Part shown: positions 1 to 64,000 of the stretch, piece after piece
Layout: each line of letters opens with the position of its first letter
Position numbering within the stretch: the stretch's first letter is position 1
From: Macrostomum lignano
Lineage: Eukaryota
Length of the DNA: 64,000 nucleotides
NCBI GenBank assembly: GCA_002269645.1
Contig: NIVC01000629.1
Coordinates: forward strand, 248,001 to 312,000
Direction: 5' to 3'
The notes under the pieces: generated by a model
Told to the model about the DNA's origin: nothing
The model's input: the letters and a program-made list of their open reading frames with translations, nothing else
Databases searched by the model: none
Translations under genes and position numbers: made by a program

Positions 1-272
1 GCCGATTTGTTATAACTCGGCAGGAGAATTCATCGGACTTGTGTGAGTCATCTTCGTCTCTTTGGTCCGCGGCTTCTTCGCGGTGACTTGTTGTTGGATA
101 ATACGAGTCTATGAGAATTTCCCGCAGGAATTAAGTTTTCCCGCAGAGGTTTGCCCGCGCGAGCTAATTTCCCGCAGTGAGGGTTTCCCGTAGGAAGTTT
201 TCCCGCGTGATTTTTCCGCAGCGAGGTTTTCCTGACTGAGCGATGGGTCGCGGGATTCTCGCGCTGACGCCG

Positions 273-545
273 TTAATGTAGATAACGAAAAGCAGGGGTG
301 CTAGAGCTGAAGGGCGCGGCGCAGCGTTCCTCGTCGAAGCTGCTGATTGCAGGCGCACCGCGGCGCGCGATCGTCTCAATAATGTCAGGGGCTGCTGGGT
401 CGCCTCGCGTGACGACACAGGCCGCTCCGCCTTGGGCGACGCTCTCGCTAGGCGAACCGTCGGAGTAGATGACGGTGTCTGCAGCGTGATGCCGGATAGC
501 GGCTTCCGCCTGGAGACGACCGGAGCTCGATCGCGGCGTCCGAGT
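273..545 (-). pseudogene. Non-LTR retrotransposon RNase H fragment
   Basis: Minus-strand ORF 273-725 contains TVIYSDGS...GGAACVVTRGDP...IETIARRGAPAISSFDEE, the YxDGS/GG/E pattern of RNase HI-like domains of I/Ingi/Nimb-type LINEs. It degenerates after the EE motif. Confidence 0.6.
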
Positions 546-1324
546 CCGCGGCAACTGAGTGGCGATGTTGATGACGCTTCGGCGGGGACCACGGGCAGTG
601 CGGGAGCGCCGGCAGCGACTCGCGGGGGCCAGGCTAGGAGTCCCGGCATACTTTTTGTTTATAGCAGCAGCGCTATGCTGCCGCGGGAGGGAGTCACAGT
701 GCAGAGCCTTGAGGGGACTGGCCACAGACAGACAACACAGACTCGTGCAGCTGTGCTACCAGCGGAAGGCCCTCGGTCAAAGACTGGCTATAATAACACT
801 GTGATTGTACCATACACTATACCGATAGCTACCGATGCCAAACTGGTGAGCATAAATGTATAATTCCCTTCTAACTTTCATTGTTTACTTTTGAGACAAA
901 CGCCTTAATTAAAATCTACTGCAAGCCATGCTGTACACCTATATATAACATATTCTCCAGGTGGATCTATCCAGGTGAATCTAGCCACCGCTGGATCTAG
1001 CAGAGCTCGAGCGGGCATTGCATGACCTGGCTGACTGCAGCACTTCGGGCACTGGCCCGATGAGGAATAAAAGTGGCAGATTGTCGCCACATGTAGACTG
1101 CAGACCCTCTGGAAGCTACATGTAACTCTGCTTTCAGCAACAAGCAAGCCGACACAGTAGATTTTGTTGGCATGGAGGACGCCATAAAAGACATCTGAAG
1201 CCAAAGTCTATAAGTAGAAAGTTGCTGAGCTAACTCGCTTTTATAATCTGCTCCAGGCTTTTGGGGAGAAGCTAGTAGTTGATCGTCCATCTGGCCTGAA
1301 AAACGTCACTCGGATCTCCCACTA

Positions 1325-1520
1325 GGGCTGTAGCCCAGTGGTTAGAGCGTCGGACTCATGACTTGAAGATCGGGGTTCGATTCTCGACCTACTTCGTAAC
1401 AATTTGTGTCCTTGAGCAAGACAATTAACTCTGCATATGGCTTCAGCTCACGCAGCTGTAAAATGGGTGCCAGCATTAGCTGGGGGTAATTGGGTGTGGC
1501 GACCCCCCAGTCCTTGGTCT
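1325..1520 (+). mobile_element. tRNA-derived SINE with CORE-like central domain
   Basis: tRNA-like head has an A box (TAGCCCAGTGG), a B box (GGTTCGATT) and a CAT anticodon-like loop, but the acceptor stem does not pair. It is followed by GTGTCCTTGAGCAAGACAATTAACT...CAGCTGTAAAATGGGTGCCAGC, which resembles the CORE-SINE consensus. Confidence 0.7.
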
Positions 1521-1971
1521 GAACAGCCGTACGCAGCCTTCAGATGCGCCGCGCAATAGCTGCGGCTGAGCTGTCGGTTGCACATCTGCCTATTAGGGCA
1601 GGTGTAATAAATTATTCATCCTTAAAAAAGACAAATGCCTGTTGATAATACGAAATGGTGCGATAGTGTTCTATGAATACAGCCCTCATCACTGAGATCG
1701 TGCCACTCGTCAGTCGTCATCGTCAAGTCAAATGTGTGCGCAACAGGATTAGCTACGACTTTAAAGTAACATCGGATCCTGCATTACAGAGATAAAAGAA
1801 CAAACCAATTGAATCAGATCACTTCATTTCTAACGTTTTAGGTTGGCAAGGTAAACTTATTAGTTATATGTTAAGCGTTCAATAAGCAACAACAGTTCGG
1901 TGTAGTAAACACGAGAAGTCACAGAAATGCCAGGATAATATTGAAACATTAGTCACGACAATTACACATGC

Positions 1972-2373
1972 GGTTACATGAATCCCGATTTGCCGAAATT
2001 CCTATCCTGATTGGATGGAATTATAAAATGGAATGGGTGGCGGGGAGGGATACTGATGGGGTGGAGAGGAAGTCGGTCATCAGGGCATATAAAGACCATC
2101 CTGTGGCGCATCAGAGACGTGATTTTTTCATTGGGTACTGACTGTACCAAGAAACTCTAATAAATCATTTATTATATCCAAACACAACAATTATTTTCTA
2201 TTTAGGAGTGAATTAATCGTTTCGCAATGGCTCAGACAGGCCCACCCGAAAGGGCGGACTTTATCAGGAGCGAAAGAGGATTTCGAAAGAGGAAATCAGG
2301 AATTTCGGCAAATCTGGAATCGGCGACTCGGGAATTTCGGCGAACCAGGAATCGGCGAATCGGGGGTAAACCC
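1972..2373. mobile_element. Possible degenerate non-autonomous TIR element (MULE-like subterminal repeats)
   Basis: Left end GGTTACATGAATCCCGATTTGCCGAAATTCC is loosely inverted at the right end by multiple TTCGGCGAA/GAATCGG repeats ending GGGTAAACCC. No clean TSD. Confidence 0.3.
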
Positions 2374-2509
2374 ATGCGGGTTGCGATACCTTTATTTGGG
2401 TGAGAGTTCTTTCATAAAAATAATGTAACATAAGTTAAATCATTTAGTAAATTCAATTCGAATTCACCAGCCAGTTAAACTGTTTGGCTGTGGGGTGTGT
2501 TGACTCACT

Positions 2510-3075
2510 GCATCAGAAAGCCAGTGCACAGGTGAGTCATAGCCACACCCCTAGGATAGACACCCATCAGAAAGCCAGTGCACAGCTGAGCCACAGCCAC
2601 ACCCCTAGGACAGACACCCATCAGAAAGCCACTGCACAGGTGAGCCACAGACACACCCCTAGGACAGACACCCATCAGAAAGCCAGTGCACAGGTGAGCC
2701 ACAGCCACACCCCTAGGACAGACAGCCATCAGAAAGCCACTGCACAGGTGAGCCACAGCCACACCCCTAGGACAGACAGCCATCAGAAAGCCACTGCACA
2801 GGTGAGCCACAGACACACCCCTAGGACAGACACCCATCAGAAAGCCAGTGCACAGGTGAGCCACAGCCACACCCCTAGGACAGACACCCATCAGAAAGCC
2901 ACTGCACAGGTGAGTCACAGCCACACCCCTAGGACAGACACCCATCAGAAAGCCACTGCACAGGTGAGTCACAGCCACACCCCTAGGACAGACAGCCATC
3001 AGAAAGCCAGTGCACAGGTGAGCCACAGCCACACCCCTAGGACAGACACCCATCAGAAAGCCACTGCACAGGTGA
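2510..3075. repeat. 54-bp minisatellite, about 10 copies
   Basis: Unit CCCATCAGAAAGCCASTGCACAGGTGAGCCACAGCCACACCCCTAGGACAGACA; it produces the 18-aa repeats in ORF 2484-3563. Confidence 0.95.
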
Positions 3076-3196
3076 TCCACCACCCTCGCTGGAAGAGCTC
3101 AAAGCCAGCAGAGACTACTAGCTACCCCAAAAACCAGCTCAAAACGTCAATCGCAGCAAAACTGGCTCAGTTGTCAACAAACTCGCAGTTAGTCTA

Positions 3197-5154
3197 TCAG
3201 TCAGTCGGCATAGCGGACCTGCGCAGCTGGGCGCACCTGTCGGGCAGCAGGCCGGTTCCTTCGCCTTCGCCATTGCTATTAATGCGCAGAGTGGTGCATC
3301 GCTGCAGCAGGTTCCGGCCGCCCAAGAAAACGTGCTTGTGGGTGCTGCTGAGATGGCGCATCAGATGGCTGAACCGGTTGAAACTCTGGCAGCAGATGCG
3401 ATTCAACGGGCACATAAACGGATCGTCGAGACGCCTCTTACTTGGCTTTTTCTGCTTCTTCTGCTTCTGTTGCAGTGCCGGTTTCGAGTCCAATTCAACG
3501 ATGCGGAGCTCCGCCTGCTCCGCACTGCCGAGGTCCAACACCTCGTCGCTGGAGCCGCAATGACTGGCCAGGTGAACTCGCAGCTGCTCTGCGTCTTCCA
3601 TGATGTCGCCGCAGTCGCTGAACGGACAGGCCAATTTCAAATCGTTCAGCAAGGCCGCCTGCTCAGCTGGCGGGTTATCCAATTCTGAAAGTCGCATTAA
3701 GGACATCTGTTTGAGTAGTCAGGTCAGGTGCTAGATAAATCCCAGAGGACCTGTCAGCACCGCATCACTCCAGAGTCCCACCTGTCAGCACCGAATCCCT
3801 CCCAGAGTCCCACCTGTAAGCACCGCATCCCTCTCAGAGTCCCACCTGTCAGCACCGCATCCCTCTCAGAGTCCCACCTGTCAGCACCGCATCCCTCTCA
3901 GAGTCCCACCTGTCAGCACCGCATCCCTCCCAGAGTCCCACCTGTCAGCACCGCATCCCTCCCAGAGTCCCACCTGTCAGCACCGCATCCCTCCCAGAGT
4001 CCCACCTGTCAGCACCGCATCCCTCCCAGAGTCCCACCTGTAAGCACCGCATCCCTCCCAGAGTCCCACCTGTCAGCACCGCATCCCTCCCAGAGTCCCA
4101 TCTGTCAGCTCCGCATCACTCCCAGAGTCCCATCTGTCAGCACCGCATCACTCCCAGAGTCCCACCTGTCAGCACCGCATCCCTCCCAGAGTCCCACCTG
4201 TCAGCACCGCATCCCTCCCAGAGTCCCACCTGTCAGCACCGCATCCCTCCCAGAGTCCCACCTGTCAGCACCGCATCCCTCCCAGAGTCCCATCTGTCAG
4301 CACCGCATCACTCCCAGAGTCCCATCTGTCAGCACCGCATCACTCCCAGAGTCCCATCTGTCAGCACCGCATCCCTCCCAGAGTCCCATCTGTCAGCACC
4401 GCATCACTCCCAGAGTCCCATCTGTCAGCACCGCATCACTCCCAGAGTCCCATCTGTCAGCACCGCATCACTTCCAGAGTCCCACCTGTCAGCACCGCAT
4501 CCCTCCCAGAGTCCCACCTGTCAGCACCGCATCCCTCCCAGAGTCCCACCTGTCAGCACCGCAACCCTTCCACATATAGTTGAGCTCAAAAGTTGCATAC
4601 TCACCACGTTCTTTCTGTCCGGATTTTTTCTTGCTCAGGTGCAGCTTCCCGTCCCGATGCAGAGTCTCCACATGCCGCCGCAAGTGGTTGGCGCGGCCGA
4701 ACGGTCTGTAGCACAGGTCACAGACAAACCGTTTAATCCCATTGTGCGTCAGTTCCATGTGACGCTTCAAATCGTGCAACCTGGCAAACGCTTGGCTGCA
4801 CAGCTGGCAAGGGTGCTGGGGATTATTGCGGACACCTTTGCAATAGGACAGGTGCGAGTTGTAGCTGATATGGTTGGCGTAGCTGCCGCCGCACTCGTCG
4901 CACTTGACGGCTTGGAAGCTGGCGGCGCCGCTAGAGTTGGCCATCTGGCAAGAGGCCTCGTGCAGCACGGCATAGCGGCGAGTTTTAAAGGCCTTGTTGC
5001 AGTGCCGGCACACTATTGATGCCGACTTCTTAGCGGCTTTGGTTCTTTGCCGGCTTTTAGTAGAATATTTCTGTTCCTCATCTTCATTCTCCGGCTGCTG
5101 GTCAGGTTTGGGCCTTTTTAATTGCCTCGGCTTGGTGAACTTTCGCCTGGGCAT
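3197..5154 (-). CDS. C2H2 zinc-finger protein, 2 exons (5154-4605, 3684-3197)
   Basis: Multiple CxxC...HxxxH fingers (CRHCNKAF, CDECGGSY, CQLCSQAFARLHDLKRHMELTH, CDLCYRPFGRANHLRRHVETLH, CPLNRICCQSFNRFSHLMRHLSSTH). Donor G|GTGAGT and acceptor TTTCAG|AA are both phase 1 and join in frame (KERE-LDNPP). Confidence 0.8.
3740..4562. repeat. 32-bp minisatellite (about 26 copies) filling the zinc-finger gene intron
   Basis: Unit CCCAGAGTCCCACCTGTCAGCACCGCATCCCT, lying inside intron 3685-4604. Confidence 0.95.
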
Positions 5155-5274
5155 TTGTCAATAATATTCTAGCTGGAATGCAGTACAAGGCTGCTGCTAT
5201 GATTCAATGAAATGAAAAACACTATTTATCCTAAATTAGTCATCATTTTCGATTACGTCATGGTCTAGATTATG

Positions 5275-5620
5275 TGGGTAATGGCCTATACAAATATGGG
5301 TAATGGCCTATACAGATATTGGTAATGGCCTATACAGATATTGGTAATGGCCTGTACAAATATGGGTAATGACTTATACAAATATGGGTAATGACCTATA
5401 CAGATATGGGTAATGGCCTATACAAATATGGGTAATGGCGAATACAGATATTGGTAATGGCCTATACAGATATTGGTAATGGCCTGTACAAATATGGGTA
5501 ATGACTTATACAAATATGGGTAATGACCTATACAGATATGGGTAATGGCCTATACAAATATGGGTAATGGCGAATACAGATATTGGTAATGGCTAATATA
5601 AATATGGCTTATGACTTATA
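5275..5620. repeat. 22-bp minisatellite in the gap between the dehydrogenase and zinc-finger genes
   Basis: Unit GGGTAATGGCCTATACAAATAT, about 15 copies. Confidence 0.9.
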
Positions 5621-6038
5621 AAAATATGGATCATTATCTAGACAAATGTGCACATTATCTAGAGAGCATAGGTCATGATCTAAAGGCGAGAATATGAAAA
5701 TCAAACATTTAATAATTTTGATCAATAACTAGTCATAAAAACTATTACCACGAGCCGTAATATAGAAATCTATATTTTCAAAACAAATTCAAGGTGTGCA
5801 ATCTAAAAAGAGCAAAAAATACTTCATTGTTAATTACCAAATTCTGACCATTACTGGGCCTTACAATTTAAGTAGACTGAAAATGCCTATAAAATCAGCA
5901 ACAAGACAAGATCATTGGGTCAAAAAGATAATTACTGAAATATTGAAATAAACTCTACAAGCACACGGGCAGTCAATCATAGTGAAAAAAATTGTTAAAA
6001 TCACTAAACTACGAATGCTACTAAAAGTAGCACAAGCT

Positions 6039-9000
6039 TCATTTGGCCGACTCCGGGGTGAGAGGCGGGGTCAGGGTGGGCTGGCCTGCCAGCGCCCTGG
6101 CCAGATTATCCAGGCACAGCCGGTGCAGTCTGCGGGTTGGACAGGTCGATTTGCGATAATGGGTCACGTGACTAGCGACCAGCTGGCAGAGCTACTGTAC
6201 ACACGGGATTACACAGCACAGTCACAATCAGGATCACACAGCACAGTCACAATCAGGATCACACAGCACAGTCACACTAAGGATCACACAGCAGTCACAC
6301 TCAGGATCACACAGCAGTCACACTCAGGATCGCACAGCACAGTCACACTCAGGATCACACAGCACAGTCACACTAAGGATCACACAGCAGTCACACTCAG
6401 GATCACACAGCAGTCACACTCAGGATCACACAGCAGTCACACTCAGGATCACACAGCACAGTCACACTCAGGATCACACAGCACAGTCACACTCAGGATC
6501 ACACAGCACAGCCACACTCAGGATCACACAGCACAGTCACACTCAGGATCACACAGCACAGTCACACTCAGGATCACACAGCACAGCCACACTCAGGATC
6601 ACACAGCACAGCCACACTCAGGATCACACAGCACAGCCACACAGGTCACGCACCTGGCCATGGTATCCACAGTGTGGGTGCCCACATGGGGGCTGACTGT
6701 GACATTGAGCCGGACAGCCTCTGTCAGCAGCGGATGGTCGCTGGGCAGAGGCTCCGGATCCGTGACGTCCAGCCCGGCGCCGTAGATTTTGCCAAGGCGC
6801 AGAGCCGTCAGCAGAGCGTCGGTGTCCACCAGGCCGCCGCGGCCAACGTTGATCAAGAATGCGGTTGGCGACATCAGCGTCAGTCGTCGGGCGTCGACTA
6901 GGTGCCGAGTCTGTTCAGTCAGGGGACAGGCCAGCAGGAGGACGTCAGAGCCGGCTGCCAGATCGTCCAGGCTGGCGACGAACTCAGCGCCGCCAAGCGA
7001 GGCTTCAACGTCTGACGGGGCGCGCCGTCGCTGGTGATAGGCGATGTGCATGCCGAGGCCGCCGGGGCTGCAGCGTTTGGCCACGGCGCGGCCGACGCTG
7101 CCGAGGCCGACGATGCCAAGGCGACGGCCCAGGAGATCCTGGGGGTGCCGAGCACCGATGCGCACGGTTTAGGGCCGATTCTTGGGACTGATTAGGGCCG
7201 ATTCTTGGGACTGATTAGGGCCGATTCTTGGGACTGATTAGGGCCGATTCTTGGGACTGATTAGTGCCGATTCTTGGAACTGATTAGTGCCGATTCTTGG
7301 GACTGATTAGGGCCGATTATTGGGACTGATTAGGGCCGATTCTTAAGACTGATTAGGGCCGATTCTTGTGACTGATTAGGGCCGATTCTTGGGACTGATT
7401 AGGGCCGATTCTTAAGACTGATTAGGGCCGATTCTTGGGACTGATTAGGGCCGATTCTTGGGACTGATTAGTGCCGATTCTTGGGACTGATTAGTGCCGA
7501 TTCTTGGGACTGATTAGGGCCGATTCTTGGGACTGATTAGGGCCGATTCTTGGGACTGATTAGTGCCGATTCTTGGGACTGATAAGAGCCGATTCTTGGG
7601 ACTTTTTAGTGCCGATTCTTGGGACTGTTTAGTGCCGATTCTTGGGACTGATTAGGGCCGATTCTTGGGACTGATTAGTGCCGATTCTTGCGACTGATTA
7701 GGGTAGATTGTAAAGAATGATTGTAAAGGCTTTGATTTGAAGGGCCGATAGGGCCACTACAGCGATTCTGTTTAATATTCCTGATACGCATTTGGATAAA
7801 TTATCATCAGATTAATAGTCATCCCTATCCTTCTCTACCTGTCCGGGTTCGATGCCCGGCCAGCCAGTCGAATGTCCGGCAGCCAGAGCGGCCGCCATGG
7901 CCGAGGCTCGCCTAGCAACGGATAGCATGAGGTAGACGGCAGTCTCAGCCGTGGCATCGGCAATGACGCCAGGCGTGTTGGTGACGGTGACCGAGCGATC
8001 CGCGAGTGCGCGCAAGTTCAAATGATCAAATCCGACACCGTAGCTGGCCACTGCCTGGGTGAGGAGGGAGAGGGCACTGCCTAAGTAAATGAGCAAAAAC
8101 CAGGGGAGAGGGAGGGTGAGATGCGAAAACCATGGGGGAGAGGGAGGGTGAGATGCGAAAACCATGGGGGGGAGAGAGAGTGAGATGCAGAAACCAGGGG
8201 GAGAGGGAGGGTGAGATGCAGAAACCAGGGGGAGAGGGAGGGTGAGATGTAGAAACCAGGGGGAGAGGGAGGGTCAGATGCAGAAACCAGGGGGAGAGGG
8301 AGGGTGAGATGCAGAAACCAGGGGGAGAGGGAGGGTGAGATGCAGAAACCAGGGGGAGAGGGAGGGTGAGATGCAGAAACCAGGGGGAGAGGGAGGGTCA
8401 GATGCAGAAACCAGGGGGAGAGGGAGGGTGAGATGCAGAAACCAGGGGGAGAGGGAGGTGAGATGTAAAAAACCATGAGGGAGAGGGGGGTGAGATGCAG
8501 AAATCAGAAATCAGAGGGGAGAGGGAGGGTCAGATGCAGAAACCAGGGGGAGAGGGAGGGTGAGATGCAGAAACCAGGGGGAGAGGGAGGGTGAGATGCA
8601 GAAACCAGGGGAGAGGGAGGGTGAGATGCAGAAACCAGGGGGAGAGGGAGGGTGAGATGCAGAAACCAGGGGGAGGGAGGGTGAGATGCAGAAACCAGGG
8701 GGAGAGGGAGGGTGAGATGCAGAAACCAGGGGGAGAGGGAGGGTATGCAGAAACCAGGGGGAGAGGGAGGGTGAGATGCAGAAACTAGGGGAGAGGGAGG
8801 TGAGATGTAAAAAAACATGAGGGAGAGGGGGTGAGATGCAGAAACCAGAGGGGAGAGGGAGGTGAGATGCAGAAACCTGGGGGAGAGGGTGAGATACCGA
8901 TGCAAGATCATATATGTACAACTGCCAGCTGACCCAGCCAATATAGTAGGCATGAATTTTGGCAGATTAGGTCAAATTGCACTTACCTTCAAATCAGGCA

Positions 9001-9226
9001 GGTTAGCCAAGCCTCCATCATCAAGAATTCCACTGTCAATGGTGACAAAAGCGGCTTGGACCCCAGGCCCATAGTGGCTAGGCTGCTTGACAAAGTCATC
9101 ATAGTACACTAAGCTGAACTGCTTAGCAGCATCAGTCCAGAAAGCTGGCAATAATTCCTGGTGACAGCGAGGCACCAAACACCTTGGCTTATCTGCACTA
9201 GAGAGTCCACTTGCTATAGTGGACAT
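6039..9226 (-). CDS. D-isomer-specific 2-hydroxyacid dehydrogenase (glyoxylate/hydroxypyruvate reductase-like), 4 exons: 9226-8987, 8054-7839, 7138-6654, 6129-6039 (about 343 aa)
   Basis: Motifs VASYGVGFDHL, VTNTPGVIADATAE, LGIVGLGSVG (Rossmann), FLINVGRGGLVD, GAGLDVTDPEPLP, SPHVG. All three introns are GT-AG with matching phases (0, 0, 2). GRHPR-like, but orthology is not certain. Confidence 0.9.
6205..6640. repeat. 23/25-bp minisatellite in dehydrogenase intron 3
   Basis: Unit CACACTCAGGATCACACAGCA(CA)GT. Confidence 0.9.
7170..7705. repeat. 23-bp minisatellite in dehydrogenase intron 2
   Basis: Unit TTAGGGCCGATTCTTGGGACTGA, about 23 copies. Confidence 0.95.
8100..8895. repeat. About 31-bp G-rich minisatellite in dehydrogenase intron 1
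   Basis: Unit GAGATGCAGAAACCAGGGGGAGAGGGAGGGT. Confidence 0.95.
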
Positions 9227-9745
9227 GTTTTGATATAGTGAAAATTGATATTTATAGCTATGCTGCAGTTTTGTTCCACACAATCTGCATGGGAACCTGC
9301 AGAGCAGCTGATATGAAATTTGCTGAAAATCATACAAAAAACGAAATGGATTACATTATTGATTTTTATAAAATACCAAAAACAAACTCTTTGTATAGGC
9401 CTTGTAAACCTATAAGGTATCTGAGATGTTCAAAAACTAAACAAATTAAAAATGGTACAAATAGACAGATTAGCCCAAAGCAAAAATATAATAAAAAAAG
9501 TTTTATATTGCAAACAAACTTAGATAAAGTCAATGGCAACATTTTATAAATAAATTTTTCTATTTTGTATTTTATTTAGAATGATTTTGGTAGGCGGCGA
9601 GGCCTAATTAAATTTACAAATTACCTAAGTAAAATATAAAGCAATATTGTTCCTCAAATTTTAAAGTTTTTTAGAATATAGTTGGTGATCAAAGACACAT
9701 GATTGTAAATACATTGTATAAATAGACTTCAATACTTAGTGCAAA

Positions 9746-12590
9746 CTAGCCAATCCCAACCCCCGTTGGGGCTTTCCGTCCAAACTCCAACCACAGTTTT
9801 CCCCATCCCCAAAATCCCCGATGCAAAGAATCCCCATCCAAAGAACCCCCATCGATAGAATCACCGATCCGAATAATTCCCATTCAGTGAATCCCCTACT
9901 CAAGAAATCCCCGATCTACAGAAGCCCCCTATCTAAAGAATCCCCATCCAAAGAATCCTTCATCCACAGAATCCAAATATAAAGAATCCTCCATCCATCC
10001 AAATCCAAAGAATCCCCCCAGTAAATCCCCATCCAAATAATTCACATCATAATCCCCATCTAAATAAACCATAGATCTCCCATCTAAATAATCCATAGAT
10101 CTCCCATCTAAATAATCCATAGATCTCCCATCTAAATAATCCATAGATCTCCCATCTAAATAATCTCAGCAAGTCCCTCTTAAGCCTTCACATCTCATTA
10201 ATTCCAATAGGTAAGATTTTATACGTGCATTTCAATAAATCCCCTGTAAATCTTGAAATCTTAGAATTCTCTTCCGAGCAAGCATCCCCTGATAGAAAGT
10301 ACCCCCACCAAGATTAGTGAAACAATTTCCTCAGCTAGCCAATTCCAACCCCCGTTGGGGCTTTCCGTCCAAACTCCAACCACAGTTTTCCCACGCAATA
10401 AAATTTCACCCAACTGAATCTCAAATTTAAAGAATCCCCCATTCAAAGAATCCACCACCCATAGAATCCACGATACAAAGAATCTCACATGCAAAAAGCC
10501 CCCATCCAAAAAAAACCTCCCATCGATAGAATTCCCGATCCGAAGAATTCCCCATTGAATGAATCCTCCTTCCTCCTATCTGAAAAATTGCCCATCCATA
10601 GAATATTACATGCAGAGAATCCCCATCCAAAGAACCCCCATCGATAGAATCCCCGATCCGAAGAATTCCCCTTCCAATGAATCCCCCATCGACAGAATCC
10701 CCTAGCCAAAGAATCCCCCATCCATCCATATCCAAAGAATCCCCATCCATCCATATCCAAAGAACCCCCCATCCATCCATATCCAAAGAACCCCCCATCC
10801 ATCCATATCCAAAGAATCCCCCATCCATCCATATCCAAAGAATCCCCCATCCATCCATATCCAAAGAATCCCCCATCCATCCATTTCCAAAGAATCCCCC
10901 ATCCATCCATATCCAAAGAATCCCCCATCCATCCATATCCAAAGAATCCCCCATCCATCCATATCCAAAGAATCCCCCATCCATCCCTATCCAAAGAATT
11001 CCCCAGATCCATCCATATCCCCCCATCCATCCCTATCCTAAGAATCCCCCCATCCATCCATATCCAAAGAATCCCCCATCCATCCCTATCCAAAGAATCC
11101 CCCGATCCATCCCTATCCCCCCCATCCATCCATATCCAAAGAATCCCCCATCCATCCCTATCCAAAGAACCCCCCCCCGATCCATCCCTATCCCCCCATC
11201 CATCCCTATCCCCACATCCATCCCTATCCCCCGATCCATCCCTATCCCCACATCCATCCCTATACAAAGAATCACCCCATCGATTCATATCCAAAGAATC
11301 CCCGACCTCCATCCATATCCGAAAAATCCCCCTCCAAAGAATCCCAATCCAAATAATCCCCATCCACAGAATCCCGATCAAAATAATGCAAAGATACACT
11401 CATCTCAATAAACCTCCATCAAAAGAAGCATTGGCCAAAGAGTCCCCTCATCTAAAGAACCCCGTCCAAATAATCCAAAGAATCATACTCCAAAAAATCT
11501 CCATCCAAAGAATCCAAAGAATCCCCCGTCCAAATAATCCCCCATCAATAAAATCCTGGGCTAAAGAATCCCCTCATCTAAAGAATCCCCGTCCAAACAA
11601 TCCCATCATATTCAAAGGATCCCTTTATCGAAAGAATCTTTCATCTATAGAATCCCCCATTCAAAGAAACCTCCATCGAAAGAACCCCGCATCGATGTAA
11701 TTTCCCAATGAATCACCTATCTAAAGATATCCATTAGAAGCAGCCCTCATGGAAGGAATCCCCAATCCACAGAATTCCCCCCCAAGACTTGACATCTCAA
11801 CAATTCCCCCAAACCTAGAGACCTCAGTAATTCTCTCTTAAGCTTTGACATCTCAGCAATTCGCTCTCAAGACTTGAAATTTTAGGAATTTCCCCGCCAA
11901 GACTTGACATCTCAGCAGTCCTTCAAGTAAGCCTTTATATCTCAGTGATTCCCCCAGTAAGCCTTGGCATCTCAGCAGTCCTCCAAGTAAGCCTTTATAT
12001 CTCAGTGATTCCCCCAGTAAGTCTTGACATCTTAGCAATTTCTCCCCGTCCAAAACCTAACATCTCAGCGATTCCCCCAAGCCTTGACATTTTAGAAATT
12101 CCCCCCCCCCCGACGCCAGCAGTTCCCTTATTAAGCCTTTATATCTCAGAAATCCCCCCAAGCCTTAACATCTCAGCAATCCCCCACCAAGCCTTGGCAT
12201 CTCAGAAAGTCCCTCTTCAGCCTTGAGAGCGAATTGCTGAGATGTCAAAGCTTAAGAGAGAATGAACTGAGGTGTCAAGGCTCAGTGATTTCCTCAGTAG
12301 GTCTTCACAACTTAGCAATTTCTCCCCGTCCAAATGCCTGACATCTCAGAAATTCCCCCACGCCTTTAAACCTCAGCAATTTCTTTGGCATCTCAGCAAG
12401 TCCCTTTAAGGCTTGAAATCTCAGTAATTCCCCAGTAAGCCTGCATATCTGAATAATTCCCCAGTATGTCTTGACATCTTAGCAATCTCACCCGATCAAG
12501 CATGCCCTAAGAGCAAGCGTCCTTTTGATAGCAAGCATCCCCTGATAGAAAGTAACCCAAGCAAGACAGTGAAACAATTTACTCAGCTAG
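9746..12590 (-). mobile_element. Head-to-tail dimer of a Helitron-like non-autonomous element with internal C-rich repeat expansions
   Basis: Module A (9746-9803 = 10335-10392) and module B (10277-10340 = 12530-12590) give an A..B/A..B layout joined at CTAG. On the minus strand the unit ends with a CCCC-AAC-GGGG hairpin about 12 nt before CTAG. Confidence 0.5.
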
Positions 12591-13499
12591 TACAATAATT
12601 AGTTTCTTATCTAGTGCAATAATCCTTTTCAAAATTCAAAGTTTAATAAAAAATTTGAATCTACTACATGAACGCTTGTAGCTTCTTCTCTTTTACTTGA
12701 TTTACCGGACGTTTTTTTCAAGTTAAAATTTTTTAATAAAAAACTTTTACTCTAAAAATTCGAACCCACGTCGCTGCATTAGCAGTTCAGTCTGTTCACC
12801 TCTAGGCTAACTTATTATCGTTTTGATAACATGAATTGTAGCACATATATAATTCAACACTGAAAACTCCAAGCATAGAGTAGAAATCACTCGAAGCAAG
12901 TTATAACATAATCAATTTCTCAGGCAGGCAATATCAGTTTCAACTATTAAAGTGAACAATATGGTTACGCAATCTAAATCTAAATCAAATGGCGCTGGCT
13001 TGAATTGTGGAGTTGTGATAAAGTAGGGGTTTGCGATACTGGAGATGTACAATGAGCATTTTAAGTAAAAAGTATAGAAATTTTCTTTTTAATGCTGTGT
13101 TTTTCATTTTTCGAATCTCAGCAAATGAATTATATTCCCGAACTCAGCGTTCCTAGCTCTTTTCAGCAATACAAGGCTCTCTTCTGAAAGTGAAAAACTC
13201 GAAGCACAAACAACGATTCAACATTCCTGCTTTAAAGCATTCAAATTCATAAGGTGTACATTCAGCGCCAGCTACTGTGAGAGGCCTGCAAGTTGATGCA
13301 TTGAAATTCACAACCAAGCCAAATTGAATAGCGACACCCGCCCCTCAATTTCAATAACTAAAATGTGTTGCGCAACCTTTCAACGCTTGTAGCTCTCCAC
13401 GCGAGTGTAGAGAACCAATGCTATAGTTGGCACTGAGTTATGATGCAATACAATTCCATCGGCAGTCAGAACGCTTCTTAATCGGAAAAAACTGTTTAA

Positions 13500-14115
13500 A
13501 CTAAAAAAAAAACGGGACAAAAATCGAGTTTTTCGAATATTTAATCCCTAAAAAATGAAGCGATTTCTTAGCAAAATTTTGTGTACCAGCGCACCATCAA
13601 TACGCATCGAATGCAGCAAACCCCACGAAATTCCGACCACGCAATGTCAAGTTAAACGAAGGTTCCTATAGATAGGTAGATAGGTAGGTAGGTAGGTAGG
13701 TACATAGTTTTGATTTTTAGTATATTGGAAGCATCCAGAATTTTTATTATACCCCCCCTTAATTGGTTACGCAAGTTAAATAGAGTAATTATCTGGGCAG
13801 TGGGGCAAAGTGAATTTTCTTATCAGTTGGCTCTGGCGCAATCATTAAAATTGGCTGTGAAGTTTCTCGCTGCGCGCAGGCTGATAAAAAAATACACTAA
13901 AAAGGCCATTTAAAACAGTTTTTCGAATATTTAATCCCCTTAGCATTGAGCTAGAGCTTAATAAAATTACATGTAACGTCCCGGGCACATTTGACATCTT
14001 TTGGCGAAGAAACGGAGAAAATCGGTTGAGCCTTTTGGGAGATAACCTGTTACATACCCACAGACAGACAGGGCCGGTGGAGGGGGGGTTGCTACTTTAG
14101 ATATATTAGATATTA
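13500..14115. mobile_element. Two adjacent Helentron/DINE-like (HINE-type) non-autonomous repeats
   Basis: Shared core TTTTTCGAATATTTAATCCC (about 13530 and 13920), internal microsatellites (TAGG)n and (ACAG)n, and TTTAGTATATT/TTTAGATATATTAGAT-type ends. Classification is by architecture only. Confidence 0.35.
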
Positions 14116-14375
14116 GATATATTGTTCCTATTTTATAGCCAATGGCCATAGTATCTAGTAAGTAGTTAATTAATAATTAGTCTAAGAACTAATAGCAATG
14201 TGGCATATAGTGGCAATATGGTATAAGAGGGTTTAAGGAAAGGTATTTGGGGTGTATGCAAAAGGAAAGAATATGGGACCATATATAAGAATACATATGG
14301 GGAGTATAAAGGCATAGATAGGATATAAGGAAGGGTATAAGGCCCATAGTAGGGAGGAATAAAAGCATACATAAA

Positions 14376-14547
14376 CATACATGCGCAACCTTGGGAATCA
14401 CCCGGCCGTTTCTATTGGCAACACACACATGTAAGTCGCTATTGGCTGAGAGCAGTCACGTGACTACTATTCTGTCCAATAGCGACTTACGTGTGTGTGT
14501 TGCCAATAGAAACGGCCGGGTGAATCCCTAGGTTGCGCCCAAGCATG
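14376..14547. mobile_element. 172-bp palindromic MITE, P-element-like (CAT termini, 8-bp TSD)
   Basis: TSD TACATAAA on both sides; internal 48-bp inverted arms (14398-14445 / 14476-14523, 1 mismatch) around a 30-nt loop. Confidence 0.8.
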
Positions 14548-15119
14548 TACATAAAGAAGGGGGTATAAGGCATTCTTATAGGGAATGGATTTCTAATATA
14601 AGAAAAAAGGCATTTAGCATGGTTTGACTTTGATTGCAATATATAATGGTTTTATGAATAAGATTTTTAAAAAGATTTCAAATATACATATGCTATTATA
14701 TATGATAATATTCTCTATTGTTACCATGCTTATAATCTATATCTATATGCTTTGATACCAGTGGAATATATTTTATAGCACATTGGTGCATTGTAAAAAT
14801 GTATCAATTTTAGGTAATTTTAGGCATAAAAACCTAAAACCTATATTGAGATATGAAATTGCATCCAATATCTAATTTTAAGATACAATTTTAAAAAATT
14901 CAAGATGCTATAGCATTCTTATCATTTAAAAATGAATACAGGCTATATATGCTGAATAAAAATAATAATAAAGATAAAAATTAAAGTTATTAATTTAACT
15001 TTGCTTGAATAGGTTAGTTTATTTAAAATCAAGGTAACTTTAAACTTTAAGCAAAAACAAAATATATTCTTATAACTATTATAAAAAATAGAAAAGATTC
15101 AACATACTTTAGTTTTAAT

Positions 15120-16161
15120 TAGTGTTCCGCCGTAGCTGTAGCTATGGCTATGGGATCCTACGGCAAATACAGTAAAATAAATGCCTACAGTAGCTATGGA
15201 TATGCCTACAGTAGCTAGCTGCTCTTATGGCTACAACTACGGAAATATGGTAGTTGCTGTCACATTCCATAGATTCCTGTAGCTGTAGTTATTAATGTTA
15301 AAAATTGAAAAAAATATTAGAAACAGGTAGAGTAAAACAAAAATACTTTAGTAAACTGTATTATCAACCTAGAAACTCATAAATTATACCTAAAAAAGTA
15401 AAATAAAACACTAGCAAACTCTAATTTTTATTAATGTGAAAAATTTTAGTGTTAGTACTTTCAAAAACAATTAAGTATTGTTGCTCTGAAAAAAGACAAA
15501 ACATAATCTTACAAAGACAATTAAGTGTTTCTTTTATTTTCTAATTTAATTTGCAGTTGTTTAAGCACTAGGTTATCTTCTTGATTCAAAATATTTTATT
15601 TTTTAGACTTTTTTTAAAACTATGGCTACAGAATACAGAGAATTAGAGTAAGCCGCCACAGCTGGCCGCTGGGAAGGTGGCAGTTTTTGGTGAATTTTCT
15701 GGCGCAAATTGGCCCTTTTTGGCACACACGGCGCACACAGCATACAAGGAAAAATTGAAAATGCTCTGGTGGTGCACATAGCGCATGGCGCTAAAAAATA
15801 TATAGTTACACTTCATTATACCTTGCAAAATATATCGTATCAGGCCGAATTCCATAATTCATAAAATAAAATGTTATACTATCAAAGAATACTAAAATTA
15901 TGTAAATCACGATATAAAATACATAAATGAAATTCAAATTTGTCTATTGTAAATTCAAATTTACCTTACCTTACTGTAGACTTACCTTATCATGGCGCGC
16001 TGCGGCGCACAAAATCTTTTCTTCACGGCGCACGGCGCACAGTGCTCAAAAGCCATCAAAATAGTTCTGGTGCACACTGTGCCAACTTCCCGACTATGGG
16101 TAAGCCGTATTTTTGCTTATGGCTATGATGGTACATGGACCCTCCTTACAGCGGAACACTA
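15120..16161. mobile_element. hAT-like non-autonomous DNA transposon (1042 bp)
   Basis: TIR TAGTGTTCCGC.../...GCGGAACACTA; exact 8-bp TSD GTTTTAAT; subterminal GTAGCT/GGCTA repeats. Confidence 0.85.
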
Positions 16162-17569
16162 GTTTTAATTATAAATTTTGGGTTATATGACATTTGTTGA
16201 AGAAATATTTCAATAAAGTATTGTACAATTTTGACAAATTCAAAAAAATTACTACATAGGGCCTTTTCATTAGCTAAGTTAAGGCAAGGTCATAACCGTG
16301 TGTCTGAACGCAAACAAAATCTATTTCAATAGGTAAATAAGTTTTTAAATTTTGAGTGGTAAAATTAAAAGTAAAACAGTTCTCTTCTAAACAATGTGAC
16401 AATTCTAAATGTTTTAATAGGCCTACACTGTCAGAAATATAGCTTAGTAGGCCCTAGTTAAATAAATTTATAATAAATCTTTCAGGACTATCGCCGAAGT
16501 CGTCTTTAATCCAAGTGACCTTTGGCCCTTTGCCAAAGAGTCTTTTATCGAAGAATCAAAAATGATTACCAGTAAATTTGGATTGATCTATGAAGAAGTA
16601 ATTTGAATTCGTAGAAAGCTTTCAACTGAATTTAAATAATAATCGATTCCCTTACGTACTGCTAAACAAAAATTAAAAATATTTTTGATAAAAATTCTAA
16701 AGTCTGGAAAATACTAGTTCTGGATTACTTTCTTAAATTTAATTCGGCCAAACAAAGAAGAAATGTAAAGTGTTTAATGTGTGAATCCCAAGTGACGTAA
16801 TGTTCGTGTAAATGTATTAGTTAATATACCAACCGAGAAATGAAGTTGGGCACCTTATAATCTGTGTATTAGGCTTGACCCTCCCGAATTTTTATATTGA
16901 GTTAGATAACTATGAAATTGTAGTGGGATTTTTTAACTTTGTTTAACTTATAATATAACCTACCCAACATAACGCATAAGCGATTTAATTCTTGTTCTCT
17001 AATCCTAATCCTAATTTAATTCTATGTCATTCTCATAATCAATTCATAACTCAGATCAGAAAAGAGTGTGCGCCAAATTGAATTTTTAAGGTGCACAAAG
17101 TGCAGCTAAGTGCTCGAATATATTCTCAAATGAGCACTTAGTCTATATTAGTAAATACTCTGATAGGCCCCTACTATACTATATGTCGATATAGTTAGGC
17201 CTAACACCGACCTAGAAGGGTAGATACTTTTCCTTTTTTCTCTTTAAAAAATTATGTGATGAAAGAGATTCAAAGACAGATTTTGGGACTTTCTCTTTTA
17301 TTTTAGCCACTTTCTCTTAGGATTTTTAGCACACCATACATAGTTAACCGATCCTTTGGTTTCCCACTCTAAATCATACATGCGCAACTGCTGGCCGACC
17401 TGGCCGATCCGGCCACCGTAAATCGTGGCTGACCAGGGGTAAGTCGCAAAATTGAGTCAACCAAAAACAGAAAAACACAAGAACCAAGAAAGGCAAGAGG
17501 AAAGCGAAAGAAAGTGCAGTTCAGGGAAAATGGTGAAGCAAAAGAAAAACTATTCGCAAAAGAAGCAAA

Positions 17570-18325
17570 CTAAGTTGTAAAAATAATCAGGTAAGTCGCA
17601 AAAAGGATCAGGTAAGTCGCAAAAGAAGCAAACTAAGTCGCAAAAAGGATCAGGTAAGTCGCAACAGGAATCAGGTAAGTCGCAAAAGAAGCAAACTAAG
17701 TCGCAAAAAGGATCAGGTAAGTCGCAAAAGGGTTAGGTAAGTCGCAAAAAGGATTAGGTAAGTCGCAAAAAGGATCAGGTAAGTCGCAAAAAGGATCAGG
17801 TAAGTCGCAACAAGAATCAGGTAAGTTGCAAAAGGATCAGCTAAGTCGCAAAAGGATTAGGTAAGTCGCAAAAAGGATTAGGTAAGTTGCAACAAGAATC
17901 AGGTAAGTTGCAAAAGGATCAGCTAAGTCGCAAAAGGATTAGGTAAGTCGCAAAAAGGATTAGGTAAGTCGCAAAAAGAATCAGGTAAGTCGCAAAAGGA
18001 TCAGCTAAGTCGCAAAAGGATTAGGTAAGTCGCAAAAGGGTTAGGTAAGTCGCAAAAGGATTAGGTAAGTCGCAAAAGGGTTAGGTAAGTTGCAAAAGGA
18101 TTAGGTAAGTCGCAAAAAGGGTTAGGTAAGTCGCAAAAAGGATTAGGTAAGTCGCAAAAAGAATCAGGTAAGTCGCAAAAGGATCAGCTAAGTCGCAAAA
18201 GGATTAGGTAAGTCGCAAAAGGGTTAGGTAAGTCGCAAAAGGATTAGGTAAGTCGCAAAAAGGATTAGGTAAGTCGCAAAAAGGATTAGGTAAGCCGCAA
18301 AAAGAAGCAACTAAGTCGCAATAAG
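17570..18325. repeat. About 21-22-bp tandem array of the GGTAAGTCGCAAAA motif inside the P-like element
   Basis: More than 30 copies of (G)GTAAGTCGCAAAA; the same motif occurs singly near both TIRs. Confidence 0.9.
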
Positions 18326-18779
18326 AGGGAAGTAAGTCACAATCAGAGGCAATCAGGGGGTAGTAGGTGCAAGTGTGGCAGGAGAGCAAAAACAGAATAG
18401 AAGCCTTCAACCACAGACAAGATCTTTGAAATCAGAAGCCCGCGTCCACAGTTTCCCATTGATTTCTTAAACTCTGGAGCAGGGGTTGGCAAACTCCGGC
18501 TCGCGAAGCCCCTCTATCTGGCCCTCGCCCCTCGGGTTCTTTGAAACTTCCTAACCAGCAAGGTTGGTGTCTCTTCAATTCTCATCTCTCTCTTCTTCTC
18601 TACCTTGCCTCCCCTCTTCTCTCTCTCCCCCTTTTCCCTCTTCTCTCTCCTCTCATTTTTACTCTCCTCTCTTCTCCCCCTTTCTCTCTACCCTTTCTTC
18701 TCAATGCCCTCTTCTCTCCTCTTATCTTCAGCAAAAATATGTGCATATTTTCTTACTTCAAAGTAGAGGGAATAGAAGA

Positions 18780-19235
18780 TTAGAGATAAGCAAACAGAGG
18801 GGAGGCGAGCGATGCGATGGGAGAAAAGATAGAAGAGGAGAGAAAAGCTGAGGGAGGAAAAAGAGATGAGAGAGAAGAGGAGATTAGAGGAAAGAGGAAA
18901 GAAAAGATGATGGATGAGATCAGAAGAGAGGAAAGAGGAAAGAGGAGAGAGTAGATGAGAGAAGAGAGGATAAAGAGGAGATGAGAGGAGAGTGAAGAGA
19001 GGAGAGATGAGAGAGTAGAAAAGAGAGATAAGATGAGAGAGTAGAGTGGAGAGAGACGAGAGGGAAGATAAGATGAGAGAGTAGAGTGGAATGGAGACGA
19101 GAGGAGATAAGAATGTAGAGAGGAGACAGAAGAGATAGGAGAGGAGAGGAAAGAGAGAAGAGAGGAGAGGAAAGAGAGAAGGGATAAGGGATGAGAGAGA
19201 AAAGAAAAAGAGGATGAGAAGATTGAGGAATGGAG
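18780..19235. repeat. GA-rich low-complexity tract
   Basis: Purine-only runs on the + strand; source of spurious S/L-rich ORFs. Confidence 0.85.
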
Positions 19236-20570
19236 AGAATTTGCAAAGGCCTCAAATCTTAGTTTAACATGCATTACTCCCATCTTTGCCTTTTTCCTAA
19301 CTGTTAACAAGTTTTTGTTTGAGCATGACTTCAAATTTAGAATCTATGCAAAAATAGTTCCGGGAATTAGAACTCAGTGGTTTAAAAATCTGTGGGTTTT
19401 CACAGCTTGTATCTCTACTGGATTCGTATTCTGCATCTGATGAGCCATCTGAATCAGGGCTCTCATCTTCCATGCCAAATTGTCTAGCAAATCGTTCTTG
19501 AGCTATAGGTCACACTGTATTCACTTCACTTACTTCTGGACATTCATGAATCATGACTTTTGTAGTATGCTCACTACACTGTACTGACAATTTACTAATT
19601 GCTTCATGCCGCCACTAGATGACACTGATTAGCTGTTATAAAAACGCGGAATCTGCACGCAGCACTAATTAGCTGGCGAGGCATTTAGCTTTAAAAATAT
19701 GGTCAAAGTTACTCCTGCCGTTTACCTAAAGTTTTTGCTTGGCTCTTTCATAGGTAAGTCGCATTTTTTATCGAAAACTAAGTCGCACGGCCAGCGTAAT
19801 TTCAGAAGTTGCGCATGTATGCTCTAAATTATTTAAACCCTAGAGTCCCATGGGCATTATTGTGCGCCAAGTGCGCTAAGGACCCCTTGTGTGTGCCAGA
19901 ATTTTCCATGGCAAAGGCCACCTTCCTGACTATGGCCCTAGACTAATAAGCCACCTACAACACATTGGCCAACCATCTGACAGTCAACTAGGCCTATTCG
20001 CGTAATTCGCCTAGCTTTCCCCCGGCACATGACTAAGACTGCCACATACTAAGACCACCACAGCTATTACTGGCTACTGGTATTGAGGGGGAGCTACCAA
20101 TCTTCTAGCATTGCTATTCCTCTCATAGGTTCTTTTCTCACTGCTGGCTCTCCTACCCACTTATCTCCTCTCTAGCACCATCTAATAACACAAATTCGAA
20201 TTTCTCCCTTAGCTCCCCAAGTGTGGTGGTCTTGGTGTGTGGCAGTCTTAGTCCTACACCTTCCCCCATTAGCGGCTAGTGCTTCAGCAATATCCTCTAT
20301 TGGATAACATACTACTACCATATGTAGAACTCTGTAAACTCTTGCAAGATTATGTAAGCTTGCCGGACTCTAAAAAGTTCAAAAAAGGATTTAAATAGCC
20401 CCTAATTTAGAGTGGGAAACCGAAGGATTGCCCATAATTAATATATTATTTTTTTAGGATCCTTTTAAATAATCACTTTTAAAGACAACTATTGACTAGT
20501 ATTTTTTCCTAGACAAAATTATATAGAAAAATAGTTTGTAAGTTCCAACAAAATGGTTTATATATATGAT

Positions 20571-20761
20571 CAGTAGCGCAACCAGAAATTTTTCAAGGGG
20601 GGGGGCGGATTCTGAGGGTAAAGTCCCGGGAGGGGGGGCGGCGGAGGGGTGGCTCTGTTTTTGGCAAAAATTCGCTTGGTCCCCCCTTTGATTTTTTTTC
20701 GGTCCCCCGCCTAGGGGGGGGCGACCGCCCCCCCCGCCCCCCCCCCCTGGTTGCGCCACTG
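20571..20761. mobile_element. hAT-like MITE (191 bp, GC-rich)
   Basis: TIR CAGTRGCGCAACCAG / CTGGTTGCGCCACTG; exact 8-bp TSD TATATGAT. Confidence 0.85.
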
Positions 20762-21039
20762 TATATGATTAGTTACTAGTTGAAAAAACTTTAAATCATT
20801 AATCCTAGGTTAGCCATAATATTATTAGATATGTGGAACTGTAAAGTTGGAGATATATAAGTTCTTCTTAGGGCTGCAAATTGGCCAAAAAGATGACTTG
20901 ATCAAAGCAGTCAATAAATAGGCTAGGCCACAGAATAAAATAACCATAAAAGTTATATCTTACAAACTGGTTTTCAATTGGTAGACTTTTACCTCAAAGA
21001 CCAGTTAAATAATCTATCTAGGCCCCCTATTGGCTACAA

Positions 21040-21700
21040 GGGCAAATAAGAGTAGAAAGAAGAATGAATAAGCAATAAGAAAAAAATGTTGAGAAAGGAG
21101 ATAAGATAAAAGATAAGAGAAGATAAGAGGATAAATAGAGAGGGCAAAAAAGAGGGGAAGGAAAAGGGAAAGAGAATTGAAAAGATAGTAGAGATAAAAA
21201 GAAGGAGATAAAAGACAAAAAGAGAGAGGAGAGAGATAAGATGAGAGAAAAATAAAAGAGTATGAAGGAGAGAGAGAAAAGAGTAAGGAAAAGAACAGAT
21301 AGGAAAAAAGAGATTAAAGAGATAATAGAAAAGAGAATTAAAAAAGAGAGGAAATAGAGGGGATAGAAAAAGAAAGAGGAAAGATAAGAGAGCTGAGAGA
21401 AAGGAGAAAAGATAAGAAATCTGAGAGAAGAGAAAAGTAAGAAAGCTGAGAGAAGAGGAAAGATAAGAAAGCTAAGACTAAGAGAAGAGAGTAAAGATAA
21501 GAAGGCTGTGAGAAGAAAGGAAAGATAAGAGAGCTGAGAAAAAAAGAAGAAAAAAAGGAGTGCAAAAAAGAGAGGAAAAATACAAGAGCAGAAGGAAGAG
21601 AGAAAAGAGTAGAGGAAGTAGAGATAAGCAAGATGAAAGAGAAGAGTAGAGAGGACAAGAGAAAGGGAATAAGAGAGAAGAGACAGAAGAGGAGATAGAG
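21040..21700. repeat. GA-rich low-complexity tract
   Basis: Purine-rich + strand; spurious F/L/S ORFs on the minus strand. Confidence 0.85.
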
Positions 21701-21894
21701 TTTCAGAGGATTACAGTCGTTTTGGTGACAAGACAATTTGGTGACAGTCGTTTCGGTGACAAGCAAAAGTTATATCAGTGACAAACAAAAGTCATTTCGG
21801 TGACAAGGCTAATTGTTACGTTGGGTAGCAGATTTAGAAACATTTATTTGGAAATAAAACTTCCATTTTTTCTTAACAAGATTATCGTTGGCTT

Positions 21895-23655
21895 ATGCGC
21901 CAGGAAAATTTTCATTGGACCTGTGCCATCTACCAGCAACCTGCATTTCCCGAAGCTGCTATTGGCCATCAGCAAGATACTGAGCTTACAAATCCAATGG
22001 ACATTGATGAGGCAACCATGCCTATCAATGAGCCGGAGCTAACAGATAGGCCAATTGAAGTTGCTGAATCAGCACCAGTTATAGGTGTCCAGCAGGATAG
22101 GCCTACCAAAGTGACAAATCCAATGGAGATTGATGCAGAGGTGGCCATTCCTTTCGATGAGCCAGAGCTAACAGATAGGCCAATTGAAGTTGCGGAACCA
22201 GCACCTCGCCTTCCTGCAGCAGAGGAGGAACCAGAGACTTTTGAGGTTTTAGACCAAGGCAGCAAACAAGGACATCAAGTAGTGACATTTTCTCAGGGCT
22301 ACGTCTATGGGTTTCACCGACGGTGTAGAACCACAGCATACTATCACTGCACCAAACGTGGCTATGAGCACCCCTGTCCAGCAACACTGATCCAGCGACA
22401 AGGCCACAACTTTCAACATGGCCGACACCTACACTCGCACCCTCCTATGGCTAATGCCACAGTGTTACGCAAGTTTGTGTGAGATGTCAAGGATGTGGCC
22501 AGCAAGAATCTGTTTGCATCAGCAAATAAACTGGCTGAGGAGAAGCTGGTGGAAGAGCAAGATGCGTTTGATGGTGCACCTGACCTGCCGAACCTGGAAA
22601 ATATTGTCCAAGCTGTAAACAGACACCGGCAGAAAGCCCGGCCAAAGGACCCAGTAGATTTGAATTTTGAGATTGCTGAGGATGCCATCCCTGAGGGCTT
22701 TTTACACTCAGACATCCGCGTTGGCAACAACCGCCACCTTGTTTTTTATACCAATGAACAATTAAGCCTACTAAAACAGGCCAAAGTCTGGTATCTGGAT
22801 GGCACGTTTGACATCATCAAGCAACCATTTTCACAGCTGTACTCTGTACTCATACATGCATTCCTGCAGCACAAAGACAGCCTGAAGCAAGTGCCCCTGG
22901 CATTCTGCATCATGTCAGGGAAGCGCAAATGTGACTATCGAGCCATCCTTCGAGAACTTTGTCAGCTGACACAAGCGACTCCATCGTCATTTGTTATGGA
23001 TTTTGAGGCCACGATGTGGCGTGAATTGCGCCATGTATTCCCCTCTGCAAGACTGCATGGCTGCAATTTTCACTGGACGCAGGCTGTGTGGAGGAAGGTA
23101 CAAGCACTAGACCTACAGGAGGCATATCGGACTGACAATGGCACAAGACGATTTTGTCGGAAGTTACTGGCCCTGTCATTTCTTCCAGCAGAGCACATGG
23201 AGCCAGCTCTGGACAGCCTGCAGCAGTCAATGGATGCCGACCAACTGACTGCATTGTGCCAGTACATTCGACGTACGTGGCTTTGGAGCTCAGTCTGGAC
23301 CGCCGCTGAGGTCTCGGTCTACCGATGAGCCATTCGGACCAACAATGACCTGGAAGGGTATCATCGTCACCTTCAACACTGAGCTCAGTGCAGCAACATC
23401 CAATTTTACCTGTTCATTCAAGTGCTGCACCGAGAGGCACTGCTGGTGCCTTTGCAGGCGCAAATGCTCTCACAGGGGGTGCTGAAATGCGTCCAGAGGC
23501 GTCAGTACAGAGACATGCAGGGCCAAATATTTGAGCTCTGGGGCAAGTATCGGGACGGCAATCTGACTGCCATGCATCTGCTGCGGGCTTGCGGCAGACT
23601 GTGCATGCCCCCGCAGCTGTTTCAGGTGCCAGCAGATGATGGACAATCTAGCTAA
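21895..23655 (+). pseudogene. MULE transposase (FLYWCH/WRKY-like finger + DDE) with three in-frame TGA stops
   Basis: YYHCTKR...CPA...HLHSHPP; VWYLDGTF; VPLAFCIM; MDFE...GCNFHWTQAVWRK; RTNNDLEGYH. All three ORF pieces are in one frame with TGA at 22480, 23326 and 23380. Confidence 0.9.
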
Positions 23656-23694
23656 GTGCTTTCTGAACTGCTGAACTTCATAATTAAGGTACCA

Positions 23695-23990
23695 CTCCTT
23701 TTGAGCTTTGTGCCTTACAGTACTTATAATTTCAATGCAAGTGCTTTATATACATGTACTGCTCCTTTTGAGCTTTGTGCCTTACAGTACTTATAACTTC
23801 AATGCAAGTGCTTTATATACATGTACCGCTCCTTTTGAGCTTTGTGCCTTACAGTACTTATAACTTCAATGCAAGTGCTTTATATACATGTACCGCTCCA
23901 ATTTGAGCTTTGTGCCTTACAGTACTTATAATTTCAATGCAAGTACTTTATGTAACTGTACCGCTCATCCGCTCCTTTTTGAGCTTTGTT
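23695..23990. repeat. 67-bp tandem repeat (about 4.5 copies) in the MULE 3' region
   Basis: Unit CTCCTTTTGAGCTTTGTGCCTTACAGTACTTATAAYTTCAATGCAAGTGCTTTATATACATGTACYG. Confidence 0.9.
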
Positions 23991-25559
23991 AAATAAACAC
24001 AACTAATTGAAAACTACTTCGAAAAACTACAAATTGATACTATGAAACAAATTTTATGTCACCGAAATGTCCCCTCTTTGTCACCGAAACGACCACTCTT
24101 TGTCACCGAAACGACTATTTGTCACCAAATCGACTGTCACCGAAATGACAATGACTTGTCACCAAAATGACTGGTACCCATTTTAGAGCACCCAAGGGAC
24201 ATAGAGAAATGCAGAGGCAAGAGGCTAGAGTTTGTTTATATAGGCTTTAGACAGACATTGCCTATCATTCCATGGCAATACCAACAAAGAAGATCAATAT
24301 ACCCTCAAATCTAAATTTACCACAAATTTATTCCAATTTTTAATTTACCTCTAACTTTTTTAACTATTAATAGGTTTTCTGTTAGAGTATGATTTCAGAT
24401 TTTAAAATATTTGTTGATTTAAAAAAGATTTATATTTAGATTTAAAAAGATTTTAAAAACAGTTTGTTAAAATATAAATGTAACAAATGAATGATGTACA
24501 TTTATGTCCATATTGTTATGTTACCAAATTAAATCTCATTTTTTGGCATCAATCAAACAGTCTCCTTTATTTTACTTGCTAAAATGCCTAGGTACCCTGC
24601 ATTTGAGTGCTAACATTATTTTTTGAAAAGAAAGGCAATATTTATAAGGCCTATTTGTATATTATTTTTTTTACTAAAAAATGTCCATTATTTTCAAATT
24701 TGTATGTCAAAGAGTTTGCTTAACAAAAATTACAGCCTAATATATGAAAAATTAGACTTATTTATTTAAATAGATAGTGAGATTAGAAGAAGCAAAACTA
24801 CTTACCAATGACTCATTTAATAGTGCTGACCTTTGTGCCCCCTTGTTGGTGGGTATTTCACTTGGTAGTCTTAGCTAGTTTTGTTGCACATGGTCTAGAA
24901 GTCTGCCATTAATAGACTATCAAGCATTTTTTTTACTTTATAATCATAAGATGAACCTCAAACAAAGGCTTCATAAGTAACATAGCTAAAATGCAAAGTG
25001 CCTTCCTTCTAGGATAAAATGGAATCCAAAAAATTCTAATAATATTCCTTTTAGATTATATATATAAAGTGAAATAATAAGCAATATTGACAAATAGGAT
25101 AAAAAGTGTGACTTACAATAGAAATGATAAGATTGGCTAAGTATATAACTTTAAAAAGAGCAAGAATTCTAGACTAAGCTATGTTATAACTTGAAATTTG
25201 ACCTAAAATATAGTTTCATTATGACAAAAAATTAACACTAAAAATATATCCTAAATAAAGTCTATATTCTATATTTAGCTTTTATATACTTAGAGTCCAA
25301 GTGTGCTTGCACAATCTACTTTTGTTTTTTCCATATAAAAATCTGTTAAATGACTATATTATAGGTAAATGCAACTTGATAAACAAAATTTTTGAGAAAA
25401 AAATAATAATTGAAACCATAGATGCAAAAAGTAGTTTTAAAATTTATAAGAAAAATATATCTATGATAAAACATTCCTAAAGGAAGCAAAAAACATATCT
25501 ATTTTTAATTTGATCTAAAACAATTTATATATCTAGCAATGCCCTTTTGCTTATTCTCT

Positions 25560-25700
25560 AATCCAATATATTAAAAATGAAAATCTTGTATGTTTGTTTG
25601 TTTGTTTGTACGAAATCGATTTTCTCCTGAATGGCTTGACCGATTTTGTTCGAATTTGCACTGTTTGATCAGAAATTTTCCCGTGACAGTACATGCATCG
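25560..25700 (+). mobile_element. Helitron/HINE-like element 5' fragment
   Basis: ATCCAATATATTAAAAATG...(TGTT)n...GGCTTGACCGATTTTG architecture resembles non-autonomous Helitron-like repeats of invertebrates. Confidence 0.35.
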
Positions 25701-27061
25701 TGGCTAAGAAATTGCTCGATGCTAAAGGCATTAAATATTCAAAAAACATAGCTTATATAAAAATAATATCTATTGGCCTAATCTATTCCTATATTTTTTA
25801 TCAAAATACAATGTTTTTTTTAAAGAGAATTTAAAAAGGGAAACTAAGTTCATGAATAAAAGCAAGCAAGTCTTATTTCTTGGGTAATTCCATGATAGGG
25901 TCCCATTTTTGAACTTTAAGCACTTGTAACTTTATAACCATAATAAATAGAAAAAAAAGCTGCAGAAAGCATTCTGTATCAAACTTCCAGTTCTATATTT
26001 TTCACATAGTTGCTTATGAATTCTAAAACAACTGAACATATAGCAGAGCATAAACTATGCTAATGGTCGTTTTTTCATCACCAAACAACCATGTACATAT
26101 ACCCTTTTCTAATTTAAGAGTTTCAGTATACCCTTTCCCAGTGGGAAGTAAGCAGTACTAACAAGTTAAAATAGCACTTATAATTATCACTTTCATGATT
26201 TTTATTTAGAATTCTTGAATACTATAAATCAGACAGTTGTCCCTAACTATATAATGATAATAAAATATATTAGCTTAAGATACATATATAGCAGATAAAT
26301 AATGCAATAGATTTCAATTTTATCACAAGATAGTATGTAGTTAACAGAGGACAATGGAACCATGGCAAATAGAAAAGGGCATCAATATTGAACATAATTA
26401 AGTTAAGATAAGATAAAGCTTAAGCATCCCAAAGGTTCACACTATTAAAAAGAAAAAACAATCTTTCTATAGTCTGTCATATTCTAAGTTGTGCATAATA
26501 TCATAAATAGATAACTGAATGTCTATGGGCAAATTTCTGTGACCAATTTTCTATAAGCTAATGCCCTGCAGACAAGCATATGGGAGCTAACTTCCCATGG
26601 GCAAATTTGTTGCTTGCTAATGTTTTAAACCCAAAGTAAAATACCATTATGTGAATTGAGTATATGCACATAATTCAAAGAGCACACAGCATGTGTAACT
26701 GTACTGCATATTGAATACTTGCATGAGTTGGTCATAATGGCATGCACATTTTCTAGTGCACTCTTGCTTGGCCCCTAATCGAACAGGATGGAAAATTGTA
26801 ACTGATTTTATATTATAACATGTTGAGCAAGAGCTTAATTAACAAGTTAGCTAGTCTTTGTGCAACTAGAACCTTAATATAATGGCATCCAGTATGTAAA
26901 AAAACAGTGTGCAAATTTAGCAAATGATTAGTAATTATAATAATCTGGAAATTAAACCAACTAATTGCAGACTGGATCAGCGCAGCTCCGAGCTGTATGT
27001 TAGCTGACTGACTCGGGTATTTCCATAGAAGTATATACAATATCAACTGAGCAAATCGGTA

Positions 27062-30017
27062 ATGGTTCAACCGTCCGCTGAGCAGCAGCAGCTGAACGCC
27101 ACAGACCCGGCTCTCATTAGTAGGGCACGCGAGGTCGGAAACGAGTTTGTGTACATCTACTACATGAGCGTCAACAAGTGTCCCTGGGATCTGCACCGCT
27201 TTTACTCCTCCACCTCCCTGTTCATCCACGGCGGCCGCGACCTTCCCGACCAGGCGCAGTCGCCCGCCTGCGGTCAGTCGGCCATCGCCGAGCGGATCGC
27301 CAGTTTGAAGCTGTTCGACTGTCGGACCAAAATTCTCATGGTCGACTCCATGCCGGACTCCAATGGCGATGGCGTGCTAATCCAAGTCTGCGGCGAGATT
27401 AGCAACAATGCCGGCCCTATGCGCCGGTTCATGCAGACTTTCCTGCTGGCGCCTAACGGTCCCAAGAAATATTTTGTGCAGCGCGACATCTTCAGGTTAT
27501 TGTGCGGGATTAGTGTAACAGATGGAATAAACCACCTGGAGTACCGCCCCTTAACCACCTGGAGTACCGCCCCTTAACCACCTGGAGTACCGCCCCTTAA
27601 CCACCTGGAGTACCGCCCCTTAACCACCTGGAGTACCGCCCCTTAACCACCTGGAGTACCGCCCCTTAACCACCTGGAGTACCGCCCCTTAACCACCTGG
27701 AGTACCGCCCCTTAACCACCTGGAGTACCGCCCCTTAACCACCTGGAGTACCGCTCCTTAACCACCTGGAGTACCGCCCCTTAACCACCTGGAGTACCGC
27801 TCCTTAACCACCTGGAGTACCGCCCCTTAACCACCTGGAGTACCGCCCCTTAACCACCTGGAGTACCGCCCCTTAACCACCTGGAGTACCGCCCCTTAAC
27901 CACCTGGAGTACCGCTCCTTAACCACCTGGAGTACCGCTCCTTAACCACCTGGAGTACCGCCCCTTAACCACCTGGAGTACCGCCCCTTAACCACCTGGA
28001 GTACCGCCCCTTAACCACCTGGAGTACCGCCCCTTAACCACCTGGAGTACCGCCCCTTAACCACCTGGAGTACCGCCCCTTAACCACCTGGAGTACCGCC
28101 CCTTAACCACCTGGAGTACCGCCCCTTAACCACCTGGAGTACCGCCCCTTAACCACCTGGAGTACCGCTCCTTAACCACCTGGAGTACCGCCCCTTAACC
28201 ACCTGGAGTACCGCCCCTTAACCACCTGGAGTACCGCCCCTTAACCACCTGGAGTACCGCTCCTTAACCACCTGGAGTACCGCTCCTTAACCACCTGGAG
28301 TACCGCCCCTTAACCACCTGGAGTACCGCCCCTTAACCACCTGGAGTACCGCTCCTTAACCACCTGGAGTACCGCCCCTTAACCACCTGGAGTACCGCTC
28401 CTTAACCACCTGGAGTACCGCCCCTTAACCACCTGGAGTACCGCACTTTTACCATCTGGAGAACCGCCTTAAAGCCACCTGAAAAACCACCCTCAACCAC
28501 CTAAAAAACCACCCTAAACCACTTGAAATGCCACTCCTAAACCACCTGAAGAAGCGCCATTAACCTAAGAAATTCTCTAAACTGATCCGCAATTTGTCTT
28601 GGACTCATATCGTACAGTTGCCCGCCAACCCGTTGCCGCCCCCAGGTACCAGGACGAGGTGTTCACCGACGCTGATGCCGATGTTTCCGACGTCGCAATG
28701 GAGCCGACAGCAGCGGCTGAGCCGACCGTCGATGGCGACGCGACCGCTGCCGTTCCTGCTGCCCCGGTAGCTGTTACAACGCCCCCGCCCCCGGTTTCCA
28801 CCGTCTCTCCTGACGAGCCGCCAGGGCTGGCTTCCCCGATGGCCGCCAACGGCGACGGTTCCATCGTTGCCGCCACCGGCATTGATGACGCGGCGTTGGT
28901 GGCCTCGGGCCTGGCCGCTGACCAGCAGCAGCAGCCGGAGCAGCTGCAGGACGCGGCGGCTTCAACTGTGCCCAAGGAGATGCCGGCTCCCATTGTTAGC
29001 GGCGGCGGTGGAGCGGGCAGTTCCTCAGCTGGCGCCGCTGTCGGCGTCAAGAAGAATTTCGCTGCTCTCTTTGGCGGCGGCTCCGTTGCGGCTCCTCAGC
29101 CGCCGCCGCCGCCGCCGCCACCAGCTCAGCCGGCTCCGCAGCAGCAGCGCAAACAAGCGGCTCAAGTTCCTACAAACGGTCAAGCTAAGGCTGAGCCGCA
29201 GTGGGGACAGGAGCAGGACGTGCCCGATAATCAGCAGGTGTTCGTCGGCAACATCGGGCCAAATATAAGCGAGGACGACCTGATCGAAGAGTTCAGCCAG
29301 TTTGGCGAGGTTGTCAGCTGTCGGATCAACTCTAACCGCAGCAGGCCGCCCGGCTCTGTGGGATTCGGATTCATCAGCTTTGCCGATCCCGCCGTCGCTA
29401 GGAAACTCATCGACATGAAGGTCAGTGCGGCTGGAAGAGACTCTCCTGCCCTGTGCTACCCTCTGTCCTGCACTGTGCTACCCTCTGTCCTGCACTGTGC
29501 TACCCTCTGTCCTGCACTGTGCTACCCTCTGTCCTGCCCTGTGCTACCCTCTGTCCTGCACTGTGCTACCCTCTGTCCTGCCCCATCACCCTCTGTCCTG
29601 CCCCATCATCCTCTGTCCTGCCCTGTGCTACCCTCTGTCCTGCCCTGTGCTACCCTCTGTCCTGCCCTGTGCTATCCTCTGTCCTGCCCTGTGCTACCCT
29701 CTGTCCTGCCCTGTGCTACCCTCTGTCCTGCCCCATGTTATCCTATGTCTTGGCCCGTGCTACCCTCTTCCCTGCCCTCAGTTGTGCCTCTCCCTAGCTT
29801 TAATACCCACACCGCTGTGCTCACTTCTACTTTCATATCCGTTCGATCGCATCCGCAGAGACACACGAGCAGCCACGGAACTACGCTGAACCTCGAGGAG
29901 AAAAAATCTTCTGGTCGGCGTGGCGGCGGCGGCGGCGGCGGCGGCGGTTTTGGTGGCCGAAGCGGCGGCGGCGCCGGCAGCTACGGGCGCGGCGGCCGAG
30001 GCCCCTCAAGGCGATGA
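27062..30017 (+). CDS. G3BP: Ras-GAP SH3-binding protein G3BP (NTF2-like + acidic/Pro-rich + RRM + RGG), 3 exons: 27062-27495, 28646-29420, 29859-30017 (about 455 aa)
   Basis: NTF2-like domain VGNEFVYIYY...LHRFY...RRFMQTFLLAP...YFVQRDIFR|YQDEVF; RRM QVFVGNI...GFGFISF; LNLEEKK then an RGG tail. GT-AG introns with phases 2 and 0. Confidence 0.93.
27530..28460. repeat. 23-bp minisatellite (about 40 copies) in G3BP intron 1
   Basis: Unit AACCACCTGGAGTACCGCCCCTT; degenerate copies continue to about 28560. Confidence 0.97.
29448..29775. repeat. 22-bp minisatellite in G3BP intron 2
   Basis: Unit CCCTGTGCTACCCTCTGTCCTG. Confidence 0.93.
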
Positions 30018-30473
30018 AAAGTTTTGCACGAAGCATAAAGTTGCAGCCAGCCACTGGGAGGGAAGGAGGGCCTGGGATGACGGCACTTAGCAGCATGCAG
30101 AGAGTAGGTAATCGATATTCCTTCATTGATGAGAAGACTATTCGATATGGGCCCGTTCAATTATTAAAGTAATATTTGTTACTAAATTGTTAATGTACGT
30201 TCTATTCAACTCCTTACAGTTTGCACCAGTCTGTCTCATTGTTGCGGCTCTGCTATGCAATCCCAAAATTTAACTTCGGGCAAATAATAACTCCAATTCT
30301 TTGCTAGATCCCCAGTTCCTTACCTTCCTTGATTAACTTTTGCTCGTTTCTCCCCCTGCGCGTAGCATTTTTGTGAAAGTTTTGGCTGCGTTCTTTGTTT
30401 TTGTGAAAAAAGCAGGCACAAGTTTCACGTAAGGCCGCTAGTTAGCGACTGCCAGTTCCTCCTCTCTCCATCC

Positions 30474-30612
30474 CTTCTATTCACACAGTTCCTGCCCGTT
30501 CCGCCGTGAGCCTGAATCCCTTCTATTCACACAGTTCCTGTCCGTTCCGCCGTGAGCCTGAATCCCTTCTATTCACACAGTTCCTGCCCGTTCCGCCGTG
30601 AGCCTGAATCCC
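30474..30612. repeat. 46-bp tandem repeat, 3 copies
   Basis: Unit CTTCTATTCACACAGTTCCTGCCCGTTCCGCCGTGAGCCTGAATCC. Confidence 0.9.
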
Positions 30613-30904
30613 AGTAATGTTCGTGCGTTCTGTCTGTCAATTCATCGGACCCCCCTCGTGCTGGTCTTTTCTGGACCGTCAGTTTCAAATAAACAGCAAA
30701 GCTGGTAGCTGCAGAGTCCTCATTTGAGACGCTTGCGATCCGTATCTCCTTGTTATTAATTCTATTGATTATAAGCCGCAATACCGACTGCTCTGGTCTG
30801 CTTTGTGAAGACAAAATATTCACTTGTTCAGTCATTTCTTTCGTGTCTGCTGATTTTATTATTTTTAGTTACTTGGGCTGCCACCCCGTGCCCCTCCTGC
30901 CCTA

Positions 30905-31395
30905 CCCGGGTAAAAAGGAAAGATGTCTCTCGGAGACATTGCAAACGCACAATCGACATCAATTGACATGATAACATGTCTCGAAGACATGCTGGGGAGA
31001 CATTATGTGGGGTGTCTCTTTTCCTTTGTCCAGACATGGCCCTGAGACTGCCTTAAGACGTTGTCTCAGAGACATTGCATGGGATATCAGGATACATTTT
31101 TCCGATAATTTGTAAACTTTTTATTCTTACATAATCCGTCATTGTTTACTATTAATAACTTAAAAGGCTTGTGTTAATGATGTTTTGGGCCAGTCTCCTC
31201 ATGTCTCTTGGAAATAAAAAATGTCTCCGGCAATGTCTCGTCATGTTGGGAGTACGAGTACATGATATCTCCGGGTAATGTCTTCACAATGTCTATACAT
31301 GTGCAACAAATCTACACCCATGTCTACTGGGTAATGTCTAGATGTCTAGTGGCACCATGTCTACTAGCATTAGGAGACATAACTTTCTACCCGGG
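30905..31395. mobile_element. 491-bp MITE with CCCGGG termini and 3-bp TSD (CMC/EnSpm-like)
   Basis: TIR CCCGGGTAAAAAG / CTTTCTACCCGGG; TSD CTA; many internal GAGACAT/ATGTCTC repeats. Confidence 0.7.
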
Positions 31396-31399
31396 CTAA

Positions 31400-31540
31400 T
31401 TAGGATGGCACCCTGTGCCCCTCCTGCCCTAACTGGGCTGGCACCCTGTGCCCCTCCTTCCCCAACTGGGCTGGTACCCTGTGCCCCTCCTGCCCTAACT
31501 GGGCTGGTACCCTGTGCCCCTCCTGCCCTAACTGGCTGGC
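31400..31540. repeat. 33-bp minisatellite, about 4 copies (plus one copy left of the MITE at about 30873-30904)
   Basis: Unit CTGGGCTGGYACCCTGTGCCCCTCCTGCCCTAA. Confidence 0.85.
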
Positions 31541-32019
31541 TTAAAATTACATGCATTTACCTTAGTAAAGTTACACGAAGTCAAATGTAAGAAATCCAGC
31601 CGTGAATATTAACAAGAGGCTTAAATATCTCTTTTTAACAAGTTATCATGGGTATCTGTATTTTTACTCTGCTTTTAGTCAGTTATTTAATGAAGACCTA
31701 AATTTTAATGGCAGTCACGAAGCGGAATATTCAAAAAAAATTAAAACTTGCAGGTTGAAAAATTTTATTTGCGCAATTTTTGCGACAAATTTACAACGAA
31801 AGCGTAGGAAATAGCAGTTAAATATTTTTATTACACTACTTACAGACAGAAGACGATGCGGCAATTTTCAGAAACAGTTGATTTATAGAAAATTTCGACT
31901 GAACAAAACTACTCAGTCATCAGCATGTTAGGAATGATTCGCTACAAAACATATTTTCGACATTGAATATTGGTAACGATATTGTAAAGTATTCGACAAA
32001 TGATCGGTTCGGTTCCTTT

Positions 32020-32535
32020 AAATTATGACTGGTTGGCAGCTCAGCTTGATCTTGAGTGTTGGAAAGCTTCCACTTTCTGAAACCGTGTTTAATTGGGTTC
32101 CCCTAGAATATGATTGGTTGGCAGTTCAGCTTGACCTTGAGTGTTGAAAAGCTTCCACTTGCCAAAAAAGTGATCAGTTGGATTCCCCTAGAATATGATT
32201 GGTTGGCAGTTCAGCTTGACCTTGAGTGTTGAAAAGCTTCCACTTGCCAAAAAAGTGATCAGTTGGATTCCCCTAGAATATGATTGGGTGGCAGTTCAGC
32301 TTGACCTTGAGTGTTGAAAAGCTTCCACTTGCCAAAAAAGTGATCAGTTGGATTTCCCTAGAATATGATTGGGTGGCAGTTCAGCTTGACCTTGAGTGTT
32401 GAAAAGCTTCCACTTGCCAAAAAAGTGATCAGTTGGATTCCCCTAGAATATGATTGGGTGGCAGTTCAGCTTAACCTTGAGTGTTGAAAAGCTTCCACTT
32501 GCCAAAAAAGTGATCAGTTGGATTCCCCTAGAATG
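32020..32535. repeat. 85-bp tandem repeat, about 6 copies
   Basis: CTAGAATATG recurs at 32103, 32188, 32273 and onward (period 85). Confidence 0.93.
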
Positions 32536-33825
32536 ATGGTTACGAGAAGTATATTTAAGGAGCTTCTTTCCTGTAGAATATAAATTGTTTGGTACGTGAG
32601 TGGGTACACAATGCAGTTCGATAGATAATAGACAACAAAAGCCAATGGCTTTTAAGTGAAAACGGTAATGTGTAGCAGAATAGGGCAAAGTGCTTGAAAA
32701 AGACAAGATAAGCAATGAGCATTGCTTTGGGCGTGAGCTTGGATAAACAGAAACTTAGAAACAAAAAAATTAAAGAGCTTCTTAGCCTGCGAGTGATTAT
32801 ATGCCGTAATCTAAATAGAGTGCAGTTTAGTATTGATAATCAGTTTCGGTTAAACAATTTTTGCAAACAAAGGAAACGCTTGCATGCACTGCATTTACTA
32901 CTCACACATTTAGGCAAAATAATAGCGGGCCAATTATTTTCAAAATACAAAAAATCTTTAAGCATTTTGCGCAAATAATAACTGCATATAGGAACTGTCT
33001 GTAAGTATTAGGCAGGCATTAGCGCTGCGATAGGTGAGAGCTGAGCCACACGAGACTGGCAGGTCGCTTCTGCACACTTTTTAATTCCCTTTTTGAGCCA
33101 AAATTGTGTCTGATACTAAAATAACTAGATGCGCCGTTCAGGCACATATAGTTAGCAAAACGGCTTTCTACTTTCAGTTCAGTAGCAAAGAAGAATAATA
33201 AGCTATTTTATGAAATAACGGCAGCTGCGATGACTGATAAGTTAAGAACCCTCGTGCAGGCGTAAACAACTTGCTAATTGGTTCAGCCATAATGTACATT
33301 AGCCACTGAAATGTACATGGCAGCTTTAGGCTGGAATTCCCAGAACGGCGATAAAAATTGGGGTAGTGTAGAAAGGCGCGGTTGGAAGGTTTAAGCTGGG
33401 GGAAGAGCCAATAAATTGAGCCTTGGCTTTAAAAAATACATCAAAATGCTTCTGTTTAACTAACTACTGAACTGAAAGTAGCTTACACGCAAATGTGTTG
33501 AGTGGTACATCTAGTTATTCTAGTATCCGTGATTGAGCCTAACTACAAAGCCATACTGTAGGCACATGTTCGCTAGCTGGTCCCCCAGATCATCACACGA
33601 ATGGCAGATTCTCAGAAAAATCAGCACTGCAGATTAATTAAGGCAGCAACTGCTGAATAATACGAGTACAAGCCAATGCATGTAATTATCGCTCGACTGT
33701 CCATATCGAGGTGACTAAAGTACAAAATTACATCTAGCATTGACACCGGCTGCAAATCAGTTAGATATAAAACTGTCGTTACGTCCAGCAAAAAAATTAT
33801 GAAAGAAGCAACCGCAGTGTTAGCT

Positions 33826-36518
33826 TCACATATCCGGCAAGCCGGCCTTTTGCCGGCCCATCTGTACAGTTGCTCGCAGAAGAAATTGGCGCCTGCTCAA
33901 CTCGCGAATCGTCTGCAATGTCGGGTTGGCGACATCAGGGTAATTAGCAGCTGCTGGTTGCTACTGAATTGCTATTGCTGCCCGTTCAGAAACGACTGGC
34001 CACCGCCCTCCTATCCTTCAAGCCCGCCCTCCTACCTTTCAATCCCAACCCTCGTATCCTTCAGGCACCAGCTTCAATCCCAACCCTCCTATCCCTCAGG
34101 CACCAGCTTCAATCCCAACCCTCCTTATCCTTCAGGCACCAGCTTCAATCCCAACCCTCCTATCCCCCAGGCACCAGCTTCAATCCCAACCCTCCTATCC
34201 CCCAGGCACCAGCTTCAATCCCAACCCTCCTTATCCTTCAGGCACCAGCTTCAATCCCAACCCTCCTATCCCTCAGGCACCAGCTTCAATCCCAACCCTC
34301 CTATCCCCCAGGCACCGACTTCAATCCCAACCCTCCTTATCCTTCAGGCACCAGCTTCAATCCCAACCCTCCTTATCCTTCAGGCACAAGCTTCAATCCC
34401 AACCCTCCTTATCCTTCAGGCACCAGCTTCAATCCCAACCCTCCTTATCCTTCAGGCACCAGCTTCAATCCCAACCCTCCTATCCCTCAGGCACCAGCTT
34501 CAATCCCAACCCTCCTATCCCCCAGGCACCAGCTTCAATCCCAACCCTCCTATCCCCCAGGCACCGACTTCAATCCCAACCCTCCTTATCCTTCAGGCAC
34601 CAGCTTCAATCCCAACCCTCCTTATCCTTCAGGCACCAGCTTTAATCCCAACCCTCCTTATCCTTCAGGCACCAGCTTCAATCCCAACCCTCCTATCCCT
34701 CAGGCACCAGCTTCAATCCCAACCCTCCTATCCCCCAGGCACCAGCTTCAATCCCAACCCTCCTATCCCCCAGGCACCGACTTCAATCCCAACCCTCCTT
34801 ATCCTTCAGGCACCGACTTCAATCCCAACCCTCCTATCCCCCAGGCACCAGCTTCAATCCCAACCCTCCTATCCCCCAGGCACCGACTTCAATCCCAACC
34901 CTCCTTATCCTTCAGGCACCAGCTTCAATCCCAACCCTCCTTATCCTTCAGGCACCAGCTTCAATCCCAACCCTCCTATCCCTCAGGCACCAGCTTCAAT
35001 CCCAACCCTCCTATCCCCCAGGCACCAGCTTCAATCCCAACCCTCCTATCTTTCAGGGACCCTATGATCTTGTAGAGCCCGCTTCTACCCCTTCCATCTA
35101 ATCTATCAGGGCCCGCTGGTGAAACCCTCAGACCCTTCAGTGATCTTGCTTCCAACTTGCAACCCTCATTGGAAGGGCGGGACAGGAACGGCGGCGGCTT
35201 GCCTTCAAGTACGAGTCGATATCAACGCAGCCTTTGCGCAGCGCGTCGCCCAGTGCGAAGATCGTGTCCTCCAGCGCCTGCTCCTCGGCGTAGCAGCGAA
35301 CAATCTGCCTGTAGAGCGGCGCCGTGGCGTCGATCGCTTCGTCAACTCCGACGGACTCCTGAGCGGCCATCTGGGTGAGCATCTCCTCGGCCTGGCTGTT
35401 GGCCTGGCGCAGGCGGGTGGTGTAGTCTCCCACCGATTGCAGCTCCGTCTCCAGGCCCCTCAACAGCTTTTCCAGCTTCTCCCGACCTTCTCGCAGATCC
35501 TGCCCGGTGCGACGAACAACGTCGAGCTCGGCTTCTAGCTGGGCTCGTTTCTCGCTGTAGCGACGGCGAACCTACGATTGGAATCGGCGATTCGAGATGT
35601 GCGAATTGACACCTGAAGACAGCTGTTCACTGTACAGCTAGTGCTTTGTTGATTGCATATGGGGATCTAAGGAAATTTATTATAGGGAATCTAAGGGGAT
35701 CTAATCTTGCTCATTGCATATAGGGATCTGCGGGAATACTGGGATAAATCTCGCCCATTGCATATGCGGATCTGGGGGAATACTGGGATAAAATCTTGCC
35801 GATGGCATATGGGGATCTGGGGGAATACTGGGATAACATCTTGCTAATTGCATATGGGGATCTGGGAGAACAGTCTCAAAATGATTCAAATATCCACCTT
35901 ATCCTCGGCAGCCGTTAGCACGGACATCCTCATGGCTTCCTCCTGATAATCCTGCCTTGTTCCAGTTGACTGCGGCTGCTGTTGCTGCTGCTGCTGCTGC
36001 GGCGGCAGAGGCGGCTGCTGCCAACCGTAGCCGGCGCCCCAGCCATAGCCGCCTCCGGCCGCTGAAACCGGCTGCTGGTGCTGCTGCTGAGCCATGGGGG
36101 TCACCGGGGCGGCCTGGCGCGCCATCCGGGACACAACGGGTGGAGTGTCGCCAAACTGTATCTGCAGCATCTGGATTAATCCAACTAAATCAGATTGCGG
36201 ATGAGTCCAGGAGCTCAGGTAGGGCATGTAAATCCGGCCGTTGCTATCTACGTATTGGCTGACGCGAATCTCCATGGAGGCTGTTGGCCTGACGTACACC
36301 AATGGCGCATCGTATGGGGCGTTGTACTGCATGTACAGGCACACGGGTATGTTGTAGGTGCTGCCCTTGTGCACCACGGGGATGGTGCCGCTGAGGGCCA
36401 GCAGCTGGCGGGTCTCGCCGTTGGAGAAGGTGAAGGACTCGGTTGTCGGCCGGAGGTCGCGGTATTCGTGCAGAGCATTGGCCAAGTCGCGCCTGGCTGG
36501 CTCCGGGTGCTTATAGTT
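33826..36518 (-). CDS. TSG101: TSG101 / Vps23 (ESCRT-I): exons 36518-35898, 35571-35203, 33912-33826; 5' start uncertain (ORF extends to 36608)
   Basis: UEV domain (LSGTIPV...YNIPVCLY...PLVYVRPT...YVDSNGRIYMPYLSSW), coiled coil, steadiness box (APLYRQIVRCYAEEQALEDTIFAL...DIDSYLK|TIRELSRRQFLLRA). All introns are phase 0; the last has a GC donor. Confidence 0.93.
34020..35060. repeat. 35/36-bp minisatellite in the last TSG101 intron
   Basis: Unit CCTCCT(T)ATCCYYCAGGCACCAGCTTCAATCCCAAC, about 29 copies. Confidence 0.95.
35650..35870. repeat. 44-45-bp tandem repeat in a TSG101 intron
   Basis: TGCATATGGGGATCTGGGGGAATACTGGGATAA recurs at 35715, 35759, 35804 and 35849. Confidence 0.85.
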
Positions 36519-39515
36519 CTGCGAGCCGGGGGCGTGGGTTTGTAATTGTGCGCTTAGCCAATGACTGCGTTGGATGAAGCCGAGCATTAGTGCTCCATCA
36601 TTCAGCATAGCTACAGTTACAGCATGCTATGCCAACTTTCAATCAACTTCCAAAGCTTTGCAAACTTTCACTAGGATATACTGGGTACCAAATAGCCAAT
36701 CGAAAACCCAAATTTTCATAGATGAAAATTGGAACAAAAGTTTACATTAGCATGATCAGGTAAAGATAATAGGCTGCTTTAGTTGAATAGAAGAAGTAGA
36801 AATAGAACATTGATTAATAATCTTGGCATATAGAATTCTTAAAAGTTTAAAATTAGTATACACAGTTGATATACAAATAATAGCCAAGTCTAGGCTTAGT
36901 GTATTTAGAGTAGTTAAATACCAACAGGGAAAGCTCTTTTAAAGTAATTGGAAACAAAAAATGAAAATAATAATAATGCAACTAATGAGGAAAACATAAG
37001 TAAAATAGAATAATAATTTCTAGCAAAAAATTGACATTAAATTTAGTAAAACTAAGTTTTTTAAAATATATTGTTTAAAAAAAGTTGGCAAATAAACAAC
37101 TTTATGCTTGGTATAATTTTTTTAATTTATGCCAGCATAGAGTTAAGACTATTTTAGCTAGTGTACCACTTATATGCTATTCCAAGAACATGTCCCTATT
37201 GGAATAAGTGGACAAAATGTGTTTGACTATCATGATTTTGAAATTTTCTAGTGTCACATCACGGCTAGAATAAAGGCAGGTGGTGTTGCGGCATGGTATA
37301 GTTTTTGGGTAAGTGGCAGGAGTAACTATGATTGTCTTATTAAGGCTAAATGCCTCATTATCTAATTAGTACTATGCATGTATTCAGTGCAAAAGTTAAT
37401 GTGTTCTGTGTTGTCACATTTTTAAACTACAATTTTAGACCCTGTGTTGTGTGTCAATAGGTTTTCTACATTTATTCTAATAGGGGAACATGTGCATAGT
37501 TTTATTCTAGGAATAGCACAGGGTTCCACCTTAATTTGTCCTATTTGAGATTGTTATATATAGCATAAAATAAAAACAACTAAAGTATCTAACTTGTCAT
37601 TGTCTTAGTATATATAAATAACTTTGACCAAAGTTATCAAAGTTAAACCAATGTTTAAATGTATATAGCTAAGGTAATATAAATAAAAAAATTAAGCAAA
37701 TGACATGATTCAGCATCATGACTCACTTATTCCTTACACCTTGGCCAGCCATCCCATTTCACTTGTCATCTAGTATACAGCCACTTCTTTCTTATATATA
37801 CATTTTAATGTTGGTTTAATGTCAAAAAACTGATTAGCCAAAGATATATTAAATTATATATACCTCAGTTTTAGATAATGCTATATTCATTAAATTGTCA
37901 TGTTGTTTTGCATTGGCTATACAATGATCTTAGCTTATAGCAGCATTGTTTGCCAATAAAATGATCTAACTTTAAGACTTATTTATACTACTATTTAGTA
38001 TTAAATAAGTCATAAAAATCATATATAAATAAATAAAAGGAATCAAATTAAATAAGTCTTTTGGCCAAAGCAATCCAAATATTTCTTAGTTATACATATA
38101 CATTGTATTAGTATACTCTATATAATGTATAATAGTTTAGTTATATGATCTCAAGAGATGAATTTCATGTAATTTCAAACAGATACAGAGCTATGCTACT
38201 ATTAAAAGTTTTGTTTCAAAGTTTAAAAATTCTAAATTTATTTTGCAATAAATAACAAATAAAATTTATTATTGTAATAAATATTTTGTAATAATAATAA
38301 CAATAATATGTCCTTGGCCTTGCCTTTGCATTTGGTTGAAGTCATCAAATTTATAAATGCTTAGGTCATACAGATTTGGTCAAGTCATCATCATTATATT
38401 ACAATTTTGAATATGATAATTTTGACTACATATGGCATAGCATACTATGAGACTAACAGTAATATAGTCTTGACAAAATGGCACCCTAGGTCTAGGATAG
38501 CCTTTATAGGTAGGTTAAGGTTAGGACCATTAGGGCCTAGGCACCAACTCACTAAATTAATCAATAGAATGATTGATAATTTAATAAATTATATACCAAT
38601 AATTAAGCACTTACTGATGACAACTGTGTCCTCAAGAATCCATCAAAGTTAGCCATCCTTCAATTCAAATCAACAGTTAAAATATAAAATTTATCTTGAC
38701 TTGTAAATAGTAAATAGTAGGGATAGTAGGCCTATCTAAAACTGAAAACAATAGCTGTGTAGTAATTAGTTAGTAGTAGACTTGTGCAATGAATAATGTA
38801 ACACAACACTTGGGCCTAATTTATTATTTTAGGCAAAAGCTTGAAAAAAAACCTTATAGCCAGTTTATAACTAGAGAAACGCAAGACGCTTGAAAAAAGC
38901 ACAACTAACAGTTAAATTAAAAAATATATTTTTACTTTTACACCATAAAAAGTAGTTCAAAAGTTGAAACACCAAATCTTAGGTAATAAAAAACACTACA
39001 AAAGCCTGTGTTTTTCCGCTTTTTTATGATATTATTTGACTTAACTTTAACTCCGTTGATAAGATTTTGTTTAACGATCTGCTTAACTTTTTTTCTAAGA
39101 ACTTCAGGAAATCTGCGTAAAAAGGGGGCGATGATAGGCCTAATGTATTCTGGCGTGTCATGTCAATATCAAACCATGTGAGTGTTTGTCGTACAATTTT
39201 ACCTTGGTATTTGCCGAAATTATTTTACATTTATGTAAAAACTCACATAGTTTTAATAGTTTTCGCAAATCTTATATAGCCGCCTGGCCTAGGGCTAGGC
39301 CTAACTTTTTTCTACAATATTAAACCGATTTCTATGGACTGGTCAATGTGTCATTGTTGGCTCTTTTTTCCACTTATGACATATGTATATATAAATATTT
39401 AAAAAATCTAATAAAACCAGAATAGTCCAAATCTTTGCTTTGCAACTATATTTATAAGTCAGCTTTAGGCTTAGGCTTAGTCTAGTAGGCTTTCTATACT
39501 GACTATACAGAGAAA

Positions 39516-40780
39516 GGTAATCTTTCCTTACCCGACCGTAAATTATTTTCTAAGTTTTTTCGAATTTTTTATATTTAAAATGTAAATATTTTTACGGGCT
39601 TACGGTAAAAGCTAAAAGTCAGCATGGGTAAAAGTCAGCATGGGTAAAAGTCAGCATGGGTAGTAGTGCCAGACCCAGTAAATGAAATTTTCAAAATGAT
39701 GCTCTCCTCCCCAATGGCGCCTCCAGATAAACTCCTGGAGGTAAATGTCAAAGAGTGCACCCGACATGCCACGCATCCGTCTTAGCTTGGCCTTGACATG
39801 ACCCCACATTGGGTCCGCAGGGTTGACGAAGTTGAGGGAGTGGTTGACAGTGGCATGGTTCGGCAGCTAGTTGTACGTAGCCCACTGGTCAGTCAGGATG
39901 TGTGTGCCGGGTAGCACGTGCTATTGAATTAGAGGCAGTAGAACGGCAGCTGACCGGGACTCGACTGTCATCATGACAAAGTTTCTTGAGTCACGCTCAA
40001 TCATGCCGAGTACCTAGTGACCCTCTTGGTACTGGCCAACATGGTACTTGCGGTGCATGAATTTCGACTCATCAATTTCCACAGTATGTCCGGGACCACC
40101 TAGCTGCTGGGGATGGTTGATTGCCCACTGGCAATAGACATCGCGGAAATAGTTGAACCAGTCAACTATTGTCTCAGTTGAACCTATGCCGACCTCTCGC
40201 ATGACAACGTCGTACTTGACATCAAGTGTCCACCAGTACATTAGCTAGATGATCTTGTCCAGTGGCAGGTGACTATTGTAGAAGAACGAGTCTTGTCGTA
40301 ATGACTTGTACCCCTTGCACTCTTTGCAGTACCAAGCATGGCCATCCATTGTATTGCGTGCGCGATTGACAAAGCCCATAGGCATGTGGCAGCACTGCAT
40401 GGTGTTACGGAGCAGGCCAAGGGTTGCCAGCCAGTTTATTGTATTGTCCATTGTGTCTGTCCTCCTGTGGACATCTTGCAGCTTCAGGGCCACGGCCTGC
40501 AGCAGCTGGTCAGCCGGAATGACCAAATTCTGGGGTACAATGGTTGTTGGGGCTCGAGGTTGACCAGCCATTGCTGAAAGGATGCAGAAAACACGTTAAA
40601 GACATGAGAAATATTTTTTGAGAAAAATTATTAAAAAATTAAAAAATCTAAAATTAAAAACATTTTTTTCTTTTCTTAAAATGTGCGCCCCACATATATA
40701 CACAACTTCAGCCAAAAAAAATAAAAGAAACTGAAACAGGAAGCCGAAAATAATTTACGGTCGGGTAAGGAAAGATTACC
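39516..40780 (-). mobile_element. Merlin (IS1016-like) DNA transposon, 1265 bp, transposase inactivated
   Basis: Perfect 35-bp TIR GGTAATCTTTCCTTACCCGACCGTAAATTATTTTC; 8-bp TSD CAGAGAAA / CAAAGAAA. Transposase from 40571 has a Zn ribbon (CCH...WYCKEC), GPGHTVEIDESKF, ILTDQW and VNHSLNFVNP, with several in-frame stops. Confidence 0.9.
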
Positions 40781-41721
40781 CAAAGAAATATAGGATCAAA
40801 AAAGTTTCATAGCTGATGCAGTGTACCTAATCAGCACAATTATTATTTGGCAGATCTAATGCTTTTTGTATTGGTTATATACTTGTTAATCACACAAGTT
40901 TTAGTGGCATACAATTTATTAGAACACTTAATTGGTGTAATTTACTAGCATACACTTATAGATATTAGATAGCCAAATACTTTCCAGCATATATGTAACA
41001 TGATCCGCAATATAATGTCTATGAAACTTGCATGGTGGCTGTCTTGTTAATATTGAATGAGTTCATACTTAGAGACATGGTGGGTGGCGGTGTCTATAAT
41101 ATTGGAGCTTATAGGCATGGCTGCTATTATCAATGCTATTATCAATCATCAATATAAAATGTATGTTCTATAGAGCTCTCTCATAAGTAAATGGTGGCTT
41201 AATAGATAAGTTAATGAAAAATTTCAAATCTTAAATAGTCAGTTTTTTTATTTGAATTTTTTTTTAACTTAATTTAATTAAAATTTTAAGAGTAACATTG
41301 AATCTTAAAGGGTGGCTGCAATTATATATGTAGCTACTGAAAAAAATAATTGTAAGTGTAAATTTTTTGATACATATCGGCCACACTTTGTCATGAGTTA
41401 AACATTATATAGCCGTACTAAATGCGTAACTAAGCAACTTAAGAATAAATGAAAATCTAGCAATAACTGAAGAGCATAAACAAAAATGTGGCAAACTTCT
41501 TATAATATAAAATTGTAATCATTTATAACAATTTGTAATAAAATTTGAATACTTATAGATATACAAATATATAGCTACATATATAATTGTGGCTGCACTT
41601 TAAGATTTAGCAAATTACTCTTATCAAAAAACTTAAAAGTTAAGACAGAAAAATTTCTGTTTGCTAAAAAAAATTTATTAAAAAAATGCCAACCTTTTGG
41701 GATTCGAATATGCATTCCCAT

Positions 41722-42419
41722 CAAGGACGACTTAAGTAGAAGGATGGGAAACCTCGTTTCTTAGAAAATTTTTGAAGGCACTTTTTCCCGAAAAAATACA
41801 CGGCGGAGATAGGAAATTTTCATTTTTTCAGCACAAAAATTGCTATAACTTTTGATAGGAGGCAGATCCAGTGTTCATCTTTTGATATGTTGTGCCTTTT
41901 TTATTGCTCTATCGATATTTATAAAGCTTTCCGTTCAGAAAATTAGGATTCTATGTTAATTTTTTATTCTACGTATATTTTCATGTGTCTTGTGCTTGAA
42001 ATACATTAGAATGCCACGGCTTGGCTCTTTGATTTATGAGTCTATTTTATCCTTCTTACCTGACTGTATAGCAAATAGTTGTAACATAGATGATAAAATA
42101 GATTCATAAAACCAAATATTAGAGCTGTGTCATGCATTTTTGTGATTTTTAGATACAGGAAATATACGTAGAATAAAAAATTAACATAGAATCCTAATTT
42201 TCTGAACAAAAAGCTTTATAAATATCGATAGAGCAATAAAAAAGGCACAACATATCAAAAGATGAACACTGGATCTGCCTCCTATCAAAAGTTATAGCAA
42301 TTTTTGTGCTGAAAAAATGAAAATTTCCTATCTCCGCAGTGTATTTTTTTCGGGAAAAAGTGCCTTCAAAAATTTTCTAAGAAACAAGGTTTCCCGTCCT
42401 TCTACTTAAGTCGTCCTTG
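41722..42419. mobile_element. 698-bp foldback element with about 260-bp TIRs, P-superfamily-like
   Basis: CAAGGACGAC.../...GTCGTCCTTG termini; arms 41722-41980 and 42160-42419 are nearly identical; exact 8-bp TSD ATTCCCAT. Confidence 0.88.
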
Positions 42420-43230
42420 ATTCCCATATGCAATCATATGACAATTGACATATCCACTAAGCCACCATTTGCTTATGAGAAAGCCCTATAGAACACGCAT
42501 TTTATATTGATGATAATAGCCATGCCTATAATATAAGCTCAAATATTATAAACATGGCCGCCATGCCCATAAGTATTCCAATTTTAAAATGCTTGTGAAA
42601 GTTTTAGTTTATAAATATAAAATAATGGCTGCATAAAGCATGTTAAAATAACCAAAAATGTAACCAAACCAACCAAACCAACCATAACCAAAATTGGATA
42701 TCTCGCAAATTTGAGAAGGCAAGGCTTATTTAGCCAGTACTAGTCAAATAAGTTTGCTACTATTTAGCTGGCACTGGTCAAATAAACCCATCACTATTTA
42801 GCCGGCAGTCCTGCCCTATTGATAGTCAAATGAACTGATGCCGCCTATGGATTTTTTAATTGTAAACTTTTATACATGTGATTGAACTATCTATGGTCAT
42901 AATTTGTTAAGGGGGGTTACACCAAATTTGTCAACATCTACTTTGTCAACAGACTTGAAGTTTAGGAAATTAAAGGAAATTGAATTTGTCAACATTTAAA
43001 ACAAGCTAAGCAAATTTGTCAACAATAAAACAGACTTTCCTAAAATGGTTTCCTAACTAAATAACATTAATTTCTATAATTCAATGAGCAAAATATTGCC
43101 AGATACTTCAACATTACTTCAAAAAATTAATATCAAATACAGTAAAACCATTCTCCTTCCATTATCTTACATACATTTTTAAATAGGCTTTGTCTTTCAA
43201 TTTTTAGCATATAATAAATATACTAGTCAA

Positions 43231-43822
43231 CCCTATAGGAAAAAGTTGTAAAACCGCGGACGGTGTCCGGCGCACTTTTGAAATTTTTCTAAAGCGCAGC
43301 GCGTGCACAGGCGCAGCGCCTGCGCGCGCTGCCCTTTCTTACTGGCTGCTGCTCTAGCAAATACATATACATGGAAATGGGTATAATACCTCTGTTGAAG
43401 GGGCTTATACACTCGTAATTTATTAAGCTTAGAGATGTTCCAAAAATTTAATTTCAATTTTCCAAAATTTGAAATTTTTTAGAGCGAATTTCAATTTCGA
43501 AATAAAATTTAGAAGTGAAAATTTTGGTAGTGTCTAAAAAGTCGCTAAAAATAAACTACTTTCTACTACATATACATGTATTACTTTTTGCTTAAGCAGT
43601 AAATTGTAAGTAAAAAAGTGAGTGTTGATCATACTAAACTTTGTTTTTCTGAATTATGATTTCAGGAAATTTCAATTTTGATTTTGGAAAGTTAGCAAAT
43701 TTTGATTTCGACAAAACTGCAGATCTTTCGGAACATCTCTAATAATCCTAAAGCGCGGTAAAATAGTTTGACTCTTTTCTAAAGCGCACGTCCGCGGGTT
43801 TTTAACATTTATTCCAATAGGG
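43231..43822. mobile_element. 592-bp non-autonomous TIR element, superfamily unclear
   Basis: Imperfect TIR CCCTATAGGAAAAAGTTGTAAAACCGCGGACG / CGTCCGCGGGTTTTTAACATTTATTCCAATAGGG; exact 8-bp TSD CTAGTCAA. Confidence 0.75.
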
Positions 43823-43969
43823 CTAGTCAATAGCATATTGTCAGGTAACTTAATTTTGTCAATAGTGCATGGTAAAATATATTGACAAATTCGATGGCAC
43901 CCTTTGCAAAGACCCAGACAGTTACTAAAGAGCTGGGCACACAAGGGAAAATGGAATTAATTAATGAAC

Positions 43970-44099
43970 CATACATGCACAACTTTGGGAATCACCTGGC
44001 TGTTTCTATTGGCAACACACACATGTAAGTCGCTATTGGCTGAGAGCAGTCACGTGACTACTATTCCATCTAATAGCGACTTGTTCCATCCCAAGCATG
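43970..44099. mobile_element. 130-bp internally deleted copy of the MITE at 14376
   Basis: Same CATACATG...CCCAAGCATG ends and left arm; exact 8-bp TSD TAATGAAC; most of the right arm is lost. Confidence 0.8.
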
Positions 44100-45222
44100 T
44101 AATGAACCAACAAGCAGAGTGGAGCAAGACAAGGGCTCCTATGATAACAAATTATTTCCATTCATTTTTGTTAATGCAAATATACAATTAGATGGAATGA
44201 ACTATCTGTTTATTTGACCAGCAGGTGGGCAGGACTGCCAGCTAAGTAGTGACAGGTTTATTTGACCAGCAGTGGGTAAGGATTGATTGCTATCTAAATA
44301 GTGATGGGATTATTAGACTAGCAATAAAATTATGGCCACAATTTATGTTCTCCAATTGAATTGACTGCTATGTGACGGTGCATAAAGACCACTTGACATT
44401 TTTTTATTTTGTCATTTTTCTTTGCATGGCATATTTTTGCAAATCCTTTTTCCCAACATTGTAACCAATGGAAGGAGCTTATTAGGCATACAAGAAAATT
44501 GTTTTTCGCATTTTTTCAAAGTCTCAAAGGTTTTTGCTTATTACAAGGCCGCCTAACCTTAAATTAATGAACATTTATTAGAAAGGACTTTTAAAACTCA
44601 TGGATAAATAATAGATAAAACAAACTCAATTTAAAAGGGAAAGCTAATATGCATTGAAGAATACCATTGTACTATTGGAATTATCCAAATTTGCTTAGAT
44701 TGTTGCCAAATTTGCTTTTGCCGAATTGGTCCATTGTGAATCTTTGTTGGCAAATTTTTTTGTTGCCCAATTGGTCAGCACCCATTTTTGCCCTTGCTAA
44801 CAATCTTGGTATACACTTGGTATATAGAATTTTCAGGTTCAATATTAAATGTACATAGTTGACATACAAAAAATGGCCAAGTTTAGGCCTAATATATATA
44901 TATATATTATAGTTAAATATTCACCAATAAAAGCTCTTTGAAAAATAATTAAAAACAAAAATAGAAAAAATTAATGCAATTTCTGAGAAAATCACAATTA
45001 AAACAAAGAGTTTTTGTTTTTAGCAAAAAAAGTTGTTTCAAAGTTTAGTAAAACTTTTGTATTTTTAAAAGATAGATAGAAAAGATAGGAAAAAGTCTTA
45101 AAAATCCAGAATATTAATCTCTCAGCAAATACTTGAAGTAGAACACTTGTATATTAGCATTTTAACTAGATGAATAACAAATGGCTATTTGTCTGGTATT
45201 AACTGGAAGATAGTAAGATAGA

Positions 45223-46105
45223 CAGTGTTGGGCACCAGTCCGTTAATAAGCATTAATCTGTTAATAAGCGTTATTAAGCGTTAAGATTTTTCATTAACAT
45301 TAACGGACTGTCGTTAAGATTTTTTTGAACTAACACATTAACAAATTTGTGTTAAAAAATTTGTGAATTAACGATAAATTCATCGTTAACAGTAGTGTCT
45401 ATGTCAATGACCAAAGACGCAAAGAAGGAACAAAAAATAGAAGTCTTACAAGAAGTTTAAACATTACGAACGTATTTGAGCTTACCTATATGCCTAAATA
45501 TAATCTCTTTATTTATGACGATGATCATACAGACATACATGTAATTAACAACTTCTTACAAATAAACTTCAAAATAATGAATTAAAATAGTGTGAAACTT
45601 TATTTCTTGCGCGTGAGCATCAATCGCTTTGATTCACTTCTGTCCCAATCTTTCGCAACTTTCTGCTGCGCCTGCTAATGGTACTGAAACAACCTTCCTA
45701 TGCGTATTTAATTATGAATTTCTCGCTATTAGCTTTTAAGTTTCAAATAAAATAAGTTACTTTTTTTACCATATGCTTTACTTTTAGTAGTATTATGCAT
45801 GCAAGTTTTTAAAATGATTACTTATTACTTTTTTAGCTTTCAAATCGCTTAGATGACCTCTGTGTTTTGCTAAAAAGATGGAATAGCAAAGACATGCAAT
45901 ACGAAGTCTGTTTTGGAAAAAATGTGCAAGATTTCCATATTTTCTATGTTAACTTTAACAGATTAACGCTTATTAACAATTATCAGTTAACTTTCAGTTA
46001 ACTTAATGAAATTAGGAGTTAAAAAGTTAAGATTTTTTTTGTTTTAACACTAATGCTTTTGCTATTAATGGAAGTTAAGATTTTCATTAATGGTGCCCAA
46101 CACTG
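45223..46105. mobile_element. hAT-like non-autonomous element (883 bp)
   Basis: 15-bp TIR CAGTGTTGGGCACCA / TGGTGCCCAACACTG; TSD AAGATAGA / GAGATAGA (7/8); many subterminal TTAAC/GTTAA motifs. Confidence 0.8.
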
Positions 46106-46229
46106 GAGATAGACTATTTGTCTAGTAACCTAATAAATAGCCATGTCACTATTTATTTAGTCATTGGACAAACAACAATTGCCTAAATAATTTATTAAAT
46201 TATTTTGTTGTTGTTTAAAGGATTATTAG

Positions 46230-46405
46230 TAGGTACAGATCCAGAAAATGTTTGACTAGGGGGTGCAGATTACTATGGTATATATTTTTTTATATCATAT
46301 ACATATATATGTACATAGTAATGTATATTTTCTATACAAAAAATAACATTCTTTCTAACTTGATGGGCACACACCCTGTGCACCTCCTCCCTAAATCTGC
46401 CACTG
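46230..46405. mobile_element. Degenerate hAT-like MITE (176 bp)
   Basis: Right end AAATCTGCCACTG, degenerate left end TAGGTACAGATCCAG; exact 8-bp TSD ATTATTAG. Confidence 0.6.
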
Positions 46406-46719
46406 ATTATTAGCATATTATGGCTAGGTTTTTTGTGCATAGAATACCCCTTCTAGTTGTTTATGTGTGGAGAGATTTCAGGTCTTTAGTTGTTTGTGTG
46501 TGGTGTCAGGTCTCTAGTTATTTGTGTGTGGGAGATGTCAGGTCTCTAGTTGTTTGTGTGGGGAGATGTCAGGTGCTATGTTCAAGACAGGTATTCGTAG
46601 ATAATTACCCTCTGGTTAACTATGTAATCTGAAGCAAAAGTTTTGAATTAAAAAATGCTTTCAGGTCTGCTGAATTGTTACAGCAGTGCCGCAGCTGCAA
46701 ATACTGAATCTGCTCCGCC

Positions 46720-49700
46720 ATGTTCAAACGCTTGTCAAGCGCTTTCAAGACCACAGGCTTTGTGGACCTGTCAGCTGCTTCCTCAAATCAGCAGCGTCAG
46801 TCAGCAAAAAGTTCAAGCGATCAGCTGAGACCGAGATTTGCCTACTGCAGGCCTGACCTGCTTGGCCTGGAGCTCGACGGTGATGACGAACGGAGTCTGG
46901 CCTCTGACACCGTTAGTAGGCCCGTGCTGGTGGCTGGGGACCGGACCGCCTTGCCAGGATTTGCGGGATATGCTGAGTAAGCACAGCTGGCTTTGTTGCT
47001 TTTCGGGCAATGATTAGCTGGCATTTCAGGTGTGCTGGCACTGATTAGCTGGCATTTCAGGTTTTGTTAAAAATTGTAGTTAAAGACAACCGATTGTTTC
47101 TAGGGCAATCAATGGCGGCAAGACGCAGGTAAACGAGGACCAGAGCCAGGCGTGCCAGTTTCTGCTGCGCCCGACTGCGCCCAACGGCGAACGAGCGGAC
47201 GCTCTGCCGGACATTCTCTATGGAGGCGACTGCGTGCTCTCACCGGAGCAGTACAGCGAAGTGAGCTCGGGCTTGTCTTCGCGTCACTCCCTGTGTCACT
47301 CATTGTGTATTGCTTCACTTACTGCGTCATTCCGTCAGCCCCTGTCACTCACTGCGTCACTCCCTGTCACTCCCTGTCACTCACTGCGTCACTCCCTGTC
47401 ACTCACTGCGTCACTCCCTGTCACTCCCTGTCACTCACTGCGTCACTCCCTGTCACTCACTGCGTCACTCCCTGTCACTCCCTGTCACTCACTGCGTCAC
47501 TCCTTGTCACTCACTGCGTCACTCCCTCTCACTCACTGCGTCACTCCCTCTCACTCACTGCGTCACTCCCTGTCACTCACTGCGTCACTCCCTCTCACTC
47601 ACTGCGTCACTCCCTCTCACTCACTGCGTCACTCCCTGTCACTCACTGCGTCACTCCCTCTCACTCACTGCGTCACTCCCTCTCACTCACTGCGTCACTC
47701 CCTCTCACTCACTGCGTCACTCCCTCTCACTCACTGCGTCACTCCCTGTCACTCACTGCGCCACTCCCTCTCACTCACTGCGTCACTCCCTGTCACTCAC
47801 TGCGTCACTCCCTCTCACTCACTGCGTCACTCCCTCTCACTCACTGCGTCACTCCCTGTCACTCACTGCGTCACGCCTACCAACGCAACCCGCAGCTGCT
47901 GCGCGCCTCCCCGGACTGCCTGCTGGCCACCTACTTTGCGATGTTCGACGGTCACGCCGGAGACGGCGCGGCCACCTATGCTAAACAGCTGCTGCAGCTT
48001 CACCTTCGGGTAGGATGGCTGTGCCGTTTGCCTGTCCTAGCTGGCGCCTATTTTACTCACTTCAATACATGCGCAGCACTTGCAAACCCGCAGGAAAAAC
48101 TTATGCAAGTTTACCCGCTACTGTTGGAGCGGATCAACAAGCCCTCCAGCGAGACTCCGGCCGCAGCACCGGCACAGAATGGCGGCGACTCGGCCTTTAT
48201 TCACCAGCCCGACAGTCTGACTGTCAGCTTTGACCAGCTGGTTATTGGCGCTCTGGAGTCCGCCTTCATTGGCTTGGTAAATAGCCTGTGTTTAATATCA
48301 CTTGTCCTTGTTCACCCTGTTTGTTCTCGCTCACTACTTAGTTAATTTGTTTGTTTCTAAACAACTGCAACACAGGACGATCAAATCTGCCGGGAGCGAA
48401 CCACCTACCGCATCACCGGCGGCTGCACCGCTCTTGTGCTGCTGTTCCTGGCCGATCGGCTGTACGTTGCCAATGCCGGCGATACTCGGTGCGTGCCTGC
48501 CTGCTGTGTCACAATCACTACCTTCCTCCCATCCCCACCTGTCTCTTTATCTCCCCCTTCATCTCCTCCCCTTCATCTCCTCCCCTTCATCTCCTCCCCT
48601 TTATCTCCTCCCCCTTCATCTCCTCCCCTTTATCTCCTCCCCCTTCATCTCCTCCCCACCCGTCTCTTTATCTCCCCCTTCCTCCCATCCCCACCCGTCT
48701 CTTTATCTCCCCCTTCCTCTCCCCCTTCATCTCCTCCCCTTTCATCCCCCCTTGATCTTCCCTTCTTCTCCTTCATCCCCTCCCCCTTCATCACCTCCCT
48801 TTCATCTCCTTCCACTTCTCCTTCTCCTTCATCTCCCCTTCATCTCCTCCCCCTTCTCCTTCTCCATCTACTTTCTTTCCCTTCATCTCCCACTTCTCCT
48901 TCCCCTTATCTCCTCCCCTTTCATCTCCCCCCTTCATCTCCCTTCATCTCTTTCGCCTTCCCATTCTTCCCCAGCCTGTACTGAGCCGCAGCAGCTCATA
49001 GCCACCCAAATTCGCACTTGTCCCAGAGCGGTCCTGTGCCAGCGCACCGGGTCGGCGCAGCCGCTGTCGGTGGACCTGACGCCCTACAACGACCGGGAAC
49101 GGCTGCAGCTGATCGCCAGCCACCACCCGGAGCTGTTGCACAAGGAGTTCTGCGCTCTGCAGTTCGCTCGCCGACTGGGCAGGCGGGACTTGGGTGAACG
49201 GGTTCTGTGCAGACACGGTTGCATGCAGGGATGGTGAGCTGGAGCAGCGCTTGGGTCGTGTCAGACTTGTTTTCTCTCCTTACCCTCATAAATCGGCCTT
49301 CACACCCAAGAGTCTCCATTCACCCTCAAGAATCACCATGCACCTTCGAGAATCGCCATTCACCCTCAAGAACCGCCATTCACCCTCAAGAACCGCCATT
49401 CACCCTCGAAAATCGCCATTCACCCTCAAGAATCGCCATGCACCTTCGAGAATCGCCATTCACCCTCAAGAACCGCCATTCACCCTCAAAAACCGCCATT
49501 CACCCTCGAAAATCGCCATTCACCTTCGAGAATCGCCATGCACCTTCGAGAATCGCCATTCACCCTCAAGAACCGCCATTCACCCTCAAGAACCGCCATT
49601 CACCCTCGAGAATCGCCATGCACCTTCGAGAATCGCCATTCACCCTCAAGAACCGCCATTCACCCTCAAGAACCGCCATTCACCCTCGAAAATCGCCATT

Positions 49701-52700
49701 CACCCTCGAGAATCGCCATGCACCTTCGAGAATCGCCATTCACCCTCAAGAACCGCCATTCACCCTCAAGAACCGCCATTCACCCTCGAAAATCGCCATT
49801 CACCCTCAAGAATCGCCATGCACCTTCGAGAATCGCCATTCACCCTCAAGAACCGCCATTCACCCTCAAGAACCGCCATTCACCCTCGAAAATCGCCATT
49901 CACCCTCGAGAATCGCCATGCACCTTCGAGAATCGCCATTCACCCTCAAGAGCCGCCATTCACCCTCAAGAACCGCCATTCACCCTCAAGAACCGCCATT
50001 CACCCTCGAAAATCGCCATTCACCCTCGAGAATCGCCATTTACCCTCAAGAACCGCCATTCACCCTCAAGAACCGCCATTCACCCTCGAAAATCGCCATG
50101 CACCCACGAGAATCGCCATTCATCCTCCAAAATTGCCATTCACCCTCGAAAATCGCCATTCACGCTCGAGAATCGCCATGCACACCCAAGAATCGCAATG
50201 CACACTCAAGAATCGTTATTCACCCTTGAGAATCGCCATTCACAAACTGCTCGAACATAATCATCATTGGCAGGCATTACAAAACTGTGACTGAAGAGGA
50301 TCTGCTGTTTCCGCTCATTGTTGGGGACGAGAAAAAGGCGAGTAAATAGAAAGTTGAAGAATGATTGATTGTGCTCGCTTCAAAAAAATTGTTTGAATAT
50401 AGCTTTAAATAATGAAATTTTCGCCATTGAATCGTCTCGCGCAAAACGCGTAATAACTGCCCTATTAACTTGCCTCTGTGCGAGCACCCGAAATCGGAAA
50501 TCCTACAATCGCCCCAACTAATCTGCAAGCGCAAAAGCCTGGCTCTAACAGTTGCCACCCGCCGCCACGCTGCAGTCCCGCCTGCTGGCCACAATAGGCG
50601 TCGCCCGCGGCTTCGGCGATCACGACCTGCGCGTGTTCGACTCGCCAATTCAGTTGAAACCTTTTCTGAGCTGCGTGCCTCAGGTGACAGTTGTACAGAC
50701 TGCTGAGCAAGACGGCTGCGAAGATGTGCTTGTCATGGCAACAGATGGTCTATGGGACGTGATCAGTTGCGAGGCGGTCGCCGAGACGGTGCAGAGCTGC
50801 CTGCGTCAAGCCCGAGAAGCCGCGACTGCGGCTAATAGGTGAGGCGGCCGCTGTGCGGTCTGGGGCCCTGGTCAGTCTTTCAAAATAAGGTTTAAAATAA
50901 CATTTTTTGTGGAAGCAACATAGTGTCAAACGAATTTCCTGGGATTTGAGATCCTTGCTGCACTGACCGTCTTGGGGGTGTATGCGTGTCCTTGCAGTCC
51001 AGCAGGTGACATCGTAAAGGTGATACTTAAGCTGCCTCTGCGCTAGGTGAGCCTACCAGCGAAGGGAGCCAATAAATAGACCACCTGGAAGGCATCATGC
51101 TTCAGAAGCTGGTGTTCATCGGGACCACCTGGAAGGCATCATGCCTCAGAAGCTGGTATCCTGCCAGTAAGACCCACCTGGAATTCGAGGATCCTAGGCT
51201 TATGAGATATGTTCAGAGTGTTGCGCTGCTTCCCGAGTTCTTGATGATGTACCTAAATTTGAACTCGATGCTCCGGAAGTAGCTAGATAGTACCGTTGTA
51301 CTACCTATCGATTTGCCTGTGAAAACCTAAAACGTTAGCCTTAGACTTGGTAGGGTTGCTGCCACCTTGGTTTGCGGACTCGACGCGTCCGTAACCTGAA
51401 ATAAAATAACGAAGTCGCTTGGAGCAAGGCAAATCTGAAAATGTCTCGACAGTTTGATCGTTTCTAAAATAGCTGCTAGAACCTGAAAAACCTGAAATCC
51501 TGAAATGAGAGATGAGTGCTCGGAGGCAGAGAAGCAGCTCCGGACGAGGCCCAAGCGCGGCGGCAAGGATGCAAGGTCTGGGGAAAAACGGCTCCCAGAT
51601 GCTCTGTATTTATAGCCGATCGGACCCCCAAAAGTCGTGAGTCTCAAGGGGTTGAGCGCGTGAAACTTCCTTATTTGAGCCTCGAGTCATGCAAGAGATG
51701 CGTGACTCAAGGCCAACTTCCAAATAAGGTAACCCTGTCACGCCGCCGTGGCGTGACTCAAGGTCAGCTGCCACGCACAACTAGCGTGCAGTCACGTGCT
51801 TTTCTGTGCTAAAAATAGATTTGGGCGGATGAGTCATCCTGTTTACTCCCTCTAGACAGCCATTACACTCAGGGCAGGTGATAAGTCATCCTGCTATGCC
51901 TCCTCAGCGCGGGTGGGAAGACATTGTGTGTGGCTGCCCACGCCTGCTCGGGCGATGAGTCATCGGGAAGTAAACACTCAGGCCCAGCACAGGGTAACTC
52001 TCTCTCTAGGTCAGGTGGACTGAGCTGCTGTGCAGCGGAACACAGAGCTCTTAAGGAAAGCTAGTGAATGCTGCTGAAAAGCCAGTTAGCAGCCAGTCAC
52101 TACAAGAGCTCTGGTTGATAGGCTGTCACCAAAAGCCTAGAATTAGACCAATTAATTGTTCGCTACTCCCCTAGAGTAATAACTCATTGGATGCCAAGAG
52201 TAAGTTGTGAGTATAATCTCCTAGACGGCCCCTCTCTCTTCAGCCGATCCGCTCCGGCACAGGGAATCCCGTTTGTTTCCAGTGGGTCACACTGCAGGGT
52301 ACCAGCTTCTGGGGCGCGAAGCCAGACCAGGTGGTCCCTTTACCAGCTCCCTGCACGGGTAGGTGAGCAGGCACACGCTCACACAGACTTAATAATTGTG
52401 TTTGGGTGTGCAAGCGACTTATTCTATTTATTCTATTCTTACTACTAGCCCCATTCTTCGAGTAGCCAGTTGAGGTTTTCTGTTTACAATTGTTTACAGC
52501 CAGAGCGCATCTATTCCAGCCTGACCATTGTCGCCCAAGAGCTGGTCGGAGCTGCACGAGGCGCCTGGCAGAAGCCGGAGCGACCCGGTGGCGGGGGCGG
52601 CGGCAGCTGGCGACTCCCAGACGGCGAGCAGGCGTCAGTTGACGACATTTCCTGCTTTGTGATCCCGCTGGATCTGCACAGCCGGCTGTCTCGAGCTGAG

Positions 52701-52724
52701 CGGCAGGAGGACGGACAGTATTGA
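46720..52724 (+). CDS. PPM1H: PP2C-family protein phosphatase, PPM1H/J/M-like, 9 exons: 46720-46976, 47104-47260, 47896-48009, 48094-48276, 48376-48488, 49027-49233, 50274-50337, 50576-50838, 52520-52724 (about 520 aa)
   Basis: FAYCRPDLLGL, GYAEAINGGK...NEDQ, YFAMFDGHAG, GGCTALV...LYVANAGDTRA, RLLATIGVARGFGDHDL, VLVMATDGLWDV, DDISCFVIPL. All eight intron phases are consistent; intron 7 has a GC donor. The symbol indicates the family (co-ortholog of PPM1H/J/M). Confidence 0.88.
47330..47875. repeat. 22-bp minisatellite in phosphatase intron 2
   Basis: Unit CACTCACTGCGTCACTCCCTST. Confidence 0.95.
48520..48965. repeat. CT-rich low-complexity repeat in phosphatase intron 5
   Basis: TCATCTCCTCCCCT-type units. 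Confidence 0.85.
49310..50240. repeat. 20-bp minisatellite (about 45 copies) in phosphatase intron 6
   Basis: Unit CACCCTCAAGAACCGCCATT with variants CACCCTCGAAAATCGCCATT and CACCTTCGAGAATCGCCATG in higher-order patterns. Confidence 0.97.
50900..52450. mobile_element. Retroelement-derived (LTR-like / LINE-tail-like) remnants in phosphatase intron 8
   Basis: Non-coding GC-balanced insert with repeated GTGACTCA/TGAGTCAT motifs, a minus-strand TATAAATA at about 51605-51612 and two copies of a motif also found at 54354. Boundaries are not resolved. Confidence 0.35.
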
Positions 52725-53075
52725 ATTATCAGCATTCCATATTGTGCTGCGATGAAGTACTTACTCGAGATTCCAGAGTTTATGTTTCTATTCCGGATAT
52801 CTCTACATACATTACTAGATTATTTACTAGCACACACGCTTTTAGTGCTGATTGCATTACTTGCGTTTATTCGCATATAATATTAGCATGCTTTTATCAG
52901 CGATTAGAATTGGAATATTGTTGGATTATATCTTGTCACATGGTTAAACTGTGATCATTTCTCTGTATGAAACTTATACAGATTTGCTGAGACAATAATA
53001 ACTAGTATTCTATTTCAACTGCTACGCTGAACTTGTCTTTCATTTATATTTCTTTCTTCCCTTCGATTTCACGTT

Positions 53076-53081
53076 AATAAA
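53076..53081 (+). terminator. Candidate polyadenylation signal AATAAA for the phosphatase gene
   Basis: AATAAA about 350 bp after the stop, followed by GT/T-rich sequence. Confidence 0.4.
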
Positions 53082-53109
53082 TATGCTGTTTTAGCTGTGT
53101 GCAGGTTGC

Positions 53110-53610
53110 TCTAAGGGTGAGGTGGGTGCAGGGGTGAGTTAGGAGCAGGGGTGAGTTGGAGCAGGGGTGAGTTTGGAGCAGGTTGAGGTGGGTGCAGGGG
53201 TGAGTTAGGAGCAGGGTGAGATGGGTTCATTAGGGAAATGGGAGCAGGGGTGAGGTGGGTTTATTGGTGAAGTGAGAGCAGGGGTGAGTTAGGAGCAGGG
53301 TGAGGTGGATGCAGGGATGAGGTGGGTGCAGGGGTGAGTTAGGAGCAGGGTGAGATGGGTTCATTAGGGAAATGGGAGCAGGGGTGAGGTGGGTTTATTG
53401 GTGAAATGAGAGCAGGGGTGAGTTAGGAGCAGGGTGAGGTGGATGCAGGGATGAGGTGGGTGCAGGGGTGAGGTGAGTTTAGAGCAGGGTGAGGTGGGTG
53501 CAGGCAGGGGTGAGGTGGATGCAGGGGTGAGGTGGGAGCAGGGTGAGGTGGGTGCAGGGGTGAGTTTGGAGCAGGTTGAGGTGGGTGAGTTAGGAGCAGG
53601 TTGAGGTGAT
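53110..53610. repeat. G-rich composite minisatellite between the phosphatase gene and EMC6
   Basis: GGGTGAGGTGGGTGCAGGGGTGAGTTAGGAGCA-type units. Confidence 0.9.
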
Positions 53611-53645
53611 TGCAGGGTCACGCAAGCCCTCACTGACCCGCAGCA

Positions 53646-54047
53646 ATGGACCCATCTGGCACGTACTCGCCCCCGAGCGCGGAGGCAGCGAAGCGTGCAG
53701 GTCATCAGGGTGGCACCCCAGCCGGGCCGCACCAGGGCAGTCCCGGTTCCGCTCTGAATGGCGCAGCCCTGCAGCACAACGCCTTCCTGCTAACGTACTG
53801 CCGCACAGCCCTGGCCGCAGTGTCGGGCTGCACGGCCGGCATTCTGGGCCTGACCGGTCTGCTGGGCTTCGCATTCTACATGCTGGCGAGCGGCTACCTG
53901 TCCTGCCTGCTGCTCGCCAAGGCGGGCCGGGCCAGGTGGCGGTATTTTCCCTCGGCCTGGGCTCTGGCCTCCTCCGGCGTTATGGGCGAGCTCATCACCT
54001 ACATCACGTTCTGGACTTTCCTATACGGAATGGTGCATGTGTACTGA
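53646..54047 (+). CDS. EMC6: ER membrane protein complex subunit 6 (TMEM93), single exon, 133 aa
   Basis: [28 protein letters not shown]...[12 protein letters not shown] matches the highly conserved EMC6 C-terminus. Confidence 0.95.
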
Positions 54048-55063
54048 CACTGGCGGCAATTCGTTATTATTCATAGCTTGCTAGTAGTCAATGTTTCTGC
54101 GTTATTGTTTCGTTGTCAGTTTGCATGCCCACTGGCTTTGGTGCACTTATCGGTAGGGGTTTCTAATTGTTGTTAAACGGGGTGCCGTAAGGCGCGGATC
54201 AGCCTAGTCAAGGGCCCTACCAACGAGAATAGGGGTGGGTCTTCAAAGGCGAGAGGTTTGGGGTCCTCACTGCGAAGCTCTTTATTATTTGCCAAAGGCC
54301 TGGCATCACCAAGCCGCTTAGTGCACCTGCTCCGATCTCCTCAGAGATCTAACTACCAGTACTTCTGGGGCACAAGGGCTGACCAGGTGGTCCATTTACC
54401 AGCTCCTTTCGCATGTAGCTTCGCCTAGCGCAATGGCAGCTCAAAGCAGCGATGCAAGATGGTCGGCCAGGCGGCCCCAGGTCGCACCACAGCCCTCCAG
54501 GATTAGTGCACCCATAAACAACCTCAGATACAGACCGTCTTCACGATGTCTAATTGCTGAAAACTGGGGACTCTGAAACTTTTTTATGGCCCATTTATCA
54601 ACGGATTCTCATGCCTCAGCACCAAGCATTGTCCATAGGGTTGTTAGTCACGCTGCTCACTTTGAAACTCTGCTCTGTTCGTAATTATAAGATTAGCGAC
54701 GCGGTCGGCAATAAATCAGCTACCATTGGTGGTGATAGACATTATCAACCAATAGCTAGCTCAACGCAAGTGCAGTGCAGTTCGACTTTTTAATTTTAAT
54801 TAGCGCCATCCCATAAAAAAGTTGTACAATTGTACATGTACTCGTATATAGTCATAGAAGAGCAATTGATCTAAAAAATACATTTCATTATGGCAAATCG
54901 ATCCAAGAGATCGAGCCTGCACTGTGTACTGCACACCGCGATGCGCTCGCTGTATTATGTGTCTCTTGATGCTGCTGGTGCGACTCGAGGGCGAATGAAT
55001 AATCATTATTTATTGTACACACGGATAATTATTAATAATCAATTAATTTAGGCTTTGTTAGGC

Positions 55064-55174
55064 AGCCGCGGAAGCGCGGCTTGTCAAAAATTGAGTAGAT
55101 CGCTCAATTGGATCCACGCGGTGTCTTACCATGCAAAATTAAGAGTATTCGCAGTAAGAGACCGTCAAAACGGC
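55064..55174 (-). ncRNA. Spliced-leader (SL) RNA gene, copy 1
   Basis: 45-nt exon GCCGTTTTGACGGTCTCTTACTGCGAATACTCTTAATTTTGCATG (55174-55130) ending in ATG; donor GTAAG; Sm site AATTTTTGA (55092-55084); 3' hairpin AGCCGCG-CTTC-CGCGGCT. The exact 5' and 3' ends are estimates. Confidence 0.88.
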
Positions 55175-55678
55175 AAAGAGAGTGGAATGGAAAACGCTCT
55201 CCAACAGTGCACAGCTCTGCGCTTGAGCCGCGAGCCCTAGGGCAAATGATTATGTTGAATTTCATCTACTCCAAGTAAGTTATGCCGACTATAGTGCAGC
55301 ATTCTTGTGCACTGCAGCTTGAAAAGACGCGCCAAAAAGTGCATGTGCAGCTCTGCCTTTCGTTTCTTTTAGCCGACGACATGTTTAGACAGTGTGTACA
55401 AATTATGCGCTCTTACTAATTGATTAATATATTAATATAAATTTAAAAAACTATAGTTGCCGTGTTAGAGAGATACGATCGAAAAACTACTGAAGTGCAT
55501 CGCGTCACCGCGTGGAAAGTGCGCATAGAAAATTATAAAGCACCACGGGGAATCGCGAATTTCTCCATGATCGAGACCGAGTCGAAGCCGAAGGGAGCAT
55601 ATAGTAGTGTATTAATGCGTGCAGCAGCTGCATGGAATTAGTGTTTTAATGAGCGCGCGGCAGTTAAAGAGGCAAAAA

Positions 55679-55797
55679 AGACAACAGCATTTGGTATTCC
55701 CAGGCGGTCACCCATCCAAGTACTAACCAAACCCAACGTTGCTTAACTTCGGTGATCAGACGAGAACCGGTGTTTTCAACGTGGTATGGCCGTTGCC
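55679..55797 (-). rRNA. 5S rRNA gene (119 nt)
   Basis: GGCAACGGCCATACCACGTTGAAAACACCGGTTCTCGTCTGATCACCGAAGTTAAGCAACGTTGGGTTTGGTTAGTACTTGGATGGGTGACCGCCTGGGAATACCAAATGCTGTTGTCT. Helix I pairs, A and C boxes are intact, and a T6 Pol III terminator follows. Confidence 0.97.
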
Positions 55798-55857
55798 ACT
55801 GGCTAATAGGAGCTTAGCTCATAATTAACCTGAACCTGCAGCTATACATAATAACAT

Positions 55858-56105
55858 TAGTGGCGGCGCAGCACCAACTCCGATTAGAGGGGTGGTTGTT
55901 GGGTGGTCACCCCCTTCGCCGGCGAATTTTTAGAGCATCGCATAAAATCTCACAAAAACGCATATAACGAGCTCGTACTAAAGAAATTATTGTGGGTCAG
56001 ACCACGGAGGGATGGGAGGTACATGTAAGTCACCACCCCCAGGAGGGTAGGTAGGAGGTCGCCCGGGGCAGCAGCACCCTCTGCCCCCCCCCCGCGCCAC
56101 CACTG
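55858..56105. mobile_element. Possible hAT-like MITE in the spacer upstream of 5S
   Basis: Ends TAGTGGCGGCGCAG / CCGCGCCACCACTG resemble the 20571 MITE class; no TSD found. Confidence 0.4.
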
Positions 56106-56503
56106 ATACCTAATAGGTAGTACGCTTAATTACGGGGCGTCTCGTCTCATATATACGAGCAACAGTTGGTGGTGATTGACATTATCAACCAATAGCTAGC
56201 TCAACGCAAGTGCAGTGCAGTTCGACTTTTTAATTTTAACTAGCGCCATCCCATAAAAAAGTTGTACAATTGTACATGTACTCGTATATAGTCATAGAAG
56301 AGCAATTGATCTAAAAAATACATTTCATTATGGCAAATCGATCCAAGAGATCGAGCCTGCACTGTGTACTGCACACCGCGATGCGCTCGCTGTATTATGT
56401 GTCTCTTGATGCTGCTGGTGCGACTCGAGGGCGAATGAATAATCATTATTTATTGTACACACGGATAATTATTAATAATCAATTAATTTAGGCTTTGTTA
56501 GGC

Positions 56504-56614
56504 AGCCGCGGAAGCGCGGCTTGTCAAAAATTGAGTAGATCGCTCAATTGGATCCACGCGGTGTCTTACCATGCAAAATATTGAGTCTTCGCAGTAAGAG
56601 ACCGTCAAAACGGC
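56504..56614 (-). ncRNA. Spliced-leader (SL) RNA gene, copy 2 (variant exon)
   Basis: Exon GCCGTTTTGACGGTCTCTTACTGCGAAGACTCAATATTTTGCATG (56614-56570); donor, Sm site and 3' hairpin are identical to copy 1. Confidence 0.88.
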
Positions 56615-57384
56615 AAATTCGTTAATAATAGAGTGGAATTCGTTAATAAGTTTGCCACGGGAGTGTCAAGCAGACAGCTTCCGGGCCACGCGTCAGCCGT
56701 TTTAAAATTGGCTCTTGCGCCTGTTTATTTAAAATAGTAATTTGGCGGTGTAAAAGACTGAGGTTAGACTGCATTGGTACTGCAGGGTAGTAAAACAGGT
56801 GCAAGAATACAGTAGTAAAATTAAGGTGCAATAAATGTAGAGCATTTAAAATGGAGAGCATAAGTCAATAGAGATTACATTAATTGAAAAAGTAAATTAA
56901 ATTGAGTAGATGCAATGAAAGTATAAGTTAATAAAGTAAAACAAATATATAAAAGATGAGTAAAACTGGTGCATGAAGCTAAAACTAAAAAAGATGTGCA
57001 GAAATACCGTATGGGAGGAAGGCTCACAAAGAAGGCATCACAAAGTAAAAAAATAGGGCATCTGCAGGGTGGGGTGATTCGCTCAGGTTGCGGATCTAAT
57101 TAGACTGGGGAGTAGACAATCCTGTGCCATAATTGGCCAGCCCGGACCCTAGGTCCCAGCAGTGCCCAGGCGGAATTATGAGCCTTCCTCCCTTACACAA
57201 GAGGACGCGCATTTATTGAATAATAGGGTGTAAATTGTCGCAGTTAGAAGAGCGTTAGCCAGTTGGCAATAGAAAGGCACTGTAAAAGCAGCATCGACTA
57301 GATGAGTAAAAATAAAAAGCAGCAAGGACTAGATAATAGAGAGCTGCATGGACTAGATTTACATGGTTTTGGCGGCGAGATCTA

Positions 57385-58490
57385 CTATCCTGCAGCCTTC
57401 TCCATCAGCTCGGTGAGTTTGACTAATGTGTCTAATGGGGGATCTGGGAGCTTATGGTTTCTCCAGGCTTGCTTTGGAGGGGGGATTTCGAATCCGTGGA
57501 TGGCGTTAGCTATAACTTTTTGGTACCATTTGGTGGCTACCTTTTCTACCCTGGGCTTAACCATGGGTATGTTAGCTATTTTGTGCAGATAGTTGATTCT
57601 GGTGAATTTGGGGGCATTGTAGCAGAGTCTGAGGTTGGTGTTTTGGATATGCTGGAGTTTGGTAAAGTTGGTGCTTCCCATGGACAGGAGAACTTGGGGG
57701 GCGTAGGTCATGGCACTCTCAATGTAAGCTCTGTGCAGGAGTCTGAAGGTTCTGCTGGGGACCTTGGTTAGTCGGGCAATCCTCCTGATCTGGAAGGTTC
57801 TGACCTCGCATTTATTGTGTATCTTTTGGACGTGTTGGTTAAGGCTGAGGTTTCTGTCCAAGGTGACCCCAAGCTGGAATGTAACGGAGTCTGTGTAGGG
57901 AATCTCTTCCCCATCGAGTTTAAGGGCTGGGGGGTCGTGTCGAGGTCCGGATTTGCACCGATTGTCGTAGAATTTGACTGCCTGACTCTTTTTGGCATTA
58001 ACTTTGATGCCGTACTTCCCCAGCCAGGGTTGAAGGTTTTCTATGTATTTTTGGAGATGCCCTGCGGCATACTTGGGGCTAATAGACCTGGCCCAAATGG
58101 CCATATCATCCGCATATTGACTAGTCTGGACGCAGGGACCCGAGGGTTTGGGCATCGTGCTAACATAGAGGTTAAAGAGGAGTGGGTTGAGGACCCCGCC
58201 CTGGGGGACCCCTGCCTGGGGGACGAAGACCTCACCCAGGCTCTCGCCCACCTTTACTATGATCCTTCTGTCATGCATGTAGCTGGATGTAATTCTGACT
58301 AGGGTACGTGGCATTTGTATTTCTGTGGTCCTGTGTCTGAGCATGTCATGCCTGACTGAGTCGAAGGCTGCCTCAACATCTAGGAATAGACCCAAGTGTT
58401 TATAGTTTCTGTGTCTCTCTTCTTTGACATCTTGAACTAGTCGGAAAACATTGTCCGGGCCCCGTGATAGGCGCGGTATGCACACTGGTT
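57385..58490 (-). mobile_element. Non-LTR retrotransposon reverse transcriptase (Jockey/I-like), N-terminally truncated
   Basis: LFLDVEAAFD, GVPQGGVLNPLLFNLYV, QYADD, VNAKKS, LGVTLDRNL. The ORF is open to its stop, but the endonuclease and first RT motifs are absent. Confidence 0.88.
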
Positions 58491-59339
58491 GCTGCCCAGG
58501 ACCCCCTTCTCTTCCATCCACGGGATGAGTCTTTTTTTCTGGGCTGGCATCCCAGCGCGGTTTTATCCCCTGTTTTTATCTGGCCATAGTTGCCTCCAAT
58601 TCTTCGGAGTTATGAGCTCTGCCCTCCCTGCCCGGTCCATCCTGCTCTGTCCTTGGTCCATCTGCTGGCTCCTCTGGTTGTCTCCCTGCCTAAGTGTCTC
58701 TGGCTCTCATCCTGACAGTGGATTGGTGTCCTGGGGAATGAGTTCGTCCCGAATCGGGGATACCGGCTGAGTTCGGGTCCTCTTGCTCCTTGTGCCCCTT
58801 CCTGACCCCTTGGCCTGGCCTCCAATATTGAGCTGGTTAGGTGACACCCTTGTGGCTTGCAGCCCTATAGGTAGTAGCAATATCCTGCCTGATAGGAGAC
58901 TCGCCCTCGGAAACAAGCCTTCCAGACTCGCTCCAATAATTAAGCCATTTCCGTAGACTTCGGGGTTTCCCCGCTCTCGGACCGCTTTCAGTAGTAACCC
59001 AAGCTTTTTTCGCTTTTTCAATTTTTTTCTGCGCACTCCCGAAGATTTGTCTGCTGTGTGGTGGCCTGGGTGGACTCGGTCCTAGTACCGTCCCTGATTC
59101 CACTAATATTGGGTTGGCGGTGTCTTAGTCCATAAGGCTTGGGTTAGTAGCTCCAATACACCTTTTTCTCACCAGAGTCTTGAAATAATGGTATTAAATA
59201 TACTCACAAAACCTTGGTACTGTGTTCGACAATTTGAGTTAGAAGCCTTTTAGGATGTTAAAAAAGACATTCAGTAAAATTTGGTAAAGGCTTAGTGGGC
59301 TGTTAAAAAACTTAAGTAGCAGCAAGAGTTTAGTGTATG

Positions 59340-59450
59340 GTTTTGTCTCGCAAAGAGACGCCTAACCGCAGTACCCCTGTGACACTTGTCTCTATGGTTT
59401 TGTCTCGCATAGAGACGCCTAACCGCAGTACCCCTGTGACACTTGTCTCT
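59340..59450. repeat. 57-bp tandem duplication
   Basis: TTTTGTCTCG...GAGACGCCTAACCGCAGTACCCCTGTGACACTTGTCTCT occurs twice. Confidence 0.85.
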
Positions 59451-60134
59451 GCCTGGCTGAAAGCTTGTAATGGGTTAGTAGGCTGGGTTGGAGGGTAATA
59501 GTCGATCCGCGAAGGGCTGTGGGTAGCTGTATAGGAAGGCAGGCCTATACCTGTTCCAGTTGATGCTCTGACGGTCTCCCTCGGAGTGTCCTCTGAGCGA
59601 ACAGCCAGCGACTCTATTAAAGCTGGAGTGTGCCAGAACCAGGACTGAGTCTGAACAGGACGGGGCCGTTGGCACGGCCTAGTAGAAATGGCGGGTTGGC
59701 GAAGCAAAGAGTGAAATAGTTCCGGCGATTAGCCTTCCTGCCGCTTCAAAGATAAGAGACTGTCTGGCAAGAGTACCCGGGGTTTAGTGGGTGGGGAGGC
59801 TCCTTCGGGTTGCCACGGCCGTGGGGGCGGTCATTTGACCGGTTTTTTGGCATTCCTAACCCAGGAGAAGGCACGGGCTTCCCTGAATGGTTCACTCAAC
59901 CCCCTCTAGCCCCAGGGAGGTTTTGATTTGAGCTTGGAGTAGGCTTAACGCCTCGAAGGCAGGGGGTAGGGCCCGCCCTTTGCCCGACTGGTGTTGCCTG
60001 CTCAGCTTGTTGGCCACAGTCACTCTCACTCTAGCTTAGAAACCTTGTGTACCTGGGTACACTCCTAATCTGAAACCTTAAATATTACTAGTGGCGTAAG
60101 AGCCTGATCAATGGCCGAGGCGCCGGAATACTTA

Positions 60135-60400
60135 TTTATTTAGTTAGTTAGTTCTCACCAGAGTCTTGAGCTCTGGTCCCAATAGTGGCCTCTCGGGCTA
60201 TATGCCCCTGGCAGTATGGCCCAATCAGATCCCTGCGGTAGAGCCCCCTTTCGGGCTGATCCGCGGCAAGCCCCTGGCTTTCCACCCCGTTTGAGAAGAA
60301 GAAAAGGCCGTCGACACAGCTTGCTGGAAGACGTGTGGTTGCATTGTGTGCACAATTTTCTTTCGTACACGCTGTGTCCAAAAGTTTACTGCGTGGAAAA
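60135..60400 (-). mobile_element. Probable retroposon 3' end with (TAAC)n/(TAAA)n tail
   Basis: Minus strand reads ...CTCTGGTGAGAACTAACTAACTAAATAAAT; the 17-mer TCTCACCAGAGTCTTGA is shared with about 59167. Confidence 0.35.
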
Positions 60401-60764
60401 TGCCACGAGGGCTTAGTAAATTCCCACATAACTTTTTCCCTACAAAACTTGTAGGGAATAACAAGGATACGCAGAGCTGGGCGGTAGGATTTGGGGATGA
60501 GGCTGCATACGAGTTGTGCATCATTGCAGACCTCGTCAATGTGCAAACTCTCTGCATTTATGTGCGGGACTCCTGCGCACGAGCCATGCGTGTACTTATT
60601 GGGAACTTTCATCCCGGGGTGCAACGGCCGCTGCGTACTTTATTTTATTTTCAGCTGGTTGCTTTGTGCAGCCCAGTCACAACCAGTCAGGTACCGATTT
60701 AAGAATGTGTGTATAAGCGAGGATTTTGCTGAAATCATAATCTGAGTGAAAGTCTGCGGTAGCA

Positions 60765-61393
60765 ATGTTCTCGAATACCGGTAGAGTTTCCAGTCAGCTC
60801 GATTCCAGCGGCTCACCGATCGATGCTGGCCAACTGATTGACAGTTCGGCAGATGAAACTGCCGTGGAACTTCCGACATTTTTAGCGGCAGAACAGCCTG
60901 GTTCATCATCGGATACGTCTGGGATTCTGATGGAAACCCGCTGTTTAGGACTGAGCTACGAGGAGAGACACGAGATCAACTTGATGTACCACCAGCTGAG
61001 GGACCATGGCGAGCAGCTGCGACTGACAGGATGGAGACCCTTGCTAGGTGAGCGTCTGAGGCCAGTGGGTTGTGAAGTATCTTCGAGAAAATGAGTAAAT
61101 AAATTTTTCTTCCTTTAGACTGCGAATACGTCAAGGATTGTTGCCATAGCGACAGATGCGACAACTGTAACGAGGCCACAGAAGATGAAGAGAACGACAG
61201 CTCGTGTTGCAGCAGCAGCGGTAGCAGCAAAAGCTCCTGCAGCTCGGGCAGCGGCAGCTCGGTATGCGGCACGAGGTTCAAGCACCGGCGTCGTACCGAG
61301 CGCTGGAACCAGGAGTTCGACGAGGAGGTGCGCGAACTGCAGGGCTTCATCGACCGCTCCTATTATCCGACTAAAGTGTACAGGGTAAAGTGA
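60765..61393 (+). CDS. Uncharacterised protein, at least 2 exons (60765-61047, 61119-61384 or 61393)
   Basis: A 71-nt intron (G|GTGAGC...TCCTTTAG|AC, phase 1) joins ...WRPLL to DCEYVKDCCHSDRCDNCNE..., a Ser-rich linker and RWNQEFDEEVRELQGFIDRSYYP. No family recognised; further exons are possible. Confidence 0.6.
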
Positions 61394-61719
61394 TTCGCGA
61401 ACGGGAATAGGCAGTGTGTTCTTGTACGAGTAGTAGAGGATGTTTCTCTCCATTAATGAAATTATAGTTTTATTTGTCTTTCAATAGGAAGCATTAGGAA
61501 GATAATGAATTTGGACAACTGCAGTAGCAGGACGCTACAATTGGCTTTCTTAGAAATCAGCTGCAGCCCGGTAAGGCACCTATAATTATCGTAATGTTGT
61601 CGAGAAGTCGCGGATTTTTTCATCAATCTCACTGACCCTATGGCACTCTGCTTGCGATCGCGGAGTAACGCATCATATCGGTTTTTATAATCTTTGCTAT
61701 CGACTCTGAGAGATCCATA

Positions 61720-61910
61720 TGCTAAAAATGGTCTGTCGGTAGGTAGGTAGGTTTTTTTCGCAAATGAATTTCATCCAAACAGAAGCAATGTCCGAACAGA
61801 GTGTGGAGGTTCGGGTTTGCCGATAAATGCTCGGGACCGGGGTAAATCCCGAATGCCGAAAAATGTCCATTTCCGAACACCTCTAGTCCTGCATCAGGGC
61901 GGAGCAAAGC
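61720..61910. mobile_element. HINE/Helitron-like repeat fragment
   Basis: ATATGCTAAAAATGGTCTGTCGG(TAGG)n architecture like the repeats at 13500-14115. Confidence 0.3.
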
Positions 61911-62789
61911 TATTTAATGAGTTTAATAAAGTTGCCCCATAAAGATATTGCTAAGAAAACCGATTAAAACGCAAAGTCGTTTAACTCATGATAATTCATT
62001 TGCAAAAAATGCTTACCTTGACCCCGGGGAGTCGTATGAGAGTTCGCACGAAAGTTCTCGAAAGTATAAAGTACATTTAACTACTATTAATTGAAGCTGT
62101 TCAGCTGTTTCACTCGTACTACCTGATGACTCATTTGTTATTTTCAAGTAGAGACAGTTTTTGCAAGTAGTTTTTACGTGTACATTTTACACTTTGTATA
62201 CATTTAATACAAGTACAATAATACACATGCGTTCATTATTAGCTGCGCGTAGACTATACTAAGCTGCATGTAAATTTTCGTGTAAAATATAAAACAGTGC
62301 CGTCTAACTCCGGTTTAACAGTAAACAAATTAAAACACAAACAGCCACTTTGCCTGTCTCTCCCTCCGTGGCTCTAATATTAGAATCCCATGTACGCAAA
62401 TATGAAAAATTCCAATGGGGTTCCCATTAGTCACCGACTTTACTGTATGGTTGCAGCCCAGGTTTAACCAATGCAATCCTTTATCGAGGAAGCCATGACG
62501 AAATAGGAGTTATTTCTTCTGCGGCCCAGCCTCTTCGATGAAGCATCGCCAATCCAGCAAATCTTTTAACAAAAACGGCTTCAGCGATTTGCCGCCGCAT
62601 TCCGCATGCAACAGCTGGCCTGCCAGTCAGGGATGCACTGGAGGCGCAAAACTGATCGAAATCACCTAAGTATGTCAAATTCCCAACTAAGGCTTCAATG
62701 CTTTTATTGTAGCTTAAAAATAGTTACTGTATATAACTATCTCACTGCCCAGGCTCAAAATTCCTTTGTAGTCCACTGTTTACATGTAG

Positions 62790-63430
62790 ATTCAAAATCT
62801 CTGTTTAGATCAGAAATGGCACTGTTTAGATCAGAAATCCCAGTGTTTGGATCCGAAATCCCAGTGTTTAGATCCGAAATCCCAGTGTTTACATCCAAAA
62901 TATCACTGTTTAGATTCAAAATCTCACTGTTTAGATTCAAAATCTCACTGTTTAGATTCAAAATCTCACTGTTTAGATTCAAAATCTCACTGTTTAGATC
63001 CAAAATCTCACTAATTAGATCCGAAATCTCACTGATTAGATTCAAAATCTCACTGTTTAGATTTAAAATCTCACTGATTAGATCCAAAATCTCACTGATT
63101 AGATCCGAAATCCCAGTGTTTACATCCGAAATCTCACTGATTAGATAAAAAATCTCACTGTTTAGATTCAAAATCTCACTGTTTAGATTCTAAATCTGAC
63201 TATTTGGATCCAAAATCCCCGTGTTTAGATCTGAAATTTCACTGTTTAGATTCAAAATCCCACTTTAGATCCAAAATCTCACTGATTAGATTCAAAATCT
63301 CACTGATTAGATTCAAAATCCCACTTTAGATCCAAAATCTCACTGATTAGATTCAAAATCCCACTTTAGATCCAAAATCTCACTGTTTAGATCCGAACTG
63401 TCACTGTTAAGATACAAAATCTCACTTTGA
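62790..63430. repeat. 21-bp minisatellite, about 30 copies
   Basis: Unit AGATTCAAAATCTCACTGTTT; source of the repetitive ORFs 62606-63148 and 62755-63171. Confidence 0.95.
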
Positions 63431-64000
63431 AGCTTCAAAATCTCGCCAAAGCGACTTGATAGCAGCTACCAGCAGTGCCAAAAAAGCTTGAAATGCGCAC
63501 AAAATCTGGCTGACAGTACTTTAAGGAACTATTTTTTCCCGGCAAAACCGACGCATTTTCAACGAGTTTCGGCACAATTTATTTCTAATATTTTTATAGT
63601 CTATTATAATTGCGTATTGGCTAAGCGCCTGCATGGCAGATGACATAACCGAGATTGAAGTTTTGTTACAAGTAGCAGTTTCACATATCGAATTGAGCCT
63701 TTAGACTGGCATGAAAATTGAGGGTAGCGAGTTTGCAACAGCAGCAAGCGGTGCTATGGGGATTAGAGAAACGATGCGAAAAAACGACAAAAAATGCAAC
63801 CAAAATTCTCTGCTCAAAGGCAATTCAGCCGGTGCCAGTAAAGCACGGTACACCGTGCAGGTGACACGGCACTGCTCCTGCCAAGCATTACGGAGGAACA
63901 GAGATTGCAGCATTGGGCAATTCCTCGGCAGTATCAACTGCTTGGATACTCTATCCAACTGATCCCACATCGGAATCCACTGATCCCACTCTCGGATCCC

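What the first reader, a model, noticed from the sequence alone, without database searches (positions are those of the whole stretch)
54726..56617. SL RNA genes physically linked with 5S rRNA in a 1440-bp repeat unit
Seen: on the minus strand the order is SL (56614-56504), 5S (55797-55679), SL (55174-55064), all co-oriented. Each SL gene has an AUG-ended exon, a GTAAG donor, an Sm site and a 3' hairpin, and the 5S gene has intact internal promoter boxes and terminator. Known: SL-5S linkage occurs in nematodes, euglenozoans and some other trans-splicing lineages, and appears to have arisen repeatedly. I do not recall it being described for flatworms, but cannot check the literature. The cluster is only about 1.3 units long and sits among ordinary genes, so it is either a dispersed mini-array (orphon) or a collapsed or terminal part of a larger array.
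Basis: partly seen in the sequence, partly recalled or inferred. Interest (0 to 1): 0.85.

Follow-up and report, generated by a model that had tools for sequence, protein, structure and literature searches.

The report
Variant spliced-leader genes flanking a 5S gene
In the flatworm Macrostomum lignano, one intact 5S rRNA gene sits between two almost identical spliced-leader RNA genes, but these are unreported leader variants in a small isolated cluster, not a demonstrated genome-wide array.

Summary
Rfam finds one full-length 5S rRNA gene (55797-55679, minus strand, 116.5 bits). Two co-oriented 111-nt spliced-leader (SL) RNA genes (56614-56504 and 55174-55064) flank it. Each has a 45-nt exon ending in AUG, a GUAAG donor paired to the exon, the Sm site AAUUUUUGA and a 3' hairpin.

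The window is Macrostomum lignano contig NIVC01000629.1, about 200 kb from either end.

- Only 452 bp are present twice. There is one 5S gene, and no homology continues on either side.
- Both leaders differ from the only leader reported on M. lignano mRNAs, at 5 and 9 of 45 positions. All changes fall in predicted loops. The two copies also have unrelated 5' flanks.
- The main M. lignano 5S array has a unit of about 1649 bp by published PCR, not 1440 bp. Two environmental macrostomid contigs carry canonical-leader SL genes with no 5S nearby; one lies next to U1 snRNA.

SL-5S linkage is a well-known, recurrent arrangement in other phyla. I found no report of it for flatworms. Best reading: a dispersed mini-cluster (orphon or array relic) of variant SL genes with a 5S gene. 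I could not test expression of the variants or the context of the canonical SL genes. Interest is moderate to low.

The parts
56504..56614 (-). SL RNA gene copy A (variant). Exon 56614-56570 is GCCGTTTTGACGGTCTCTTACTGCGAAGACTCAATATTTTGCATG. The donor GTAAG starts at 56569, the Sm site AATTTTTGA is at 56532-56524 and the 3' hairpin is at 56520-56504.
   Evidence: Sequence; exact 19-mer hit; three-hairpin fold, z = -3.4; 5 of 45 differences from the published leader; same architecture as L003 and L007.
55064..55174 (-). SL RNA gene copy B (variant). Exon 55174-55130 is GCCGTTTTGACGGTCTCTTACTGCGAATACTCTTAATTTTGCATG. The donor starts at 55129, the Sm site is at 55092-55084 and the 3' hairpin is at 55080-55064. 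Its immediate 5' flank CTCTTT|GCCG matches that of L003; L007 has TTCTTT|GCCG.
   Evidence: z = -4.1; 9 of 45 differences from the published leader; 4 differences from copy A.
55679..55797 (-). 5S rRNA gene, full length. A T6 terminator run lies at 55674-55679.
   Evidence: RF00001, 116.5 bits, E = 5e-25, model positions 1-120. Published M. lignano 5SF and 5SR primers match exactly at 55752-55772 and 55777-55795.
56166..56617 (-). Duplicated block, copy A: the SL gene plus 338 bp of downstream sequence.
   Evidence: Offset-1440 comparison and BLAST: 452 bp with 6 mismatches.
54726..55177 (-). Duplicated block, copy B: the SL gene plus 338 bp of downstream sequence.
55178..56165 (-). Single-copy 988-bp spacer between the blocks. 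It contains the 5S gene, 706 bp after the SL-A 3' end and 504 bp before the SL-B 5' end.
   Evidence: No similarity to either outer flank or to the rest of the window.

Best explanation
This is a small dispersed cluster in the Macrostomum lignano genome. A 452-bp segment that starts at an SL RNA gene is present twice, 1440 bp apart, and encloses one intact 5S rRNA gene.

The three genes are independent transcription units. The 5S gene would be transcribed by RNA polymerase III from its internal control region and would stop at the T6 run. The SL genes would be transcribed as snRNA-type genes. Their RNAs would bind Sm proteins at AAUUUUUGA and donate a 45-nt, AUG-ended leader from a GUAAG donor that is paired to the exon.

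The two SL genes are previously unreported sequence variants, not the major leader genes. The locus is most likely an orphon or relic, either 1.3 units of an SL-5S type repeat or a local duplication across a solitary 5S gene. It is not the main 5S or SL array. Linkage is a by-product of the shared history of small-RNA multigene families and is not a functional coupling.

Shown: the anatomy, the organism, the variant status and the isolation of the locus. Inferred: the transcription mode, the use in trans-splicing and the origin.
For: - Gene identities and structure.
- Organism and position: an ORF in the window is 100% identical to BOX15_Mlig000803g2. The window maps to about 248001-312000 of the 502,389-bp contig NIVC01000629.1.
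- Only 452 bp are duplicated, and nothing else in the window resembles the unit, even at word size 7-9.
- The leader on M. lignano mRNAs is CCGTAAAGACGGTCTCTTACTGCGAAGACTCAATTTATTGCATG. Copies A and B differ from it at 5 and 9 of 45 positions.
- All changed positions are unpaired in the predicted structure, and all 16 pairs of helix I are invariant across A, B, L003 and L007. This suggests the structure is still constrained.
- The published search for SL genes required 100% matches to the leader, so it would have missed these variants.
- The 5S FISH and PCR paper gives a 1645-bp amplicon from outward primers, so the unit is about 1649 bp. It places one major cluster at the end of MLI2p and allows that a few copies may lie elsewhere.
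Against: - No expression data could be consulted. The variant leaders appear in no searchable paper, and the single leader reported for the species differs from them.
- The two copies share no upstream sequence beyond 3 nt plus a displaced 10-nt motif. At most one copy keeps an ancestral upstream promoter, and I could not identify any promoter element.
- Tandem arrays are often collapsed in assemblies, so the true copy number here could be higher.
- I could not inspect any canonical M. lignano SL locus. The canonical genes could also be 5S-linked, in which case this locus would be a sample of a general arrangement.
Confidence: 0.55

Rival explanations
1. The locus is a collapsed or terminal sample of a genuine long SL-5S tandem array. 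In this reading, SL-5S linkage is the general organisation of SL and/or 5S genes in M. lignano.
For: - The pattern SL-5S-SL, co-oriented with an exact 1440-bp period, is what 1.3 units of a mixed array look like.
- The blocks are 98.7% identical, consistent with homogenisation.
- Repeat arrays are commonly collapsed in assemblies.
- The main 5S unit (about 1649 bp) is long enough to hold an SL gene and is of similar size.
- SL-5S arrays are common in other trans-splicing lineages.
Against: - The locus is interior to a 502-kb contig, with unique sequence on both sides and no degenerate continuation.
- There is only one 5S gene.
- The unit length differs from the PCR-defined main unit by about 209 bp.
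- The leaders are not the expressed consensus.
- Two canonical-leader SL genes from other macrostomids have no 5S within 0.6-2.4 kb. Short metagenome contigs are biased against arrays, so this is weak evidence.
Confidence: 0.15
2. Both SL copies are dead pseudogenes. They would be products of a recent local duplication in a transposon-rich region that happens to contain a stray 5S gene, and nothing here is transcribed or used.
For: - The exons differ from the only reported leader.
- The 5' flanks are unrelated, so at least one copy lacks its native promoter.
- A 5'-truncated LINE reverse-transcriptase fragment lies 0.77 kb upstream and minisatellites lie downstream.
- The A/B near-identity only shows that the duplication is recent. 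It does not show selection.
Against: - All 9 changed exon positions lie in loops, and no stem, donor or Sm-site position is altered. That is about 0.0015 if positions are treated as independent, and about 0.06 if treated as 4-5 mutational events (my calculation).
- The 5S gene scores as a full, undamaged gene with a terminator.
- A random 5S gene within 1 kb of an SL gene is very unlikely in a genome of about 760 Mb.
Confidence: 0.25
3. The 452-bp blocks are terminal repeats or retroposed copies of a mobile element. This could be an LTR/TRIM-like element carrying 5S internally (compare Cassandra) or a LINE-mobilised read-through SL transcript.
For: - The block starts essentially at the SL RNA 5' end, as a retrocopy would.
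- The blocks begin with TG and end with CA.
- TGGTAGCTGA follows block B and resembles a tRNA-iMet primer-binding site (the motif comparison is from my own knowledge).
- A LINE reverse transcriptase is adjacent.
- snRNA and SL genes are said to disperse like transposable elements.
Against: - There is no target-site duplication around the pair or around either block, and no poly(A) or A-rich tail.
- The primer-binding-site-like motif is on the wrong side, after the 3' copy, and there is no polypurine tract.
- There are no further copies in the 64 kb.
- No similarity exists between the region containing the LINE 3' end (56618-60000) and the 988-bp spacer; the block tail matches nothing else in the window.
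- With only two copies, shared ends are trivial.
Confidence: 0.05

Closest known systems
Caenorhabditis elegans SL1 RNA / 5S rRNA tandem repeat (about 110 monomorphic copies; PMC1657053)
   Same: An SL RNA gene and a 5S rRNA gene lie within about 1 kb of each other in a short repeat period. They are independent Pol II-type and Pol III genes.
   Different: Here there are 1.3 units, not about 110, and a single 5S gene. The SL copies are non-identical variants that are not the major leader, and their 5' flanks are unrelated. The genes are co-oriented here.
SL-5S mixed clusters in copepods, dinoflagellates, euglenozoans and Oikopleura (PMC4664967, PMC7346339, PMC4233971)
   Same: [quoted passage not shown] Mixed organisations with both 5S-linked and 5S-free SL loci exist in the same genome.
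   Different: Those were shown by PCR or cloning to be repeated genomic organisations of expressed SL types. Here I have only one locus and no expression evidence.
Canonical M. lignano SL RNA gene (109 bp, 8 exact copies in the deduplicated assembly; PMC8629364)
   Same: Same species and the same architecture: leader hairpin, GTAAG donor, Sm-like site between two hairpins, about 110 nt. 40 of 45 (copy A) and 36 of 45 (copy B) leader positions are identical.
   Different: The leader loops differ: AAA to TTT at positions 6-8, plus changes within positions 28-38. That study required 100% matches and reported no genomic context or 5S linkage. I could not obtain its intron sequence.
Schistosoma mansoni SL RNA 595-nt tandem repeat and other parasitic-flatworm SL clusters (PMC2770079, PMC12582326)
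   Same: Flatworm SL RNA genes with an AUG-ended leader and clustered same-strand copies. Concerted evolution has been proposed for them.
   Different: No 5S gene is described in those repeats, and the 2025 survey does not mention 5S at all. Their unit sizes and leader sequences are unrelated to this locus.
Environmental macrostomid SL loci L003 (Ga0302322_100095745) and L007 (JAGQZA010000190.1)
   Same: The GCCGT...GCATG|GTAAGACACCG core, helix I and overall three-hairpin plan are the same. L003 has the same CTCTTT|GCCG start context as copy B; L007 has TTCTTT|GCCG.
   Different: They carry the canonical leader. Their neighbours are a Na/K-ATPase beta gene (L003) and a U1 snRNA gene (L007), and there is no 5S on either contig. 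Their intron hairpins 2 and 3 have different sequences.
M. lignano main 5S rDNA cluster at the end of chromosome arm MLI2p (PMC5704211)
   Same: The 5S sequence is identical at both primer sites.
   Different: The main unit is about 1649 bp and is visible by FISH as one cluster. This locus has one 5S gene among ordinary genes. It could be one of the 'several copies ... in other locations' that paper allowed for, or a relic of the cluster reported lost from MLI1.

Membership tests
Spliced-leader RNA gene (flatworm / Macrostomum type) | 5' exon corresponding to the leader found on the species' mRNAs | tested here: inconclusive
   40 of 45 (copy A) and 36 of 45 (copy B) positions are identical to the published leader. 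The differences are confined to loops. The exact variant leaders appear in no searchable paper. RNA-seq was not available.
Spliced-leader RNA gene (flatworm / Macrostomum type) | Consensus 5' splice donor (GU) immediately after the exon, base-paired to upstream exon sequence | tested here: met
   ATG|GTAAGA. UCUUAC pairs with GUAAGA in the minimum-free-energy and consensus structures, and all 16 helix-I pairs are kept in 4 of 4 sequences.
Spliced-leader RNA gene (flatworm / Macrostomum type) | Single-stranded Sm-binding site (RAU4-6GR) between two 3' hairpins; total length about 100 nt | tested here: met
   AAUUUUUGA is unpaired between hairpin 2 and the GC-rich hairpin 3. Length is 111 nt. 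Fold z-scores are -3.4 and -4.1.
Spliced-leader RNA gene (flatworm / Macrostomum type) | snRNA-type upstream promoter, trimethylguanosine cap, actual trans-splicing | not testable with these tools
   No shared upstream motif was found among A, B and L003. No expression or biochemical data are available here.
5S rRNA gene (Rfam RF00001) | Covariance-model score above the gathering threshold over the full model | tested here: met
   116.5 bits against 38, model positions 1-120, E = 5e-25.
5S rRNA gene (Rfam RF00001) | Pol III terminator and internal control region | tested here: met
   A T6 run lies at the 3' end. The box C region TGGATGGGTGACCGCCTGGG differs at one position from the Xenopus consensus. 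That comparison is from my own knowledge and is not a tool test.
SL-5S linked tandem array (nematode / euglenozoan / Oikopleura / copepod type) | SL RNA gene and 5S gene in the same short unit | tested here: met
   SL-A 3' end to 5S is 706 bp, and 5S to the SL-B 5' end is 504 bp. All are on the minus strand.
SL-5S linked tandem array (nematode / euglenozoan / Oikopleura / copepod type) | The unit is iterated many times head to tail | tested here: not met
   Only 452 of 1440 bp occur twice, there is one 5S gene, and no further homology exists in the flanks. Assembly collapse was not excluded.
SL-5S linked tandem array (nematode / euglenozoan / Oikopleura / copepod type) | The arrangement holds for the bulk of the genome's SL (or 5S) genes | not testable with these tools
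   No other M. lignano SL or 5S locus could be fetched. Indirect hints point the other way: the main 5S unit is about 1649 bp, and L003 and L007 lack 5S.
LTR / TRIM retroelement carrying 5S (Cassandra-like) | Target-site duplication, primer-binding site after the 5' repeat, polypurine tract before the 3' repeat | tested here: not met
   Reading the junctions shows no target-site duplication, no primer-binding site after block A, and a pyrimidine-rich rather than purine-rich stretch before block B.

The most novel reading that the evidence does not exclude
The main M. lignano 5S rDNA array (about 1.65-kb unit at MLI2p) may really be a mixed SL-5S array. This locus would then be its diverged relic, for example the remnant of the 5S cluster reported lost from chromosome MLI1 after whole-genome duplication. 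The two variant leaders would be expressed as minor SL classes overlooked by consensus-based and 100%-match searches. That would give the first SL-5S linkage in Platyhelminthes, another independent origin of the arrangement, and the first evidence of multiple SL types in Macrostomum.
Probability: 0.15. Interest if true: 0.55.

Novelty: new member of a known kind. Interest (0 to 1): 0.35.

Why it matters
SL-5S linkage has been used as a clue to how SL RNA genes arise and spread, for example from snRNA-like genes resident in 5S arrays, with several independent origins.

A flatworm case would add one more lineage. M. lignano is a tractable model in which the promoter requirements of SL genes could be tested by transgenesis.

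More practically, the locus shows that M. lignano encodes leader variants that the published annotation would have missed, because that search demanded exact matches. If the variants are expressed, estimates of trans-spliced genes and leader-trimming pipelines would need to include them.

If the locus is only an orphon with silent variants, it is an ordinary by-product of multigene-family turnover.

Tried and rejected
- **Rfam at E <= 10 over 54000-57500.** No SL family matches. The only other hits were chance-level (Lnt, a trypanosomatid snoRNA).
- **Exact look-up of 10 window ORFs in the protein collection.** None were present.
- **Concatenated six-frame ORFs of the SL-5S unit (1478 aa) as bait for any called gene on related contigs.** No hit. 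No other M. lignano SL or 5S locus could therefore be fetched.
- **Synteny route.** The Na/K-ATPase beta protein next to the L003 SL gene found only Logan transcript contigs at 76-77% identity and no M. lignano locus. Those transcripts are not trans-spliced.
- **Other collections.** The viral-contig scan gave nothing. The genome-contig scan gave one true macrostomid contig and one chance 19-mer in a Prevotella gene. About 4 chance hits are expected in 596 Gb.
- **Promoter motif search among the 250-nt upstream regions of A, B and L003.** Nothing convincing was shared.
- **LTR/TRIM and retroposition models.** Rejected for lack of a target-site duplication, primer-binding site, polypurine tract or A-tail (inverted repeats were unremarkable).
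- **LINE insertion as the cause of the copy-A boundary.** Not supported. No homologue of the B-upstream spacer reappears beyond the reverse-transcriptase fragment.
- **Literature.** No paper in the library reports SL-5S linkage in flatworms or the variant leader sequences. Wasik et al. 2015 is not held.
Full report
**1. What is in the sequence**

I read the region on the minus strand. Rfam's gathering-threshold scan of the whole 64-kb window returns exactly one hit. It is a full-length 5S rRNA gene at 55797-55679 (RF00001, 116.5 bits against a threshold of 38, model positions 1-120). It ends in a T6 run (55674-55679).

The 19-mer GACGGTCTCTTACTGCGAA occurs twice in the window and never in 100 shuffles. 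Each occurrence lies in a 111-nt unit, at 56614-56504 and at 55174-55064. Each unit consists of:
- a 45-nt exon ending in ATG;
- GTAAG immediately after the exon;
- a second hairpin;
- AATTTTTGA;
- a terminal GC hairpin.

Both units fold into that three-hairpin shape, with the donor paired to exon sequence (-36.8 and -36.6 kcal/mol, z = -3.4 and -4.1). No Rfam SL family matches, even at E <= 10. All three genes are on the minus strand, in the order SL, 5S, SL.

**2. How much is actually repeated**

An offset-1440 comparison and a self-BLAST show that only 54726-55177 and 56166-56617 are duplicated (452 bp, 6 mismatches). The intervening 988 bp, which holds the 5S gene, occurs once.

Sensitive BLAST (word size 7-9) finds no remnant of the unit on either side or anywhere else in the window. 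The block begins 3 nt upstream of the SL 5' end. Beyond that point the two 5' flanks are unrelated, apart from a 10-nt motif (ATTCCACTCT) displaced by a 13-nt insertion in copy A.

Four of the six A/B mismatches lie within 8 nt of the exon loop (corrected P about 6e-4).

**3. Whose genome this is, and where the locus lies**

An RRM-containing ORF at 28599-30017 is 100% identical to Macrostomum lignano protein BOX15_Mlig000803g2, which has NTF2 and RRM domains. Its gene lies on NIVC01000629.1 (GCA_002269645.1, 502,389 bp).

The fetched locus aligns to window 17062-40017 at 100% identity. This places the window at about 248001-312000 of that contig, and the SL/5S cluster at about 302.7-304.6 kb, which is interior. 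The neighbours are:
- a 5'-truncated LINE reverse-transcriptase fragment at 57385-58521 on the minus strand (RVT_1, E = 6.5e-25);
- minisatellites;
- a PP2C-like exon.

**4. The leaders are variants**

The leader on M. lignano mRNAs is CCGTAAAGACGGTCTCTTACTGCGAAGACTCAATTTATTGCATG (PMC5173321; PMC8629364). M. cliftonense and M. hystrix have the same sequence (PMC10468722 supplement).
- Copy A differs at 5 of 45 positions (6-8, 36, 38).
- Copy B differs at 9 of 45 positions (6-8, 28, 33-36, 38).

All of these positions are unpaired in the predicted structures. In an alignment with two canonical-leader genes from other macrostomids, all 16 pairs of helix I are invariant. This pattern is modest evidence for continued structural constraint.

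The published M. lignano SL-gene search demanded 100% matches and found a 109-bp gene in 8 copies, so it would have missed these genes. The variant leader strings occur in no searchable paper. I had no access to RNA-seq, so usage of the variants is untested.

**5. Is the linkage general?**

I could not fetch any other M. lignano SL or 5S locus. Exact ORF look-ups and a concatenated-ORF bait found nothing. Indirect evidence comes from two sources.

First, the M. lignano 5S FISH paper (PMC5704211) amplified 1645 bp with outward-facing 5S primers, which match this 5S gene exactly. The main array unit is therefore about 1649 bp, not 1440 bp. That paper found one cluster, at the end of MLI2p. The cluster is absent from the paralogous MLI1 region, and the authors allowed that a few copies may lie elsewhere.

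Second, collection scans with the 19-mer recovered these sequences:
- L002, a trans-spliced CNBP-like mRNA carrying the canonical leader.
- L003, a 3.1-kb genomic contig with a canonical-leader SL gene, a Na/K-ATPase beta gene 1.06 kb downstream and no 5S.
- L007, a 3.75-kb contig filed under a Flavobacteriaceae MAG that is really macrostomid DNA. Its canonical-leader SL gene lies 305 bp downstream of a full U1 snRNA gene (151.7 bits), again with no 5S.

Macrostomid SL genes therefore occur in several contexts. The caveat is that short metagenome contigs under-represent arrays.

**6. Mechanism**

The three genes are separate transcription units. 5S is transcribed by Pol III from its internal control region. 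SL RNA is an Sm-class small RNA whose 5' exon is transferred to pre-mRNAs.

Nothing suggests functional coupling. Linkage of SL genes, and of other snRNA genes, with 5S rDNA is a long-known, recurrent by-product of multigene-family dynamics (PMC7346339, PMC4664967, PMC4233971, PMC1657053).

The most economical origin is a 1.3-unit fragment or relic of an SL-5S type repeat, or a local duplication of the SL block across a solitary 5S gene. Copy B keeps the CTCTTT|GCCG start context also seen in L003 (L007 has TTCTTT|GCCG). Copy A has a foreign flank, so B is the better candidate for an active gene.

Retroposition and LTR/TRIM models fail for lack of a target-site duplication, an A-tail, a primer-binding site or a polypurine tract. 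A LINE insertion does not explain the copy-A boundary.

**7. Comparison and novelty**

I found no report of SL-5S linkage for flatworms. The S. mansoni 595-nt SL repeat and the 2025 survey of parasitic-flatworm SL clusters do not involve 5S. The adjacency may therefore be a first for the phylum.

It is nevertheless one locus, with non-canonical leaders, one 5S gene and no array. It is best filed as a new member of a known kind of arrangement. It meets the defining feature 'SL and 5S in one short unit' and fails 'iterated array'. 'Holds genome-wide' remains untested.

**8. Verdict**

- Observation: confirmed.
- Interpretation: partly supported. The orphon alternative is favoured and the array reading is not supported.
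- Interest: 0.35.
- Most novel reading still open: the main 5S array is a mixed SL-5S array and the variant leaders are expressed minor SL classes. I give this about 0.15 probability.

Noticed in passing
L007 1121-1283 and 1589-1690 (JAGQZA010000190.1): A 3.75-kb contig filed in a 'Flavobacteriaceae bacterium' MAG is eukaryotic (macrostomid) DNA. It carries a full U1 snRNA gene (151.7 bits) 305 bp upstream of a canonical-leader SL RNA gene on the same strand. This is both a U1-SL linkage and a case of MAG contamination. TTAGGG-like repeats lie at 271-340.
   Followed up: partly
L003 615-716 and 1774-2922 (Ga0302322_100095745): An environmental genomic contig carries a canonical Macrostomum-type SL RNA gene, with an intronless Na/K-ATPase beta-subunit ORF 1.06 kb downstream. 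There is no 5S or U1 on the contig. The closest proteins are Logan transcript contigs at 76-77% identity.
   Followed up: partly
L002 1-635 (Ga0316592_1034293): An mRNA-like metagenome contig starts inside the canonical leader (...CTCAATTTATTGCATG|TGCC). It encodes a CNBP-like protein with five CCHC zinc knuckles and glycine-rich linkers. This is direct evidence of the canonical leader on an mRNA in an environmental macrostomid.
   Followed up: partly
window 55140-55147 / 56580-56587: Four of the six differences between the two 452-bp blocks are packed into 8 nt of the leader's apical loop: G to T, plus AAT to TTA, which is an in-place complement. This looks like a single complex mutation or a micro-conversion from another variant.
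   Followed up: partly
window 56618-56655 (-): Immediately upstream of SL copy A, the 13-mer TTATTAACGAATT occurs twice, 8 nt apart, bracketing CCACTCTA. Part of that bracketed sequence matches the motif found just upstream of copy B. The origin is unclear; it could be an insertion or duplication scar.
   Followed up: no
window 57385-58521 (-): A 378-aa ORF carries non-LTR (LINE-type) reverse-transcriptase motifs (FLDVEAAFDSV, GVPQGGVLNPLLF, QYADD). It matches RVT_1 from profile position 53 onward, so it is probably 5'-truncated. No endonuclease ORF was found upstream.
   Followed up: partly
window 22495-23328 (+): An ORF with a MULE transposase domain (E = 3.7e-8) indicates a DNA-transposon remnant.
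   Followed up: no
window, e.g. 2511-4572, 6199-8889, 17571-18325, 27530-28468, 34038-35061, 47366-50243, 53115-53587, 62787-63444: The window has an unusually high density of long minisatellites, with periods of 17-106 bp and up to 48 copies. Several create long spurious ORFs in multiple frames, for example at 47-50 kb.
   Followed up: no
window 56494-56503, L003 717-730, L007 1691-1710: About 4-12 nt after the terminal hairpin, all SL genes have an AAYAAAG-like element (CCTAACAAAG, CCAATAAAG, TTATAAACGTAAAG). It may be a conserved 3'-end formation signal.
   Followed up: no
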